Positions 1 to 64,000 of a stretch of 64,000 nt of DNA are shown here, one piece after another. The notes under the pieces were generated by a model. That model did no database searches and was not told the DNA's origin. It saw only the letters and a list, made by a program, of their open reading frames with translations. The stretch lies in the NCBI RefSeq assembly GCF_054482595.1, contig NZ_CM137008.1. One strand, written 5' to 3'. Positions within the stretch are counted from its first letter, which is position 1; each line of letters starts with the position of its first letter. Position numbers and translations under genes: made by a program.

Positions 1-2940
1 GGAGGCGTGTTAGTCGATGAGAACAATAGCGCAGCAGGCTATGGAGATGGTCCTTCCTCTGCGGCGGGTGGCTTTATGTATCTCGGCTTAAGTGAAGTTA
101 CCTTTGATATTGCCGACGGAAAAACGCTGGTTATTGGCAATACAGAGAATGACGGAGCTGTTGACTCTATTGCTGGTACCGGGTTAATCACCAAAACAGG
201 TTCCGGCGATCTGGTACTTAATGCAGATAACAATGACTTTACTGGTGAGATGCAGATTGAAAACGGTGAAGTTATCCTGGGCCGCAGCAACTCCCTGATG
301 AATGTCGGCGATACTCATTGCCAGGACGATCCGCAAGACTGCTACGGTCTGACGATAGGGAGTATTGATAAGTACCAGAATCAGGCAGAGCTAAATGTTG
401 GCTCCACCCAACAAACTTTTGTGCACTCATTGACGGGCTTTCAGAATGGTACTTTAAATATCGATGCTGGTGGCAATGTTACTGTTAATGAAGGCAGTTT
501 TGCTGGCACCATCGAAGGTGCTGGTCAGCTCACCATTGCGCAAAACGGCAGCTATGTGCTGGCGGGAGCGTCGTCGATGGCGCTAACCGGCGATATAGTG
601 GTGGATGCTGGTGCGGTGCTTTCGCTGGAAGGCGACGCGGCAGATCTTGCCGCTCTCCAGGACGATCCGCAGTCGATCGTTTTAAACGGCGGTGTGCTCG
701 ATCTCTCTGATTTCTCCACCTGGCAGAGCGGTACATCATACAAAGATGGCCTTGAAGTCAGCGGCAGCAGCGGAACGGTTATCGGCAGTCAGGATGTGGT
801 AGATCTTGCAGGCGGAAACGATATGCATATCGGCGGTGACGGGAAAGATGGCGTCTACGTGGTGATCGATGCGGGTGACGGGCAGGTCCGCCTGGCAAAT
901 GACAATCAATACCTCGGCACAACGCAAATCGCCTCCGGTACGCTGATGGTGAGCGACAACTCGCAGCTTGGAGATACCCATTACAACCGCCAGGTTATCT
1001 TTACCGATAATCAACAAGAAAGCGTGATGGAGATTACTGCCAATGTCGATACTCGCTCTACAACGACTGAGCATGGGCGTGATATTGAAATGCGCGCCGA
1101 CGGTGAAGTGGCAGTTGATGCGGGGGTAGACACGCAGTGGGGCGCACTGATGGCTGACAGCAGCGGGCAACATCAGGATGAGGGTAGCACATTGACGAAA
1201 ACGGGGGCGGGTACACTGGAGCTGACCGCCAGCGGTACAACGCAGTCAGCGGTGAGAGTAGAAGAGGGCACGCTGCAAGGTGATGTTGCGGATATCTTCC
1301 CTTATGCTTCGTCGCTATGGGTCGGTGACGGGGCAACGTTCGTTACTGGCGCGGATCAGGATATTCAGTCAATTGATGCTACTTCCAGCGGCACTATCGA
1401 CATCAGCAATGGTACGGTTTTGCGCCTGACCGGGCAGGATACTTCCGTCGACCTTGATGCCTCACTGTTTAACGGCGATGGTACGCTGGTGAATGCCACC
1501 GATGGCGTGACATTGACAGGTGAGCTTAATACCAACCTTGAAACTGACAGCCTGACTTATCTTTCCGACGTAACAGTTAATGGCAATCTGACCAATACGA
1601 CCGGTGCGGTCAGCCTGCAAAATGGCGTCGCTGGCGATACGCTGACGGTAAACGGTGATTACACCGGCGGCGGTACGTTACTGTTCGACAGCGAATTAAA
1701 CGGCGATGACTCAGCAAGCGACCAGTTGGTGTTGAACGGTAATACTGCTGGCAACACAACTGTGGTGGTTAACTCCATTACAGGGATTGGTGAGCCGACA
1801 TCGACAGGCATTAAAGTGGTTGATTTCGCAGCTGATCCCACGCAGTTTCAAAACAATGCGCAGTTCAGTCTGGCAGGCAGCGGCTACGTCAACATGGGAG
1901 CGTATGACTACACGCTGGTGGAAGATAACAACGACTGGTATCTGCGATCGCAAGAAGTAACGCCGCCATCGCCACCTGATCCAGACCCGGACCCAACCCC
2001 CGATCCTGACCCAACACCCGATCCAATCCCCGCTTACCAGCCGGTGTTGAATGCCAAAGTTGGCGGTTATCTCAATAACCTGCGGGCGGCAAATCAGGCG
2101 TTTATGATGGAGCGACGCGATCACGCTGGTGGCGATGGTCAGACGCTGAATTTACGTGTTATCGGCGGAGATTATCATTACACAGCGGCAGGGCAACTGG
2201 CTCAGCATGAAGACACTTCTACGGTGCAGCTTAGCGGTGACCTGTTTAGGGGGCGCTGGGGCACGGATGGCGAGTGGATGCTTGGGATTGTTGGTGGCTA
2301 CAGCGATAACCAGGGCGACAGCCGCTCGAGTATGACCGGAACTCGCGCCGATAACCAGAACCACGGTTATGCCGTTGGGCTAACCTCAAGCTGGTTTCAG
2401 CACGGTAATCAGAAGCAGGGGGCCTGGCTGGATAACTGGTTGCAGTACGCGTGGTTTAGCAATGATGTTTCTGAACATGAAGATGGCGTGGATCATTACC
2501 ATTCGTCGGGGATTATCGCCTCGCTGGAAGCGGGGTATCAGTGGTTACCGGGGCGTGGTGTGGTGATTGAACCGCAGGCGCAGGTGATTTATCAGGGCGT
2601 GCAGCAGGATGATTTTACCGCCGCTAACCGTGCGCGCGTGTCACAATCGCAGGGTGATGATATTCAGACGCGGCTGGGTTTACACAGCGAATGGCGTACC
2701 GCTGTTCATGTCATACCAACATTAGATCTGAATTATTATCACGATCCCCATTCGACGGAAATTGAAGAGGATGGCAGCACTATCAGTGACGATGCGGTGA
2801 AGCAACGGGGTGAAATAAAAGTGGGAGTCACGGGCAATATCAGTCAGCGAGTGTCCCTGCGCGGCAGCGTGGCGTGGCAGAAAGGGAGTGATGATTTTGC
2901 CCAGACGGCAGGGTTTTTGTCGATGACGGTGAAATGGTAA
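1..2940 (+). CDS. yfaL: AIDA-type autotransporter adhesin YfaL, C-terminal ~977 aa (5' end outside window)
   Basis: Long ORF in frame from window start; Gly/Thr/Asn-rich passenger repeats, PDPDPTPDPDP linker, C-terminal beta-barrel-like domain ending in W; synteny next to ubiG/gyrA. Confidence 0.85.
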   Translation, partial: GGVLVDENNSAAGYGDGPSSAAGGFMYLGLSEVTFDIADGKTLVIGNTENDGAVDSIAGTGLITKTGSGDLVLNADNNDFTGEMQIENGEVILGRSNSLMNVGDTHCQDDPQDCYGLTIGSIDKYQNQAELNVGSTQQTFVHSLTGFQNGTLNIDAGGNVTVNEGSFAGTIEGAGQLTIAQNGSYVLAGASSMALTGDIVVDAGAVLSLEGDAADLAALQDDPQSIVLNGGVLDLSDFSTWQSGTSYKDGLEVSGSSGTVIGSQDVVDLAGGNDMHIGGDGKDGVYVVIDAGDGQVRLANDNQYLGTTQIASGTLMVSDNSQLGDTHYNRQVIFTDNQQESVMEITANVDTRSTTTEHGRDIEMRADGEVAVDAGVDTQWGALMADSSGQHQDEGSTLTKTGAGTLELTASGTTQSAVRVEEGTLQGDVADIFPYASSLWVGDGATFVTGADQDIQSIDATSSGTIDISNGTVLRLTGQDTSVDLDASLFNGDGTLVNATDGVTLTGELNTNLETDSLTYLSDVTVNGNLTNTTGAVSLQNGVAGDTLTVNGDYTGGGTLLFDSELNGDDSASDQLVLNGNTAGNTTVVVNSITGIGEPTSTGIKVVDFAADPTQFQNNAQFSLAGSGYVNMGAYDYTLVEDNNDWYLRSQEVTPPSPPDPDPDPTPDPDPTPDPIPAYQPVLNAKVGGYLNNLRAANQAFMMERRDHAGGDGQTLNLRVIGGDYHYTAAGQLAQHEDTSTVQLSGDLFRGRWGTDGEWMLGIVGGYSDNQGDSRSSMTGTRADNQNHGYAVGLTSSWFQHGNQKQGAWLDNWLQYAWFSNDVSEHEDGVDHYHSSGIIASLEAGYQWLPGRGVVIEPQAQVIYQGVQQDDFTAANRARVSQSQGDDIQTRLGLHSEWRTAVHVIPTLDLNYYHDPHSTEIEEDGSTISDDAVKQRGEIKVGVTGNISQRVSLRGSVAWQKGSDDFAQTAGFLSMTVKW

Positions 2941-2949
2941 TCGCTGTCT

Positions 2950-3075
2950 GACCATCACTATTGCCGGATGCGGCGTAAACGCCTTATCTGGCCTACGGAG
3001 AGCATTTGTAGGCCTGATAAGACGCGGCAAGCGTCGCATCAGGCATTGGCGCGGTTGCCGGATGAATCCAAACAA
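2950..3075. repeat. REP/BIME palindromic units (GCCGGATGCGGCGTAAACGCCTTATC-type)
   Basis: Characteristic REP consensus read in the yfaL-ubiG intergenic. Confidence 0.8.
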
Positions 3076-3080
3076 CAACC

Positions 3081-3803
3081 TCACTTATTCTGCGTGTGCA
3101 GCATATAGTTCACATCCACGCCGGGGCCGAGTTTAAAAGTATTAGTGATCGGGTTGTAATGTAGCCCGGTTATATGTCGCTCTTTAAGGCTTGTCTGATC
3201 TACCCAGCCAAGCAGCTCTGCCGGTTTAATAAACTTCTTCACATCATGCGTGCCTTTGGGCACCATGCGCAAAATATATTCCGCGCCAACCACCGCCATC
3301 AGCCATGACTTGCCGTTGCGGTTAAGCGTCGAGAAAAAGACATCGCCGCCCGGTTTCACCAGTTGCGCACAGGCTCTGACCACTGACTGCGGATCAGGGA
3401 CGTGCTCCAGCATCTCCATGCAGGTCACCACATCATACTGCCCGGCATGTTTTGCCGCGTGCTCTTCCACGGTTTCCTGCACGTAATCCACCTGAATGCC
3501 GCTTTCCAGCGCGTGCAGCTTTGCCACCTGCAATGGCTCAAAGCCCATATCCAGACCGGTCACCGTCGCGCCTTCGCGCGCCATACTCTCGGCCAGAATG
3601 CCGCCGCCACAACCGACATCGAGCACCTTTTTGCCAAATAAACCGCCAGCACGCTCGGCAATATAGCCCAGACGCAGCGGGTTAATGCGGTGCAGCGGTT
3701 TGAACTCACCTTCCAGATCCCACCAGCGGGAGGCGACGGCTTCAAATTTAGCGATCTCTTCGTGGTCTACGTTATGGTTTACCGGCGATTTTTCGGCATT
3801 CAT
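3081..3803 (-). CDS. ubiG: Ubiquinone biosynthesis O-methyltransferase UbiG (240 aa from MNAEKSP)
   Basis: Translation matches UbiG, SAM-binding VLDVGCGGG motif; ORF-track N-terminal extension trimmed to MNAEK start. Confidence 0.93.
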
Positions 3804-3949
3804 TGGCACTTCTACTCCGTAATTGGCAAGACAAACGAGTATATCAGGCATTGGATGTGAATAAAGCGTATAGGTTTACCTCAATCTGCGCGGCTGTGTT
3901 ATAATTTGCGACCTTTGAATCCGGGATACAGTAGAGGGATAGCGGTTAG

Positions 3950-6577
3950 ATGAGCGACCTTGCGAGAGAAATTACACCGGTCAACATTGAGGAAGAGCTG
4001 AAGAGCTCCTATCTGGATTATGCGATGTCGGTCATTGTTGGCCGTGCGCTGCCAGATGTCCGAGATGGCCTGAAGCCGGTACACCGTCGCGTACTTTACG
4101 CCATGAACGTACTAGGCAATGACTGGAACAAAGCCTATAAAAAATCTGCCCGTGTCGTTGGTGACGTAATCGGTAAATACCATCCCCATGGTGACTTGGC
4201 GGTTTATAACACGATCGTCCGTATGGCGCAGCCATTCTCGCTGCGTTACATGCTGGTAGACGGTCAGGGTAACTTCGGTTCCATCGACGGCGACTCTGCG
4301 GCGGCAATGCGTTATACGGAAATCCGTCTGGCGAAAATTGCCCATGAACTGATGGCCGATCTCGAAAAAGAGACGGTCGATTTCGTTGATAACTATGACG
4401 GCACGGAAAAAATTCCCGACGTCATGCCAACCAAAATTCCTAACCTGCTGGTGAACGGTTCTTCCGGTATCGCCGTAGGTATGGCAACCAACATCCCGCC
4501 GCACAACCTGACGGAAGTCATCAATGGTTGTCTGGCGTATATCGATGATGAGGACATCAGCATTGAAGGGCTGATGGAACACATTCCGGGGCCAGATTTC
4601 CCGACGGCGGCAATCATCAACGGTCGTCGCGGTATCGAAGAAGCTTACCGTACCGGTCGCGGCAAGGTATATATCCGCGCCCGTGCTGAAGTGGAAGTTG
4701 ACGCCAAAACCGGACGTGAAACCATTATCGTCCACGAAATTCCGTATCAGGTGAACAAAGCGCGCCTGATCGAGAAGATTGCGGAACTGGTAAAAGAAAA
4801 ACGCGTGGAAGGCATCAGCGCGCTGCGTGACGAGTCTGACAAAGACGGTATGCGCATCGTGATTGAAGTGAAACGCGATGCGGTCGGTGAAGTGGTACTC
4901 AACAACCTCTACTCCCAGACCCAGTTGCAGGTTTCCTTCGGTATCAACATGGTGGCATTGCACCATGGTCAGCCGAAGATCATGAACCTGAAAGACATCA
5001 TCGCTGCGTTTGTTCGTCACCGCCGCGAAGTAGTGACCCGTCGTACTATTTTCGAACTGCGTAAAGCTCGCGACCGTGCGCATATCCTTGAAGCATTAGC
5101 CGTGGCGCTGGCGAACATCGACCCGATCATCGAACTGATCCGTCATGCGCCTACGCCTGCAGAAGCGAAAACCGCGCTGGTTGCTAATCCGTGGCAGCTG
5201 GGCAACGTTGCCGCGATGCTGGAACGTGCTGGCGACGATGCTGCGCGTCCGGAATGGCTGGAGCCAGAGTTCGGCGTGCGTGATGGTCTGTACTACCTGA
5301 CCGAACAGCAAGCTCAGGCGATTCTGGATCTGCGTTTGCAGAAACTGACCGGCCTTGAGCACGAAAAACTGCTCGACGAATACAAAGAGCTGCTGGATCA
5401 GATCGCGGAACTGTTGCGTATTCTTGGTAGCGCCGATCGTCTGATGGAAGTGATCCGTGAAGAGCTGGAGCTAGTTCGTGAACAGTTCGGTGACAAACGT
5501 CGTACTGAAATCACCGCCAACAGCGCAGACATCAACCTGGAAGATCTGATCACCCAGGAAGATGTGGTCGTGACGCTCTCTCACCAGGGCTACGTTAAAT
5601 ATCAGCCGCTTTCTGAATACGAAGCGCAGCGTCGTGGCGGGAAAGGTAAATCTGCCGCACGTATTAAAGAAGAAGACTTTATCGACCGACTGCTGGTGGC
5701 GAACACGCACGACCATATTCTGTGCTTCTCCAGCCGTGGTCGCGTCTATTCGATGAAAGTTTACCAGTTGCCGGAGGCCACTCGTGGCGCGCGCGGTCGT
5801 CCGATCGTCAACCTGCTGCCGCTGGAGCAGGACGAACGTATCACCGCGATCCTGCCGGTGACCGAGTTTGAAGAAGGAGTGAAAGTCTTCATGGCGACCG
5901 CTAACGGTACTGTGAAGAAAACCGTCCTCACCGAATTCAACCGTCTGCGTACCGCCGGTAAAGTGGCGATCAAACTGGTTGACGGCGATGAGCTGATCGG
6001 CGTTGATCTGACCAGTGGCGAAGATGAAGTAATGCTGTTCTCCGCCGAAGGTAAAGTGGTGCGCTTTAAAGAGTCTTCCGTCCGTGCGATGGGCTGCAAC
6101 ACCACCGGTGTGCGCGGTATCCGTTTAGGCGAAGGCGATAAAGTGGTCTCTCTGATCGTGCCTCGTGGCGATGGCGCAATCCTCACCGCAACGCAGAACG
6201 GTTATGGTAAACGTACCGCAGTGGCGGAATACCCAACCAAGTCGCGTGCGACGAAAGGGGTTATCTCCATCAAGGTTACCGAACGTAACGGTTTAGTGGT
6301 TGGCGCGGTGCAGGTAGATGACTGCGACCAGATCATGATGATCACCGATGCCGGTACGCTGGTACGTACTCGCGTTTCGGAAATCAGCATCGTGGGCCGT
6401 AACACCCAGGGCGTGATCCTCATCCGTACTGCGGAAGATGAAAACGTAGTGGGTCTGCAACGTGTTGCTGAACCGGTTGACGAGGAAGATCTGGATACCA
6501 TCGACGGCAGTGCCGCGGAAGGGGACGATGAAATCGCTCCGGAAGTGGACGTTGACGACGAGCCAGAAGAAGAATAA
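3950..6577 (+). CDS. gyrA: DNA gyrase subunit A
   Basis: 875 aa; N-terminal [51 protein letters not shown] region, acidic C-terminal tail. Confidence 0.98.
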
Positions 6578-6594
6578 TTTTACTTCTTCATGCC

Positions 6595-6619
6595 AAAAGG
6601 GAGCTATCTCCCTTGTTTG
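6595..6619 (+). terminator. Rho-independent terminator after gyrA
   Basis: GGGAG-CTAT-CTCCC hairpin followed by TTGTTTG. Confidence 0.6.
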
Positions 6620-6725
6620 AATTGAAAAGTCCAGGCTGCAAAGTCTGGGCTTTTGTCGTATTAGGGCGCGGTAAAGTTTGGCTGTGCCCGTAAAAAATGG
6701 CTGGCTATACACAAGGAATGTGGCA

Positions 6726-13572
<6,847 letters not shown>

Positions 13573-15222
13573 GTGAACTGGCGCAGAATCGTCTGGCTAT
13601 TGGCGTTGGTTACTCTGCCAACGCTTGCGGAGGAGACGCCGTTACAACTGGCACTGCGCGGTGCGCAGCACGATCAACTGTATCAGCTGTCGTCATCAGG
13701 CGTGACCAAAGCCTCGACATTACCTGACTCGCTCACCACGCCGTTAGGGAGTTTGTGGAAACTGTATGTTTACGCCTGGCTGGAGGATACCCATCAACCG
13801 GAGCAGCCCTACCAGTGTCGCGGAAACTCCCCGGAAGAGGTTTATTGTTGTCAGGCTGGGGAGAGCATAACGCGCGATACCGCGCTGGTACGTTCCTGTG
13901 GGCTCTATTTTGCGCCGCAGCGGTTGCATATTGGCGCAGATGTGTGGGGGCAATACTGGCAACAGCGTCAGGCACCTGCGTGGTTAGCGTCTCTTACTAC
14001 GCTGAAGCCAGAAACCTCGGTAACGGTTAAATCGCTGCTTGATTCATTAGCGACGTTACCTGCGCAAAACAAAGCTCAGGAAGTCTTACTGGATGTGGTG
14101 CTGGACGAGGCGAAAATCGGTGTCGCATCCATGCTCGGTAGTCGGGTACGGGTGAAAACCTGGAGCTGGTTTGCCGATGATAAACAGGAAATCCGTCAGG
14201 GTGGTTTTGCTGGCTGGTTAACCGATGGTACACCGCTGTGGGTTACTGGCAGTGGCACCAGCAAAACGGTACTGACCCGTTATGCGACGGTGCTTAATCG
14301 GGTTTTGCCAGTGCCGACACAAGTTGCCAGTGGGCAATGTGTAGAGGTGGAGCTATTTGCGCGCTATCCGCTGAAGAAAATCACAGCGGAAAAGAGTACG
14401 ACGGCAGTAAAACCCGGCGTACTTAATGGGCGCTATCGTGTGACCTTTACCAATGGTAACCACATTACGTTTGTCAGCCACGGTGAGACGACTTTACTGA
14501 ACGAAAAGGGCAAACTGAAATTGCAGTCGCATCTCGATCGTGAAGAGTACGTTGCCAGAGTTCTGGATCGCGAGGCGAAAAGTACGCCACCTGAGGCAGC
14601 GAAAGCCATGACCGTGGCGATACGCACTTTTTTACAGCAAAACGCCAATCGGGAAGGCGATTGCCTGACCATCCCCGACAGCAGCGCCACGCAGCGTGTT
14701 TCTGCTTCGCCAGCTACCACGGGGGCGCGAACGATGACCGCCTGGACGCAGGATCTCATCTATGCGGGCGATCCGGTTCATTATCACGGCAGTCGCGCTA
14801 CCGAAGGGACGCTTTCCTGGCGGCAAGCCATGGCCCAGGCGGGGCAGGGAGATCGTTACGACCAGATACTCGCGTTTGCTTATCCCGACAACAGCCTTAG
14901 CCGCTGGGGAGCGCCACGCTCAACCTGTCAGTTATTACCCAAAGCGAAAGCCTGGCTGGCGAAAAAAATGCCGCAGTGGCGGCGTATATTACAAGGCGAG
15001 ACGGGGTACAACGAACCAGACGTGTTTGCGGTCTGTCGTTTAGTCTCAGGTTTCCCCTATACCGATCGGCAGCAGAAACGGCTGTTTATTCGTAACTTCT
15101 TTACGCTTCAGGATCGGCTGGATTTAACCCATGAGTATCTGCACCTGGCCTTTGATGGTTATCCCACCGGGCTTGATGAGAACTATATCGAAACGCTGAC
15201 CCGACAATTATTAATGGACTAA
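13573..15222 (+). CDS. yfaQ: YfaQ (DUF2300 family), secreted
   Basis: Adjacent to yfaS stop; GTG start; N-terminal signal peptide. Confidence 0.8.
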   Translation: MNWRRIVWLLALVTLPTLAEETPLQLALRGAQHDQLYQLSSSGVTKASTLPDSLTTPLGSLWKLYVYAWLEDTHQPEQPYQCRGNSPEEVYCCQAGESITRDTALVRSCGLYFAPQRLHIGADVWGQYWQQRQAPAWLASLTTLKPETSVTVKSLLDSLATLPAQNKAQEVLLDVVLDEAKIGVASMLGSRVRVKTWSWFADDKQEIRQGGFAGWLTDGTPLWVTGSGTSKTVLTRYATVLNRVLPVPTQVASGQCVEVELFARYPLKKITAEKSTTAVKPGVLNGRYRVTFTNGNHITFVSHGETTLLNEKGKLKLQSHLDREEYVARVLDREAKSTPPEAAKAMTVAIRTFLQQNANREGDCLTIPDSSATQRVSASPATTGARTMTAWTQDLIYAGDPVHYHGSRATEGTLSWRQAMAQAGQGDRYDQILAFAYPDNSLSRWGAPRSTCQLLPKAKAWLAKKMPQWRRILQGETGYNEPDVFAVCRLVSGFPYTDRQQKRLFIRNFFTLQDRLDLTHEYLHLAFDGYPTGLDENYIETLTRQLLMD

Positions 15223-15226
15223 TGCT

Positions 15227-16003
15227 ATGCGAAAGATTTTTCTTCCGTTGTTACTGGTGGCGCTTTCGCCTGTCGCTCACAGTGAAGGTGTGCAGGAAGT
15301 CGAGATTGACGCACCGCTCTCAGGCTGGCATCCGGCAGAGGGCGAAGATGCCAGTTTTTCACAATCGATCAATTACCCGGCGTCGTCCGTCAACATGGCA
15401 GATGATCAAAATATCTCAGCGCAGATCCACGGCAAAATAAAGAATTATGCTGCGGCGGGTAAAGTTCAGCAGGGCCGGCTGGTGGTCAACGGTGCCAGTA
15501 TGCCGCAGAGAATTGAATCCGATGGTTCATTTGCACGCCCTTATATTTTCACTGAAGGCAGCAACAGCGTGCAGGTCATCAGCCCGGATGGGCAAAGCCG
15601 ACAAAAAATGCAGTTTTACTCAACGCCGGGTACAGGAACGATTCGTGCACGTTTACGGCTGGTTCTCTCGTGGGATACGGACAATACCGATCTCGATCTC
15701 CATGTTGTCACGCCCGATGGCGAACACGCCTGGTACGGTAACACGGTGCTGAAAAACAGTGGTGCACTGGATATGGATGTCACGACGGGGTACGGACCCG
15801 AGATTTTCGCCATGCCAGCGCCAGTTCACGGACGCTATCAGGTGTATATCAACTACTATGGTGGGCGCAGCGAAACGGAATTAACCACCGCCCAACTGAC
15901 GCTGATCACCGATGAAGGATCGGTCAATGAGAAACAGGAAACATTTATTGTACCGATGCGTAATGCTGGCGAGCTGACGCTGGTGAAAAGTTTTGACTGG
16001 TGA
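15227..16003 (+). CDS. yfaP: YfaP (DUF2135 family), secreted
   Basis: Signal peptide MRKIFLPLLLVALSPVAHS; synteny. Confidence 0.8.
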   Translation: MRKIFLPLLLVALSPVAHSEGVQEVEIDAPLSGWHPAEGEDASFSQSINYPASSVNMADDQNISAQIHGKIKNYAAAGKVQQGRLVVNGASMPQRIESDGSFARPYIFTEGSNSVQVISPDGQSRQKMQFYSTPGTGTIRARLRLVLSWDTDNTDLDLHVVTPDGEHAWYGNTVLKNSGALDMDVTTGYGPEIFAMPAPVHGRYQVYINYYGGRSETELTTAQLTLITDEGSVNEKQETFIVPMRNAGELTLVKSFDW

Positions 16004-16277
16004 TCCATCCCTTCACACAACCTGGCTCTTTCTTTTTTCAGATAAGACTGCTGGGCGATTTGCCGACGCCAGGATATAACCATTAACAATCGTCGGCAGA
16101 TTGGTCATTTCTTATTTTTCGTACTGAGAACTGTCCATTTACTCCGGCTTTCCTGGTTAAGGCAATGGTTTCTAAGCGATACGCATTATTGCAATGGTGA
16201 CAGAACATTGCGGTAACACGCTTTTACCGCTACCTTAACCACACTCCATCGGTCACCTGAGGCGGAGCTTCGCCCCT

Positions 16278-19212
<2,935 letters not shown>

Positions 19213-19863
19213 TTAGTCTTTATCTGCCGGACTTAACGTCACTGAAGAGAGATAATTCAGCAGGGCGATATCGTTCTCGACACCCAGCTTCATCATCGCA
19301 GATTTCTTCTGGCTACTGATGGTTTTAATACTGCGGTTTAGCTTTTTAGCGATCTCGGTCACCAGGAAGCCTTCCGCAAACAGGCGCAGAACTTCACTCT
19401 CTTTTGGCGAGAGACGTTTGTCACCGTAACCACCAGCACTGATTTTTTCCAACAGGCGAGAAACGCTTTCCGGGGTAAATTTCTTCCCTTTCTGCAGCGC
19501 GGCGAGAGCTTTCGGCAGATCGGTCGGTGCACCTTGTTTCAGCACGATCCCTTCGATATCCAGATCCAATACCGCACTAAGAATCGCCGGGTTGTTGTTC
19601 ATAGTCAGAACAATGATCGACAGGCTTGGGAAATGGCGCTTGATGTACTTAATTAAGGTAATGCCATCGCCGTACTTATCGCCAGGCATGGAGAGATCGG
19701 TAATCAACACATGCGCATCCAGTTTCGGCAGGTTGTTGATCAGTGCTGTAGAGTCTTCAAATTCGCCGACAACATTCACCCACTCAATTTGCTCAAGTGA
19801 TTTGCGAATACCGAACAAGACTATCGGATGGTCATCGGCAATAATTACGTTCATATTGTTCAT
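19213..19863 (-). CDS. rcsB: Response regulator RcsB (216 aa)
   Basis: MNNMNVIIADDHPIVLFGIRKSL... receiver plus LuxR-type HTH; start trimmed from ORF-track 231 aa. Confidence 0.97.
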   Translation of the reverse strand: MNNMNVIIADDHPIVLFGIRKSLEQIEWVNVVGEFEDSTALINNLPKLDAHVLITDLSMPGDKYGDGITLIKYIKRHFPSLSIIVLTMNNNPAILSAVLDLDIEGIVLKQGAPTDLPKALAALQKGKKFTPESVSRLLEKISAGGYGDKRLSPKESEVLRLFAEGFLVTEIAKKLNRSIKTISSQKKSAMMKLGVENDIALLNYLSSVTLSPADKD

Positions 19864-19879
19864 GTAATAGGCTACCTTG

Positions 19880-22552
19880 CTACAGCAAGCTCTTGACATA
19901 ACTGTCAATGTCGCTGATGTATTTTTCTATTCCTGGAACATCCTTCTCACGAATCAGATGTTCCAGCGTTTCACATAACTGCTTGCCGGGTACCAGATTT
20001 AGCATGGCAAATACGCCTTTAAGACGATGAGCCGTTTGGGCTAACGCAGCAAAGTCACTGGTTGCTGCTTCAGTATACAGCCTCTTAACATCATCCGGTA
20101 CTGTGTCTACAAAGAGCGCATAATAGCCGCTGGCATGGAGTTGCGCATTTTCATCTCCGCCCAGAGGCGATTCTGTCACCTCTTCCTGCGCCAGTTGCAC
20201 TTCAATTAATTGTAAGACCGCTTCCTGCATAGCGTTGCTCATATTGAAGTTGACGCACAATTGACCAGGCCCAATTTCCCGTACGCCAGACTCATCATCG
20301 CTTAAAAGCAAGCCAGAGGCAGTAAGATTAGACGGATTATCCGTTAAAAAGATATCATAATCTTGACTAATTAATCTTTCATCGGGTGTGATACAGGTTG
20401 CACCCCAATTTTCTAACTGGCGAGTGACAATATTCCGAATTTCTGCCGAAGTAACATCCACCATTACGCAGACATCATCCAGTAAACGCTCTTCTTCCTC
20501 TTCAACTTCCGGGTCAGCTGCGAGCATTTTGATATGCACAGAGTAGCGTGTACCAAGCCCATCCCGCGTTTTGATGTTTAAATGACCGCCCAGTTTACGT
20601 GCCAGTTGATCGCTCAGCCAGAATGCCAGCGGGTCCGCCTTGCCATAGCGATCGTTTTGGGTCTGGTTGATAAACGGGAAGTGCAAATTATCCATTTCAT
20701 GAATGCTTACGCCTTCTCCGGTGTCCAGAATGCGGAACGTCAGGCGGTCTTCGGAGGACTCATCCTGATCAACCTCAAGGGTGATTTTTCCCAATTGCGT
20801 TGAGGTCACGGCATATTGCATCAGTAGCAGCAAAATACGTCGTAAGGCATCGCGATCGCCGCGGCGCATATCGTGTGCTTTCAGATGATTGTTAATCAGC
20901 AGTTGCAGACCTTTACGCTTGATGGCAGGCAACACTGAAGGCACAACTTCATCTATTAAATCCTGCACGGAGAACAGCACCGTCTCACTTTTCCAGCTAT
21001 CGTCCGCAAGCATGTTCGCTAACTGTATTTCATCGACCAGCCGCACCAGCACATCTGCCTGATTCGCCAGTTGTTTGCTTTCCGGGGCATTGAGTTTAGC
21101 CGCGCTCTCCGCCAGGGACTGTGCGGGTTCTTTCAGCGCATCGCCAATGTTTTTCATAAAGGTCATCCGCCCCTGCTGGTTTTTCTCATACAGACGCTGC
21201 GCCTGCTTGAGTTTCTTGTTTACCAGCACTTCCCGATCCTGATCGCGAATAATGAAAATTTGTGTGCGCGGCGCGACCTGGCTGCGGAACATGCGGATCT
21301 CATACAGCTCGTTATTGATCGTCGCCTGAATAATCCCCTGATGCTGTTCCGCCATGGTGGTGATGTTTTGCAGATTCAAATGCGGCAGCAAATGATCGGC
21401 AATTTTGTTACTTATGACAGTGCGGTTCGATTCCTGATCGTGAACCAGCAGGCCGAGCGGCAGCAGTGAGACTATCTCTTCATTGATTGCCCGTAAAATG
21501 CGCAATTCGTTATTGACCGCCGTGTTGGGTAGACTTTCTGTACTGCGACTGGAGAAATGGCGAAATGTGGTATAGCCAAATAACGCCAGCGCCAGCAAAC
21601 CGATGTTCAGCAGCAGTGGCAGCAGAATGTTTTGCAACGTATCCAGCAATAAGGTGCCATAAGGAACCTGCCAGACCAGGCGCATATCGGTAGAGTTGAG
21701 TGCCGAGGAGATTTCAATCTTCGTACTGTTAAAGTGGATACTGACGCTATCCGTCCCTTCTTTCTCATTATCATTGTCTCCCGTTGCCGTCGCGTCTGGC
21801 TCAAGGCGGAAACTGTCCAGCGGCATACCCGGTGGGATCAAATCATTAATCGGCAGATCAAAAGCCACGACCGTTGCCAGATGTCCCGGCTGGTTGAACG
21901 TGGTACGCAAGGTAAAGTAATGACCGTTCTGCCAGGCCAGGCGGCGCATGTTAGAAAAACTTTCGCGTTCATCGAGGGCGTTGGCCTGTTGCAACATCTC
22001 TGCACGACGTGAATCAACAATGTCGCTGACGGTCGATTCTTTAAATCCGGAGGTGAGATCTTTAAGGGGTAGGGTTGAGATCAGCACCAGACTGTTATCC
22101 TGACCATTCAGGTAATACATCGACCACGGTACATTTTCTGCGCCCCACAATGTATCCAGATAAGTGGACATCCGCTGAGTCATCTCAAGCGTTGAGTTGT
22201 CGTGAGAGCCAAAGATTAACGCTTCCGTTTTGCGACGCGGTTTTTCCAGATAGTAGACATCCTGTTTCAGGCGCGTCTCTTGTAAACCTTCGCCGGAGGA
22301 GGGGGAGGTCGTCGCGGCAATGTTGTCGTAGATCTGCCAGGTCACGTAACGCCAGGTATCGACGCGCTTTTGGATAGCGTGGGTAATGTCGACAATCTGG
22401 TAACTTTTATCTTTCAGCCAGGCGTTAACGGCGCTTTGTACCATTACACCCATCGTCACCAGTAACACAATGATCAACAGTAAAAAGAAGCGGGTAATGC
22501 TCCCCGGTAGGAGTGAAAAGCGGGTCGTGGCCGTTGTCTCTTTCTGACGCAT
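19880..22552 (-). CDS. rcsD: Phosphotransfer intermediate protein RcsD
   Basis: 890 aa, two N-terminal TM helices, HK-like core, C-terminal HPt; immediately upstream of rcsB. Confidence 0.95.
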   Translation of the reverse strand: MRQKETTATTRFSLLPGSITRFFLLLIIVLLVTMGVMVQSAVNAWLKDKSYQIVDITHAIQKRVDTWRYVTWQIYDNIAATTSPSSGEGLQETRLKQDVYYLEKPRRKTEALIFGSHDNSTLEMTQRMSTYLDTLWGAENVPWSMYYLNGQDNSLVLISTLPLKDLTSGFKESTVSDIVDSRRAEMLQQANALDERESFSNMRRLAWQNGHYFTLRTTFNQPGHLATVVAFDLPINDLIPPGMPLDSFRLEPDATATGDNDNEKEGTDSVSIHFNSTKIEISSALNSTDMRLVWQVPYGTLLLDTLQNILLPLLLNIGLLALALFGYTTFRHFSSRSTESLPNTAVNNELRILRAINEEIVSLLPLGLLVHDQESNRTVISNKIADHLLPHLNLQNITTMAEQHQGIIQATINNELYEIRMFRSQVAPRTQIFIIRDQDREVLVNKKLKQAQRLYEKNQQGRMTFMKNIGDALKEPAQSLAESAAKLNAPESKQLANQADVLVRLVDEIQLANMLADDSWKSETVLFSVQDLIDEVVPSVLPAIKRKGLQLLINNHLKAHDMRRGDRDALRRILLLLMQYAVTSTQLGKITLEVDQDESSEDRLTFRILDTGEGVSIHEMDNLHFPFINQTQNDRYGKADPLAFWLSDQLARKLGGHLNIKTRDGLGTRYSVHIKMLAADPEVEEEEERLLDDVCVMVDVTSAEIRNIVTRQLENWGATCITPDERLISQDYDIFLTDNPSNLTASGLLLSDDESGVREIGPGQLCVNFNMSNAMQEAVLQLIEVQLAQEEVTESPLGGDENAQLHASGYYALFVDTVPDDVKRLYTEAATSDFAALAQTAHRLKGVFAMLNLVPGKQLCETLEHLIREKDVPGIEKYISDIDSYVKSLL

Positions 22553-22863
22553 TCGTGTTTATGACCTGTTAAAACTTCGCGAAGTGATAGGGCAGTATAA
22601 AGGGTACAGTGTGAAATTCCAGACTCTTACCTGATTGATGATTCTCTATTCTCCCGTGATATTTATCATCCTGCATTGGGGGAAATAGATGTACAAGCGC
22701 CATTTTACTGTACAAATAACCTACGAAAAGCCCAACGAAATTAATTGCAAATAAACGAAGATTGCTGGAAATTATGCTGATGTTAATTATTTGTGAAATA
22801 GTTAGCAAGGGTTATAGTTTTTCTGTGGTAGCACAGAATAATGAAAAGTGTGTAAAGAAGGGT

Positions 22864-22957
22864 AAAAAAAAACCGGATGCGAGGCATCCGGTTGAAATAG
22901 GGGTAAACAGACATTCAGAAATGAATGACGGTAATAAATAAAGTTAATGATGATAGC
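22864..22957 (-). ncRNA. micF: micF antisense sRNA (represses ompF)
   Basis: Minus-strand sequence GCTATCATCATTAACTTTATTTATTACCGTCATTCATTTCTGAATGTCTGTTTACCCCTATTTCAACCGGATGCCTCGCATCCGGTTTTTTTT, divergent from ompC. Confidence 0.9.
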
Positions 22958-23276
22958 GGGAGTTATTCTAGTTGCGAGTGAAGGTTTTGTTTTGACATTC
23001 AGTGCTGTCAAATACTTAAGAATAAGTTATTGATTTTAACCTTGAATTATCATTGCTTGATGTTAGGTGCTTATTTCGCCATTCCGCAATAATCTTAAAA
23101 AGTTCCCTTGCATTTACATTTTGAAACATCTATAGCGACAAATGAAACATCTTAAAAGTTTTAGTATCATATTCGTGTTGGATTATTCTGCATTTTTGGG
23201 GAGAATGGACTTGCCGACTGATTAATGAGGGTTAATCAGTATGCAGTGGCATAAAAAAGCAAATAAAGGCATATAA

Positions 23277-24419
<1,143 letters not shown>

Positions 24420-24437
24420 TCTCGATGGATATCGAAC

Positions 24438-24460
24438 AAAGGGCCTGCGGGCCCTTTTTT
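24438..24460 (+). terminator. Rho-independent terminator after ompC
   Basis: AGGGCC-TGCG-GGCCCT hairpin followed by TTTTTT. Confidence 0.7.
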
Positions 24461-24530
24461 CATTGTTTTCAGCGTACAAACTCAGTTTTTTGGTGTACTC
24501 TTGCGACCGTTCGCATGAGGATAATCACGT

Positions 24531-25586
24531 ATGGAAATAAGCTTTACCCGCGTGGCACTGCTGGCTGCCGCGCTCTTCTTTGTTGGTTGCGATCAAAAAC
24601 CACAACCCGCCAAAACCCACGCTACTGAAGTTACCGTTCTTGAAGGCAAAACCATGGGTACCTTCTGGCGTGCCAGCATCCCGGGCATTGACGCCAAACG
24701 CAGCGCCGAACTTAAAGAAAAGATTCAGACCCAGCTGGACGCCGACGATCAGCTGCTTTCGACCTATAAAAAAGATTCTGCGCTGATGCGCTTTAACGAC
24801 TCGCAAAGTTTGTCGCCGTGGCCGGTAAGTGAAGCGATGGCCGATATCGTCACCACCTCGCTGCGCATTGGCGCAAGGACCGATGGTGCGATGGATATAA
24901 CCGTCGGGCCGCTGGTGAATCTGTGGGGCTTTGGCCCGGAACAACAGCCGGTTCAAATTCCGAGCCAGGAACAGATCGATGCGATGAAAGCCAAAACCGG
25001 CTTACTGCACCTGACGGTCATTAATCAGTCGCATCAGCAATATCTGCAAAAAGACCTGCCGGATTTATATGTCGATCTCTCCACCGTCGGTGAAGGTTAT
25101 GCGGCGGATCACCTGGCACGCTTGATGGAGCAGGAAGGGATTTCCCGCTATCTGGTGTCGGTGGGCGGCGCGCTGAACAGCCGTGGTATGAACGGTGAAG
25201 GCCAGCCGTGGCGGGTAGCGATTCAAAAACCAACCGATAAAGAAAATGCGGTTCAGGCCGTGGTGGATATCAACGGTCATGGCATTAGCACCTCTGGCAG
25301 CTACCGTAACTATTACGAACTGGACGGCAAACGCCTTTCCCATGTTATCGATCCGCAAACCGGGCGTCCCATCGAACACAATCTGGTATCCGTGACGGTG
25401 ATTGCTCCGACGGCGCTGGAAGCCGATGCCTGGGATACTGGCTTGATGGTACTCGGGCCGGAGAAAGCCAAAGAGGTTGTTCGCCGGGAAGGGCTGGCGG
25501 TTTATATGATCACCAAAGAAGGCGATAGCTTTAAAACCTGGATGTCACCACAGTTTAAAAGCTTCCTTGTCAGCGAAAAAAATTAA
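24531..25586 (+). CDS. apbE: FAD:protein FMN transferase ApbE (lipoprotein)
   Basis: 351 aa; lipobox LLAAALFFVGC; ApbE family; synteny. Confidence 0.93.
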   Translation: MEISFTRVALLAAALFFVGCDQKPQPAKTHATEVTVLEGKTMGTFWRASIPGIDAKRSAELKEKIQTQLDADDQLLSTYKKDSALMRFNDSQSLSPWPVSEAMADIVTTSLRIGARTDGAMDITVGPLVNLWGFGPEQQPVQIPSQEQIDAMKAKTGLLHLTVINQSHQQYLQKDLPDLYVDLSTVGEGYAADHLARLMEQEGISRYLVSVGGALNSRGMNGEGQPWRVAIQKPTDKENAVQAVVDINGHGISTSGSYRNYYELDGKRLSHVIDPQTGRPIEHNLVSVTVIAPTALEADAWDTGLMVLGPEKAKEVVRREGLAVYMITKEGDSFKTWMSPQFKSFLVSEKN

Positions 25587-25659
25587 AGCGCAAGATTGTT
25601 GGTTTTTGCGTGATGGTGACCGGGCAGACTAAAGGCTATCCTTAACCAGGGAGCTGATT

Positions 25660-26724
25660 ATGAAAAACGCCACATGCTTAACTGACGATCAACGCTGGCA
25701 ATCTGTCTTAGCCCGCGACCCGAATGCCGACGGCGAATTCGTTTTCGCCGTGCGCACCACAGGCATCTTTTGCCGTCCGTCTTGCCGCGCCAGACATGCC
25801 TTGCGGGAAAATGTCTCCTTCTACGCAAATGCCAGCGAGGCACTCGCCGCCGGATTTCGCCCCTGCAAACGTTGTCAGCCAGACAAAGCCAATGCCCAGC
25901 AACATCGGTTGGATAAAATCACCCACGCGTGTCGACTGCTGGAACAGGAAACGCCTGTAACGTTGGAAGCCTTAGCCGACCAGGTGGCGATGAGTCCATT
26001 TTATCTACATCGGTTGTTTAAAGCGACTACCGGAATGACGCCTAAAGCCTGGCAACAGGCCTGGCGCGCTCGCCGTTTGCGCGAATCGCTGGCGAAAGGG
26101 GAGAGCGTGACGACGTCTATTCTTAACGCCGGATTCCCCGACAGCAGCAGTTACTACCGCAAAGCCGATGAAACGCTGGGCATGACGGCTAAACAATTCC
26201 GTCACGGTGGCGAAAATCTGGCGGTGCGTTACGCGCTGGCTGATTGTGCGCTGGGGCGTTGCCTGGTGGCAGAAAGCGAGCGGGGGATTTGCGCGATATT
26301 GCTGGGCGATGATGACGCGACACTAATCAGCGAGTTGCAGCAGATGTTTCCCGCTGCCGACAACGCGCCTGCCGATCTGACGTTTCAGCAACATGTGCGT
26401 GAAGTGATCGCCAGCCTCAATCAACGCGATACGCCGCTGACGTTACCGCTGGATATTCGCGGCACTGCTTTTCAGCAACAAGTCTGGCAGGCACTGCGCA
26501 CGATACCTTGCGGTGAAACCGTCAGTTATCAGCAACTGGCTAACGCCATCGGCAAACCGAAAGCGGTACGGGCCGTTGCAAGTGCCTGTGCCGCCAACAA
26601 GCTGGCTATCGTTATACCCTGTCATCGGGTAGTACGCGATGATGGATCGCTTTCAGGTTACCGCTGGGGCGCGTCGCGCAAAGCGCAACTGCTGCGCCGC
26701 GAAGCTGAGAATGAGGAGAGGTAA
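25660..26724 (+). CDS. ada: Bifunctional regulator / O6-methylguanine-DNA methyltransferase Ada
   Basis: 354 aa; N-terminal Cys4 (CRPSCRARHA...CKRC), AraC-type HTH, C-terminal PCHRV active site. Confidence 0.96.
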   Translation: MKNATCLTDDQRWQSVLARDPNADGEFVFAVRTTGIFCRPSCRARHALRENVSFYANASEALAAGFRPCKRCQPDKANAQQHRLDKITHACRLLEQETPVTLEALADQVAMSPFYLHRLFKATTGMTPKAWQQAWRARRLRESLAKGESVTTSILNAGFPDSSSYYRKADETLGMTAKQFRHGGENLAVRYALADCALGRCLVAESERGICAILLGDDDATLISELQQMFPAADNAPADLTFQQHVREVIASLNQRDTPLTLPLDIRGTAFQQQVWQALRTIPCGETVSYQQLANAIGKPKAVRAVASACAANKLAIVIPCHRVVRDDGSLSGYRWGASRKAQLLRREAENEER

Positions 26725-27374
26725 TGTTGGATCTGTTTGCCGATGCTGAACCGTGGCAAGAGCCACTGGCGGCTGGTGCGGTAATTTTACGGCGTTTTGC
26801 TTTTAATGCTGCGGAGCAACTGATCCGCGATATTAATGACGTTGCCAGCCAGTCGCCGTTTCGCCAGATGGTCACCCCCGGGGGATATACCATGTCGGTG
26901 GCGATGACCAACTGTGGGCATCTGGGCTGGACGACTCATCGGCAAGGTTATCTCTATTCGCCCATTGATCCGCAAACAAATAAACCGTGGCCCGCCATGC
27001 CGCAGAGTTTTCATAATTTATGTCAACGTGCGGCTACGGCGGCGGGCTATCCAGATTTCCAGCCAGATGCTTGTCTTATTAACCGCTACGCTCCTGGCGC
27101 GAAACTGTCGCTGCATCAGGATAAAGACGAACCGGATCTGCGCGCGCCAATTGTTTCTGTTTCTCTGGGCTTACCCGCGATTTTTCAATTTGGTGGCCTG
27201 AAACGTAATGATCCGCTCAAACGTTTGTTGTTGGAACATGGCGATGTGGTGGTATGGGGCGGTGAATCGCGGCTGTTTTATCACGGTATTCAACCGTTGA
27301 AAGCGGGGTTTCATCCACTCACCACCGACTGCCGCTACAACCTGACATTCCGTCAGGCAGGTAAAAAAGAATAA
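26724..27374 (+). CDS. alkB: Alpha-ketoglutarate-dependent dioxygenase AlkB
   Basis: 216 aa; start overlaps ada stop; LHQDKDE Fe-binding HxD motif. Confidence 0.96.
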   Translation: MLDLFADAEPWQEPLAAGAVILRRFAFNAAEQLIRDINDVASQSPFRQMVTPGGYTMSVAMTNCGHLGWTTHRQGYLYSPIDPQTNKPWPAMPQSFHNLCQRAATAAGYPDFQPDACLINRYAPGAKLSLHQDKDEPDLRAPIVSVSLGLPAIFQFGGLKRNDPLKRLLLEHGDVVVWGGESRLFYHGIQPLKAGFHPLTTDCRYNLTFRQAGKKE

Positions 27375-27449
27375 AAATAAGAATTATTATTGCTGTGCGC
27401 GCGAAGATGTTTAAACTGCGGGCTGTAATTCATTGTCCGGGTTTTCTGC

Positions 27450-29093
27450 ATGGAACTTCTTGTACTTGTCTGGCGGCAGTATCGCTGGCCATTTATCAGT
27501 GTGATGGCGCTAAGCCTCGCCAGTGCGGCTTTAGGCATTGGCTTAATTGCTTTTATCAATCAGCGCCTTATCGAAACGGCGGATACCAGTCTGCTGGTGT
27601 TGCCGGAGTTTCTGGGATTATTGCTGCTGTTGATGGCAGTCACTCTCGGATCGCAACTGGCGCTCACCACTTTGGGGCATCACTTCGTTTACCGACTGCG
27701 TAGTGAATTTATCAAGCGGATTCTGGATACCCACGTCGAGCGCATTGAACAACTCGGTAGCGCCTCGTTGCTGGCGGGATTAACCAGCGATGTGCGCAAT
27801 ATCACCATTGCTTTTGTGCGTCTGCCGGAACTTGTGCAGGGGATCATTCTCACTATCGGTTCCGCGGCGTATCTGTGGATGCTGTCGGGCAAAATGTTGC
27901 TGGTAACGGCTATCTGGATGGCGATCACCATCTGGGGCGGTTTTTTGCTGGTGGCGCGGGTGTACAAACATATGGCGACCCTGCGTGAAACCGAAGACAA
28001 GCTGTACACGGATTTTCAAACTGTACTTGAAGGGCGCAAAGAGCTGACTCTGAACCGGGAACGCGCCGAGTATGTGTTTAACAACCTCTACATTCCTGAT
28101 GCGCAAGAGTATCGCCATCATATTATCCGCGCAGACACCTTCCATCTTAGTGCCGTGAACTGGTCAAACATCATGATGCTGGGCGCTATCGGCCTGGTGT
28201 TCTGGATGGCGAACAGTCTCGGTTGGGCTGATACCAACGTTGCTGCGACCTATTCGTTGACGCTTTTATTCCTGCGTACGCCGCTGCTTTCGGCGGTTGG
28301 CGCATTGCCGACGCTGCTGACGGCGCAGGTGGCGTTTAACAAGCTGAACAAATTCGCGCTCGCGCCTTTCAAAGCAGAGTTTCCGCGCCCGCAGGCGTTT
28401 CCCAACTGGCAAACGCTGGAGCTGCGTAACGTGACGTTTGCTTATCAGGATAACGCGTTTTCCGTTGGTCCGATTAATCTCACCATCAAACGTGGCGAGC
28501 TGCTGTTTCTGATTGGCGGCAACGGTAGCGGAAAATCGACGCTGGCGATGTTGTTGACGGGCTTGTATCAGCCACAAAGCGGCGAAATCTTGCTGGATGG
28601 CAAACCTGTCAGCGGCGAACAACCGGAAGATTATCGCAAACTGTTTTCGGCAGTGTTTACCGATGTCTGGCTGTTTGATCAACTGCTGGGGCCGGAGGGT
28701 AAACCCGCTAACCCGCAACTGGTTGAGAAGTGGCTGGCGCAGCTGAAAATGGCTCATAAGCTTGAGTTAAGCAACGGGCGTATTGTTAACCTGAAGTTAT
28801 CAAAAGGGCAGAAAAAACGCGTGGCGCTGTTGCTGGCGCTGGCAGAAGAACGCGATATTATCCTGCTGGATGAATGGGCGGCGGATCAGGATCCACACTT
28901 CCGTCGTGAGTTTTATCAGGTGTTGCTGCCGCTGATGCAGGAGATGGGTAAAACTATTTTCGCTATCAGTCATGATGATCATTACTTTATCCACGCCGAC
29001 CGCCTGCTGGAAATGCGCAACGGGCAACTTAGCGAGCTGACGGGCGAAGAGCGCGATGCCGCTTCGCGTGATGCCGTTGCCCGGACGGCATAA
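27450..29093 (+). CDS. yojI: ABC transporter YojI (peptide/microcin J25 efflux)
   Basis: 547 aa; N-terminal TM domain, Walker [10 protein letters not shown], signature LSKGQKKR, Walker B ILLLDE. Confidence 0.93.
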
Positions 29094-29298
29094 TATTACG
29101 ACGCTGACCTGGCGGACTGCTGCCGCCAGGTCAATATGCTAAAAATCCCTTCATTTCTAATAACCCTATAATTAATCAACGAAATTATAATGTTTCTAAA
29201 ATTAGAATATAATTTATAAACATTATTTAAATGTTGTTACTTAAGTGTTACCGTTGATGCCGCGCAAATCTCACCTGCAATAAAGCGACTAAAAGTAA

Positions 29299-30957
<1,659 letters not shown>

Positions 30958-31330
30958 TGATGTGCCACATCCGGCATGGTATGCCGGATGTGGCGTATGC
31001 TGATAAGACGCGCCAGCGTCGCATCAGGCAACCGGCTTGGGTGTTAGATGTCGGATGCGGCGTAACCGACTTATTCGACCTACGGAGTGGAGCACTTCAC
31101 AGCGGTGTAGGCCTGATAAGACGCGTCAGCGTCGCATCAGGCAACCGGCTCGGACGTTGGATGTCGGATGCGGCGTAACCGCCTTATCCGACCTATGGGG
31201 TGGAGCACTTCACAGCGGTGTAGGCCTGATAAGACGCGCCAGCGTCGCATCAGGCAACCGGCTCGGGCGTTAGATGTCGGATGCGGTGTAACCGCCTTAT
31301 CCAACCTATGGGGTGCCGCACTTCACGGCA
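30958..31330. repeat. BIME cluster: about three tandem ~125-bp units of REP palindromes
   Basis: Repeated TGATAAGACGCGCCAGCGTCGCATCAGGCAACCGGCT...GATGTCGGATGCGGCGTAACCGCCTTATCCGACCTA units read directly. Confidence 0.85.
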
Positions 31331-31332
31331 GT

Positions 31333-31821
31333 TTAGCGAACTACCGCGTTGTCAATTTTCTCTTCCGCCTTCCAGACGCGGTACTTCACATCTACATTGT
31401 CTGGCGTATACACCACGATCGGCAGCTTGCTGTTGTAACGCAGCATTCCAGCATCGCCCAGATACGCGGTGACAAATTTCTTCTCTTTCTTGCCATCCGG
31501 GCAGGCCATCATCGTGGAAACCGGCGAGCTAACTTTATCAAAGACATAATAATCATAGCCCCAGCCTTCCAGCGTTTTGCTTTCCAGCTTCCCGCCGAGA
31601 CGATGCAAATTGCAATCGACTTCCAGCGTCTGACCGATTAACAGTTCTACTTTCAGGGTAGATTCATCTTCTTGCGGGGTTAACTGAATCACCTGACGCT
31701 TCATGCCTTTTTCAGCTTGTGGATAAGGCGCGATTTTTTCCAGTGGCTGGACGCTCTCTGCCGCCCAGGCGGAAGTGGTGGCGAAAGCGGCAAACAATAC
31801 TGCAGGTAGAATGGTCTTCAT
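31333..31821 (-). CDS. eco: Serine protease inhibitor ecotin (162 aa)
   Basis: [20 protein letters not shown] signal then [14 protein letters not shown]...; trimmed from 197-aa ORF. Confidence 0.95.
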
Positions 31822-32227
31822 TTTTTGCTTTCCTTCTTCATTTATAGGTTTGCACCGATGATGTCGCTGAAGGTTAACATATTCATCAGATTTATTAATT
31901 TGCTTTATGAATAACTTAAAGAACATTCAGACAATTTTACCTGCTCTTTTAGTGTTAAATTCTGGCGAGAGAACAAGCCAGCAGAAATATCTCTGGTGAA
32001 TTAATCGCTATATAAATATGTTTATAACCATTTGAAATGTGAGCGAAAGCCCGTTTTTGCCACGCTTCCCGCCACTCTTTTGATCCTGCTACAGGTTTTA
32101 CCCCGATCGGGGTATGCATCTTTGACACATCCTTTAATATCTTAGCGGCTATAAAAATGGCTTATTAATTATGCGGTTTATTTGGTCGCTCTCAATTTTC
32201 AGAGCGCGTTAATGATGGAAGGTCAAT

Positions 32228-32722
32228 GTGAAGATTGATGCATCCCGTCGGGGCATACTCACTGGTCGCTGGCGCAAAGCCAGTAACGGTATCCGTCCGC
32301 CCTGGTCCGGTGATGAATCTCATTTTCTGACCCATTGCACCCGCTGCGATGCCTGTATTAATGCTTGTGAAAACAACATTCTGCAACGCGGCGCGGGCGG
32401 CTATCCGAGCGTTAATTTCAAAAACAACGAGTGCAGCTTCTGTTACGCCTGCGCGCAGGCTTGCCCCGAATCGCTATTTTCTCCGCGCCACACCAGGGCC
32501 TGGGATTTGCAGTTCACCATTGGGGACGCGTGCCTGGCGTATCAGTCAGTTGAATGCCGCCGCTGTCAGGATAGCTGTGAGCCAATGGCAATTATCTTTC
32601 GCCCGACGCTCTCCGGGATCTACCAGCCGCAACTTAATAGCCAACTTTGCAACGGATGTGGAGCATGTGCAGCCAGCTGTCCGGTATCAGCCATAACTGC
32701 GGAGTATCTCCATGCACACTAA
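32228..32722 (+). CDS. napF: Ferredoxin-type protein NapF
   Basis: 164 aa, multiple CxxCxxCxxxCP 4Fe-4S motifs. Confidence 0.93.
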   Translation: MKIDASRRGILTGRWRKASNGIRPPWSGDESHFLTHCTRCDACINACENNILQRGAGGYPSVNFKNNECSFCYACAQACPESLFSPRHTRAWDLQFTIGDACLAYQSVECRRCQDSCEPMAIIFRPTLSGIYQPQLNSQLCNGCGACAASCPVSAITAEYLHAH

Positions 32723-32975
32723 CTGGCAAGTTTGCAGCCTGGTCGTGCAGGCCAAAAGCGAACGAATTTCAGACATCAGCACCCAACTGAACGCCTTTCC
32801 CGGCTGTGAAGTTGCTGTCAGCGACGCGCCGAGCGGTCAGTTGATTGTGGTGGTGGAAGCAGAAGACAGCGAAACGCTGATCCAAACCATTGAGTCAGTA
32901 CGCAACGTAGAGGGCGTGCTGGCGGTGTCGCTGGTTTATCACCAGCAGGAAGAGCAAGGTGAGGAAACACCATGA
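32712..32975 (+). CDS. napD: NapA chaperone NapD
   Basis: 87 aa, [17 protein letters not shown]...; overlaps napF and napA. Confidence 0.92.
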
Positions 32976-35458
32976 AACTCAGTCGTCGTAGCTTTATGAA
33001 AGCTAACGCCGTTGCGGCCGCTGCGGCGGCTGCCGGTCTCAGCGTGCCGGGCGTTGCCCGCGCCGTTGTTGGTCAGCAGGAAGCCATTAAATGGGATAAA
33101 GCGCCGTGCCGTTTCTGCGGTACTGGTTGCGGCGTTCTGGTCGGAACGCAGCAGGGGCGTGTGGTGGCCTGTCAGGGCGACCCGGACGCACCGGTTAACC
33201 GTGGCCTGAACTGCATTAAGGGCTATTTCCTGCCCAAGATCATGTACGGTAAAGACCGTTTGACGCAGCCGCTGCTGCGTATGAAAAACGGTAAATATGA
33301 CAAAGAAGGCGAATTTACCCCAATCACCTGGGATCAGGCCTTCGATGTGATGGAAGAGAAATTCAAAACCGCCCTGAAAGAAAAAGGGCCGGAATCGATC
33401 GGTATGTTCGGTTCTGGTCAGTGGACTATCTGGGAAGGTTATGCCGCGTCCAAACTGTTTAAAGCGGGCTTCCGTTCGAACAACATCGACCCGAACGCGC
33501 GTCACTGTATGGCGTCGGCAGTAGTTGGCTTTATGCGTACCTTTGGTATGGATGAGCCGATGGGCTGCTATGACGACATCGAGCAGGCTGACGCGTTTGT
33601 GCTGTGGGGCGCAAACATGGCGGAAATGCACCCGATCCTCTGGTCGCGCATCACTAACCGTCGTCTCTCTAACCAGAACGTCACCGTGGCGGTGCTTTCT
33701 ACCTACCAGCATCGTAGCTTCGAGCTGGCGGATAACGGCATCATCTTTACGCCGCAATCTGACCTGGTGATCCTGAACTACATCGCCAACTATATCATTC
33801 AAAACAATGCGATAAATCAGGACTTCTTTAGCAAACACGTTAACCTGCGCAAAGGTGCGACGGACATCGGCTACGGTTTACGTCCGACCCATCCGCTGGA
33901 AAAAGCAGCGAAGAATCCGGGTTCTGATGCTTCCGAACCGATGAGCTTTGAAGATTACAAAGCCTTCGTTGCTGAGTATACGCTGGAAAAAACCGCTGAA
34001 ATGACCGGCGTGCCGAAAGACCAGTTAGAACAACTGGCGCAGCTGTATGCCGATCCGAACAAGAAAGTCATCTCCTACTGGACGATGGGCTTCAACCAGC
34101 ATACCCGTGGTGTATGGGCCAACAACCTGGTCTACAACCTGCACCTGCTGACCGGCAAAATTTCCCAGCCGGGTTGCGGTCCGTTCTCCCTGACCGGGCA
34201 GCCTTCTGCGTGTGGTACTGCGCGTGAAGTGGGCACCTTTGCTCACCGTCTGCCTGCGGACATGGTGGTGACTAACGAGAAACATCGTGATATCTGCGAG
34301 AAGAAGTGGAATATCCCGAGTGGCACCATTCCGGCAAAAATCGGTCTGCACGCGGTGGCACAAGACCGTGCGCTGAAAGACGGCAAGCTGAATGTTTACT
34401 GGACCATGTGTACCAACAACATGCAGGCCGGGCCGAACATCAATGAAGAGCGTATGCCGGGCTGGCGCGATCCGCGCAACTTCATCATCGTCTCCGATCC
34501 GTATCCGACAGTCAGTGCGCTGGCCGCCGACTTGATCCTGCCGACCGCAATGTGGGTAGAAAAAGAGGGCGCTTACGGTAACGCCGAACGCCGTACTCAG
34601 TTCTGGCGTCAGCAAGTACAGGCACCTGGTGAAGCGAAATCGGATCTCTGGCAGTTAGTTCAGTTCTCCCGTCGCTTCAAAACCGAAGAAGTATGGCCGG
34701 AAGAGCTGCTGGCGAAGAAACCGGAACTGCGTGGCAAAACGTTGTACGAGGTTCTGTATGCCACCCCGGAAGTGAGCAAATTCCCGGTATCCGAACTGGC
34801 GGAAGATCAGCTGAACGATGAATCCCGCGAGCTGGGCTTCTATCTGCAAAAAGGGCTGTTCGAAGAGTACGCATGGTTTGGTCGTGGTCACGGTCACGAT
34901 CTGGCACCGTTCGATGACTACCATAAAGCGCGCGGTCTGCGCTGGCCGGTGGTGAACGGTAAAGAAACTCAGTGGCGTTACAGCGAAGGTAACGACCCGT
35001 ACGTGAAAGCGGGCGAAGGCTACAAGTTCTACGGTAAACCGGATGGCAAAGCGGTGATCTTCGCACTGCCGTTCGAACCAGCGGCGGAAGCACCGGATGA
35101 AGAGTACGACCTGTGGCTCTCTACCGGACGCGTCCTGGAGCACTGGCACACCGGCAGTATGACTCGCCGTGTACCGGAACTGCACCGCGCCTTCCCGGAA
35201 GCGGTCCTGTTTATTCACCCGCTGGATGCGAAAGCGCGCGATCTGCGTCGTGGCGACAAAGTGAAAGTGGTTTCTCGCCGTGGCGAAGTGATCTCGATTG
35301 TCGAAACGCGCGGTCGTAACCGTCCGCCGCAGGGCCTGGTGTACATGCCGTTCTTCGACGCCGCACAGCTGGTTAACAAACTAACGCTGGACGCGACCGA
35401 TCCGCTCTCGAAAGAGACGGACTTCAAGAAGTGCGCGGTCAAACTGGAGAAGGTGTAA
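32972..35458 (+). CDS. napA: Periplasmic nitrate reductase catalytic subunit NapA
   Basis: 828 aa, Tat signal SRRSFMK, N-terminal Cys cluster [10 protein letters not shown], molybdopterin oxidoreductase. Confidence 0.97.
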
Positions 35459-35464
35459 GCCATT

Positions 35465-36160
35465 ATGTCCCGGTCAGCGAAACCTCAAAATGGTCGCCGC
35501 CGCTTTCTGCGCGATGTTGTTCGCACAGCAGGCGGGCTGGCTGCCGTGGGTGTGGCGCTGGGGTTACAACAGCAAACCGCACGCGCATCTGGCGTGCGGT
35601 TGCGCCCGCCCGGAGCCATAAACGAGAACGCCTTTGCCAGTGCCTGTGTGCGTTGTGGTCAGTGTGTTCAGGCTTGCCCTTACGACACCTTAAAACTGGC
35701 GACGCTGGCCTCTGGTCTGTCGGCGGGCACGCCATATTTTGTCGCACGGGATATTCCTTGCGAAATGTGTGAGGACATTCCGTGCGCCAAAGTGTGCCCG
35801 AGCGGTGCGCTGGATCGTGAGATCGAATCGATCGACGACGCGCGGATGGGGCTGGCGGTGCTGGTAGACCAGGAAAACTGTCTCAACTTTCAGGGGCTGC
35901 GCTGCGATGTTTGTTATCGCGAATGCCCGAAAATTGATGAGGCCATCACCCTGGAGCTGGAGCGCAACACGCGTACCGGTAAGCACGCCCGCTTTCTGCC
36001 GACGGTTCACAGCGACGCCTGTACCGGCTGCGGTAAGTGCGAAAAAGTGTGCGTGCTGGAACAACCGGCAATCAAGGTGTTACCGCTGTCACTGGCGAAA
36101 GGGGAGTTAGGTCACCATTACCGCTTCGGCTGGCTGGAGGGGAACAATGGCAAATCGTAA
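35465..36160 (+). CDS. napG: Ferredoxin-type protein NapG
   Basis: 231 aa, Tat motif RRRFLR, four 4Fe-4S Cys clusters. Confidence 0.93.
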
Positions 36161-37010
36161 ACGTGACGCCGGGCGCGAGGCGCTGGAGAAAAAAGGCTGG
36201 TGGCGCAGTCACCGTTGGCTGGTGTTACGTCGCCTTTGTCAGTTCTTCGTGCTGGGGATGTTTTTGAGCGGTCCGTGGTTTGGTGTGTGGATCTTGCACG
36301 GCAACTACAGCAGTAGCCTGTTATTCGACACCGTTCCGCTGACCGATCCGCTGATGACGCTGCAAAGTCTTGCCAGTGGTCATCTGCCTGCCACGGTGGC
36401 GTTGACCGGTGCGGTGATTATCACCGTGCTCTACGCCCTGGCGGGAAAGCGATTATTTTGCAGCTGGGTCTGCCCGCTGAACCCGATTACCGACTTAGCG
36501 AACTGGTTACGCAGGCGCTTTGACCTCAATCAGTCTGCGACGATCCCTCGCCACATTCGCTACGTGCTGTTGGTGGTCATTCTGGTGGGATCAGCCTTAA
36601 CCGGCACGCTCATCTGGGAATGGATCAACCCCGTTTCCCTGATGGGGCGTAGCCTGGTAATGGGCTTCGGCAGCGGCGCGCTGCTTATTCTCGCGCTGTT
36701 TTTATTTGATCTACTGGTCGTTGAACACGGCTGGTGCGGGCACATTTGTCCGGTTGGCGCGCTTTATGGCGTGCTGGGTAGCAAAGGTGTGATTACCGTT
36801 GCGGCCAGCGATCGGCAGAAATGTAACCGCTGTATGGATTGTTTTCATGTTTGCCCGGAACCGCATGTGCTACGTGCCCCGGTGCTGGATGAACAAAGCC
36901 CGGTGCAGGTCACCAGCCGCGATTGCATGACGTGCGGTCGCTGCGTGGATGTCTGTTCTGAGGATGTATTTACAATAACTACACGATGGAGTTCGGGAGC
37001 GAAATCATGA
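36147..37010 (+). CDS. napH: Membrane ferredoxin NapH
   Basis: 287 aa, TM helices plus C-terminal Cys clusters. Confidence 0.93.
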
Positions 37011-37456
37011 AAAGCCATGACCTGAAGAAAGCGCTGTGTCAATGGACGGCGATGCTGGCCCTGGTGGTAAGCGGCGCGGTTTGGGCGGCTAATGGCGTCG
37101 ATTTTAGCCAGTCGCCGGAAGTATCCGGGACGCAGGAAGGGGCCATTCGGATGCCAAAAGAGCAGGATCGGATGCCGCTGAACTATGTGAATCAGCCGCC
37201 AATGATCCCGCATAGCGTTGAAGGTTATCAGGTAACGACCAATACCAACCGCTGCTTGCAGTGCCACGGTGTCGAAAGCTATCGCACCACTGGCGCGCCG
37301 CGTATCAGTCCTACTCACTTTATGGACAGCGACGGCAAAGTGGGCGCGGAAGTGGCTCCGCGTCGTTATTTCTGTCTGCAATGTCACGTACCGCAGGCCG
37401 ATACCGCGCCAATCGTGGGGAATACCTTTACCCCATCAAAAGGTTACGGGAAATAA
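37007..37456 (+). CDS. napB: Diheme cytochrome c NapB (149 aa)
   Basis: MKSHDLKK..., two CxxCH motifs (CLQCH, CLQCH). Confidence 0.93.
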   Translation: MKSHDLKKALCQWTAMLALVVSGAVWAANGVDFSQSPEVSGTQEGAIRMPKEQDRMPLNYVNQPPMIPHSVEGYQVTTNTNRCLQCHGVESYRTTGAPRISPTHFMDSDGKVGAEVAPRRYFCLQCHVPQADTAPIVGNTFTPSKGYGK

Positions 37457-37465
37457 GAGGTTATT

Positions 37466-38068
37466 ATGGGAAATTCTGACCGTAAGCCTGGTCTGATTAA
37501 GCGCCTGTGGAAATGGTGGCGTACCCCCAGCCGTCTGGCGCTGGGGACGCTGCTGTTGATCGGTTTTGTCGGCGGCATCGTCTTCTGGGGCGGCTTTAAC
37601 ACCGGGATGGAAAAAGCCAATACCGAAGAGTTCTGCATTAGCTGCCACGAAATGCGTAACACGGTGTATCAGGAATACATGGATTCCGTGCACTACAACA
37701 ACCGTAGCGGCGTCCGTGCGACCTGTCCGGATTGTCACGTTCCGCACGAGTTTGTGCCGAAGATGATACGCAAGCTCAAAGCAAGTAAAGAGCTGTATGG
37801 TAAAATTTTTGGCGTTATTGACACGCCGCAGAAATTTGAAGCTCATCGTCTGACGATGGCACAGAATGAGTGGCGGCGCATGAAGGACAATAACTCGCAG
37901 GAGTGCCGTAACTGTCACAACTTCGAGTATATGGATACAACCGCCCAGAAATCGGTTGCCGCGAAGATGCATGACCAGGCGGTGAAAGATGGGCAAACCT
38001 GTATTGATTGCCATAAAGGGATAGCGCACAAGCTGCCCGATATGCGTGAAGTCGAGCCAGGTTTTTAA
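37466..38068 (+). CDS. napC: Tetraheme cytochrome c NapC
   Basis: 200 aa, N-terminal TM, four CxxCH motifs. Confidence 0.95.
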   Translation: MGNSDRKPGLIKRLWKWWRTPSRLALGTLLLIGFVGGIVFWGGFNTGMEKANTEEFCISCHEMRNTVYQEYMDSVHYNNRSGVRATCPDCHVPHEFVPKMIRKLKASKELYGKIFGVIDTPQKFEAHRLTMAQNEWRRMKDNNSQECRNCHNFEYMDTTAQKSVAAKMHDQAVKDGQTCIDCHKGIAHKLPDMREVEPGF

Positions 38069-38080
38069 CAAGGTTATTGC

Positions 38081-38704
38081 GTGGGTATGCTTGAAGCCAG
38101 AGAGTTACTTTGTGAGCGGGATGAACGAACCTTATTTAGTGGCTTGTCATTTACGCTGAACGCAGGAGAGTGGGTACAAATCACCGGTAGCAACGGCGCG
38201 GGGAAGACAACGCTTCTCCGTTTGCTGACGGGGTTGTCTCGCCCTGACGCAGGCGAGGTTCTCTGGCAAGGGCAGCCCTTGCATCAGGTACGTGACAGCT
38301 ACCATCAAAACCTGTTATGGATAGGCCATCAGCCGGGGATCAAAACCCGGCTGACGGCGTTAGAAAATCTGCACTTTTATCATCGCGATGGCGATACCGC
38401 ACAATGTCTGGAAGCCCTGGCGCAGGCCGGGCTTGCCGGATTCGAAGATATTCCGGTAAATCAACTTTCTGCCGGGCAACAACGCCGCGTCGCTTTAGCG
38501 CGTCTGTGGCTGACCCGTGCCACGTTATGGATCCTCGACGAGCCTTTTACCGCGATTGACGTCAACGGCGTCGATCGTCTGACCCAGCGTATGGCGCAGC
38601 ATACGGAGCAGGGGGGGATTGTGATTCTGACTACCCACCAGCCGCTCAACGTTGCTGAAAGTAAAATTCGCCGCATTTCACTGACGCAAACGAGGGCTGC
38701 ATGA
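38081..38704 (+). CDS. ccmA: Heme exporter ATPase CcmA
   Basis: 207 aa, Walker [10 protein letters not shown]. Confidence 0.95.
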
Positions 38705-39363
38705 TGTTCTGGCGCATTTTCCGTCTTGAGCTGCGCGTAGCGTTTCGCCATAGCGCCGAAATCGCCAACCCGCTGTGGTTCTTCCTGATTGTAATTACCC
38801 TTTTTCCGCTCAGTATCGGTCCGGAGCCGCAACTGCTGGCGCGTATTGCACCGGGCATTATCTGGGTTGCTGCGCTGCTTTCATCCTTGCTGGCGCTGGA
38901 ACGACTGTTCCGTGACGATTTGCAGGACGGCAGTCTTGAACAATTGATGTTGTTGCCGTTACCCTTGCCCGCCGTTGTGCTGGCGAAGGTGATGGCGCAC
39001 TGGATGGTAACCGGTCTGCCGTTACTCATCCTTTCGCCACTGGTAGCAATGCTACTGGGAATGGATGTTTATGGCTGGCAAGTGATGGCGCTGACGCTGC
39101 TGCTGGGAACGCCTACGCTTGGCTTTCTCGGTGCACCGGGCGTGGCGCTGACAGTGGGACTTAAGCGCGGTGGTGTGCTGCTCAGCATACTGGTGTTACC
39201 GCTGACTATCCCATTACTCATCTTTGCCACCGCCGCGATGGACGCGGCTTCTATGCATTTGCCCGTTGACGGGTATCTGGCAATTTTAGGCGCGTTGCTG
39301 GCAGGCACCGCGACATTAAGTCCTTTTGCGACGGCGGCAGCGTTACGAATCAGCATTCAATAA
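38701..39363 (+). CDS. ccmB: Heme exporter permease CcmB
   Basis: 220 aa polytopic membrane protein; overlaps ccmA stop. Confidence 0.94.
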
Positions 39364-39404
39364 CGCTGGATTACTGATTTTTGTTCGAGTCTGGTATCGA
39401 AACT

Positions 39405-40142
39405 ATGTGGAAAACACTGCATCAACTGGCGATCCCACCACGGCTGTATCAAATCTGTGGCTGGTTTATACCGTGGCTGGCAATTGCCAGTGTGGTCGTG
39501 CTTACCGTTGGCTGGATCTGGGGATTCGGCTTTGCTCCGGCTGATTATCAGCAGGGAAATAGCTACCGCATTATCTACTTGCATGTACCTGCGGCGATCT
39601 GGTCGATGGGCATTTATGCATCAATGGCGGTGGCAGCGTTTATTGGCCTTGTCTGGCAGATGAAAATGGCCAACCTGGCGGTGGCGGCGATGGCCCCCAT
39701 TGGTGCCGTGTTTACCTTTATTGCCCTGGTTACCGGCTCTGCATGGGGAAAACCGATGTGGGGCACCTGGTGGGTATGGGATGCACGTCTGACTTCTGAA
39801 CTGGTGCTGCTGTTTCTGTATGTTGGTGTCATTGCCCTGTGGCACGCCTTCGATGACCGCCGTCTGGCGGGCCGTGCGGCAGGTATCCTGGTGCTGATTG
39901 GCGTGGTGAATCTGCCGATTATTCATTACTCCGTGGAGTGGTGGAACACCCTGCATCAGGGATCAACGCGGATGCAGCAAAGTATCGATCCGGCGATGCG
40001 TTCGCCGCTGCGCTGGTCGATTTTTGGCTTCCTGCTCCTGTCTGCCACGCTGACGCTGATGCGGATGCGGAATTTGATTTTGCTGATGGAAAAACGCCGT
40101 CCGTGGGTGAGTGAACTGATACTGAAAAGAGGCCGTAAATGA
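39405..40142 (+). CDS. ccmC: Heme exporter protein CcmC (245 aa)
   Basis: MWKTLHQLAIPPRLYQ..., WGxxWxWD tryptophan-rich motif. Confidence 0.94.
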   Translation: MWKTLHQLAIPPRLYQICGWFIPWLAIASVVVLTVGWIWGFGFAPADYQQGNSYRIIYLHVPAAIWSMGIYASMAVAAFIGLVWQMKMANLAVAAMAPIGAVFTFIALVTGSAWGKPMWGTWWVWDARLTSELVLLFLYVGVIALWHAFDDRRLAGRAAGILVLIGVVNLPIIHYSVEWWNTLHQGSTRMQQSIDPAMRSPLRWSIFGFLLLSATLTLMRMRNLILLMEKRRPWVSELILKRGRK

Positions 40143-40348
40143 CCCCTGCATTTGCTTCCTGGAATGAATTTTTCGCAATGGGCGGTTACGCCTTTTTTGT
40201 CTGGCTGGCGGTGGTGATGACCGTTATTCCGCTGGTGGTTTTGGTCGTGCACTCGGTGATGCAACATCGCGCAATTCTGCGTGGCGTGGCGCAACAGCGG
40301 GCGCGTGAGGCGCGTTTACGTGCTGCGCAACAGCAGGAGGCTGCATGA
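40139..40348 (+). CDS. ccmD: Heme exporter protein CcmD
   Basis: 69 aa single-TM, overlapping ccmC/ccmE. Confidence 0.9.
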
Positions 40349-40824
40349 ATATTCGCCGTAAAAACCGCTTGTGGATTGTCTGTGCCGTGTTGGCAGGGCT
40401 GGCGCTGACTATCGGTCTGGTGCTATATGCGCTGCGCTCGAATATCGATCTCTTTTATACGCCGGGGGAAATTCTCTACGGCAAGCGTGAAACTCAGCAA
40501 ATGCCGGAAGTCGGTCAGCGTCTGCGCGTTGGCGGGATGGTGATGCCGGGTAGTGTGCAGCGCGATCCCAATTCGCTGAAAGTGACCTTCACCATTTACG
40601 ACGCTGAAGGCTCAGTGGATGTCTCTTACGAAGGCATTTTGCCGGATCTGTTCCGTGAAGGGCAGGGCGTTGTGGTGCAGGGCGAGCTGGAAAAAGGCAA
40701 TCATATCCTCGCGAAAGAAGTGCTGGCGAAACACGACGAAAACTACACGCCGCCAGAAGTTGAGAAAGCGATGGAAGCTAACCACCGTCGCCCGGCGAGT
40801 GTTTATAAGGACCCAGCATCATGA
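40345..40824 (+). CDS. ccmE: Heme chaperone CcmE
   Basis: 159 aa, membrane anchor, conserved region around [10 protein letters not shown]. Confidence 0.95.
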
Positions 40825-42764
40825 TGCCGGAAATTGGTAACGGGCTGCTGTGCCTGGCGTTAGGGATTGCGCTGCTGCTGTCCGTGTATCCGCTATGGGG
40901 CGTGGCGCGCGGAGATGCGCGCATGATGGCGTCTTCCCGCTTGTTTGCCTGGCTGCTGTTTATGTCTGTGGCTGGCGCATTTCTGGTGCTGGTCAATGCT
41001 TTCGTGGTCAACGACTTTACCGTCACCTATGTTGCCAGCAACTCCAATACCCAGCTTCCGGTGTGGTATCGCGTGGCGGCTACCTGGGGCGCACATGAAG
41101 GCTCACTGCTGCTGTGGGTGCTGCTGATGAGCGGCTGGACCTTTGCGGTGGCGATTTTTAGTCAGCGTATTCCGCTGGATATTGTGGCCCGCGTACTGGC
41201 GATAATGGGGATGGTCAGTGTCGGCTTTTTGCTGTTCATTCTCTTTACTTCTAACCCGTTCTCACGCACGTTGCCGAATTTCCCGATTGAAGGTCGCGAT
41301 CTTAACCCGCTATTGCAGGATCCGGGGCTGATCTTCCATCCGCCTCTGCTTTATATGGGGTACGTGGGTTTCTCGGTGGCGTTTGCTTTTGCCATTGCTT
41401 CTTTGCTGAGCGGGCGTCTGGACAGCACTTATGCGCGTTTTACTCGTCCGTGGACGCTGGCAGCGTGGATCTTCCTGACGCTCGGCATCGTGCTCGGTTC
41501 CGCATGGGCCTATTACGAACTCGGCTGGGGTGGCTGGTGGTTCTGGGATCCGGTAGAAAACGCCTCGTTTATGCCGTGGCTGGTGGGGACTGCGCTGATG
41601 CACTCGCTGGCGGTGACTGAACAGCGTGCCAGCTTCAAAGCGTGGACATTACTGCTGGCAATCAGTGCCTTCTCGTTGTGTCTGTTGGGGACTTTCCTCG
41701 TGCGTTCCGGCGTGCTGGTATCGGTACACGCGTTTGCGTCTGATCCGGCGCGCGGTATGTTTATCCTCGCCTTTATGGTGCTGGTGATTGGCGGTTCGCT
41801 GCTGCTGTTTGCCGCGCGTGGACACAAAGTTCGCTCACGCGTAAACAATGCGCTGTGGTCGCGGGAATCTCTGCTGTTAGCGAACAACGTTTTGCTGGTC
41901 GCCGCGATGCTGGTGGTGTTGCTGGGGACGCTGCTGCCGCTGGTGCACAAGCAACTGGGACTGGGCAGTATTTCGATTGGCGAACCGTTCTTCAACACCA
42001 TGTTTACCTGGCTGATGGTGCCGTTTGCGCTACTGCTGGGTGTCGGTCCTCTGGTGCGCTGGGGGCGCGATCGCCCACGTAAAATCCGCAATTTATTGAT
42101 TATCGCCTTCATCTCTACGCTGGTGCTGTCTCTGCTGTTGCCGTGGCTGTTCGAAAGCAAAGTGGTGGCGATGACGGTGCTCGGCCTGGCAATGGCCTGC
42201 TGGATTGCGGTGCTGGCAATTGCGGAAGCTGCGCTACGTATTTCACGCGGCACGAAAACCACCTTCAGTTATTGGGGGATGGTGGCGGCTCACCTGGGGC
42301 TGGCAGTGACAATTGTTGGCATTGCCTTTAGCCAGAACTATAGCGTTGAGCGTGATGTGCGCATGAAGTCCGGCGATAGCGTCGATATTCATGAATATCG
42401 CTTCACCTTCCGTGATGTCAAAGAGGTGACTGGCCCGAACTGGCGTGGCGGTGTGGCGACTATCGGCGTAACGCGAGAGGGTAAACCGGAAACGGTGCTG
42501 TATGCGGAAAAACGTTATTACAACACTGCCGGGTCGATGATGACCGAAGCGGCAATTGACGGCGGCATCACGCGTGACCTGTACGCGGCCCTCGGTGAAG
42601 AGCTGGAAAACGGCGCGTGGGCCGTGCGTCTTTACTACAAACCATTTGTTCGCTGGATTTGGGCGGGCGGGCTGATGATGGCGTTGGGCGGACTGCTGTG
42701 TCTGTTTGATCCTCGCTATCGTAAGCGCGTGAGCCCGCAAAAAACTGCGCCGGAGGCTGTATGA
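40821..42764 (+). CDS. ccmF: Cytochrome c heme lyase subunit CcmF
   Basis: 647 aa polytopic, [12 protein letters not shown] motif. Confidence 0.96.
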
Positions 42765-43318
42765 AGCGCAAAGTATTGTTAATTCCGTTGATTATCTTCC
42801 TGGCGATTGCCGCGGCGCTGCTGTGGCAGCTGGCGCGTAATGCCGAAGGGGATGATCCGACCAATCTGGAATCGGCGCTCATTGGCAAGCCAGTGCCGAA
42901 GTTTCGTCTCGAATCACTGGACAATCCGGGGCAGTTTTATCAGGCGGATGTGCTGACTCAGGGCAAACCAGTGCTGCTTAACGTCTGGGCGACCTGGTGT
43001 CCGACCTGCCGTGCGGAACATCAATATCTGAATCAGCTTTCTGCGCAGGGCATCCGCGTGGTCGGCATGAACTATAAAGACGATCGCCAGAAGGCAATCA
43101 GCTGGCTGAAAGAACTGGGCAATCCTTACGCGCTAAGCCTGTTTGATGGCGACGGCATGTTAGGGCTGGATCTCGGTGTCTATGGCGCGCCAGAAACGTT
43201 TCTTATTGACGGCAACGGCATCATTCGCTATCGCCATGCGGGCGATCTCAATCCTCGCGTCTGGGAAGAAGAGATCAAGCCGCTGTGGGAGAAATACAGT
43301 AAGGAGGCCGCACAATGA
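42761..43318 (+). CDS. ccmG: Thiol:disulfide interchange protein CcmG/DsbE
   Basis: 185 aa, thioredoxin motif WCPTC. Confidence 0.95.
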   Translation: MKRKVLLIPLIIFLAIAAALLWQLARNAEGDDPTNLESALIGKPVPKFRLESLDNPGQFYQADVLTQGKPVLLNVWATWCPTCRAEHQYLNQLSAQGIRVVGMNYKDDRQKAISWLKELGNPYALSLFDGDGMLGLDLGVYGAPETFLIDGNGIIRYRHAGDLNPRVWEEEIKPLWEKYSKEAAQ

Positions 43319-44367
43319 GGTTTTTATTGGGCGTGCTGATGCTGATGATCTCCGGCTCAGCGCTGGCGACCATCGATGTGTTGCAGTTTAAAGATGAAGC
43401 ACAGGAACAACAGTTCCGTCAGCTCACTGAAGAACTGCGTTGCCCGAAATGCCAGAACAACAGCATTGCCGATTCCAACTCGATGATTGCCACCGACCTG
43501 CGCCAGAAAGTGTATGAACTGATGCAGGAAGGTAAAAGTAAGAAAGAGATTGTCGATTATATGGTGGCGCGTTACGGCAACTTCGTCACTTACGATCCGC
43601 CGTTAACGCCGCTGACCGTGCTGCTGTGGGTGCTGCCAGTAGTGGCTATTGGCATTGGCGGTTGGGTCATTTACGCCCGCTCGCGGCGTCGGGTACGCGT
43701 GGTGCTGGAAGCGTTTCCTGAACAAAGCGTGCCGGAAGGTAAGCGTGCCGGATATGTTGTTTATCTGCCGGGTATTGTGGTGGCGTTAATTGTGGCTGGC
43801 GTCAGCTACTACCAGACTGGCAATTATCAGCAGGTGAAAATCTGGCAGCAGGCCACGGCACAGGCTCCGGCGTTGCTGGACAGGGCGCTGGATCCGAAAG
43901 CCGATCCGCTCAACGAAGAAGAGATGTCGCGCCTTGCGCTGGGGATGCGTACTCAACTGCAAAAAAATCCGGGAGATATAGAAGGTTGGATTATGTTGGG
44001 TCGCGTTGGCATGGCGCTGGGTAACGCCAGTATCGCCACCGATGCATACGCTACTGCGTATCGCCTCGATCCGAAAAACAGCGATGCCGCACTGGGTTAT
44101 GCTGAAGCGTTGACACGTTCATCTGATCCCAACGACAACCGCCTCGGCGGCGAACTGCTGCGCCAGTTGGTGAGAACGGACCATAGCAATATTCGTGTGT
44201 TAAGCATGTATGCGTTTAATGCCTTTGAGCAGCAGCGATTTGGCGAAGCCGTTGCCGCGTGGGAGATGATGTTGAAACTCTTACCTGCCAACGATACTCG
44301 CCGTGCGGTGATTGAACGTAGTATCGCGCAGGCGATGCAACATTTGTCGCCGCAGGAGAGTAAATAA
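43315..44367 (+). CDS. ccmH: Cytochrome c maturation protein CcmH (fused CcmH/CcmI, TPR C-terminus)
   Basis: 350 aa, LRCPKCQN motif, TM, TPR-like C-terminal half. Confidence 0.94.
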   Translation: MRFLLGVLMLMISGSALATIDVLQFKDEAQEQQFRQLTEELRCPKCQNNSIADSNSMIATDLRQKVYELMQEGKSKKEIVDYMVARYGNFVTYDPPLTPLTVLLWVLPVVAIGIGGWVIYARSRRRVRVVLEAFPEQSVPEGKRAGYVVYLPGIVVALIVAGVSYYQTGNYQQVKIWQQATAQAPALLDRALDPKADPLNEEEMSRLALGMRTQLQKNPGDIEGWIMLGRVGMALGNASIATDAYATAYRLDPKNSDAALGYAEALTRSSDPNDNRLGGELLRQLVRTDHSNIRVLSMYAFNAFEQQRFGEAVAAWEMMLKLLPANDTRRAVIERSIAQAMQHLSPQESK

Positions 44368-44394
44368 AAAGAGGCCCGATGGTGATTCCATCAG

Positions 44395-44535
44395 GCCAGA
44401 CTGATGACAAAGTGCGCTTAGTTTATGCCGGATGCGGCGTGAACGCCTTATCCGGCCTACACAATCGTGTGAATTCAATAAATTGATCGATCCGCGTAGG
44501 CCTGATAAGCGTAGCGCATCAGGCAGTTTTGCGTT
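44395..44535. repeat. REP/BIME element between ccmH and narP
   Basis: GCCGGATGCGGCGTGAACGCCTTATCCGGCCTAC... and CGTAGGCCTGATAAGCGTAGCGCATCAGGC units. Confidence 0.8.
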
Positions 44536-44577
44536 TGTCATAAATCTCAGCCCGATGATAAATCCATCGGGCTATTT

Positions 44578-45225
44578 TTATTGTGCCCCGCGTTGTTGCA
44601 GGAACAGAATGGTGGCTGCCACGCGTGAGCGGACATTGAGTTTGCGCAGCAGATTGCGAATATGTACTTTTACTGTCTGCTCGGAAATATTCAACACCGA
44701 GGCAATCTGTTTATTTGACAGCCCCTGTGCCAGCTCGTGCAGAACATCCAGCTCGCGCTCCGTCAGCACGCTGAAGGGATCTTCTTCCGCGCCAAACATT
44801 TCACGTTCATGTAAGTACTGATTGACGCGTTCGCTAAAGACTTTGCTGCCTTTCGCTCCGGCACGAATCGCTTCCAGCAAAACTTCCGGGTCGCTGTCTT
44901 TCAACAGATAACCGTCTGCGCCTGCGTCTATCAGCGCAAAGACATCGCTGGAGGCATCTGATACGGTCAGGATAATAATTTGCGCGGTAACGCCATCCCT
45001 GCGCAAGGCATTGAGGGTATCCAGGCCACTCATACCTTTCATATTGAGATCCAGCAAGATCACGTCGATATCCAGTCTATTAGCCAGATCGATCGCGCTC
45101 GCGCCGTCGCCTGCTTCGGCGACCACTTCAAAGCCAGGATCAAGCTCCAGTAACTGACGAACACCGCGTCGCATAAGTGGATGATCATCCACAATCATCA
45201 CCTGAAAAGGCGTTGCTTCAGGCAT
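44578..45225 (-). CDS. narP: Nitrate/nitrite response regulator NarP (215 aa)
   Basis: MPEATPFQVMIVDDHPLMRRG receiver plus LuxR HTH; trimmed from 225-aa ORF. Confidence 0.95.
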   Translation of the reverse strand: MPEATPFQVMIVDDHPLMRRGVRQLLELDPGFEVVAEAGDGASAIDLANRLDIDVILLDLNMKGMSGLDTLNALRRDGVTAQIIILTVSDASSDVFALIDAGADGYLLKDSDPEVLLEAIRAGAKGSKVFSERVNQYLHEREMFGAEEDPFSVLTERELDVLHELAQGLSNKQIASVLNISEQTVKVHIRNLLRKLNVRSRVAATILFLQQRGAQ

Positions 45226-45544
45226 AGTAGTCTCCTGAGGTTTTATTAGAATCATTATGTTTGAGCGTAGCGTTGGTATCGCTACCAGGCGCGTGAATGT
45301 TACCCCATTTTATGTATGGACATGTAGTGAAAACTACAACCTTGTCGTTCGTTTTGGCATCATTTTCATTATAAAGACGGAATTTTGCATCAGCTTCTCA
45401 TCAAGAAAAACAACTAAAAAATCAATCACAATACTTGTGCATTTCTTTAAACAGTTTTTAAAAACTGATTCCGGGTATGGAGCTATGGGTATTTTCTGTA
45501 CCCAATGCTTTTAACAGCAATTAATTTCATAGGATGAAAGCTCA

Positions 45545-48136
45545 ATGCATCAATCTGGTTCTGTTTCTCTTTGTCGTTCCGCAATATCTGTTCTGGTGGC
45601 TACAGCGTTATATTCACCCATAGCATTGGCATCAACAGTTGAGTATGGTGAGACAGTTGATGGTGTTGTCCTGGAAAAAGATATCCAGCTGGTTTATGGG
45701 ACCGCCAATAATACGAAAATCAATCCTGGCGGAGAACAGCATATTAAAGAATTTGGTATAAGTAGTAATACTGAAATTAACGGCGGGTATCAGTACATTG
45801 AAATGAATGGCACCGCAGAATACTCCGTATTAAATGATGGTTATCAAATTGTTCAAATGGGTGGCGCGGCAAACCAGACTACCCTCAATAATGGTGTGCT
45901 ACAGGTTTATGGCGCAGCGAATGATCCCACGATTAAAGGCGGGCGCTTAATCGTTGAAAAAGATGGGATTACCGTCCTTGCCGCTATCGAAAAGGGAGGA
46001 TTACTGGAGGTTAAAGAGGGGGGATTAGCGATTGCGGTAGATCAGAAAGCAGGCGGTGCTATTAAAGCAACCACGCGGGTCATGGAGGTATTCGGAACAA
46101 ACCGTCTCGGTCAGTTCGATATCAAGAATGGAATTGCAAACAATATGCTGTTGGAAAACGGCGGAAGTTTGCGAGTTGAAGAAAATGACTTCGCTTATAA
46201 TACTACTGTAGATAGTGGCGGCTTACTGGAGGTTATGGATGGCGGGACTGCAACTGGCGTTGATAAAAAAGCAGGCGGAAAATTAATTGTCTCAACGAAT
46301 GCGCTGGAAGTGAGTGGTACAAACAGTAAAGGCCAATTTAGTATAAAAGATGGTGTGTCAAAAAATTATGAACTGGATGATGGTTCCGGGCTTATTGTTA
46401 TGGAGGACACGCAGGCCATTGACACTATCCTTGATGAGCATGCCACTATGCAATCGCTGGGAAAGGATACTGGTACGAGAGTGCAGGCAAATGCGGTATA
46501 TGATCTCGGTCGATCAGATCAGAATGGAAGTATAACGTATTCCTCTAAAGCCATCTCTGAAAATATGGTTATCAACAATGGCCGCGCTAACGTCTGGGCT
46601 GGCACAATGGTTAACGTTTCAGTCAGAGGGAATGATGGCATTCTTGAGGTCATGAAGCCGCAAATAAATTATGCACCCGCAATGTTGGTGGGTAAGGTAG
46701 TGGTTTCTGAGGGCGCTTCTTTTAGAACGCATGGTGCCGTGGATACCAGCAAAGCGGACGTTTCGCTCGAAAATAGCGTATGGACCATCATTGCCGATAT
46801 CACTACGACGAACCAAAACACCCTCCTCAACTTAGCCAACCTTGCGATGTCTGACGCAAATGTGATTATGATGGATGAGCCAGTGACTCGTTCATCAGTG
46901 ACGGCAAGTGCGGAAAATTTCATTACGTTGACCACCAATACCCTGTCGGGAAACGGCAATTTTTATATGCGTACCGATATGGCTAATCATCAGAGCGATC
47001 AGCTCAACGTCACCGGTCAGGCAACAGGTGATTTCAAAATATTCGTGACGGACACCGGTGCCAGCCCGGCAGCAGGAGATAGCCTTACACTGGTAACAAC
47101 GGGCGGCGGTGATGCTGCATTTACGTTGGGCAATGCCGGAGGCGTTGTTGATATCGGTACGTATGAATATACCTTGCTGGATAATGGTAACCATAGCTGG
47201 AGTCTGGCAGAGAATCGCGCGCAAATTACCCCTTCAACCACTGATGTGCTGAATATGGCGGCCGCACAACCGCTGGTATTTGATGCAGAACTGGACACCG
47301 TGCGTGAGCGTCTTGGTAGCGTAAAAGGCGTTAGTTACGATACGGCGATGTGGAGTTCGGCAATTAACACCCGCAACAACGTGACCACTGATGCGGGAGC
47401 TGGTTTTGAGCAAACATTGACGGGCCTGACGCTCGGTATCGATAGCCGTTTCTCCCGTGAAGAAAGCAGCACAATTCGCGGCTTGTTCTTTGGTTACTCT
47501 CATTCTGATATTGGTTTTGATCGCGGCGGAAAAGGTAATATCGATAGCTATACCCTGGGGGCTTATGCCGGTTGGGAGCATCAGAACGGTGCCTATGTTG
47601 ATGGGGTGGTGAAAGTTGACCGTTTTGCCAACACCATCCATGGCAAGATGAGTAATGGGACAACAGCGTTTGGCGATTACAATAGTAACGGCGCGGGTGC
47701 TCATGTTGAGAGCGGGTTCCGTTGGGTTGACGGATTGTGGAGTGTTAGACCCTATCTGGCCTTTACCGGCTTTACCACAGATGGTCAGGACTACACGTTA
47801 TCAAACGGCATGCGCGCGGACGTGGGAAATACCCGGATATTACGCGCTGAAGCGGGAACGGCGGTAAGCTATCACATGGACCTGCAAAACGGTACGACGC
47901 TGGAACCCTGGCTGAAAGCCGCCGTACGTCAGGAATACGCCGATTCTAACCAGGTGAAAGTTAATGACGATGGCAAATTTAATAATGATGTGGCTGGAAC
48001 CCGTGGCGTTTATCAGGCTGGGATAAGGTCATCGTTTACCCCGACGTTAAGCGGTCATTTGTCAGTCAGCTATGGCAATGGCGCAGGGGTAGAATCGCCG
48101 TGGAATACTCAGGCGGGTGTGGTCTGGACGTTCTGA
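45545..48136 (+). CDS. yejO: Autotransporter YejO, apparently intact
   Basis: 863 aa, signal peptide, passenger repeats, C-terminal beta-barrel ending WTF. Confidence 0.9.
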   Translation: MHQSGSVSLCRSAISVLVATALYSPIALASTVEYGETVDGVVLEKDIQLVYGTANNTKINPGGEQHIKEFGISSNTEINGGYQYIEMNGTAEYSVLNDGYQIVQMGGAANQTTLNNGVLQVYGAANDPTIKGGRLIVEKDGITVLAAIEKGGLLEVKEGGLAIAVDQKAGGAIKATTRVMEVFGTNRLGQFDIKNGIANNMLLENGGSLRVEENDFAYNTTVDSGGLLEVMDGGTATGVDKKAGGKLIVSTNALEVSGTNSKGQFSIKDGVSKNYELDDGSGLIVMEDTQAIDTILDEHATMQSLGKDTGTRVQANAVYDLGRSDQNGSITYSSKAISENMVINNGRANVWAGTMVNVSVRGNDGILEVMKPQINYAPAMLVGKVVVSEGASFRTHGAVDTSKADVSLENSVWTIIADITTTNQNTLLNLANLAMSDANVIMMDEPVTRSSVTASAENFITLTTNTLSGNGNFYMRTDMANHQSDQLNVTGQATGDFKIFVTDTGASPAAGDSLTLVTTGGGDAAFTLGNAGGVVDIGTYEYTLLDNGNHSWSLAENRAQITPSTTDVLNMAAAQPLVFDAELDTVRERLGSVKGVSYDTAMWSSAINTRNNVTTDAGAGFEQTLTGLTLGIDSRFSREESSTIRGLFFGYSHSDIGFDRGGKGNIDSYTLGAYAGWEHQNGAYVDGVVKVDRFANTIHGKMSNGTTAFGDYNSNGAGAHVESGFRWVDGLWSVRPYLAFTGFTTDGQDYTLSNGMRADVGNTRILRAEAGTAVSYHMDLQNGTTLEPWLKAAVRQEYADSNQVKVNDDGKFNNDVAGTRGVYQAGIRSSFTPTLSGHLSVSYGNGAGVESPWNTQAGVVWTF

Positions 48137-48197
48137 TAACAGAAAATAAACAGGCTGTGATGTGTCACGGTCTGTTTATCGAATTAATTGCAGATAT

Positions 48198-48228
48198 AAA
48201 AAAACCAACCGTAAGGGTTGGTTTTTTT
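48198..48228. terminator. Bidirectional hairpin (A-run/CCAACC-GTAAG-GGTTGG/T-run) between yejO and the tRNA-derived core
   Basis: Inverted repeat flanked by A7 and T7 runs. Confidence 0.65.
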
Positions 48229-48236
48229 GGGATTTT

Positions 48237-48285
48237 TGGTCGGCACGAGAGGATTTGAACCTCCGACCCCCGACACCCCATGACG
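48237..48285 (-). other. Prophage attachment core: 3'-terminal ~49 nt of tRNA-Pro (proL-type), not a complete tRNA
   Basis: Minus strand reads CGTCATGGGGTGTCGGGGGTCGGAGGTTCAAATCCTCTCGTGCCGACCA (anticodon-stem to CCA end) but the expected 5' half (CGGCACG acceptor arm) is absent; sequence diverges into AT-rich phage DNA. Confidence 0.8.
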
Positions 48286-48654
48286 CCGCTTGAAAAATGC
48301 TGAGAACCGCGCAATCGCTGGTGGTAGGTACTATTCGCATGTATAAACAAACAGTGCTTTTTTAGCAAAATCCGTTCTATATACATCAATGACTTAGGTG
48401 GTGGTTTCTCCCCATGCCACAAGTAGTGTTGAGCTTTACTGAAGCCACTCCATTGGCCTCTACATGGAAACTAACAAGAAAATGTCAGTTGAAGGAGTTT
48501 TATAAATTCATGTTTTCTTCTTCAGGACAACCCATCACCCGCAGGCACCGCCTGCGGGAATTTTGCGACTGTGTTCGTTTTAAATTATAGATGCATCACC
48601 TGATATTCGTGACATACAAACTATGCATTAGCCAGATCTATACTGGATAAGTAT

Positions 48655-50406
48655 TCATTCTAATGCCTTCTCAATGTTTGTATTTATTTCTGATAAACTA
48701 TTAATTACACCGTCAAATACAAAATCAAGAGCGTTACTATAACCAATTGCTAAAGTAGCTGAATCAAATCCTAGTTTTGCTAAATGCTCAATTGATTTGT
48801 TTACTGCTTCATGAGCTTCAGCATTTCTTAAATCATTATTTATAAAAAACGATGCCACTTTTTTATTTTGAGTTTTAAAATCTGCAAATTCTGTGGCGTG
48901 CTTAAGTACAGATGAGTCTTCATTCTGTTCAATAATTGGCTCGATAAGGTTAAGTAATGATTGAAGTAGTTTCAGAGTTTGGAATTTTTCGATGTCTGAT
49001 TTATTAACACCCATTGCAATTAATAATTTTTTTAAAGAGCCTGATTTAATCTTATTTAAAATCTCATTAATAGTCTTACATCTATTCAAAAAATCCGGTT
49101 CTTGCATGTCATTTGGCGCAACAAATGCTAGCTTCTGCAATACTGGATAGTTAGAGATTCCTTCTGATTCTAACTCTGTGCGATTAATTTCTAAAATGTC
49201 TGCATTGGATAAAGTAACACCAATACTTCTACCAAGTGCTACAAGATTATCGCTAAGTCTTGCTAGTTCTCTAGCGAATTTAAATGTTTTAGATACAATA
49301 TGTTCTCCGCTTAAATCATTTTCAGTGATTTGGTTTGGATCCTTAGCATAATCAAAAACATGATAAACCTCCTCTTCAGGAATTCCTCGATACAGCTCAT
49401 AAAACGGAATTCTGACTAAGTTTCTTCCAACCCTGATGCAATCCCTAAAGGACCATTGTCCACCGTAGCTTGGAGCAACCCTATAAGAATAGCCGTCATA
49501 AAATGGAATAGCATCATATGAAGAATCTTTTTCATATTTAGTAAGGAAAGAGTCATTAACCAAGACATATTCATTGTTTCTGATGTCTTTGGCTCTTGAA
49601 CTCGTCATAGGAGTATCATATCCCGGCCATATTAATTCATCTATATTTAATTTTTTACAAAGTTCAGGCTGAACAGATTGTACACTTCCCCATGCTTGCA
49701 ATAATATATTGTCCCCATTATCTACTATCTCAAAATCTATCCAAGGCAAATCAAACTTGAAATGTTTTGACCCAGACAATAAGTTAATTACTTCCGTCGT
49801 TCTTTGAATACGTGCTTCATAGTAAAAAACACGTACACCAACATAATTTCTCATCCAGAGGTATTTTCTTAGATAATCATTACGCATTGTCCATTTTACA
49901 TCTTTATTACTTCTAAAGTAATACTCGCTTGACACATCCCCTTGTGCGACTCCATAATCGGGCAAGCTTACCTCATCGAAAATGACTTTTTGCTCAGTGT
50001 CACCTATAAGTCTGGGTTTTAGACCAAGCATCATCCATACATCTTCAGCTAAAAAAAATGAAAAGTGAGAACTATCACCCCAAGAAGCTACAATATACTT
50101 ATAACCTGAAATTGATAAACTATAATCTCTTGCTCCGCCTTTAGACCTACAGTCAGGAGTCGAAAATGAAACTAAACCATTAGTAGACTCCTGGAGAACT
50201 TTGATATTATTGATATCTTCTTGTGGTACGGTAGCCATTGTCATATGAGCACACTCATGATTATCTTTAAAAAGATTTTTTTCGTATCTATGTGTGACAA
50301 TGACCTCTTTCTGTGGATTAGTAATATCCTCTATAGATAATAAATCTTTAAGACCTTGAGGGATCTGATCTACTGGTAAAGGTAATTGTGATATATAGTC
50401 AATCAT
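48655..50406 (-). CDS. Hypothetical 583-aa cargo protein (no TM, no recognised NTPase motif), C-terminal Rx4H (HEPN-like) motif; candidate defence/abortive-infection gene
   Basis: Long clean ORF, visibly AT-rich, own ~320-bp AT-rich upstream region, located between att core and int. Confidence 0.7.
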   Translation of the reverse strand: MIDYISQLPLPVDQIPQGLKDLLSIEDITNPQKEVIVTHRYEKNLFKDNHECAHMTMATVPQEDINNIKVLQESTNGLVSFSTPDCRSKGGARDYSLSISGYKYIVASWGDSSHFSFFLAEDVWMMLGLKPRLIGDTEQKVIFDEVSLPDYGVAQGDVSSEYYFRSNKDVKWTMRNDYLRKYLWMRNYVGVRVFYYEARIQRTTEVINLLSGSKHFKFDLPWIDFEIVDNGDNILLQAWGSVQSVQPELCKKLNIDELIWPGYDTPMTSSRAKDIRNNEYVLVNDSFLTKYEKDSSYDAIPFYDGYSYRVAPSYGGQWSFRDCIRVGRNLVRIPFYELYRGIPEEEVYHVFDYAKDPNQITENDLSGEHIVSKTFKFARELARLSDNLVALGRSIGVTLSNADILEINRTELESEGISNYPVLQKLAFVAPNDMQEPDFLNRCKTINEILNKIKSGSLKKLLIAMGVNKSDIEKFQTLKLLQSLLNLIEPIIEQNEDSSVLKHATEFADFKTQNKKVASFFINNDLRNAEAHEAVNKSIEHLAKLGFDSATLAIGYSNALDFVFDGVINSLSEINTNIEKALE

Positions 50407-50728
50407 TATAATTTATGCCTTCTATGCTCAGTATTAAATTAAATATTAAATCGAAGTCATCCCCTTGGCAACCTAAATCGTTTGCTGCTAGTACTTCAGT
50501 GTAAGATTAATTATGCAATAGTTTGCAATTGAAATATCTTAAGCTGTAGAAAAATCAATCATACTGATACCTTTTACTTAAGTTTCACTCCTAGGCATGA
50601 TGAACGCTTCCTCAAGATACAGTATTACGCTATGCCTGCAACTTTCACTTGTGGCATAGTAAACCTTTCAATTTAGGTTTAGCCCTGTATAGTAGTAATG
50701 CACGCTTCAAATCTGAGCTAATAAAATT

Positions 50729-51913
50729 TTAACTGGCTTTAATTTCTCCATGTGGTACGACAACCCAATCAATATGGTTTTGCGTATAAATCTTGGTTGA
50801 CTTGGAGTCGCTGTGCGCCATTCGTGCTTGCGGATCGATACCTTGCTGATCGAAAAGATACGCTGCTAATGCTCTAATTTCGTGAAAGGTTGGTCTTTCA
50901 TCTATCGGTAGATTGTCGCATAAACCTAGCTTGTCACGTGTGGCTGAAAACGACCGGCTCAAATAGTCCGGTGCAACTTGAGTAGGGTGTGAAACCTCTT
51001 TGCTGCGTTTAACCTGCCGTTCAGGGATCCTGTGAACGACAAACGGACTGGCCACATTATCTCGGCTATCATCAATTATTCGTTTCAACTCTTCACCAAT
51101 CGGTATTGCAACGTGTGATGCCTCTTTTTTTTGCACTTTTTGCCTGTGGATGTAAAGCGTCCCATATATGCCATTTTGTGGTTGTTCGAACCAGACACAT
51201 CCACATATACCGTCTTTAGGTTCGCGAATTGAGTAACGGATTCGCGATACTTCGAGTCGTGCATGTGTAGTCTGCAATGCTAGGTCCATTGCTGTTCTTA
51301 ACCATGGTGCAGCGGCCTGCCTGATAGCTATAAAATGCTCGAGTGACAGGCGCCGTCTTTTCTTCTCATCAGTCCTACGCATTTTTTTTCTGATGGCCGG
51401 GTTATCCAGCATTAGTGATTCATCGACCGCATAAGAGAACAACTTTTTAAGGAAGCTGACCTTTCTGTTCTGCACATTTGCGGATGCGCAGGCATGATAT
51501 TTATTGATGTAGGTATTAACGTGTTCAAGTGCAATATCGCATGCTGGAACATTTACGAAAAACGCTTTTACGCGTAGAGCGTCATTTTTCCAGTCATCTA
51601 AGGTGCTCTGGGAAGGACGTTCGTCTTCGATAATCCGGGTCATTATGTGATCAACATGTTCAGCAAATGGTTTTGCTTCTCCGATAACACCGCCAGATTC
51701 TCTAATAAGATTATCTACTGATGGAGATAATTCTGGTCGCATCCTCAGGTTGTACTCTCTGGCGATTGCAATGGCTATTGCCCTATCCTTACCTATATTT
51801 TTCTTCTTTCCGGTAATAAGTGTGAATTTATAAACACCTCGATCTTTATCAAAAATCAGATAATCAGGAAGATGTCTGTATTCTTTTTTACGTGGCCTTG
51901 CCGCCATGGTCAC
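50729..51913 (-). CDS. int: Phage integrase, tyrosine recombinase
   Basis: 394 aa; C-terminal catalytic region with HEIRALAAYL (HxxR) and STKIYTQ (Tyr); overlaps xis. Confidence 0.92.
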   Translation of the reverse strand: MTMAARPRKKEYRHLPDYLIFDKDRGVYKFTLITGKKKNIGKDRAIAIAIAREYNLRMRPELSPSVDNLIRESGGVIGEAKPFAEHVDHIMTRIIEDERPSQSTLDDWKNDALRVKAFFVNVPACDIALEHVNTYINKYHACASANVQNRKVSFLKKLFSYAVDESLMLDNPAIRKKMRRTDEKKRRRLSLEHFIAIRQAAAPWLRTAMDLALQTTHARLEVSRIRYSIREPKDGICGCVWFEQPQNGIYGTLYIHRQKVQKKEASHVAIPIGEELKRIIDDSRDNVASPFVVHRIPERQVKRSKEVSHPTQVAPDYLSRSFSATRDKLGLCDNLPIDERPTFHEIRALAAYLFDQQGIDPQARMAHSDSKSTKIYTQNHIDWVVVPHGEIKAS

Positions 51914-52119
51914 CCCTCATTTATTAACTTGCGAACAGCTTGACTAACCATTGAGTCGACTCCCCATTTTTCTGTTTCGCAGACAAAAACAGAACCGTCC
52001 ACGATGCGTCCCATGAGTAGACCGTTCTCGACCCAACGTTTTATCGTTCGGTTGTCAGGAATTGAGCCATTAGAGAATTCACGGCGTCCCCATTGGCTCG
52101 CTTTCATTAGTTTTGCCAT
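51910..52119 (-). CDS. xis: Excisionase (Xis-like)
   Basis: Small ORF overlapping int start by 4 nt; ...RTIKRWVENG... winged-helix excisionase motif; start at MAKLMK chosen (ORF-track start 52164 possible). Confidence 0.75.
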   Translation of the reverse strand: MAKLMKASQWGRREFSNGSIPDNRTIKRWVENGLLMGRIVDGSVFVCETEKWGVDSMVSQAVRKLINEG

Positions 52120-52180
52120 GGCTGTTTCTCCACTTAGCCCGCTGCACACGGGTAGTAATATCAAATTCCAGTCCTGATAA

Positions 52181-52396
52181 TTAATTTTGTTCTCTGGTTG
52201 CTACTTGTTTTATTGGCCTGATGCTGTCCAGGAGCAGACGGCGGCGCATGTTTGGCGCGCCCCAACGGTAACCAGTCTTTTTGTCGTAGGATTCACAACG
52301 TCCGACAACCCAGGAGGTTTCAGTGGAATGTAATTTCATCCGCTTTTCACCGTCTCGGGTGATAACAATTCCTGTATGAGTTTTTATCACGCTCAT
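52181..52396 (-). CDS. Hypothetical small phage protein (71 aa)
   Basis: ORF upstream of xis with RBS GGAGAATAAAAAATG; function unknown. Confidence 0.55.
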   Translation of the reverse strand: MSVIKTHTGIVITRDGEKRMKLHSTETSWVVGRCESYDKKTGYRWGAPNMRRRLLLDSIRPIKQVATREQN

Positions 52397-52920
52397 TTTT
52401 TATTCTCCGGTGCTTTCGGCATTACTGCCCAGTGGGTAATATTGACGTTTTCAAGGTCCCCGACCTGAAATGTCCACTGCCATTCTCCGGTTTCTTTTTG
52501 CCCCCAATGTGTACCAGAGAGAACGCCAGCCAATCAGCCAGCCTTCTCCATTAGCATCAAATAACAGAACACTTTCATGTCTGTTTTGTAAAAAGGACGG
52601 TACCAGCCGGAAGCAAGGGTACAAGCTGGTACCTCCAAGACTACACACAGCATAAAGTTGTGGTGCCGGGTGCCTCCCGGTGCCTGGCGAAGGTTGCACA
52701 CCAGGCGGGTGGGTATCCACAGAAGGTCGACTGTCAGCCTCAACCTTTACCCGCGTGCGCTGAGCCGCATTCACCACAACGCTAAGGATTCTCTCTGGTT
52801 GAAAATACTTAGCTGTTATGTGCCTGCTTTTAGCCACATCAGGCGAGGTGGACCTAGTTATTCCCCAACAACAAGGATTTGGTTATTATGTAACCCTCCC
52901 CAACAACGATAAGGATTTAT

Positions 52921-53010
52921 ATGGAACGATGTGTAGATAAGTATGAGGAGAGGCATGTGCCGTTAAGGCAAAAGCCTCCAGTTCCTCCAAAACCACCCAA
53001 GGAAAACTGA
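52921..53010 (+). CDS. Putative 29-aa proline-rich leader peptide (MERCVDKYEERHVPLRQKPPVPPKPPKEN)
   Basis: AGGA RBS 5 nt upstream of ATG; stop 7 nt before the 164-aa ORF start; see findings. Confidence 0.35.
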   Translation: MERCVDKYEERHVPLRQKPPVPPKPPKEN

Positions 53011-53017
53011 GACTAAT

Positions 53018-53512
53018 ATGACCAGAGACGATTATAAATTTTATATTCACTACTCTTATGTATTGGAGAAGATGAATTACACGTTGTTAACTCGTATTGA
53101 TAAATTAATAACGTTGATGTTAATCGTTCTCGGTTTTTCAGTTTTCGCCCCGTACAGTAATTTATTTATTTTCGGTTTGTTTGTTGCCGTACTTTCGGTT
53201 CTTCAGTTGGTCTATCAGTTCGGCCAGGAGGCTGGGATGTCTAAAGAACAAGCGAGGCATTACAAAAGACTGCTGATTGAGTCTGATACTCTTTCTGAAG
53301 ATCAGTTGCAAGCTAGGTATTTAAAAATCCAAGATACCGATAGTAATCCATGGAAATCACTTGAACGAGCGGCTTTCATTCGGGCCTGCATTTTTGCTGG
53401 TGTTCCAACTAAGTACGATCTAACAACCAAAGAAAAATTTATTGCTTGGTGTGCGGGAGATCTACCTCTAGAGAATGAACTAACGGATATTAATGATGAC
53501 CAACAAGCATAA
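53018..53512 (+). CDS. Small membrane protein with two N-terminal TM helices; SieB-like position (superinfection exclusion candidate)
   Basis: 164 aa, AT-rich, hydrophobic segments LITLMLIVLGFSVFAPY and LFIFGLFVAVLSVLQLVY; sits between early-left region and cI on opposite strand. Confidence 0.65.
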   Translation: MTRDDYKFYIHYSYVLEKMNYTLLTRIDKLITLMLIVLGFSVFAPYSNLFIFGLFVAVLSVLQLVYQFGQEAGMSKEQARHYKRLLIESDTLSEDQLQARYLKIQDTDSNPWKSLERAAFIRACIFAGVPTKYDLTTKEKFIAWCAGDLPLENELTDINDDQQA

Positions 53513-53567
53513 TCCAGTTCACGGACATGTACCTCCGAAGCCGAAACCACCGAAACCGAAGAAATGA
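53496..53567 (+). CDS. Putative 23-aa proline-rich micro-ORF (MTNKHNPVHGHVPPKPKPPKPKK)
   Basis: ATG overlapping the 3' end of the 164-aa ORF; see findings. Confidence 0.3.
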   Translation: MTNKHNPVHGHVPPKPKPPKPKK

Positions 53568-53586
53568 GACATAATAGGATTGGATA

Positions 53587-53655
53587 ATGAGTCGACCAAT
53601 AGAGCCTTTTCATATTCCACCTCGTCCCAGGCCACCAGATCCAGGCCCAAAGTGA
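53587..53655 (+). CDS. Putative 22-aa proline-rich micro-ORF (MSRPIEPFHIPPRPRPPDPGPK)
   Basis: AGGA RBS 7 nt upstream; followed by terminator hairpin. Confidence 0.3.
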   Translation: MSRPIEPFHIPPRPRPPDPGPK

Positions 53656-53678
53656 GGGTTACTGATTTTTAAAGAGCG

Positions 53679-53703
53679 AAGCGTCCGGTAGGGCGCTTTT
53701 TTG
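53679..53703 (+). terminator. Rho-independent terminator closing the membrane-protein/micro-ORF unit
   Basis: AAGCGTCC-GGTA-GGGCGCTT hairpin (one G-U pair) followed by TTTTTT. Confidence 0.6.
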
Positions 53704-53817
53704 TTGCTAACGAATCATCTTGGACTTCATATGCCCCAGGCGGCTACTTCGTGAGCGTCCTGCCTGTTTGTTGTTTCTCTTGGGTACATTATGTATCTCA
53801 AAGGTACATTGTCAAGC

Positions 53818-53842
53818 ATAAAAAAACCTGCCGAAGCAGGTT
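53818..53842 (-). terminator. Rho-independent terminator downstream of cI
   Basis: Minus strand AACCTGC-TTCG-GCAGGTT followed by U-run. Confidence 0.65.
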
Positions 53843-53854
53843 CATAAACATTGA

Positions 53855-54529
53855 TTAGGCTTTGATTTTGTATCTTCTTGGTTTTCCTGAGAAAATCACA
53901 GTACCAATTATAGAGCAATTACCGTTGATCTTAATGTAAGGCTCAGGCCAGTTTGGGTTTAACGCTTTGAGATAACGCTGTGTCCCATCTTCTATCAACC
54001 TTTTGAAGGTGGTTTCACCTGTATCGTGCATCAATGCAATAACGTCGTCACCGTGGCAGGCAGGTACTTCAGGATCGACAAAAATCATGTCTCCCGGGCG
54101 GTACTCATCAATCATTGAATCACCTATCACCCGCAAGATATAAGTCATTTCCCCACAGGGTACAGGGCAGGGATACGTTTCTGCTGTGCTCAAATCAACC
54201 TCAGAATATCCAACTTCTTTCCATGCTCCGGCCTGTACCCATGATATGACAGGGACTAATGTGATTTGTTTATTAGTGATTGAAACATCAGGTTTTTTTG
54301 TGATGTTCGTTGTCTGGTGTTCTTGATCGAGCCATCCGACAGGCAGGTCGAAACATTTTTCGATGTGTCGTGCCATGCTGTCACCGATATTTTTAGTAGC
54401 ACCATCTCCCATAAACCTGCTGGTTTGGGTTGGCTCGCGATCAATCATAGTGGCAAAGGAAGAATTCCCGCCAACACCATCTCTCAGTTTTCTGGCGTTA
54501 GACCGCCGGATGTCATGGATTGTTTTCAT
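53855..54529 (-). CDS. Phage repressor CI-like (HTH plus S24 LexA-type autopeptidase domain)
   Basis: 224 aa; C-terminal ...VIGDSMIDEYRPGDMIFVDPE... S24 Ser/Lys peptidase signature; divergent from cro-like gene. Confidence 0.88.
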   Translation of the reverse strand: MKTIHDIRRSNARKLRDGVGGNSSFATMIDREPTQTSRFMGDGATKNIGDSMARHIEKCFDLPVGWLDQEHQTTNITKKPDVSITNKQITLVPVISWVQAGAWKEVGYSEVDLSTAETYPCPVPCGEMTYILRVIGDSMIDEYRPGDMIFVDPEVPACHGDDVIALMHDTGETTFKRLIEDGTQRYLKALNPNWPEPYIKINGNCSIIGTVIFSGKPRRYKIKA

Positions 54530-54544
54530 AACGAAATTAAAACC

Positions 54545-54565
54545 CTTGTACCGTTAAGGTACAAG
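54545..54565. promoter_or_regulatory. Operator-like perfect palindrome CTTGTACC-GTTAA-GGTACAAG in cI/cro intergenic
   Basis: Read directly; GGTAC(A) half-sites recur near 54607, 53776, 53800 and 52617. Confidence 0.6.
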
Positions 54566-54569
54566 TATC

Positions 54570-54597
54570 TTGAAGGTTCATTTTAATCATGTAATAT
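54570..54597 (+). promoter_or_regulatory. Candidate pR-like sigma70 promoter (TTGAAG-N16-TAATAT) for cro-like gene
   Basis: -35/-10 hexamers adjacent to operator palindrome, GGAGG RBS downstream. Confidence 0.5.
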
Positions 54598-54619
54598 GTA
54601 TACCGGAGGTACATATTGT

Positions 54620-54820
54620 ATGAAAGCGTATTGGGACTCTTTAACCAAAGAACAGCAGGGCGAGTTGGCCGGAAAAGTTGGCTCAACACCTGGCTACTTA
54701 CGGCTGGTTTTCAATGGCTATAAAAAAGCCAGTTTTGTGCTGGCTAAAAAACTTGAGCAATGCACGTCAGGTGCAATTACGAAATCTGACTTAAGACCGG
54801 ATATCTATCCGAAAGATTAG
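54620..54820 (+). CDS. Cro/YdaS-like small HTH regulator
   Basis: 66 aa from MKAYWDSL; position and size; ORF-track start 54596 lies upstream of predicted -10. Confidence 0.75.
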   Translation: MKAYWDSLTKEQQGELAGKVGSTPGYLRLVFNGYKKASFVLAKKLEQCTSGAITKSDLRPDIYPKD

Positions 54821-54851
54821 CAGAACACTTTCAATTTTTAACCACAGAACG

Positions 54852-55415
54852 ATGAGGCTAATCGTGGGTAAGCATCACTGGAAAATAGAAAAACAGCCTG
54901 AGTGGTACATGAAAGCTGTCAGAAAAACTATCGCGGCGTTGCCGGGTGGTTACGCTGAAGCCGCTGACTGGCTGGATGTAACAGAGAACGCATTATTTAA
55001 CCGCCTTCGTGCCGATGGCGATCAGATTTTCCCGCTGGGATGGGCAATGATTTTGCAACGTGCTGGTGGAACTCACTTCATTGCTGATGCTGTGGCGCAG
55101 TCTGCAAATGGCGTCTTTGTGTCTCTTCCTGACGTCGAGGATGTGGACAACGCCGATATTAACCAGCGTCTGCTGGAAGTCATTGAACAGATTGGCAGTT
55201 ATTCAAAACAGATTCGTTCAGCAATCGAAGACGGTGTAGTGGAACCGCATGAGAAGACAGCAATTAATGACGAGCTGTACCTCTCAATTTCGAAGCTGCA
55301 GGAGCATGCAGCACTGGTCTACAAAATTTTTTGCATTTCAGAAAGTAATGACGCCCGCGAGTGTGCAGCTCCGGGCGCCGTGGCGTGTCGTGACTGTGGA
55401 GAAACTAACGCATGA
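54852..55415 (+). CDS. Hypothetical early protein in CII/YdaT position (possibly CP76-type CII-like regulator)
   Basis: 187 aa ORF directly after cro-like gene; family assignment tentative. Confidence 0.6.
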
Positions 55416-55750
55416 ACAGTTTAACAACACATTACCGTCGCTCGCAACTGATTGCACTTCCTGTACCGGGTGGAAAAGCGAAGGTGGAGTATTGCTATGC
55501 AGTGAATGTACCAGGTGACAGGGAAATTGTAACCCACAGCTTTGCAGAGTGGGCTGTGGGCGATTTCAACCGGCAAAAGGAGACAGTCCTTTGCGACAAG
55601 TTAACCGCTGGTTCAAAGATCACTACGGAGTGCCCGTCAGAGTCATTCGTTGGGAGCCGGAAACACAACGGGTTATCTACCTCCGCGAAGGCTATGAGCA
55701 TGAGTGCTTCAGCCCGCTCGAACAGTTTCGTCGTAAATTCAGGGAAATAG
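55412..55750 (+). CDS. Hypothetical protein; overlaps alternative frame 55549..55770 (possible frameshift or overlapping genes)
   Basis: ATGA-coupled to upstream gene; second frame is ATGA-coupled to downstream replication gene. Confidence 0.4.
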
Positions 55751-55759
55751 AGGTCGGTC

Positions 55760-56701
55760 ATGAGCACTAAATTAACCGGCTATGTATGGGATGGTTGCGC
55801 TGCGTCAGGCATGAAGTTATCCAGCGTGGCAATTATGGCCCGCCTGGCTGATTTCAGTAATGACGAAGGTGTGTGCTGGCCATCAATTGAAACCATTGCC
55901 CGCCAGATTGGCGCGGGGATGAGCACCGTCAGAACGGCTATCGCACGGCTGGAAGCAGAAGGCTGGTTAACTCGTAAGGCGCGTCGCCAGGGTAACCGCA
56001 ATGCGTCGAATGTTTATCAGCTTAACGTTGCGAAGCTTCAGGCAGCGGCATTTTCTCAACTGTCAGATTCTGACCCGTCAAAATCTGACGCATCAAAATC
56101 TGACCCGTCAAAATTTGATGCGTCGAAATCTGGCAAAAAAGCGGGTTTTCACCCGTCAGAATCTGGCGGGGATCCGTCAGTAAAATCAAAACATGATCCG
56201 TCAGATAAAAAAAACTCTCGTCCGGACGCTTCGCAACCGGACACGCAGATGGATGAACAGGATTTTTTAACTCGCCATCCTGATGCGGTTGTATTCAGCC
56301 CTAAAAAGCGCCAGTGGGGGACGCAGGATGATTTGACCTGCGCACAGTGGCTCTGGAAAAAAATCATCGCCCTGTACGAGCAGGCTGCCGAATGTGACGG
56401 CGAGGTGGTTCGTCCCAAAGAACCGAACTGGACAGCCTGGGCAAACGAAATTCGCCTGATGTGTGTGCAGGATGGTCGTACTCACAAACAAATCTGCGAG
56501 ATGTACAGCCGCGTCAGCCGCGATCCGTTCTGGTGCCGTAACGTGCTCAGCCCGTCGAAGCTGCGGGAAAAATGGGATGAGCTTTCCCTGCGCTTATCGC
56601 CGTCCGTAAGCACGTACACCGAAAAACGCGAAGACCCGTACTTCAAATCCAGTTACGACAACGTGGACTACAGCCAGATCCCGGCAGGATTCAGGGGGTG
56701 A
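55760..56701 (+). CDS. Phage replication initiator (O-like, N-terminal winged-helix DNA-binding domain) containing iteron array
   Basis: 313 aa; N-terminal HTH-like region; internal SDSDPSKSDASKSDPSKFDASKSG repeats encoded by DNA direct repeats. Confidence 0.7.
   Translation: MSTKLTGYVWDGCAASGMKLSSVAIMARLADFSNDEGVCWPSIETIARQIGAGMSTVRTAIARLEAEGWLTRKARRQGNRNASNVYQLNVAKLQAAAFSQLSDSDPSKSDASKSDPSKFDASKSGKKAGFHPSESGGDPSVKSKHDPSDKKNSRPDASQPDTQMDEQDFLTRHPDAVVFSPKKRQWGTQDDLTCAQWLWKKIIALYEQAAECDGEVVRPKEPNWTAWANEIRLMCVQDGRTHKQICEMYSRVSRDPFWCRNVLSPSKLREKWDELSLRLSPSVSTYTEKREDPYFKSSYDNVDYSQIPAGFRG
56062..56215. repeat. Iteron-like direct repeats (~15-nt CGTCA(A/G)AATCTGAC units, about 8 copies): candidate phage replication origin
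   Basis: Tandem near-identical units read directly inside replication gene, as in lambda O/ori. Confidence 0.6.
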
Positions 56702-57192
56702 TCATGAGTCTTTTGAATGACGTTCAGAAATTCATTGAAGCCCATCCGGGGTGTACTTCCGGAGACATTGCGGATGCTTTTGCTGGTTACTCACGGCAGC
56801 GCGTTCTGCAGTCAGCAAGCAAGTTACGTCAGAGTGGGCGTGTGGCTCACCGTTGTGAAGGGGATACACGCAGACATTTCCCGCGCCTGACTGAGAGAGC
56901 GCAGGAACTGGAACCACAACCAGTTCGAGAAACCAGATCTGTGCGCAATTTCTATGTCGGCACTAACGATCCCCGGGTGATTTTGTGCCTGACCCGCCAG
57001 GCTGAAAAACTGGAGTCCAGGGGCTTATACCGTCGTGCTGCAACGGTGTGGATGGCGGCATTCCGTGAAAGCCACTCCCAGCCAGAACGAAACAATTTTC
57101 TGGCGCGTCGTGAGCAGTGTTTACGGAAAAGCAGCAAGCGCGCTGTATCGAGTGATGAGTGGTATCTGTCAGGGAATTACGTGGGGGCGTAA
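56698..57192 (+). CDS. Hypothetical phage protein (tentative PerC/ANR-like C-terminal motif)
   Basis: 164 aa ORF coupled to neighbours; motif LESRGLYRRAATVWMAAF; no Walker motif so not a DnaC-type loader. Confidence 0.55.
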   Translation: MIMSLLNDVQKFIEAHPGCTSGDIADAFAGYSRQRVLQSASKLRQSGRVAHRCEGDTRRHFPRLTERAQELEPQPVRETRSVRNFYVGTNDPRVILCLTRQAEKLESRGLYRRAATVWMAAFRESHSQPERNNFLARREQCLRKSSKRAVSSDEWYLSGNYVGA

Positions 57193-57518
57193 TGACGACG
57201 TTAACTCAATGCCAGCAGCAGGTGCTGGATATGCTGATTTCTTATCAGAAAGAGCGTGGCTTTCCGCCAACCAATCAGGAGGTGGCAACCATGCTGGGAT
57301 ACCGTTCAGTGAATGCAGCGGTAGAGCATCTTCGCGCACTGGAGAAAAAAGGCGTCATCACGATAAAGCGTGGCGTGGCCCGGGGGATAACGCTTCATAC
57401 CGCGGTGAAGGACGACGACAGCGAGGCGGTCGGGATTATCCGCGCACTGCTTGCCGGTGAGGAAAACGCAAGGCTGCGTGCAACCCACTGGTTACATGAG
57501 AGGGGCCTGAAAGTATGA
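57192..57518 (+). CDS. LexA N-terminal DNA-binding domain protein (no peptidase domain)
   Basis: QQQVLDMLISYQKERGFPPTNQEVATMLGYRSVNAAVEHLRALEKKGVI parallels LexA N-terminal winged helix (QQEVFDLI...GMPPTRAEIA...[21 protein letters not shown]). Confidence 0.75.
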   Translation: MTTLTQCQQQVLDMLISYQKERGFPPTNQEVATMLGYRSVNAAVEHLRALEKKGVITIKRGVARGITLHTAVKDDDSEAVGIIRALLAGEENARLRATHWLHERGLKV

Positions 57519-57904
57519 AGCTGATCCTGCCTTTTCCGCCCAGCGTGAACACGTACTGGCGACACCCCAACAAAGGGGCGTTTGCTGGTAAGAGCCTGAT
57601 AAGCGCGGCGGGGCGAAAATTCCAGAGCGCGGCGTGTGCAGCAATAGTTGAGCAGTTACGTCGTCTGCCGAAACCAACGTCGGCACCTGCTTCAGTGGAG
57701 ATCGTGTTGTTTCCTCCGGATAACCGGATCCGCGATCTGGACAACTATAACAAGGCGCTGTTTGACGCCCTGACCCACGCGGGTGTGTGGGAAGACGACA
57801 GCCAGGTGAAAAGAATGTTGGTGGAGTGGGGACCGGTTATCCCGGAAGGGAAGGTCGAGATCACTATCAGTAAGTACGAGAAAACGGCGGGTGCAGCCGC
57901 CTGA
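57515..57904 (+). CDS. rusA: Holliday junction resolvase RusA
   Basis: 129 aa; LPFPPSVNTYWRH...DLDNYNKALFDALT motif typical of RusA. Confidence 0.88.
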   Translation: MKLILPFPPSVNTYWRHPNKGAFAGKSLISAAGRKFQSAACAAIVEQLRRLPKPTSAPASVEIVLFPPDNRIRDLDNYNKALFDALTHAGVWEDDSQVKRMLVEWGPVIPEGKVEITISKYEKTAGAAA

Positions 57905-57923
57905 TCAAGAGGAGAAACGAAGT

Positions 57924-58721
57924 ATGAATAATCTGATGGTCATTGATGGTATTGAAGTTCGTCGTGATGCTTATGGGCGTTACAGCCTGAACGATCTGCA
58001 CAGGGCTGCCGGTTCTCTGGATAAGCATAAGCCTGCATTCTGGCTCCGCAATGAGCAAACTGAACGTTTAATAAGCGAGTTGCAGATTTGCAACTCGGTC
58101 AATATAGAGCCAGTTAACGTTATTCGCGGCGGAAATAATCAGGGGACGTATGTCTGTAAGGAACTGGTGTATGCCTATGCAATGTGGATCAGCCCGTCAT
58201 TCCATCTGAAGGTGATCCGTACTTTCGACATGGTAACCAGCGCACCGGAAAAATTATCCGGACAGGCTGCTGACAAGATGCAGGCTGGAGTGATTCTGCT
58301 GGACTTTATGCGTCGGGAGTTAAACCTGTCTAACTCATCTGTGCTTGGGGCCTGTCAAAAACTCCAGGAGGCTGTTGGCTTACCGAATCTGGCACCGCGC
58401 TATGCCATTGATGCTCCTGCTGATGCACACGATGGCTCAAGTCGCCCCACGCTGTCGCTGAGTGCACTGCTGAAGCAGTATGGTATCCGCCTGACGGCTA
58501 ATCAGGCATATCACCAGATGGTGAAGCTGGGGATCGTTGAACAACGCGAACGATACAGCCGTACCGCGATTAACAACATCAAAAAATTCTGGTCGCTGAC
58601 AGCGAAAGGCTGCATGTTCGGCAAGAACATCACCAGTCCCGCAAATCCGCGCGAGACGCAGCCGCATTTCTTCGAATCCCGATTCCCTGAGCTGTTAAAG
58701 CTGCTCGATACCGTTCATTGA
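57924..58721 (+). CDS. KilA-N domain protein (antirepressor-like)
   Basis: MNNLMVIDGIEVRRDAYGRYSLNDLHRAAG...KPAFWLRNEQT N-terminal KilA-N signature. Confidence 0.75.
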   Translation: MNNLMVIDGIEVRRDAYGRYSLNDLHRAAGSLDKHKPAFWLRNEQTERLISELQICNSVNIEPVNVIRGGNNQGTYVCKELVYAYAMWISPSFHLKVIRTFDMVTSAPEKLSGQAADKMQAGVILLDFMRRELNLSNSSVLGACQKLQEAVGLPNLAPRYAIDAPADAHDGSSRPTLSLSALLKQYGIRLTANQAYHQMVKLGIVEQRERYSRTAINNIKKFWSLTAKGCMFGKNITSPANPRETQPHFFESRFPELLKLLDTVH

Positions 58722-58722
58722 G

Positions 58723-59718
58723 GTGACCGTGAGAGCACTACTGACCCCTGAAATTGCCCCGCGTATGGGGATCGTATTGTTCAGACCAGGTTCAGAACTG
58801 ATGCCCCTGTTTATGCAGGGGCGTGTCCTGCTGGAGCCTGAGCCGGAACGTTATTCATCTTTCGCCAGTGGTGCCGTTCCGGCAGCATCACAACCGCTGG
58901 CGGATGATCCTGCCGTTCGGGCCGTGTTCCGCAATGAGGCAGTGATCCGTCGTGCTGGTGGCGTGGAATGTCTTGAAAGCTGGTTACTTCGTGAAAAAGG
59001 CTGTCAGTGGCCTCACTCCGACTGGCACAGCGAAAACATGACCACAACGCGCCATGCGCCGGGCGCAATCCGTCTGTGCTGGCACTGCGATAACCAGTTG
59101 CGTGACCAGTTCACGGAACGGCTGGAATCAATGGCAACGGATAACTGTGCCCGCTGGGTGTTATCTGTTGTGCGCCGTGATCTCGGTTTTGATGATAGTC
59201 ACGTTGTGACAATGCCGGAACTGTGCTGGTGGCTGGTTCGTAATGACCTGGCGGATGCCTTACCGGAAAGTGCAGCCCGTAAGGCACTGAGATTACCGAA
59301 GCCTGTTGTGCCGTCTGTCACCCGGGAAAGTGACCTTGTTCCTTCGGTTCCTGCCACCAGCATCATCCAGGATAAGGCGAAAAAGGTGCTGGCGCTGAAA
59401 GTGGATCCGGAGTCACCGGAGTCTTTTATGTTACGCCCAAAACGTCGCCGCTGGGTTAATGAAAAGTACACGCGCTGGGTTAAGACACAGCCGTGTGCAT
59501 GTTGTGGAAAGCCCGCTGATGATCCCCACCACCTGATAGGCCATGGTCAGGGTGGAATGGGGACAAAAGCGCATGACCTCTTTGTGTTGCCTTTGTGCAG
59601 AAAGCATCACGACGAGCTGCATGCGGATACCGTGGCATTTGAAGAGATGTATGGCTCCCAGCTGGAGCTGATATTTCGTTTTATCGATCGTGCGCTGGCA
59701 ATTGGTGTGCTGGCCTGA
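58723..59718 (+). CDS. DUF968-family phage protein (YdfU-like)
   Basis: 331 aa; C-terminal Cys/His-rich CACCGKPADDPHHLIGHGQGGMGTKAHDLFVLPLCRKHHDELH. Confidence 0.7.
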   Translation: MTVRALLTPEIAPRMGIVLFRPGSELMPLFMQGRVLLEPEPERYSSFASGAVPAASQPLADDPAVRAVFRNEAVIRRAGGVECLESWLLREKGCQWPHSDWHSENMTTTRHAPGAIRLCWHCDNQLRDQFTERLESMATDNCARWVLSVVRRDLGFDDSHVVTMPELCWWLVRNDLADALPESAARKALRLPKPVVPSVTRESDLVPSVPATSIIQDKAKKVLALKVDPESPESFMLRPKRRRWVNEKYTRWVKTQPCACCGKPADDPHHLIGHGQGGMGTKAHDLFVLPLCRKHHDELHADTVAFEEMYGSQLELIFRFIDRALAIGVLA

Positions 59719-59720
59719 TT

Positions 59721-60083
59721 TTGTGGAGAAAGTTGATGCGTGATATGTATGAAGTAATGGATCGTTGGGGAGCTTGGGCTGCTTCAGACAATAGCGGAGT
59801 GGACTGGCAACCGGTAGCCGCTGGCTTCAAGGGACTTTTACCTCATGGCAAAAAGTCCCGGATTCAGTGTGATGATGACGAAGGCATTATGATAGACAGT
59901 TGTGTGGCTCGGTTGCGTAAATATAGGCCTGAAGAATATGAGCTAATCATTGCTCACTTTGTTATCGGTATCTCATTACGCACTATTGCGAAGAAGAGAA
60001 AATGCTCTGATGGGACTATAAGAAAAAAGTTGCAAGCTGCATTGGGATTTATTGATGCAGTTATATATATAATACATGGGTAA
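59721..60083 (+). CDS. Late-gene antiterminator Q (QuuD-type)
   Basis: 120 aa; DRWGAWAA...AAGFKGLL...KSR.QCDDD...CSDG... closely parallels QuuD-family Q proteins. Confidence 0.85.
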   Translation: MWRKLMRDMYEVMDRWGAWAASDNSGVDWQPVAAGFKGLLPHGKKSRIQCDDDEGIMIDSCVARLRKYRPEEYELIIAHFVIGISLRTIAKKRKCSDGTIRKKLQAALGFIDAVIYIIHG

Positions 60084-60090
60084 TTTATTA

Positions 60091-60109
60091 GACGGCCATA
60101 TTGGCCGTC
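60091..60109. terminator. Palindromic hairpin GACGGCC-ATATT-GGCCGTC between convergent Q and the antisense cassette
   Basis: Perfect 7-bp inverted repeat overlapping the cassette stop codon; no strong U-run. Confidence 0.4.
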
Positions 60110-61295
60110 AGCTAAATAAATATGTAATAGCATAAGGTGTAAGTAAAAAGTAGAATCTAAATGTAAGATATAAGCCACATAAAACTATAATTCCTAATGA
60201 GGCAAAAACAACTTTCTGAACAAGCAATCTTGTGGTTAAACTATCAAATGTATCCTTTATATCTTCGTAAATAGCCTTGAAGTTATATTCTGCTTGTTGT
60301 TTTTTATGATTTAACTCATCATTTATTGCTGTTAAAGTTTGCCATTGATTAAATAGAACAAATATAATCATAATAGTGAAGAACAATGCACCCAACACTA
60401 CAGCTGTGTTTATTAATGCTTGACTATCCCAACCATTAGCCTGCTTCATTTGAGTCGCAACGATAATTGTTGCGACGGGGATACCTAATATCTGATTTTG
60501 TATGTCACTGAATACTTTATGTATTTTCCCCATCTCTTCTATTTTGGCTACTCGTAACTGATCTAGTATTTTCTCGTAAGAAAAACCAGAAACGAATACT
60601 TTGTATCCTTTTTGATAACTTTCATAAAGTTGTCCTAAATCCCTTAACATGAAGGAAAAAGAGGTTTCTTTAGTTTTAGATTCACATGATGATTTTATAC
60701 TACTTGCTAAAATAGTAAGTTTTTGATCTTTATGCGTATCTTCTGCAAAGTTTGCGATCAAATTATGAATCAGATCTCCATTAACATTCATAAGATCATC
60801 GCTAGAATAATTTACTGGAATTTTTAGTACGTTGGATTCGACGAATACCAATTCAAAATTTGTTTCATCTAAATAAGCAGAACAATCTTTGAATAAAGTA
60901 ATTAAGCTCAAAACATCTCTGTACTTGGATATAATAGCAGGCGACTTTTTATCCCTGTTGTGATAATTAAGTTCGATTATAAAGAAGTTACTGGCTTCCT
61001 TTATCCTATTTTTAGGATTTTTTAAATACTCATTAAAAGAGAAATGTAGCTGCCCCAATCGTAATTTGGGGGGGGTTATATGTAAGGTTATAGTTTGGCC
61101 TAACTCAATGTTGCCAGATTCAAGGGTGATGCCAAAATCATGGGGATTCTCTGTGATATCGTTGATGATGTCACAGAGCTCCTCGTTTGAAAGAATGAGT
61201 GATGCTTCAGATAGGGTACCTGCAAATGTAGCGGCCTTGTAAATAGTCACTAAGTCTTTGAAGGTTCTCTGGTTTTTACTGCTCATCCTCTTCAC
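60108..61295 (-). CDS. Hypothetical 395-aa protein with two C-terminal TM helices; downstream gene of antisense two-gene moron
   Basis: Clean AT-rich ORF; hydrophobic segments ALINTAVVLGALFFTIMIIFVLF and VVFASLGIIVLCGLYLTFRFYFLL; overlaps upstream gene by 20 nt. Confidence 0.75.
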   Translation of the reverse strand: MKRMSSKNQRTFKDLVTIYKAATFAGTLSEASLILSNEELCDIINDITENPHDFGITLESGNIELGQTITLHITPPKLRLGQLHFSFNEYLKNPKNRIKEASNFFIIELNYHNRDKKSPAIISKYRDVLSLITLFKDCSAYLDETNFELVFVESNVLKIPVNYSSDDLMNVNGDLIHNLIANFAEDTHKDQKLTILASSIKSSCESKTKETSFSFMLRDLGQLYESYQKGYKVFVSGFSYEKILDQLRVAKIEEMGKIHKVFSDIQNQILGIPVATIIVATQMKQANGWDSQALINTAVVLGALFFTIMIIFVLFNQWQTLTAINDELNHKKQQAEYNFKAIYEDIKDTFDSLTTRLLVQKVVFASLGIIVLCGLYLTFRFYFLLTPYAITYLFS

Positions 61296-62310
61296 CTAAT
61301 TCTGATAAAATCTCTGATCTTAGCGTATCCGGAATCTCGGTAAGTATCAATTTATCGTTTTCTGAATCATAAAGAACGCTGCCATCATGCAAGGCCGCAC
61401 GCTCGAATTTCAGAGACCAATGTTTGGACTTTCCTTTGAAACTAACAAGCCCACGTATAACGTTGCCATCAGGCACGAACCCATCAGAGAACTCCAGATC
61501 GTCATTGGTTAACTTTTCAACTAACAACTCAGGAGCAGTTGGCCATATCTCGTTTGCAAAAATTTGAGTGTCGAAAGTTTCACCAGAACGATTTAAATTT
61601 TTTAATTTTTCATGAGCCTTATTTAGGAACTCTTCACGTGCCTCTGGTTCAAAACCTCTTTCAGTAGCAAATTCTAAAAGTGCATTCCGTAATTTTGTTG
61701 TTTCTTGTTTGGCAATTAGAATATCGTTGCAACCTAAAAACTTTTTGAAATAACCTGCTACTGAATTTTGCCCCTTTAGAAAGCTAATATATCTCTCTTT
61801 GCCATTCTGGCGCCCAGTTAAGTCAATTCGTCCCGCTACTCGAAGTTTAGCAATGTCTAGATATTCACTTTCTTGAATTTCAAAATCGTGGACTGAAGAG
61901 CCAACTGCTGAAGTTAGGATTGCAACCATCAAATAATGATTTCCATTTACCTCATTATGGGCAATTATTACATAACCACCAGTAGACATTGATTCATCAT
62001 CGGCTCTGGCTTTTAAATGATTGATCATTCGGATACTAGTATCATAAAAACTATGTGTTTTATTTACGAAATAATCATCAACGATATTACCCATAGGGTA
62101 ACTATCGCGGTCATCTTCAAATTTCCCATATCCTTTACCTGCTCTCCCAGAGTACCTTTCAGTAAGTGCGTTAGAGAGGTCTTTTGATGCTTGCTGAACA
62201 GGTTTTTCTGAAGGACAAGGAATAATGGTGGCTAACCCCTGTTGTTCCTTGTTCATAATGTGAACAATAAACTTATGAGTGATATTAGTGGGGGTCGCTG
62301 ATGCAGTCAT
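61276..62310 (-). CDS. Divergent NdpA/YejK-family (NA37) nucleoid-associated-like protein, prophage-encoded
   Basis: 344 aa; blocks GGYVIIAHNEV..YLMVAIL, GRIDLTGRQNGKERYISFLKGQ..VAGYFKKFLG parallel host YejK ([51 protein letters not shown]); RBS AGGA upstream. Confidence 0.75.
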   Translation of the reverse strand: MTASATPTNITHKFIVHIMNKEQQGLATIIPCPSEKPVQQASKDLSNALTERYSGRAGKGYGKFEDDRDSYPMGNIVDDYFVNKTHSFYDTSIRMINHLKARADDESMSTGGYVIIAHNEVNGNHYLMVAILTSAVGSSVHDFEIQESEYLDIAKLRVAGRIDLTGRQNGKERYISFLKGQNSVAGYFKKFLGCNDILIAKQETTKLRNALLEFATERGFEPEAREEFLNKAHEKLKNLNRSGETFDTQIFANEIWPTAPELLVEKLTNDDLEFSDGFVPDGNVIRGLVSFKGKSKHWSLKFERAALHDGSVLYDSENDKLILTEIPDTLRSEILSELGEEDEQ

Positions 62311-62426
62311 AACAACATCCTTTTAATGGTTTTGAACAATTGGTGTTGATAATACTTCAAAAAATACTAATGCGTACGCAAAAAATACAGTACTCTGTTA
62401 AGAGTGGTTACTTCGCCACACAGCTT

Positions 62427-62456
62427 AAACCCGCCGTTGAGCGGGTTTTGTCGTTT
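62427..62456 (+). terminator. tR'-like Rho-independent terminator upstream of lysis genes
   Basis: AACCCGC-CGTTGA-GCGGGTT hairpin followed by TTGTCGTTT. Confidence 0.6.
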
Positions 62457-62600
62457 CTGGGGCTGGGGATTCGTTGGTCCTGGTCTATTCCGCAGTTATC
62501 CATTGGTTCGGCTTCTTTGACGTTTCCGCTTCTAATTTGCTGTACATGATGTTCCCTCAATTTGCACCTGCTGTATCAGCGAGGTGAGAGATAACTACAA

Positions 62601-62927
62601 ATGCCTCATAACCCAAATACCTGGCTGGAGTTGGTCCAGAGCTGGTGGCGTGGAGACACACCACTGGGCGCAGTGATTATGTCGATCGTTATGGCTGGCT
62701 TGCGCATTGCCTATTTTGGCGGTGGTGGTGGCTGGAAGCGAAAAACGCTTGAGATTTTACTCTGTGGCGCTCTGACGCTGACATTTGCATCCGCGCTTGA
62801 GTATGTCGGATGGCCTAAATCACTATCTGTTGCCATTGGTGGTGGGGTGGGGCTGATCGGTGTCGATGCTATTCGTGGGGCTGCAATGCGAGTAATCGGT
62901 AACAAGTTTGGTGGCTCTAAGGAGTAA
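62601..62927 (+). CDS. Holin (class I, S-like)
   Basis: 108 aa, three hydrophobic segments, Gly-rich, immediately upstream of endolysin. Confidence 0.8.
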   Translation: MPHNPNTWLELVQSWWRGDTPLGAVIMSIVMAGLRIAYFGGGGGWKRKTLEILLCGALTLTFASALEYVGWPKSLSVAIGGGVGLIGVDAIRGAAMRVIGNKFGGSKE

Positions 62928-62930
62928 TTT

Positions 62931-63407
62931 ATGCAGGTACTAAATTCCCAGCGTAAAGCTTTTCTCGATATGTTGGCGTGGTCAGAAGGAACGGATAACG
63001 GGCGACAGCCAACCCGCAATCACGGCTACGACGTTATTGTAGGTGGTGAGCTATTCACGGATTACTCCGATCATCCTCGCAAACTTGTCACGCTAAACCC
63101 GCAACTTAAATCAACCGCAGCTGGACGTTACCAGCTTCTTTCCCGTTGGTGGGATGCCTACCGCAAGCAGCTTGGCCTGAAAGACTTCTCTCCGAAAAAC
63201 CAGGACGCTGTTGCACTGCAGCAGATTAAGGAGCGTGGCGCTTTACCGATGATTGATCGCGGTGATATCCGTCAGGCTATCGACCGTTGCAGCAATATCT
63301 GGGCTTCACTGCCGGGCGCTGGTTATGGCCAGTTCGAGCATAAGGCTGACAGCCTGATTGCAAAATTCAAAGAAGCAGGCGGAACGGTCAGAGAGATTGA
63401 GGTATGA
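62931..63407 (+). CDS. R: Endolysin R (lambda-type lytic transglycosylase)
   Basis: 158 aa near-identical to lambda R as recalled ([48 protein letters not shown]...). Confidence 0.95.
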
Positions 63408-63865
63408 GCAGATTAACCGCGATTATCTCCGCTCTGCTCATCTGCATCATCGTCTGCATGTCATTGGCTGTTAATCATTATCGTGATAACGCCATTACCT
63501 ACAAAGCCCAGCGCGACAAAAATGCCAGAGAACTGAAGCTGGCGAACGCGGCAATTACTGACATGCAGGTGCGCCAACGTGATGTCGCTGCGCTCGATGC
63601 AAAATACACGAAGGAGTTAGCTGATGCGAAAGCTGAAAATGATGCTCTGCGTGATGATGTTGCCGCTGGTCGTCGTCGGTTGCACATCAAAGCAGTCTGT
63701 CAGTCAGTGCGTGAAGCCACCACCGCCTCCGGCATGGATAATGCAGCCTCCCCCCGACTGGCAGACACCGCTGAACGGGATTATTTCACTCTCAGAGAGA
63801 GGCTGATCACTATGCAAAAACAACTGGAAGGAACCCAGAAGTATATTAATGAGCAGTGCAGATAG
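63404..63865 (+). CDS. Rz: i-spanin Rz
   Basis: 153 aa near-identical to lambda Rz; N-terminal TM. Confidence 0.95.
63624..63806 (+). CDS. Rz1: o-spanin Rz1 (embedded in Rz, +1 frame)
   Basis: 60 aa lipoprotein [22 protein letters not shown]... with PPPPP tract, nested in Rz. Confidence 0.9.
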
Positions 63866-64000
63866 AGCTGCCCATATCGATGGGCAACTCATGCAATTAT
63901 TGTGAGCAATACACCCGCGCTTCCAGCGGAGTATAAATGCCTAAAGTAATAAAACCGAGCAATCCATTTACGAATGTTTGCTGGGTTTCTGTTTTAACAA

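Follow-up and report, generated by a model that had tools for sequence, protein, structure and literature searches.

The window analysed here, the whole stretch of 64,000 nucleotides from contig NZ_CM137008.1 (RefSeq assembly GCF_054482595.1), carries an E. coli lambdoid prophage, in which a two-gene cassette in antisense orientation stands between the antiterminator gene Q and the target site of its product together with the late promoter (Table 1). The first late genes, encoding holin, endolysin and Rz, follow on the + strand (62601..63865). As in morons, the cassette lies between two conserved genes, is absent from syntenic relatives and has a base composition unlike that of its flanks: the composition profile gives a GC content of about 0.35 (range 0.29-0.43) vs about 0.50-0.58 on either side. 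Alignments of both junctions revealed that unrelated DNA stands in its place in relatives; the slot is empty in phage 1720a-02 and in 26 other loci, and is filled with different cargos elsewhere. This arrangement is already known, the nmpC gene of DLP12 filling the equivalent slot, and the window provides a new, well-documented example.

Table 1. Features from Q to the lysis genes (positions in the window; late start, predicted transcription start of the late promoter)
Feature	Position	Strand	Evidence or remarks
Q antiterminator gene	59736..60083	+	PF06530 E=1.9e-44; PHROG 79 (Q-like)
Cassette-specific DNA	60061..62355	none	Composition profile; both junctions aligned; 39 insert families in the slot
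Perfect hairpin GACGGCCAtatTGGCCGTC	60091..60109	both	Between Q stop and cassette 3' end
Cassette gene 2: 395-aa protein, candidate effector	60108..61295	-	ORF; PHROG 5023 (unknown function) E=1e-79
Cassette gene 1: 344-aa YejK-like nucleoid-associated protein (NA37)	61276..62310	-	PF04245 E=8.3e-69; PHROG 3767
Candidate cassette promoter	62349..62376	-	-35 TACGCA (62376..62371), 16-nt spacer, -10 TATTAT (62354..62349)
A-tract	62359..62364	+	-44..-39 of late start; invariant columns in five-phage alignment
Palindrome GCGTACGC, putative Q-binding element (QBE)	62372..62379	both	-31..-24 of late start; A-run follows to 62385
Late promoter -10 TACTCT (TAnnnT)	62391..62396	+	A2/T6 kept in 36/36 distinct upstream sequences
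Near-invariant 39-mer	62397..62435	+	Spans start region, leader and tR' left arm
Predicted late transcription start	A62403 (+/-1 nt)	+	Cappable-seq of the K-12 DLP12 homologue
tR'-like intrinsic terminator	62427..62458	+	Stem 62427-62448, then TGTCGTTTCT, T-rich tail; terminator scan
Holin	62601-62927	+	ORF; PF05106 E=5.7e-25
Endolysin	62931-63407	+	ORF; RefSeq names in identical E. coli genomes
Rz	63404-63865	+	ORF; RefSeq names in identical E. coli genomes
Rz1, embedded in Rz	63624-63806	+	ORF; RefSeq names in identical E. coli genomes

The Q product (115-120 amino acids) belongs to the PF06530 (Q21-related) family, and its residues 13-91 are distantly similar to Q21 in the solved structures 6P18/6JNX (E=1.2e-3). 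Its reading frame is open from a TTG at 59721 to the stop codon TAA (60081-60083); the likely start is the ATG at 59736, matching the annotation in phage 1720a-02. In the alignment with other group-A Q genes, homology ends near 60060: the final eight or so codons are cassette-specific, and from there rightward each insert family has DNA of its own. Since the left junction falls within the coding sequence of Q, each cassette supplies its own C-terminal tail of Q.

According to the first-pass annotation, the late promoter and the qut site should be found behind the inserted cassette. This location is upheld by the comparison with empty sites, by the covariation of Q and QBE, by a geometry resembling that of phage 21 and by a transcription start in a K-12 homologue, and the presence of a complete late control unit on the right-hand side of the cassette (62356-62456) is strongly supported. 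Two samples of loci were compared, 124 found via the 39-mer and 80 found via Q alone. A PF06530 Q gene lies upstream in 106 of the 124, at a distance of either 27-44 nt (n=27) or 858-3011 nt (n=79), and for the remaining 18 the upstream DNA present is shorter than 2.5 kb. Among the Q-ascertained loci, TAACGCGTACGCA (QBE) was found downstream of Q in 77/80, in 76 of these 77 with an insert of 0.87-3.75 kb. In the cassette-free phage 1720a-02, the homologous unit begins right after the Q stop and the terminator ends about 90 nt further on.

The palindrome GCGTACGC at 62372-62379 is the sole copy near Q in the window. Four helix-turn-helix types of Q correspond to four palindromes, with zero exceptions in 54 Q/site combinations and across unrelated cassettes, and the palindrome matching the Q type always lies to the right of the insert. 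Since the palindrome changes with the DNA-binding type of Q, GCGTACGC is the likely Q-binding site. The four natural Q/QBE specificity pairs are material for testing DNA recognition by the short Q family. The same distribution bears on a different placing of pR'/qut, namely directly after Q or in its 3' end, in which case late transcripts would run antisense through the cassette and the element on the right would only serve as a terminator or encode a small RNA. The late promoter does lie directly after Q in lambda, 21 and 1720a-02, and Cappable-seq of K-12 recorded a start on the + strand within quuD (573406, score 9.3), 157 nt short of the stop codon. However, from the quuD stop to 575093 the same K-12 data are free of + strand starts, the Q stop in the window is followed by a stable hairpin, and no copy of the Q-type-specific palindrome was found just right of this stop, where the DNA changes with each insert family. 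This placing seems highly improbable to us.

To the left of the palindrome, the A-tract is the leftmost element kept across cassette families; it occurs in nearly all variants and may act like an UP element. Within the region upstream of the 39-mer, which is not fixed by the search pattern, the -10 hexamer of the late promoter occupies the single register with invariant A2/T6, and its position is also kept in divergent variants found via Q. Other registers (offsets -11, -14, -16 and -17 from GTTAAG) have A2/T6 in 31-69% of the variants vs 100% at -6, and they also misfit the K-12 start site, which offset -6 alone fits. A start 1 nt before TAAGAG, initially favoured by analogy with the SDPE TAAGCT of phage 21, was dropped because of the conservation of the -10 register and the K-12 start; TAAGAG/AAGAGT lies at -4..+3 of the mapped late start. 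By consensus the late promoter is weak (-10 3/6, best -35 2-3/6), neither promoter scan reported it, and a search for a sigma-dependent pause element found no hexamer with A2 and T6 at +1..+15 of the mapped start.

Exact copies of the 39-mer are present in at least 120 viral contigs, natural variants being seen only in the Q-ascertained sample. The leader of about 50 nt ends in the tR'-like terminator, the presence of which between the cassette start and the holin gene had been proposed at first reading; terminator scan and folding now place the stem and its T-run above chance. The stem comprises 8 pairs (5 G:C) with a loop of 6; for the leader including the tR' hairpin, the folding energy is -19.6 kcal/mol (z = -2.1). 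Relatives have stems of different sequence, but the position of a G+C hairpin with a T-run, 76-94 nt past the QBE start, is kept. Searching 59600-63000 against Rfam at a permissive threshold returned chance-level matches only and none for the leader, and a literal search of a collection of papers for the leader sequence found nothing.

The position of the start was derived from the homologous element in the K-12 prophage DLP12. Coordinates of the two K-12 genome versions were converted with an assumed offset of +777. The Cappable-seq start at U00096.2 576452(+), with a relative read score of 1.7 and an enrichment of 4.8, is the sole + strand start between 576081 and 576907 (PMC4782308 supplement); after conversion it falls on an A 7 nt past the TAnnnT hexamer, equivalent to A62403. 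It should be noted that this start is weak (score 1.7 vs a threshold of 1.5) and belongs to the homologue, not to the prophage of the window. The 3' end and SMRT-Cappable supplements contain no entries at the DLP12 locus, and in the curated record of phage 434B the DLP12-type segment is present with the late promoter unannotated.

The element could also be a Q-responsive terminator or operator fed by a promoter elsewhere, possibly a cassette-borne one, or Q could be a classical activator. The weak core promoter and the unrecognisable pause element would fit such a reading, as would a GATAAT at 62348-62353 (+), which is conserved in a Klebsiella copy of the cassette. Work on DLP12 by Rueggeberg reportedly described an RpoE-dependent promoter and a 'Q-like transcription factor'; judged from the positions of the reporter primers, this promoter would lie about 350 nt upstream of the conserved element, and a strong K-12 Cappable-seq start at 576081 is found near that place. 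Against this, TAnnnT beside the QBE is universal, and the upstream DNA differs in every cassette family and therefore cannot serve as a general promoter; the primary K-12 start matches the hexamer, and in empty-site phages the late start follows the Q stop at a distance of only about 40 nt. The geometry moreover is like that of phage 21, where Q loading is promoter-proximal. We regard a remote promoter or a classical activator as unlikely.

In phage 21, the late control unit of which has been solved structurally (Q21, QBE, pR', SDPE, tR'), the QBE lies in the promoter spacer, the -35 lies 7 nt past the Q stop, the leader measures 50 nt and the distance from the Q stop to the end of tR' is 91 nt (OL657228). 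The prophage in the window shares with it the Q protein superfamily, a QBE just upstream of or within the promoter, a leader of similar length running to an intrinsic terminator and the lysis genes next to it, and in the empty-site relative 1720a-02 the Q stop and the terminator end are likewise about 90 nt apart. The two differ in that the unit in the window lies 2.3 kb from Q with an antisense cassette in between, that its putative QBE is a perfect palindrome, whereas phage 21 has two direct 8-bp repeats, and that its -35 is poor compared with TTGACA and no TAAGCT-like pause element follows the mapped start.

Also similar in layout is the cryptic prophage DLP12 (qsr'), where quuD, the antisense porin gene nmpC and essD follow each other: Q family, slot, an antisense extra gene and hairpins after Q are shared, and the leader upstream of the holin gene has 1 mismatch in the 39 nt. 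DLP12 differs in its cargo (a porin, as opposed to the nucleoid-associated protein and membrane protein in the window), in its Q type and palindrome (TTTACGTACGTAAA) and in a better -35 (TTTACG, 16-nt spacer). In phage PA-2 the lc porin gene is said to occupy a like position.

At the other end of the cassette, the perfect palindrome just past Q that had been reported to overlap the cassette stop is indeed present and exceeds chance expectation. The hairpin GACGGCCAtatTGGCCGTC begins 8 nt past the Q stop; its stem of 8 bp, 6 of them G:C, encloses a loop of 3 nt, and the hairpin includes the TGA that ends the cassette (complement of 60108-60110). Folding energies are -15.2 kcal/mol for the + strand (z = -4.1) and -16.3 kcal/mol for the - strand (z = -5.0), and none of 200 shuffles was as stable; the 64-kb window contains 10 distinct hairpins of equal quality vs about 1.4 expected from first-order Markov simulations. 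In the cassette copy of Klebsiella phage Kp4865-4, which overall is 76% identical to the one in the window, the stem is kept exactly with diverged flanks. A canonical T-run after the stem is absent on both strands, and the terminator scan gave no call. Most other cassette families have their own hairpin of 8-16 bp located 1-11 nt past the Q stop, many of them flanked by A/T runs on both sides.

The hairpin has only two possible targets, early transcription running rightward past Q and the cassette mRNA at its 3' end; it would likely be a 3'-end or terminator element of this mRNA as well as a barrier to read-through by polymerase unmodified by Q. That each family has its own hairpin at an equal relative place, and that the one in the window has no U-run, would also suit a recombination or insertion site (attC-like or REP-like) instead of a transcription signal. 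We find this very improbable: the hairpins of many families are flanked by A-runs and T-runs, as bidirectional intrinsic terminators typically are, their sequences are unrelated to one another, the homology break lies about 30 nt to the left, inside Q, and the conserved flanks (Q, QBE) explain the exchange. In the first-pass annotation the cassette was regarded as insulated from late transcription, with the hairpin as one of the insulators. The insulation itself stands, since the cassette points away from pR' and sits upstream of it, and late transcription would thus never enter it; the hairpin has no part in this.

Both cassette genes have the same orientation and overlap by 20 nt. The ATG of gene 1 (complement of 62308-62310) is preceded 8 nt upstream by an AAGGA Shine-Dalgarno sequence, and the PF04245 match covers the full length of its product. 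The product of gene 2 is composed of a soluble N-terminal part and C-terminal membrane segments (approximately residues 291-321 and 353-387, by hydropathy); Pfam and PADLOC gave no match for it, and the PADLOC 2023 models matched neither of the two cassette proteins. By analogy, the cassette is probably anti-phage and probably acts in abortive infection in the manner of PANGU type II, a system consisting of the nucleoid-associated protein Pag2A and the membrane effector Pag2B, the latter with an acidic DNA-mimic (DMK) N-terminal domain (bioRxiv 10.64898/2026.04.06.716658). The likeness is one of architecture, a two-gene operon in which a YejK-like nucleoid-associated protein comes first and a protein with a transmembrane region at its C-terminus second. 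Unlike the DNA-mimic domain of Pag2B, the N-terminal domain of the candidate effector in the window is non-acidic by composition: residues 1-265 have a pI of 6.2, with 35 acidic vs 32 basic residues.

The candidate cassette promoter, found by a relaxed hexamer scan, is a weak consensus match with a predicted start near 62342, and its -35 falls inside the QBE. The standard promoter scan did not report TACGCA-16-TATTAT on the - strand. Beyond consensus, its sole support is the block 62346-62385, which is 100% identical in the otherwise 76%-identical Klebsiella copy. A TTGAAG considered as the cassette -35 was dropped because it lacks a -10 partner at 15-19 nt. The usual nature of such cassettes (defence systems; a porin in DLP12) suggests that the cassette may be expressed in the lysogen.

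Anatomy, empty and filled sites, Q/QBE covariation, conservation of the terminator and the start in the K-12 homologue together point to a Q-dependent late control unit located beyond a swapped-in antisense cassette with a probable defence role, a model to which we assign a probability of roughly 0.8. The unit would be ordered as A-tract, palindromic QBE, weak sigma-70 promoter, leader and tR'. Without Q, transcripts from the late promoter would end at tR'; upon induction, Q from the early operon would bind the palindrome and load on RNA polymerase near the promoter, and the Q-loaded polymerase would pass tR' into the holin, endolysin and Rz genes. The 2.3-kb cassette would have arrived by exchange at a recombination hotspot that extends from the last Q codons to the A-tract/QBE; its mRNA would run from a promoter back-to-back with pR' to the stop-overlapping hairpin, which would also halt unmodified rightward read-through from Q.

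A more far-reaching reading of the sequence, which we hold to be rather doubtful, combines several of these elements in one switch: a symmetric Q dimer on the palindromic QBE, overlapping both -35s, would turn the late genes on and the cassette off, the gap would be a dedicated exchange site and the leader would be a small RNA. If true, a single Q binding event would spare the prophage self-killing by its own abortive-infection cassette during induction, the gap would serve the exchange of defence cassettes, anchored by homology, and lysogens would contain the near-invariant leader as a conserved small RNA; most of the 39 families in the gap match no known system. The leader is not StxS, the short constitutive pR'-tR' transcript of lysogens, which belongs to a 144-aa Q clade, has a pR'-tR' spacing of 258 nt and is processed to 74 nt (PMC7547250); this identity was rejected because the Q clade (115-120 aa PF06530) and the spacing (a leader of about 50 nt, with no Rfam match) differ.

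Whatever the details of the switch, sequence comparison identifies the gap between Q and QBE as a cassette-exchange hotspot. At least 39 insert families occupy it, nearly all of them antisense and AT-rich, with 14256 aa encoded on the - strand vs 346 aa on the + strand. Defence models matched 8 of the 20 insert families tested (including KwaB, E=8e-143), and Kiwa, Menshen-like, PD-Lambda-5 and other defence genes are among the slot cargos sampled; the 12/20 tested families without such a match are candidate new systems. A literature search for a described defence hotspot between Q and pR' found none in the papers covered, although one may exist. For finding lysogen-expressed cargo, the rule would be to take whatever sits between a PF06530 Q and the palindrome, TAnnnT and leader. 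The late start is hereby located for a very common group of prophages in E. coli, Shigella and Klebsiella, to which Stx, Cdt and serotype-converting phages belong.

The morons of lambdoid phages such as HK97 and HK022 (Juhala, Hendrix and colleagues) are reportedly extra genes between two conserved phage genes that are absent from close relatives. The cassette shares with them the deviant base composition, a terminator-like hairpin of its own and a putative promoter; it differs in that its slot is a recurrent exchange site with many alternative cargos and in the left junction inside Q. Accessory genes between Q and the lysis genes are also known from stx phages (PMC7547250), but stx is located downstream of pR'/tR', in sense orientation and Q-dependent, as opposed to the antisense cassette upstream of pR'. 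Because late transcription starts to the right of the slot, cargo in the slot is, unlike stx, not under the control of Q. With the defence hotspots of P2-like prophages and P4-like satellites (PMC9122126) the slot has in common a fixed site, conserved flanks and many alternative anti-phage systems; it differs in phage group and position, and in that it parts a regulator from its DNA target.

Only two flanks of the locus, Q on the left and the sequence from about 62356 onward on the right, are widely shared with phage genomes in BLAST searches. In phage 1720a-02, a cassette-free relative, the right-hand element follows straight after the Q stop and the terminator ends about 90 nt further on, which makes it an empty site; at that position SfII, Stx2a_1447 and cdtI hold three different two-gene inserts in antisense orientation. 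E. coli strain 50EVA carries a prophage segment with 100% identity to 59700-63900, and 15 out of 5426 complete E. coli genomes have the arrangement as a whole (see table). Against the solved Q21 protein, the Q protein gives a distant match (E=1.2e-3). A DUF968/HNH-like gene adjoins Q upstream also in SfII, cdtI, Stx2a_1447, 1720a-02 and most E. coli relatives; the annotation of KF030445 wrongly labels it a second 'antitermination protein Q'.

Features of the Q-lysis region (window positions)
Feature	Position	Strand	Remarks
DUF968/HNH gene	58723-59718		left of Q
Q antiterminator gene	ORF 59721-60083, probable start ATG 59736		PF06530, E=1.9e-44
Perfect palindrome GACGGCCAtatTGGCCGTC	60091-60109		starts 8 nt past Q stop; cassette stop codon inside
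Cassette gene, 395 aa, C-terminal membrane segments	60108-61295	-	overlaps 61276-62310 gene
Cassette gene, NA37/YejK-like nucleoid-associated protein	61276-62310	-	E=8e-69
Late promoter, putative -10 TACTCT	62391-62396	+	register analysis and K-12 start
Predicted late start	~A62403	+	from K-12 start; leader ~50 nt, ends at tR'
Terminator	62427-62448 plus T-rich tail	+	terminator scan
Holin, endolysin, Rz, Rz1	from 62601 onward		right of cassette

An exact search with the 39-mer GTTAAGAGTGGTTACTTCGCCACACAGCTTAAACCCGCC (62397-62435) retrieved at least 120 viral contigs. A PF06530 Q lies upstream of it in 106 of the 124 loci analysed; in 27 of them the distance is 27-44 nt and in 79 it is 858-3011 nt. 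For the other 18, under 2.5 kb of sequence is available on that side. Since choosing loci by the 39-mer biases the sample, a second one was picked by Q protein alone (80 loci, Q 80-94% identical to that of the window): TAACGCGTACGCA stands downstream of Q in 77, all but one of these (76/77) with an insert of 0.87-3.75 kb. Both samples combined yield 39 unrelated insert families at 155 filled sites (window 60061-62355; collected loci L005-L207), with a GC content of 0.29-0.43 and coding capacity nearly all on the minus strand (14256 vs 346 aa). The interval from Q to its binding element is a hotspot of cassette exchange. Among Q genes of one type homology breaks near 60060, about 8 codons ahead of the stop, so that each cassette family supplies its own Q C-terminal tail; these last codons (60050-60083) read ...GFIDAVIYIIHG in the window and ...GFIDGVLRMV in Stx2a_1447, so that an exchange of cassettes also rewrites the C-terminus of Q. 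At one locus, L169, the same NA37 cassette family stands beside a leader/terminator variant that clearly differs; cassette and leader thus reassort independently.

Upstream of the 39-mer every variant shows the same order: an A-tract, a perfect palindrome, an A/T run directly behind it, and a TAnnnT hexamer abutting GTTAAGAG. The palindrome varies with the helix-turn-helix sequence of Q, without exception in 54 distinct Q/site combinations: GCGTACGC occurs with Q ...SLRTIAKKRKCSDGTIRK..., GCGGTCCGC with ...SKRKxAKxRKKDEKLIRIE... and its 1720a-02 variant, GGAATTCC with ...SARNIAKRQGISHTQILK..., and TTTACGTACGTAAA with ...TFMSLASKHCCSDGYIGK.... Two Q groups have CSDGxIxKKLQ in common, and the same two share the core CGTACG. 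The pairing holds although unrelated cassettes stand between both partners; that the two stay linked across a recombination hotspot argues most strongly for the palindrome as the Q-binding element (QBE). As the Q-type-linked palindrome sits to the right of the insert, the late control unit lies there and not beside Q, in agreement with the first-pass annotation. That the late promoter instead adjoins Q is very unlikely, the DNA beside Q being cassette-specific and devoid of the palindrome, and K-12 showing no + strand start right after quuD. All four putative QBE variants (window 62372-62379; L001, L006, L028, L126) are perfect palindromes, whereas the Q21 element is a direct repeat, which suggests that the short Q subfamily may bind as a symmetric dimer.

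DLP12 of E. coli K-12 has the same layout, with quuD, antisense nmpC, an element with one mismatch in 39, and essD. With an offset between K-12 genome versions that we take to be +777, U00096.2 position 576452 is an A, 7 nt past the hexamer (a 1-nt error would give the adjacent G). In the Cappable-seq table (PMC4782308) this is a + strand primary start (relative read score 1.7, enrichment 4.8), with no other + strand start listed between 576081 and 576907; in the window it corresponds to the -10 TACTCT, the start at about A62403 and the leader of about 50 nt. The same table (PMC4782308) lists a + strand start inside quuD (573406, score 9.3; position 684 of the DLP12 locus L126) and a strong one at 576081 (score 90; L126 3359), just upstream of the nmpC start codon, which reads toward the QBE and essD and is close to where reporter primers place the RpoE promoter. 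Of the hexamer registers that lie upstream of the 39-mer, only one, just before GTTAAG, keeps A as second and T as sixth base in 36/36 distinct sequences; the AAGAGT register within the 39-mer is constant only through the search pattern, which fixes those positions. The geometry matches the curated record of phage 21, where the -35 lies 7 nt past the Q stop, the QBE in the spacer and the start 41 nt past the stop, with a leader of 50 nt ending in tR'. More serious is the alternative in which polymerase arrives at the conserved element from another promoter, or in which Q is an activator: the core promoter is weak, there is no recognisable pause element, and DLP12 studies reportedly describe a 'Q-like transcription factor' together with an RpoE promoter that primer positions place about 350 nt upstream. 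Yet the upstream DNA differs in every insert family, and empty-site phages leave only about 40 nt from Q to the start.

The tR'-like terminator noticed at first was recovered by the terminator scan. Stem and leader sequences vary among the Q-picked relatives (CCCGCC/GGCGGG, CCCTGCC/GGCGGGG, CCTCGC/GCGGGG and others), and despite these changes a G+C hairpin with a T-run is kept 76-94 nt past the QBE in most. The 39-nt start and leader segment is identical in phages whose Q is only about 50% identical and in which both the QBEs and the downstream modules differ (modules: holin type vs Stx-type small ORF and methylase). No Rfam family matches it; its identity could be due to a recombination linker or to a conserved RNA of about 50 nt made in lysogens.

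The hairpin after Q is likewise real (folding z = -4 to -5), and the window has about 7 times as many hairpins this good as random sequence would (10 distinct vs 1.4 expected). Its proposed role of insulating the cassette from late transcription is ruled out, because the late start lies 2.3 kb to its right and runs away from it. In most insert families a perfect hairpin of their own, 8-16 bp, stands 1-11 nt past the Q stop, and many of these have an A-run in front and a T-run behind, the mark of a bidirectional intrinsic terminator; K-12 has several such hairpins behind quuD. The window hairpin is the same type of feature, but without a U-run: no T-run adjoins it on either strand, and the terminator scan did not report it. 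In the cassette copy of Klebsiella phage Kp4865-4 (76% identical overall) the stem is identical and the flanks differ. In our reading the hairpin would form the 3' end or the terminator of the cassette mRNA and also hold back unmodified polymerase that reads on from Q.

Accessory genes placed antisense between Q and the lysis genes are a classical arrangement (nmpC in DLP12, lc in phage PA-2), and neither self-contained morons nor defence hotspots in prophages are new ideas; the finding therefore belongs to a known kind. Beyond what we found described in a limited literature search are the location of late promoter and QBE by covariation, the palindromic QBE, a junction that falls within Q, the extent of the cassette repertoire and the near-invariant leader.

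A promoter scan of 62311-62600 reported none. The best relaxed minus-strand match has its -35 (TACGCA) within the palindrome and, after a spacer of 16 nt, a -10 TATTAT (62354..62349). Positions 62346-62385 are 100% conserved in the Klebsiella copy while neighbouring DNA diverges, which supports a signal within this block, on a strand that conservation does not indicate. The block also holds GATAAT on the + strand (62348-62353), which equals the minus-strand TATTAT shifted by 1 nt, and by its sequence GATAAT/TATTAT could serve either strand. In front of the first cassette gene stands a strong AAGGA Shine-Dalgarno. PADLOC, run on the largest proteins of 20 other insert families, matched known or candidate defence proteins in 8 (KwaB (Kiwa) 8e-143, NsnA/PD-T4-2, PD-Lambda-5, PDC-S42, PDC-S60, PDC-M53, AAA ATPase) and gave no match for 12; the 8 matches show the Q-QBE slot to be a defence hotspot, which makes expression of the cassette in the lysogen plausible. 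Compared by architecture alone, the cassette matches PANGU type II (a YejK-like NAP, then a protein with a C-terminal transmembrane region), an abortive-infection system whose NAP senses phage-induced genome degradation (bioRxiv 10.64898/2026.04.06.716658, 2026 preprint). The N-terminal domain of the 395-aa cassette protein is not acidic.

Follow-up and report, generated by a model that had tools for sequence, protein, structure and literature searches.

A stretch of 64,000 nucleotides (hereafter the window), 100% identical to the DNA of E. coli strain 50EVA (NZ_CP138412.1), includes a prophage in which an uninterrupted open reading frame (60108..61295 (-)) lies close to the lysis genes. The initial annotation of this frame described a membrane-anchored protein, coupled to a gene for an NdpA-like protein, with the build of an abortive-infection effector. 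The question raised by the locus is what such a protein does in a prophage, and for whose benefit. The analysis presented here indicates that the gene probably specifies the membrane-bound effector in an anti-phage module of two genes that the prophage carries and that is of the DS-1 or type II PANGU kind.

The effector open reading frame is genuine, since long frames are improbable by chance at 33% GC and homologues exist. The gene itself is markedly poorer in GC than its flanks (33% versus about 53%), and the same is true of the cassette that it forms with its upstream neighbour (0.33-0.39 versus about 0.53). The start codon had initially been placed at GTG 61295, but both PGAP and an alignment of homologues favour ATG 61286, which lies 9 nt downstream in the same frame. 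Indeed, the N-termini of the homologues match the ATG start, so the GTG codon is probably not in use. The effector gene is thus taken to occupy 60108..61286 (-) and to encode a protein of 392 amino acids (WP_052516676.1), which PGAP lists in strain 50EVA as a 'hypothetical protein' and which is, as set out below, a predicted homologue of DS-1B with a Pag2B-like architecture.

Directly upstream on the same strand lies a gene (61276..62310 (-)) for a YejK-like, nucleoid-associated protein of 344 amino acids (WP_000127202.1), the presumed sensor of the module, which matches the Pfam family NA37 at 9.4e-69. The protein is not the housekeeping YejK: it reaches 164.8 of the 341 bits that the NCBIfam YejK model (NF001557) requires, and its identity to the YejK of the host, which is encoded separately, is no more than 27%. 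The two genes share 11 nt (61276..61286 (-)), from the ATG of the effector to the TAA stop codon of its partner, and the two products are likely to be translationally coupled, as judged from this arrangement. Moreover, a YejK-like gene ends at the effector start on the same strand in each of the 40 IMG/VR loci for which upstream sequence is available, even where the effectors are as little as 23% identical. The effector is obligately paired with an NA37/YejK-like gene, and the coupling to an NdpA/YejK-like gene originally proposed for this locus is upheld by the overlap and by these 40 viral loci. Divergence of the effector and of the nucleoid protein is closely correlated (r = 0.97), a value to which the shared ancestry of neighbouring genes contributes. 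In Xenorhabdus budapestensis (CP072455.1) the NA37 gene is split (247 + 97 aa) while the downstream effector gene is intact, and here the sensor may have decayed with the effector being kept.

The effector belongs to a large family that has gone without a name. A sequence search returned 360 homologues of 23-99% identity, all of them unnamed or labelled 'phage-related membrane protein', and a profile search across 1.84 billion representative sequences gave 1,110 effector-family clusters. The family exceeds 1,000 clusters at 50% identity and extends over several phyla. The Foldseek check suggested for this protein, run against AFDB50, matched 238 clusters, which contain uncharacterised family members only and span Alpha-, Beta- and Gammaproteobacteria, Bacteroidota, Desulfobacterota and one CPR genome. 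A spread of this kind across phyla has been described for PANGU 'Cluster 2'. Searches of family and structure databases placed the protein in no enzymatic family, in agreement with the early statement that it has no recognisable enzymatic motif: Pfam gave a noise match only (YbhQ, E 0.33), PADLOC v2 gave nothing for effector or partner, and a sequence-profile search of the PDB gave nothing meaningful. ClyA-family α-pore-forming toxins and CorA/Mrs2 channels are structural analogues only, at 5-10% identity. Homology to ClyA or CorA was rejected, as there is no sequence similarity, the GMN motif of CorA is absent and long bundles of helices give promiscuous matches.

The closest characterised relative is DS-1, the DefensePredictor system 'D390', which consists of WP_000355468.1, a protein with a YejK domain, and WP_000150292.1 (DeWeirdt et al., Science 2026, PMC13092281). 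DS-1 protects E. coli, reducing the plating of Bas1 by 7.6 logs and that of Bas26 by 2.7 logs in replicated experiments (PMC13092281). Against the NCBIfam model DS1_2_antiphage (NF053869) the window effector scores 70.3 bits (E 1.5e-19), under the 315-bit cutoff, with residues 86-333 aligned to profile positions 36-287 of 337; its partner scores 56.2 bits (E 2.8e-15) against DS1_1_antiphage (NF053868), under the 330-bit cutoff. In direct BLASTP comparison the window pair matches the DS-1 proteins at E 3e-7 (effector and DS-1B) and 3e-10 (partner and DS-1A), with identities of about 25-28%. Comparison of the effector family with the DS-1B family by hhalign gives a probability of 98.7% and E 2.3e-16 over 348 collinear columns. 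On this sequence evidence the effector is homologous to DS-1B over its full length, a relationship at the level of a superfamily and not of equivalogs.

The likeness extends to gene order and to protein architecture. As in the window, the YejK/NA37-domain gene of DS-1 comes first and a gene for a partner of about 400 amino acids follows directly. In DS-1B, as in the window effector, the globular N-terminal domain is followed by a conserved stalk block and, towards the C-terminus, by hydrophobic helices. Common to both effectors are the motifs D-x-H...(Q/E)(K/R) and FS(Y/V)xKI...IP(V/G)A. There are also differences: DS-1A carries an N-terminal, zinc-ribbon-like extension that the partner does not have (391 versus 344 amino acids), and in hydrophobicity the segments of DS-1B fall well short of the first membrane helix of the window effector. 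Furthermore, DS-1 is an experimentally validated system and the window pair a predicted one. The partner has, in addition, been flagged before: WP_000127202.1 appears in Table S10 of DefensePredictor as a 'Predicted novel defense gene', with a log-odds of 9.1.

The window pair also resembles type II PANGU, in which a YejK-like protein, Pag2A, is combined with a transmembrane effector, Pag2B (bioRxiv 10.64898/2026.04.06.716658). In PANGU-Ecu neither gene is toxic by itself, and protection needs both; the growth curves point to abortive infection, with arrest at high MOI and a drop in phage titres (bioRxiv 10.64898/2026.04.06.716658). The N-terminal domain of Pag2B, described as an acidic DNA mimic ('DMK'), binds Pag2A with a KD of 19 nM, and Pag2A-GFP departs from the nucleoid upon infection with T4, a phage on which PANGU-Ecu acts and whose susceptibility is not shared by T1 and T5, which escape PANGU (bioRxiv 10.64898/2026.04.06.716658). 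The logic proposed for type II PANGU is that of a sensor on the nucleoid which is set free when a phage damages the genome. Its loci are bicistronic, with a gap under 40 bp, and couple a YejK-like nucleoid protein to a partner in which an N-terminal domain precedes a transmembrane domain at the C-terminus. The window pair has the same features, namely the 11-nt overlap, the NA37 match of the partner and, in the effector, two C-terminal hydrophobic helices that are also helical in the structural model, and it is this architecture that sets it beside type II PANGU. Type I PANGU, composed of Pag1A and the GRel toxSAS Pag1B, has a similar YejK-like sensor and an effector that is inactive until the sensor binds; however, the type I effector is soluble and works as an alarmone synthetase, depleting ATP and GTP, whereas the window effector is predicted to be membrane-bound and has no enzymatic domain.

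The anatomy of the effector was examined by alignment, hydropathy and AF2 modelling. The modelling, which had been proposed as a check, yielded a globular N-terminal domain, a stalk helix and two C-terminal helices, with a pLDDT of 78.7 for the whole protein. The domain spans residues 9-215 and is followed by a 63-residue helix (217-279) and by helices 288-335 and 337-382, each of about 46-48 residues. The soluble part had been put at about 290 amino acids; the globular domain stands, but it comprises about 215 residues, the remainder being the long helix 217-279. Modelled alone, the N-terminal 222 residues gave a pLDDT of 91.9 and a pTM of 0.86.

The N-terminal domain (60642..61262 (-)) has a predicted α/β fold and contains a conserved motif, F-x2-D-x-H-x2-Q-K-L, at residues 180-190, of which the D-x-H...Q-K part (183-189) is invariant in the effector family and recurs in DS-1B. 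By analogy with Pag2B, this domain is proposed as a candidate docking site for the nucleoid protein. A structure search with it matched no solved fold and no known DNA-mimic fold. The domain is mildly acidic (net -5, pI 5.8; family median net -9, pI 5.3), and this acidity is modest when set against the acidic DNA mimic of type II PANGU.

The best-conserved parts of the family lie outside the N-terminal domain, in the block of residues 224-283 and at N313-Q314. This stalk block (60438..60617 (-)), recognised in the alignment and corresponding to the AF2 helix 217-279, aligns with the equivalent block of DS-1B and ends in ILGIPVATIIVATQM. The latter sequence is a third hydrophobic segment (residues 266-280), short and extremely conserved, that directly precedes the first membrane helix; a rough Hessa-type sum makes it marginal as an autonomous transmembrane helix. 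These sums are approximate and use the scale of Hessa et al. 2005.

Hydropathy supports the two C-terminal transmembrane helices that were read from the sequence at the outset. TM1 (residues about 291-313; 60348..60416 (-)), after which the invariant N313-Q314 pair follows, is strongly hydrophobic, with a Kyte-Doolittle maximum of 2.76, a Hessa-type sum of -3.8 and a family mean hydropathy of 1.74. TM2 (residues about 357-382; 60141..60218 (-)) reaches Kyte-Doolittle values of about 2.0-2.3 and a Hessa-type sum of 0.0 over residues of about 360-382. Between them lies a polar helical connector (residues 314-356; 60219..60347 (-)), rich in K/R and in D/E, whose family mean of 7.1 K+R compares with 1.2 and 0.7 in the other short segments. 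The helices are spaced by about 45 residues, and so the helical hairpin claimed for the C-terminus holds as a pair of hydrophobic helices and fails as a tight hairpin. A topology with two membrane helices and the N-terminus inside conflicts with the positive-inside rule, since the K/R-rich connector would then be periplasmic, and the alternative with three membrane segments depends on the marginal segment 266-280. Upstream of the C-terminal segments, hydropathy revealed no hydrophobic segment at the N-terminus, which indicates that a signal peptide is absent, as first noted.

Together, the conserved coupling, the homology to DS-1B and the architecture of type II PANGU argue for a membrane effector of the abortive-infection type, as the initial annotation had supposed; that the effector disrupts the membrane is our inference. 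The following scheme can be drawn, with sensor release, effector binding and the membrane steps modelled on the published systems. In the lysogen the prophage would express both genes, the paralogous nucleoid protein being held on chromosomal DNA and the effector waiting inactive in the inner membrane. Once a superinfecting phage broke down or remodelled the DNA of the host, the nucleoid protein would come free and could then bind the cytoplasmic N-terminal domain of the effector. Binding would switch the stalk and transmembrane module, probably through oligomerisation, and the switched effector would permeabilise or depolarise the membrane. The infected cell would no longer support the phage, an abortive outcome by which sister lysogens would be protected.

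A cytoplasmic sensor joined to a membrane protein that is thought to collapse membrane integrity is also found in RexAB, in Kiwa (KwaA/KwaB) and among the transmembrane effectors of CBASS, Thoeris and retrons. PADLOC, which was negative for the window effector, revealed no sequence relationship to these effectors, and the window system differs from them in that its presumed sensor is a nucleoid-associated protein and its effector has a large cytoplasmic domain of its own. As to the trigger, DS-1 acts on Bas1 and Bas26 and PANGU-Ecu on T4, and PANGU is evaded by T1 and T5; this difference in range suggests that the signal may not be generic DNA degradation.

A more specific version of the scheme would see in the family latent pore-formers of a new type, with a novel N-terminal fold, in which the stalk and the adjoining hydrophobic segment restrain a ClyA-like hairpin until the nucleoid protein docks. 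In this version the prophage subfamily might also sense something other than degradation of the T4 EndoII type, for example DNA damage or remodelling by siphophages. We regard this as doubtful, but if it were true the family would offer a handle on the gating of a membrane effector by a nucleoid protein. The confident model of the N-terminal domain, the very conserved stalk and the strong transmembrane helices make this protein a good subject for the question of how binding of a nucleoid protein leads to membrane damage.

The pair might instead exclude superinfecting phages while the cell survives, with the effector blocking DNA entry or an early membrane step and the nucleoid protein binding or silencing the incoming DNA. 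Small membrane proteins are frequent among the exclusion proteins of prophages, and a prophage moron that is transcribed against the late direction and encodes an inner-membrane protein together with a DNA-binding partner would suit such a role. However, related or analogous systems abort infection, as seen in growth arrest at high MOI and falling titres, and the nucleoid protein of PANGU moves off DNA upon infection. Moreover, the large conserved cytoplasmic domain and the stalk are better suited to a regulated effector than to a passive block. Non-abortive exclusion is thus judged improbable for this locus.

The position of the pair raises a further alternative, which is that it serves the prophage itself. 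The host element has a lambdoid early region and a myovirus-type tail, and the two genes lie in reverse orientation between the gene for the Q antiterminator (59721-60083) and those for holin, endolysin and Rz (62601-63865). A lysis-timing or holin-like regulator, a tether of phage DNA to the membrane or an addiction module could all be envisaged, given that the pair is directly upstream of the lysis genes, that relatives carry the database label 'phage-related membrane protein' and that the architecture is that of a possible membrane toxin with its binding partner. Against this, the pair is reversed and compositionally foreign relative to the lysis genes, and the genes of PANGU are singly non-toxic. 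Pfam, NCBIfam and PHROGs gave no holin, antiholin or spanin family for the effector, and a role as holin or lysis regulator was rejected on the lack of a holin match and on the opposite strand. The pair also occurs beside tail genes in a Mu-like prophage of Xenorhabdus and in a non-phage island of Methylotenera, where its neighbours are an integrase and two DNA methyltransferases.

The rarity of the pair and the replaceability of its slot bear on the same point. Whereas the flanks are common to about 900 of 5,426 complete E. coli genomes, the whole pair is present in 15 of them, and the slot holds unrelated cassettes in sister phages, so that the pair does not belong to the core functions of the phage. 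The equivalent of the window slot 60084-62600 in Shigella phage SfII (NC_021857.1 35581-37195) contains a reverse-strand pair, SfII_50/SfII_49, that matches the PADLOC candidates PDC-M53A (2.1e-32) and PDC-M53B (2.8e-54). It was considered whether this could be a diverged version of the window pair, and this was rejected, the two being unrelated. The presence of an unrelated pair in the equivalent slot marks it as a swap-in site for two-gene cassettes, and the interval from Q to the holin looks like a hotspot of exchangeable two-gene defence morons. Together, these observations leave a part in the phage life cycle or in prophage maintenance with little probability. Less probable still is that the N-terminal domain of the effector is no DNA mimic but a DNA-binding module (degenerate LAGLIDADG/WhiA-like), with which the effector, jointly with the nucleoid protein, would tether or sense DNA at the membrane.

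The pair sits in this lambdoid prophage as a moron of low GC content and reverse orientation. The intergenic region 62311..62600 is expected to hold the control elements of both strands, with the late promoter region on the plus strand, and the minus-strand promoter of the cassette should lie within it. A σ70 scan for the cassette promoter gave none that was convincing, with fewer matches than in shuffled sequence, and reading by eye was of no help. On the plus strand, a hairpin that resembles a terminator, AAACCCGCCGTTGAGCGGGTTT with a T-run after it (62427-62448 (+)), precedes the holin gene by about 150 nt, as expected for a λ tR'-like terminator that is read through by Q. This position would place the moron between the Q gene and the site at which Q acts. 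At the other end, a GC hairpin (CGGCCA-ATA-TGGCCG, 60093..60107) between the convergent ends of the effector and Q genes is possibly a weak terminator, and was not detected by a terminator scan.

The locus is, to judge from these comparisons, a divergent relative of DS-1 and type II PANGU that was overlooked by standard annotation and anticipated in the literature. The discovery is incremental, as the type of system has been published and the partner had already been flagged by a predictor. Its value lies in extending the class of defence systems that sense through a nucleoid protein to a divergent, prophage-borne subfamily, which PGAP, PADLOC v2 and the NCBIfam cutoffs leave as 'hypothetical protein', and in marking the slot between Q and the late promoter as a place at which two-gene defence cassettes are exchanged in this group of phages.

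Several other features of the prophage and its surroundings were noted. The integration site of the prophage, tRNA-Pro, lies at a distance of about 2.3 kb from the host yejK (yejM-yejL-yejK locus; NZ_CP138412.1 2792113-2793120); as the paralogue and the YejK of the host are so dissimilar, this closeness is probably coincidental. At the far end of the prophage, inside the tRNA-Pro site, a gene with a DUF262 domain lies beside an IS3 element (NZ_CP138412.1 2785704-2787512). Domains of this kind are characteristic of type IV restriction systems like GmrSD, and this gene may be a second item of defence cargo. The left edge of the prophage carries an open reading frame of 583 amino acids (48655-50406 (-); GC 37-40%) that adjoins an integrase-like frame (50729-51913) with weak PHROG integrase matches; the former matched nothing in NCBIfam, PADLOC or PHROGs and is an orphan cargo gene. 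In the chromosomal part of the window, Rfam identified three copies of naRNA4, a REP-derived nucleoid-associated non-coding RNA (19127-19203 (+), 31110-31193 (-) and 31223-31306 (-)), and MicF (22865-22958 (-)), all of which are ordinary features of the E. coli ompC region.

Follow-up and report, generated by a model that had tools for sequence, protein, structure and literature searches.

A prophage-borne gene pair encoding a YejK-like protein and a membrane protein, a candidate anti-phage cassette in the Q-holin slot

The window, which is the whole stretch of 64,000 nucleotides analysed from contig NZ_CM137008.1 of RefSeq assembly GCF_054482595.1, carries a prophage in which two genes lie head to tail on the minus strand. 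The first, at 61276..62310, is an intact ORF with an ATG start that encodes a 344 aa protein of the NA37/YejK fold, WP_000127202.1, labelled 'nucleoid-associated protein' in RefSeq (E. coli 50EVA, NZ_CP138412.1) and referred to here as the NAP; it is the putative sensor of the pair. The second, at 60108..61286, is present both as an ORF and as a RefSeq CDS and encodes the 392 aa protein WP_052516676.1, here the partner, a putative membrane effector. Use of an alternative GTG start upstream, at 61295, would give a partner of 395 aa. On reading of the sequence, the stop of the NAP gene and the start of the partner gene overlap by 11 nt (ATGAGCAGTAA, 61276..61286, minus strand), with GGTGAAGAGG just upstream. 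The overlap indicates that the two genes, which form an operon of two with the NAP gene first, are translationally coupled.

The similarity of the NAP to the host nucleoid-associated protein YejK (NdpA), which had been proposed from the letters of the sequence, is borne out by several kinds of comparison. The Pfam NA37 model (PF04245) matches with an E value of 9.4e-69, residues 15–330 aligning to model positions 1–324 of 325, so that the match is full-length, and the NCBIfam YejK model matches with an E value of 2.9e-48. A phmmer search finds the solved YejK structure 9be2 (E 1.7e-19), and BLASTP against the host's own YejK gives 27% identity over 229 aa (E 2e-23). The AF2 model of the NAP (pLDDT 79.4) superimposes on 9be2 across 340 columns, with a TM score of 0.67/0.68, a Foldseek E value of 4.6e-18 and a probability of 1.00. 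The likeness to host YejK is one of the full-length fold and of the conserved blocks common to both proteins; indeed, all of the blocks that had been named at the outset, RIDLT, RY[IL][ST]FLKG, VA.[YF]F..FLG and the C-terminal block, are visible and collinear in the alignment.

The two proteins are otherwise well separated. At 164.8 bits the NAP falls below the 341 bit cut-off of the YejK equivalog model NF001557, and on these scores it is a member of a paralogous clade rather than a YejK orthologue. The basic RVGRK stretch that follows FLKG in host YejK is absent from the NAP clade in the alignment. The host yejK gene is monocistronic, beside rplY and yejL, whereas the NAP gene is always coupled to a membrane partner, and the NAP gene is horizontally mobile and AT-rich, with a GC content of 38.5% against 52.5% for host yejK. 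With an identity of only 27%, this GC difference and an intact reading frame, the gene is neither pseudogenised nor a recent copy of host yejK, and its description in the sequence-only reading as an old, divergent paralogue on the prophage holds. Binding of DNA by the NAP is assumed here, by analogy with its relatives.

The order of genes beyond the prophage is tRNA-Pro, yejM, yejL, yejK, in agreement with the map of the sequence-only reading, and the distance from the phage gene to host yejK is 29 kb. A functional tie between the NAP gene and the nearby yejK was considered and rejected, the proximity being a by-product of integration at tRNA-Pro.

In the partner, hydropathy and the AF2 model (pLDDT 79) point to a soluble N-terminal domain of alpha/beta plus helical build, at approximately residues 1–266, followed by C-terminal hydrophobic helices at approximately 288–313 and 350–384. 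It belongs to PHROG 5023, and its family contains 1098 clusters at 50% identity. A Pfam search with the partner returned no significant match, and nothing in the PDB was matched by its model in Foldseek with an E value below 0.7. By composition only, the N-terminal domain has a net charge of -5, compared with a family median of -9 and with -8 in DS-1B, its counterpart in the DS-1 pair discussed below, and an acidic fraction of about 14%.

The two genes, together with a leader of about 40 nt and the last codons of Q, are the entire content of a cargo module, exchangeable and some 2.3 kb long (60053..62350), which is defined by breaks in sister-prophage homology and by GC content. The homology of sister prophages ends at 60035/60052 and restarts at 62351–62366, and the GC content of the module (35.3%) contrasts with 50–53% in the flanks. 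To the left, the module is bordered by the antiterminator Q gene (59721..60083, plus strand; ORF and RefSeq CDS). Where the Q and partner genes converge, the sequence contains between them an 8 bp GC-rich hairpin, GACGGCCA-TAT-TGGCCGTC (60091..60109), which overlaps the partner stop codon. This hairpin was considered as a terminator and not called as one, since it has no T-run on either strand; it did not come up in the terminator scan. To the right, the slot is bordered by a lambda-family holin gene (62601..62927, plus strand; ORF and RefSeq CDS), with lysozyme and Rz genes next.

The operon leader (62311..62350, minus strand) carries AAGGA 8 nt before the ATG. A consensus scan of 62311–62600 on both strands found no sigma-70 promoter, and no convincing -35/-10 pair was seen there by eye; the promoter of the operon probably lies to the right, in the conserved backbone or across it. 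The terminator scan did find a terminator-like hairpin, followed by TTTTGTCGTTTCT, at 62427..62448 on the plus strand. It lies within a 90 nt segment (62359–62449) which other lambdoid prophages have immediately after Q; in strain TUM10008 the segment abuts Q. If, as is probable, the hairpin is the terminator of the late leader, the cargo sits between Q and the region of the late promoter.

The same slot between Q and the holin gene, in the same orientation, is filled differently in sister prophages, where it holds Kiwa, PDC-M53A/B (E 1e-30 and 1.7e-54) or PDC-S20 (E 4.5e-177). The Q-holin slot is a defence hotspot. Among 5426 complete E. coli genomes, the cargo studied here is present in just 15, while the flanking holin region is found in more than 480. 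Kiwa, made up of the membrane protein KwaA and KwaB, is like the present pair in having two genes, of which one encodes a membrane protein and the other a soluble protein some 300 aa long, and in that it sits, in one sister prophage, in this very slot and in the same orientation; its gene order is reversed. Homology to Kiwa, suggested by the shared slot and by the presence of KwaB among weak Foldseek matches, was rejected by hhalign, in which the NAP against KwaB (DUF4868) has a probability of 0.4% and the partner against KwaA 0.1%; the Foldseek match to KwaB is itself non-significant (E ~1, TM 0.2).

The position of the pair bears on whether it might serve the phage's own life cycle, either by compacting or silencing prophage or host DNA in conjunction with a membrane anchor or by modulating the timing of lysis from a place beside the lysis genes. 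Such a role could be read from its place immediately before the holin gene, here and in Mu-like phages, and from the PHROGs category of the NAP, which is DNA metabolism. The cargo is, however, on the strand opposite to the late genes and apparently upstream of the late-leader terminator, hence outside the late transcript; it is strongly AT-rich foreign DNA; and of the E. coli prophages with this backbone, which number in the hundreds, just 15 have it, others having Kiwa, PDC-M53 or PDC-S20 in exchange. The pair also occurs outside phages, in integrase islands near toxin-antitoxin and defence genes. A function in the phage life cycle is accordingly considered very unlikely.

The pair is widely distributed and its arrangement is constant. 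In all 38 of the IMG/VR loci where this could be tested, the NA37 gene is directly upstream of the partner gene and on the same strand, and in 36 of these the two overlap or are separated by no more than 22 nt. The identities of the two proteins to those encoded here rise and fall together across these loci, being 88% for NA37 and 78% for the partner in one case, 51% and 40% in another, and 24% and 25% in a third. The pair is also found in Gallionella, in a Klebsiella Mu-like phage, in P. aeruginosa, in a Cupriavidus P2-like prophage, and in an Actinobacillus Mu-like prophage. Its non-phage occurrences are in integrase islands adjoining toxin-antitoxin and defence genes: the Gallionella pair has ParD and PemK genes on its flanks, and the P. 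aeruginosa pair adjoins an AAA_15/21 and HNH pair, a Septu-like neighbour.

At the level of sequence comparison, purifying selection is shown to act on both the NAP and the partner genes. Both ORFs are intact in relatives, and dN is just 0.08–0.32 in comparisons from which the L027 partner was left out; synonymous sites are saturated, and for this reason no numerical dN/dS is given. The stop/start overlap and the co-divergence together point to a single functional unit made up of both proteins.

The sequence-only reading treated the gene at 61276..62310 as that of a single nucleoid protein and missed its coupled partner, to which it is joined by the 11 nt overlap and by a pairing that is invariant in relatives. 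E. coli YejK has been reported to interact with topoisomerases, and that interaction, along with the retention of the NA37 fold, would favour a stand-alone phage nucleoid protein that binds DNA, gyrase or topoisomerase IV and interferes with incoming phage DNA. Against this, the NA37 gene is never alone in the clade, with the partner present at 38/38 loci, and the overlap and the co-divergence with the partner are not those of an independent gene, making a stand-alone role highly improbable. Of the earlier suggestion that the protein could bind DNA or topoisomerases to sense, or interfere with, incoming phage DNA, the guess of sensing agrees with later publications on such proteins, while the link to gyrase and topoisomerase IV is without support here.

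An overlapping operon of two genes, one of them for a small membrane-active candidate toxin, might also be expected of a toxin-antitoxin addiction module, in which the NAP would restrain a membrane toxin and so stabilize the prophage or island, and the ParD and PemK genes on the flanks of the Gallionella pair could be taken in the same way. In the tested relatives, however, neither gene alone nor the pair together is toxic, and both genes are needed for defence. One Xenorhabdus genome has a broken NA37 gene and an intact partner gene, which is hard to square with an essential antitoxin, and proteins of 344 and 392 aa are atypical of type II TA pairs. Addiction is as improbable an explanation as the stand-alone protein.

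The pair has remote relatives of demonstrated function. DS-1 (working id D390 in DefensePredictor), composed of the NA37 protein WP_000355468.1 and WP_000150292.1 and represented by NCBIfam models NF053868 and NF053869, is an anti-phage pair that is protective in E. coli MG1655, a result that was replicated (PMC13092281). The NAP matches DS1_1_antiphage (E 2.8e-15, 56.2 bits) and the partner matches DS1_2_antiphage (E 1.5e-19, 70.3 bits), although neither reaches the curated equivalog cut-offs of 330 and 315 bits. By BLASTP, the NAP has 25% identity to DS-1A over part of its length (E 3e-10) and the partner has 28% identity to DS-1B, also over part of its length (E 4e-7); hhalign of the partner with DS-1B gives a probability of 91.7% (E 7.8e-7, 277 columns). 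DS-1 is likewise from E. coli, and its two genes, overlapping or adjacent, come in the same order: that of the NA37 protein is followed by one whose product, of about 400 aa, is soluble in its N-terminal part and ends in membrane helices. It differs in that the alignment shows a zinc ribbon of about 40 aa (CxxC...CxxC) added at the N terminus of DS-1A and absent from the NAP. By score, the NAP is nearer to YejK, at 165 bits, than it is to DS-1A, at 56 bits. On these matches, the NAP and partner are remote homologues of DS-1A and DS-1B, and the cassette is of a different subfamily, in which function could have shifted. PADLOC v2, the database of which is older than DS-1 and PANGU, has no match for either protein.

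The closest parallel in architecture is type II PANGU, a NAP sensor, Pag2A, with a membrane effector, Pag2B, whose N-terminal domain binds the NAP and whose C-terminal domain is a membrane domain (bioRxiv 10.64898/2026.04.06.716658). Both genes are required for defence, the phenotype is abortive, Pag2A leaves the nucleoid upon infection, and T4 denA mutants escape, the trigger being phage-induced degradation of host DNA; these features, the need for both genes included, are reported for PANGU-Ecu only, and the mechanism is based on a single preprint (bioRxiv 10.64898/2026.04.06.716658). In published relatives, the nucleoid protein binds the N-terminal domain of the effector at nanomolar strength. 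Type II PANGU is recognised by a YejK-like NAP gene in an operon with less than 40 bp to the second gene, where here there is an 11 nt overlap; by an effector with a soluble N-terminal part and a C-terminal transmembrane part, here residues 1–266 and then 288–313 and 350–384; and by linkage to known defence systems, seen here in the slot shared with Kiwa, PDC-M53 and PDC-S20 and in the Septu-like neighbour in P. aeruginosa. Like the present pair, type II PANGU is a bicistronic operon of a NAP and a membrane protein, found in E. coli and across the Proteobacteria. The N-terminal domain of the PANGU effector is an acidic DNA mimic, whereas that of the partner is mildly acidic by composition (net -5), and the pair here is prophage cargo in the lambdoid Q-holin slot, while the word 'prophage' is absent from the PANGU preprint (bioRxiv 10.64898/2026.04.06.716658). 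The cassette has the architecture of type II PANGU, and it is on that architecture that the two are likened.

By this analogy, the NAP is probably the sensor half of a two-gene abortive-infection anti-phage cassette, carried as exchangeable prophage cargo for the lysogen. Every functional step at this locus is taken from type II PANGU and DS-1. The YejK-like NAP would be held as a dimer on the host chromosome; degradation of host DNA by a lytic phage would deprive it of its substrate, so that it leaves the nucleoid; the released NAP would bind the soluble N-terminal domain of its co-translated partner; and the partner would then damage or depolarise the inner membrane, the infected cell halting before the phage is complete. 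Speaking against this reading are the DS-1 scores, far below the curated cut-offs, the mild acidity of the partner N-terminal domain, the missing RVGRK stretch in the NAP clade and the promoter scan without a site. In DefensePredictor Table S10, WP_000127202.1 is listed as a 'Predicted novel defense gene' with 9.14 log-odds, a computational prediction. The protein is less novel than had been supposed, since it is already on this list and pairs of a NAP with a membrane protein have already been validated in DS-1 and type II PANGU.

It is unlikely, though less so than the other alternatives, that the pair, while still a defence cassette of this kind, has another trigger or output than PANGU. Instead of responding to degradation of the host genome, the NAP might, for example, be displaced by a phage DNA-mimic, an anti-nucleoid protein or phage DNA, or the partner might block the entry of DNA, as in superinfection exclusion, instead of killing the cell. 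Identity to DS-1 of just 25% or so with failure of the equivalog cut-offs, the lack of the basic RVGRK loop of YejK, the weak acidity of the partner N-terminal domain and the want of a specific solved relative for the partner fold in Foldseek against the PDB would all allow for this, and the authors of PANGU leave open how Pag2A activates Pag2B (bioRxiv 10.64898/2026.04.06.716658). On the other side, both published PANGU types, which have unrelated effectors, share one trigger, as seen in T4 denA escape (bioRxiv 10.64898/2026.04.06.716658). This common trigger suggests that the mode of sensing is a property of the NA37 scaffold.

A more far-reaching proposal, and a somewhat less probable one again, is that the NAP clade, which lacks the basic loop of YejK and is widespread and prophage-borne (its partners form over 1000 clusters at 50% identity), is mechanistically distinct. 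Rather than reading the integrity of the chromosome, the NAP would then be a decoy of the abundant host YejK that detects phage factors aimed at YejK or nucleoid proteins and gates a membrane channel of a new type, with a CorA/ClyA-like outline, with the system placed outside the late transcript so that the prophage's own induction does not trigger it.

On the preferred reading, that of the sensor of an abortive-infection cassette, both the idea and the related systems are already in the literature, and the pair is another, prophage-borne example. It would add a natural prophage-borne case to the defences in which a nucleoid protein guards the integrity of the chromosome, and it indicates that defences of this class are passed around as exchangeable cargo, in the lambdoid Q-holin slot and before the Mu-like holin, alongside Kiwa and the candidate PDC systems. 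In the annotation of genomes, a prophage gene for a 'nucleoid-associated protein' followed by one for an unannotated membrane protein of about 390–410 aa ought to be taken for a defence pair, and the partner family, which has over 1000 clusters and no Pfam entry, merits a family model.

The prophage gene at 61276..62310 (-) is an intact ORF encoding a 344 aa protein (NAP) with a full-length match to Pfam NA37 (E 9.4e-69). The NCBIfam YejK model hits it at E 2.9e-48, with a score of 165 bits, under the equivalog cut-off of 341 bits. It is 27% identical to the host's own YejK over 229 aa (E 2e-23) and matches the sequence of the solved YejK chain (PDB 9be2) at E 1.7e-19. The AF2 model of NAP (pLDDT 79.4) superposes on 9be2 across 340 columns (TM 0.67/0.68, Foldseek E 4.6e-18). 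When NAP is aligned with YejK and with DS-1A, the NA37 protein of the DS-1 system, the conserved blocks picked out by the sequence-only reading (RIDLT, RY[IL][ST]FLKG, VA.[YF]F..FLG and a C-terminal block) are collinear; the RVGRK basic stretch after FLKG in YejK is absent from the NAP clade. That reading had taken NAP for a divergent YejK paralogue and not a recent duplication, and had proposed alignment, structure prediction and an NA37 search as checks on this. The family and fold matches bear out the relationship, and the divergence is borne out by the low identity, the sub-equivalog score and the GC content of the gene (38.5%, against 52.5% for host yejK). Neither a lack of NA37 similarity nor a truncated gene, the outcomes that it held would count against it, is seen. 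The NAP gene is an old paralogue of host yejK rather than a copy of it.

The NAP gene is half of an operon. Its stop codon is overlapped by 11 nt (ATGAGCAGTAA) by the start of a second ORF, 60108..61286 (-), which encodes a 392 aa membrane protein, here called the partner. The sequence-only reading, which had suggested that NAP might bind DNA or topoisomerases and so interfere with or sense incoming phage DNA, was sound in its observation and partly right in its interpretation, the operon with the partner gene having been overlooked. The partner matches no family in Pfam, and no specific solved relative of its fold was found. Its AF2 model (pLDDT 79) has an N-terminal alpha/beta domain (residues ~1-180), a helical region (186-266) and then a long helical hairpin; strong hydrophobicity is confined to two segments of this hairpin (288-313 and 350-384). 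Directly ahead of the first membrane helix is the best-conserved stretch, residues 227-281 (GYxxFVSGFSYxKI...EEMGKIHKxFSDIQNQILGIPVATIIVATQMK). A profile search for the partner family gives 1098 clusters at 50% identity (E 1e-3 or better), nearly all of 380-420 aa.

Among 39 IMG/VR viral loci with a partner homologue, an NA37 gene is directly upstream on the same strand in 38, the remaining locus being cut off by a contig end. Of these 38 NA37 genes, 36 run into the partner start or stop within 22 nt of it; the gaps in the two most distant loci are 242 and 384 nt. The NAP and partner identities drop together (88%/78%, 51%/40%, 24%/25%), and the pairs in relatives were reached with either protein as the starting query. 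Pairs are found beside ParD and PemK genes in Gallionella, just ahead of the holin in a Klebsiella Mu-like phage, in a P2-like prophage of Cupriavidus, in a Mu-like prophage of Actinobacillus, and in an integrase island of P. aeruginosa (6330-8749 of locus L053), directly beside an AAA_15/AAA_21 ATPase and HNH nuclease pair that we take to resemble Septu. The pairing, from this gene order, is obligate. In diverged copies both ORFs are open and dN is 0.08-0.32 with synonymous sites saturated, which indicates strong purifying selection on both genes. In Xenorhabdus budapestensis (4211-6017 of locus L006) the NA37 gene is split into pieces of 247 aa and 97 aa and the partner gene is intact, so that this strain evidently tolerates the membrane partner without a whole NAP.

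Two recent NCBIfam models, DS1_1_antiphage ("nucleoid-associated anti-phage protein") and DS1_2_antiphage, match NAP (E 2.8e-15, 56 bits) and the partner (E 1.5e-19, 70 bits) respectively, both far under the curated cut-offs of 330 and 315 bits. DS-1 was identified by DefensePredictor, with replicated protection in MG1655, and consists of an NA37 protein extended by a zinc ribbon (WP_000355468.1) followed by a 404 aa protein with C-terminal membrane helices (WP_000150292.1) (PMC13092281). Compared directly, NAP is 25% identical to DS-1A (E 3e-10) and the partner 28% identical to DS-1B, the membrane-helix protein (E 4e-7), with 277 columns matched at 91.7% probability when partner and DS-1B are compared as profiles. 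These matches make both proteins remote homologues of the DS-1 components. NAP itself (WP_000127202.1) has already been flagged computationally as a defence gene, being listed in Table S10 of that study as "Predicted novel defense gene" (log-odds 9.14; PMC13092281).

The architecture is exactly that of type II PANGU, a likeness drawn from the published description. In a 2026 preprint, PANGU systems are defined by a YejK-like NAP that shares a bicistronic operon with one of various effectors; in type II the NAP is Pag2A and the effector a membrane protein, Pag2B (10.64898/2026.04.06.716658). For an E. coli type II system it is reported that both genes are required, that neither causes toxicity and that infection is abortive (10.64898/2026.04.06.716658). 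T4 escapes through denA (EndoII) mutations that block host DNA degradation, infection moves GFP-Pag2A off the nucleoid, and Pag2A has a KD of 19 nM for the N-terminal domain of Pag2B, in which the authors see an acidic mimic of DNA (10.64898/2026.04.06.716658). The N-terminal domain of the partner, with a net charge of -5 (family median -9, DS-1B -8), is only mildly acidic.

The neighbourhood was read in E. coli 50EVA (NZ_CP138412.1), where 2.6 kb at the NAP locus is 100% identical and position 1 of the window is position 2,700,724. The gene order in the window is rcsC-ompC-nap-ccm-narP-yejO, followed by an integrative island and the prophage. The prophage ends at tRNA-Pro, beyond which are yejM, yejL and host yejK, the last 29 kb from the NAP gene; this order shows that the yejK-yejL-yejM-proL map given in the sequence-only reading was correct. 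In the annotation, the yejO autotransporter gene (26393-28984) is interrupted by an internal stop and marked as a pseudogene. On the island (29300-50400; 29299-44277 of neighbourhood L002 and 1-10407 of L001) are three or four integrases, a relaxase and an ABC-three-component system that has an LmuB-like ATPase and matches PADLOC PDC-M68A/B. Several large proteins without a family match (682, 347, 419 and 583 aa) are encoded there too, in DNA of 35-46% GC at 45-51 kb of the window. The 583 aa ORF (48656-50407, -), which has no match in PADLOC or NCBIfam, stands by itself between a pair of integrase genes, where GC is lowest in the window (35-40%). At the prophage/tRNA-Pro junction, outside the window, a gene with a DUF262 domain, a type that GmrSD-like restriction enzymes have, is neighboured by an IS3 element and remnants of tail-fibre genes (2705-5716 of neighbourhood L003), and this right end is likely to be a further position for defence cargo.

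Within the prophage, the operon lies between antiterminator Q (59721..60083, +) and the holin (62601..62927, +). Homology to sister prophages stops at 60035/60052, inside the last Q codons, and restarts at 62351-62366, giving a cargo of ~2.3 kb, at 35% GC in a phage of 50-53% GC; from the left junction, each cargo supplies its own Q C-terminus. Among 5426 complete E. coli genomes, only 15 carry the cargo, against 486 with most of the holin-side flank. In the sister prophages (loci L008, L010, L011 and L012) the slot, 60036-62365, holds minus-strand cargo every time: Kiwa KwaA/KwaB, a pair matching PADLOC PDC-M53A/B (E 1e-30 and 1.7e-54), a KAP-type NTPase matching PDC-S20 (E 4.5e-177), or an SDH-family Clp-fold protease. 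By these comparisons the cassette is exchangeable cargo, and the slot a cargo-swap defence hotspot in this prophage family. Kiwa shares the slot and a similar architecture; its proteins are not homologous to NAP and the partner. A second moron of this prophage is iss, for increased serum survival, a lipoprotein gene after Rz on the opposite strand (63898-64000; 23898-24191 of L001).

At 62427-62448 (+) a terminator-like hairpin, AAACCCGC...GCGGGTTT with a T-run after it, lies in a 90-nt element (62359-62449) that in other lambdoid prophages comes directly after the Q stop codon and is probably the late leader with tR'. Its position directly after Q elsewhere would place the cargo between Q and the late promoter/leader, probably outside the late transcript. 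Q and the partner gene converge on a perfect 8-bp GC-rich hairpin (60091-60109), which overlaps the stop codon of the partner and has no T-run on either side. A promoter for the operon was looked for in 62311-62600 and none was found.

By analogy with the systems validated in relatives, the NAP-partner cassette would be a divergent member of a kind already described. An anti-phage role of some sort is very probable; that NAP acts by the full mechanism, as the sensor half of a NAP and membrane-effector cassette, is the reading we favour with rather less assurance. The cassette, with its putative membrane effector, is cargo of the prophage, and the slot that it occupies is a defence hotspot.

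Follow-up and report, generated by a model that had tools for sequence, protein, structure and literature searches.

The lysis genes at positions 62601-63865 of the window, by which we mean the whole 64,000-nucleotide stretch of DNA that was analysed (RefSeq assembly GCF_054482595.1, contig NZ_CM137008.1), very probably form the late lysis cassette of a temperate phage of the SfII/SfIV/SfV type in E. coli, assembled from modules that assort within the prophage pool. The first module is an SfII-type holin gene with the 5' end of the endolysin gene R; the second, made up of the 3' part of R together with Rz, Rz1 and iss, is of the kind that lambda and DLP12-like prophages carry. The cassette is an ordinary phage cell-lysis set, and its partial likeness to lambda is a case of long-known module shuffling: the exchange of modules that makes lambdoid phages mosaic is textbook knowledge. 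The genomes of the SfII group have already been described as mosaic lambdoid genomes (PMC3851460).

The prophage that carries the cassette is a lambdoid myovirus of the SfII/SfIV/SfV type, with the gene order of lambdoid phages and a contractile tail, and not a lambda-like siphovirus. In the early region, Shigella phages SfIV and SfII share about 96% identity with it; over 70-91% of the 19-kb structural region, the identity to SfII, SfI, SfIV and SfV is 97%. The annotated virion genes include those for an HK97-type head, a sheath, a tube, a Mu-like baseplate and a DNA circularization protein. At the left end lies a 67-bp attachment repeat, a copy of the 3' part of tRNA-Pro (48219-48285), which is 97% identical to a region at the far end that overlaps the intact tRNA-Pro gene (L001, 42756-42822). 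The integrase (50729-51913, minus strand) is a distant relative of lambda Int (24% identity, E 9e-15); its PF09003 arm-binding domain scores 26.7 bits (cut-off 22), and its match to PF00589 is weak, with 21.2 bits under a cut-off of 27.1. The repressor (53855-54529, minus strand) is a CI-type, ymfK-like protein of the LexA family (PF00717, E 1.5e-26) that shares 35% identity with lambda cI in the C-terminal domain only. The late antiterminator Q (59721-60083, plus strand) belongs to PF06530 (E 1.9e-44), whereas lambda Q belongs to PF03589. The preliminary description, which assigned Q, the repressor and the integrase to other lambdoid types than that of lambda, was correct on all three. A hypothetical open reading frame of 583 codons (48655-50406, minus strand), for which PADLOC (2023) gave no match, lies where cargo is typically found, with the integrase gene on one side and the left attachment repeat on the other.

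Positions 50400 to 64000 of the window are present in the same order, and with 100.0% identity, in the complete chromosome of strain 50EVA. The chromosomal backbone of the window (18839-48255) is 96.5-98.4% identical to that of 50EVA, so that the two E. coli chromosomes compared differ by 1.6-3.5% in backbone DNA. Because the prophage is fully identical from 50400 although the backbone is not, these values suggest that it spread recently and horizontally between divergent strains. At the same tRNA-Pro repeat, 50EVA carries a 19-kb element (L009, 29105-48229) that is absent from the window and that encodes two integrases, a relaxase and an 'ABC-three component system'.

Just 5' of the late genes lies a leader (62360-62455, plus strand), a block of about 90 nt that is conserved in SfII, mEp460 and DLP12-like prophages and is always found downstream of a reverse-strand insert after Q. 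A terminator scan places an intrinsic-terminator hairpin with a T run at its end (hairpin 62427-62448). The leader probably represents the short late-promoter transcript and the terminator on which Q would act. When 59700-64000 was scanned for consensus sigma-70 promoters, the interval 62311-62600 yielded none, only the terminator hairpin; reading of the late-leader region by eye revealed no convincing -35/-10 pair, and an Rfam scan of 59700-64000 with E values up to 1 matched nothing; we infer a late promoter here because the leader is conserved.

The insert between Q and the leader consists of two overlapping genes on the minus strand (60108-62310). One (61276-62310) encodes a YejK/NA37-like nucleoid-associated protein of 344 aa (PF04245, E 8e-69) that is 27% identical to the host YejK, and the other (60108-61295) a protein of 395 aa with C-terminal membrane helices according to a hydropathy scan. 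Type II PANGU anti-phage systems combine a nucleoid-protein sensor with a transmembrane effector (bioRxiv 10.64898/2026.04.06.716658), and the pair, which matches them in architecture, is likely to be a type II PANGU-like defence pair. A PADLOC (2023) scan gave no match for the pair. In SfII the corresponding place is taken by SfII_49 and SfII_50, neither of which is homologous to the NA37 pair.

The first gene of the cassette (62601-62927, plus strand) encodes a class I holin of 108 aa, an SfII-type allele of the lambda S family. It matches PF05106 (E 5.7e-25, 88.1 bits, cut-off 23.8; Pfam family search), the same model that lambda S matches, as well as the NCBIfam equivalog TIGR01594, 'phage holin, lambda family' (121.3 bits, cut-off 55.05). 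Its initial designation as a non-lambda holin is wrong for the family; in sequence it is a divergent allele, with just 24% identity to lambda S (25/104 residues, E 8e-07; BLASTP) and 23% in the pairwise matrix. In that matrix, the SfII holin is 98% identical to it in amino acids and 94% in nucleotides. Three hydrophobic segments (residues 20-41, 49-69 and 74-91) appear in a hydropathy scan, which uses a simple scale and is not a topology predictor, and the protein has a charged C-terminal tail, RVIGNKFGGSKE.

The Met-Lys-Met dual-start antiholin motif is absent from the holin, as judged from the sequence of the gene and its upstream DNA. There is a single ATG start, which an in-frame TAA precedes by 9 nt; no further in-frame ATG occurs before codon 27, which lies within the first helix. 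The dual start (Met-Lys-Met; S107/S105) is a trait of lambda S itself and not of the entire holin family. The control of lysis timing by the prophage holin may differ from that of lambda, and an antiholin, if present, would not be produced in the lambda way, since the gene has one start and lacks the dual-start motif. The holins of SfI, SfII, SfIV and SfV are likewise without a dual start, and their timing control has been called unknown (PMC3851460, the SfIV genome paper).

The endolysin gene R (62931-63407, plus strand) encodes 158 aa, of which 149 are identical to lambda R (94.3%, E 3e-116, BLASTP; 89.5% in nucleotides). No Pfam model matches R, which is true of lambda R itself, and no NCBIfam model matches R, Rz, Rz1 or Iss; R was therefore assigned through a PDB sequence search, in which the lambda lysozyme structures 1AM7 (E 3.9e-101) and 3D3D (E 4.4e-99) were matched. 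In the BLASTP alignment a glutamate at residue 19 aligns, within a conserved context, with Glu19 of lambda R, the catalytic residue of that enzyme. R is a lytic transglycosylase of the lambda lysozyme type, its chemistry being predicted. The RefSeq names given to near-identical copies of R are inconsistent and include 'glycoside hydrolase family 24', 'family 104' and plain 'glycoside hydrolase family protein'.

The two spanin subunits follow. Rz (63404-63865, plus strand; PF03245, E 3e-53, 179.8 bits) is the inner-membrane subunit of 153 aa, with a membrane anchor in the form of an N-terminal hydrophobic segment within residues 1-27 (hydropathy scan). It shares 147/153 residues with lambda Rz (96.1%, BLASTP), and its DNA is 97.0% identical, a level that holds outside the Rz1 overlap too. 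Rz1 (63624-63806, plus strand; PF06085, E 3e-20, 72 bits), the outer-membrane lipoprotein subunit of 60 aa, is wholly embedded in Rz with an offset of 220 nt, which puts it in the +1 frame relative to Rz, and is 96.7% identical to lambda Rz1 (58/60 residues, BLASTP; 98.4% in nucleotides). Aligned with lambda Rz1, it has an intact lipobox (VVGC, with Cys20), Cys29 and proline run, while Cys99 and Cys152 are conserved in Rz; C99 and C152 of Rz and C29 of Rz1 are presumably the periplasmic cysteines that form intermolecular disulfides. In the alignments and hydropathy scans, the functional residues and the topology of the lysis proteins are intact. The original observation that R, Rz and Rz1 are nearly identical to their lambda counterparts (94.3, 96.1 and 96.7% in amino acids) is thereby confirmed.

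By homology to lambda, RNA polymerase modified by Q would pass the terminator hairpin (about 62427-62448), the holin with its three helices would build up in the inner membrane until it forms holes, the R transglycosylase would then reach and cut the murein, and the Rz/Rz1 spanin complex would finally disrupt the outer membrane. Carried beside the cassette, iss would be a lipoprotein gene expressed in the lysogen, like bor in lambda.

For comparison with lambda we used NC_001416 as the reference and, for the prophage, the sequence of its 100%-identical counterpart in E. coli 50EVA. The whole prophage, of about 38.6-39 kb, has only one long DNA segment in common with lambda (blastn). It measures about 1.3 kb, extends from position 62949 to window-equivalent 64244 or so (lambda 45511-46809) and is 92.7% identical; beyond it there are just two trivial matches (77 nt and 34 nt). 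Within 62949-63865 the identity to lambda is 94.0% (megablast), so the low nucleotide identity across R and Rz that would have spoken against the proposed mosaicism was not seen, and the comparison of the entire prophage upheld the picture of lambda-like R, Rz and Rz1 genes in an otherwise non-lambda prophage. A tblastn search with 64 lambda proteins gave close matches solely to R, Rz, Rz1 and Bor and distant ones to Int (24%), the C-terminal domain of cI (35%), O (31%) and, weakly, Tfa; the lambda Q, N, head and tail proteins, apart from the weak Tfa match, found no tblastn match in the prophage. The prophage does not belong to the genus Lambdavirus, as it has no genome-wide nucleotide similarity to lambda.

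The left edge of the shared DNA, at 62949, corresponds to lambda 45511, directly after the stop codon of lambda S, and the right edge lies about 55 nt beyond the start of bor, so that the segment runs past the window end into iss. At both edges identity steps within a few bases from about 40%, as between unrelated sequences, to 80-100%. The iss gene, a homologue of bor, occupies window-equivalent positions 63897-64190 on the minus strand; the window end cuts it, and the last 104 nt of the gene (63897-64000) lie inside. Iss matches PF06291 (Lambda_Bor, E 1.6e-30) and is 91.8% identical to lambda Bor in amino acids. In 50EVA, where the region is 100% identical, the gene is annotated as 'increased serum survival lipoprotein Iss'. 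It adjoins Rz downstream on the opposite strand, as bor does in lambda. Johnson et al. (2008) are said to have derived iss from bor. Copies of iss on ColV-type plasmids retain adjacent remnants of Rz and Rz1 (about 90% identity), which shows that the Rz-iss block travels as a unit. That iss/bor lies next to Rz in both prophages and plasmids has been well documented; as regards serum survival, the chromosomal iss of one avian pathogenic strain could not replace the allele on the plasmid (PMC4313913).

The DNA shared with lambda falls into two parts. The first (62949-63128), an older-diverged allele of R, is 83.0% identical to lambda, with 31 differences in the 182 nt of 62949-63130; the second (63129-64000, continuing to window-equivalent 64244, just past the start of iss) is about 96.7% identical. 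A maximum chi-square analysis places a breakpoint within R at 63129, where the divergence from lambda falls from 17.2% on the left to 3.3% on the right, and none of 2000 permutations was as extreme. At the informative sites of R, the first 80 nt favour SfII over lambda by 18:5 and the last 77 nt favour lambda by 27:1, and at most informative sites in 62949-63128 the window agrees with SfII. Between 63011 and 63130 there is a mixed zone in which some sites match neither phage, implying that the true parental alleles lie outside the sampled sequences. Judged from these sites, R is chimeric, with an SfII-like 5' end and lambda-like 3' two-thirds, and SfII-type and lambda/DLP12-type blocks would have been joined by homologous recombination within this conserved gene, near 63010-63170. 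The join had been placed between the holin gene and R; that location is not sustained, as SfII natively pairs these two genes, with an R of the same type next to the same holin (98% in amino acids), and the crossover falls inside R, near 63129.

The joints between modules were examined by a sliding-window comparison with seven relatives, together with a pairwise matrix. SfII matches the window from 62346 to 63415 at 90.8%, and its next similarity is at its HNH gene, at 64715. Over the late leader and the 5' part of the holin gene (62426-62700), the DNA identity to SfII reaches 98-100%. The Rz/Rz1 spanins of SfII are, in contrast, unrelated to those of the prophage (Rz 23% in amino acids), and by blastn the iss region has no counterpart in SfII DNA. 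The DLP12-like EC0880B and PhiR29_1 present a different combination: their Rz and iss are 97.8% identical to those described here, the similarity beginning exactly at the Rz start (63404), whereas their RrrD lysozyme is unrelated to R (22% in amino acids), as is their holin (71 aa, pinholin-size, 12%). Rz-Rz1-iss in phages 2G7b, ev207 and PhiR11_1 is 98.1% identical and thus nearer than that of lambda. The R type itself is common to lambda, SfII, mEp460, 666R9 and MS 85-1 (83-91% in nucleotides), with the prophage R equally near mEp460 (91%) and lambda (90%).

Module combinations are incongruent among SfII, the DLP12-like prophages, mEp460 and lambda, and our comparison shows three modules, namely leader with holin, R, and Rz-Rz1-iss, assorting independently. 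Against an SfII-like background, the foreign block most likely consists of the 3' part of R with Rz, Rz1 and iss, the holin being native. Elsewhere in PhiR29_1 (L003), the early region is 96.8% identical to window positions 52400-60100, next to a different lysis cassette and lambda-like packaging (Nu1); the same early module is therefore found in a lambda-like virion, PhiR29_1, and in a contractile-tail prophage.

The arrangement is frequent. Counting as a copy any collinear match to 80% or more of the 2.4-kb region, we found it in 190 of 5426 complete E. coli genomes. In TUM9868, STS73-1-E and MLI107, prophages with the same layout reach 99.2% identity for the right block, as against 95.7% for the left. 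The holin, R and Rz genes are also carried by the isolated phages vB_EcoS-666R9 and mEp460, and strain MS 85-1 adds iss. By these counts the arrangement is an established and widespread variant, apparently old enough to have reached some 190 genomes and to have accumulated some divergence.

A bolder reading is that R is a recurrent homologous-recombination 'linker' for Rz-Rz1-iss and, as a separate matter, that the single-start holin represents an undescribed form of lysis timing. We consider this reading possible but doubtful. If true, the R linker would pass Rz-Rz1-iss among lambda-like siphoviruses, SfII-like myoviruses and ColV-type plasmids, and with that block a virulence-associated lipoprotein gene, iss.

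It is very unlikely that a recent recombination placed R, Rz and Rz1 from lambda, or from a near-identical relative, onto a non-lambda holin. Such an event would fit the high protein identity to lambda and the abrupt left edge of homology at 62949, directly after the lambda S stop codon, but the shared segment differs from lambda by 7.3% overall (3.3-17% along its length, one portion reaching 17%) against 1.6-3.5% for the strain backbones. Nearer alleles are present in other phages (98.1%) and prophages (99.2%), SfII pairs the same holin type with the same R type, and the layout occurs in about 190 genomes. Of the recent modular recombination first proposed for this region, the mosaicism is real; a recent exchange with lambda is contradicted by the divergence of 3.3-17% and by the closer copies elsewhere. 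Lambda is, on these distances, one member of the pool of alleles from which the block would have come, and not the donor.

Vertical descent, in which R, Rz and Rz1 evolved slowly from a lambdoid ancestor with no exchange while the rest diverged beyond recognition, is extremely unlikely. Purifying selection on the protein would be expected to leave the kind of pattern seen in the 5' third of R, where the codon differences to lambda are mainly synonymous (25, against 7 non-synonymous), and the overlap of Rz and Rz1 constrains 183 nt in two frames. Nevertheless, Rz is 97% identical in nucleotides even outside that overlap, identity jumps from about 40% to 80-100% at both edges of the shared DNA, and vertical descent cannot yield the incongruent modules of SfII, the DLP12-like prophages, mEp460 and lambda. 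There is a negligible chance that the join arose through misassembly or chimera formation in the source sequence, a generic concern that arises because related lysis DNA is repeated in E. coli genomes (median 2, maximum 11 copies per genome), given that positions 50400-64000 recur with 100.0% identity and collinearity in the complete 50EVA chromosome and the layout is found in many independent complete genomes and in phages vB_EcoS-666R9 and mEp460.

Assembly from assorting prophage modules, the reading we prefer, has little importance beyond correct annotation. The 'lambda-like' lysis genes belong to an allele pool common to E. coli prophages, crossovers can fall within a conserved gene and not just at gene borders, and iss rides with the spanin genes into phages of another morphotype. 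In genome scanning, likeness to a textbook phage is not the same as recent exchange with it.

Among known systems, the cassette is already known in kind and nothing in it departs from known kinds. The SfII group differs from the prophage in that the latter is integrated at tRNA-Pro and has other genes between Q and the holin than SfII. The DLP12-type prophages and phages (essD-rrrD-rzpD-bor/iss), such as EC0880B, PhiR29_1, 2G7b and ev207, have a homologous late leader and terminator (74-86%) and, as in the prophage, a reverse-strand insert between Q and the holin; their virion genes, however, are lambda-like. Compared with iss of ColV-type plasmids, the allele in the prophage is chromosomal. 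In lambda, the Q type, the late-promoter region and the rest of the genome are unrelated to the prophage at the DNA level, and S overlaps R, whereas the prophage holin gene does not. The S-R-Rz/Rz1-bor region of lambda (45186-46752) nevertheless has the same gene order and the same four protein families as the cassette, with R, Rz, Rz1 and Bor 92-97% identical in amino acids and the DNA collinear and free of gaps from codon 7 of R, through Rz and Rz1, over most of bor/iss.
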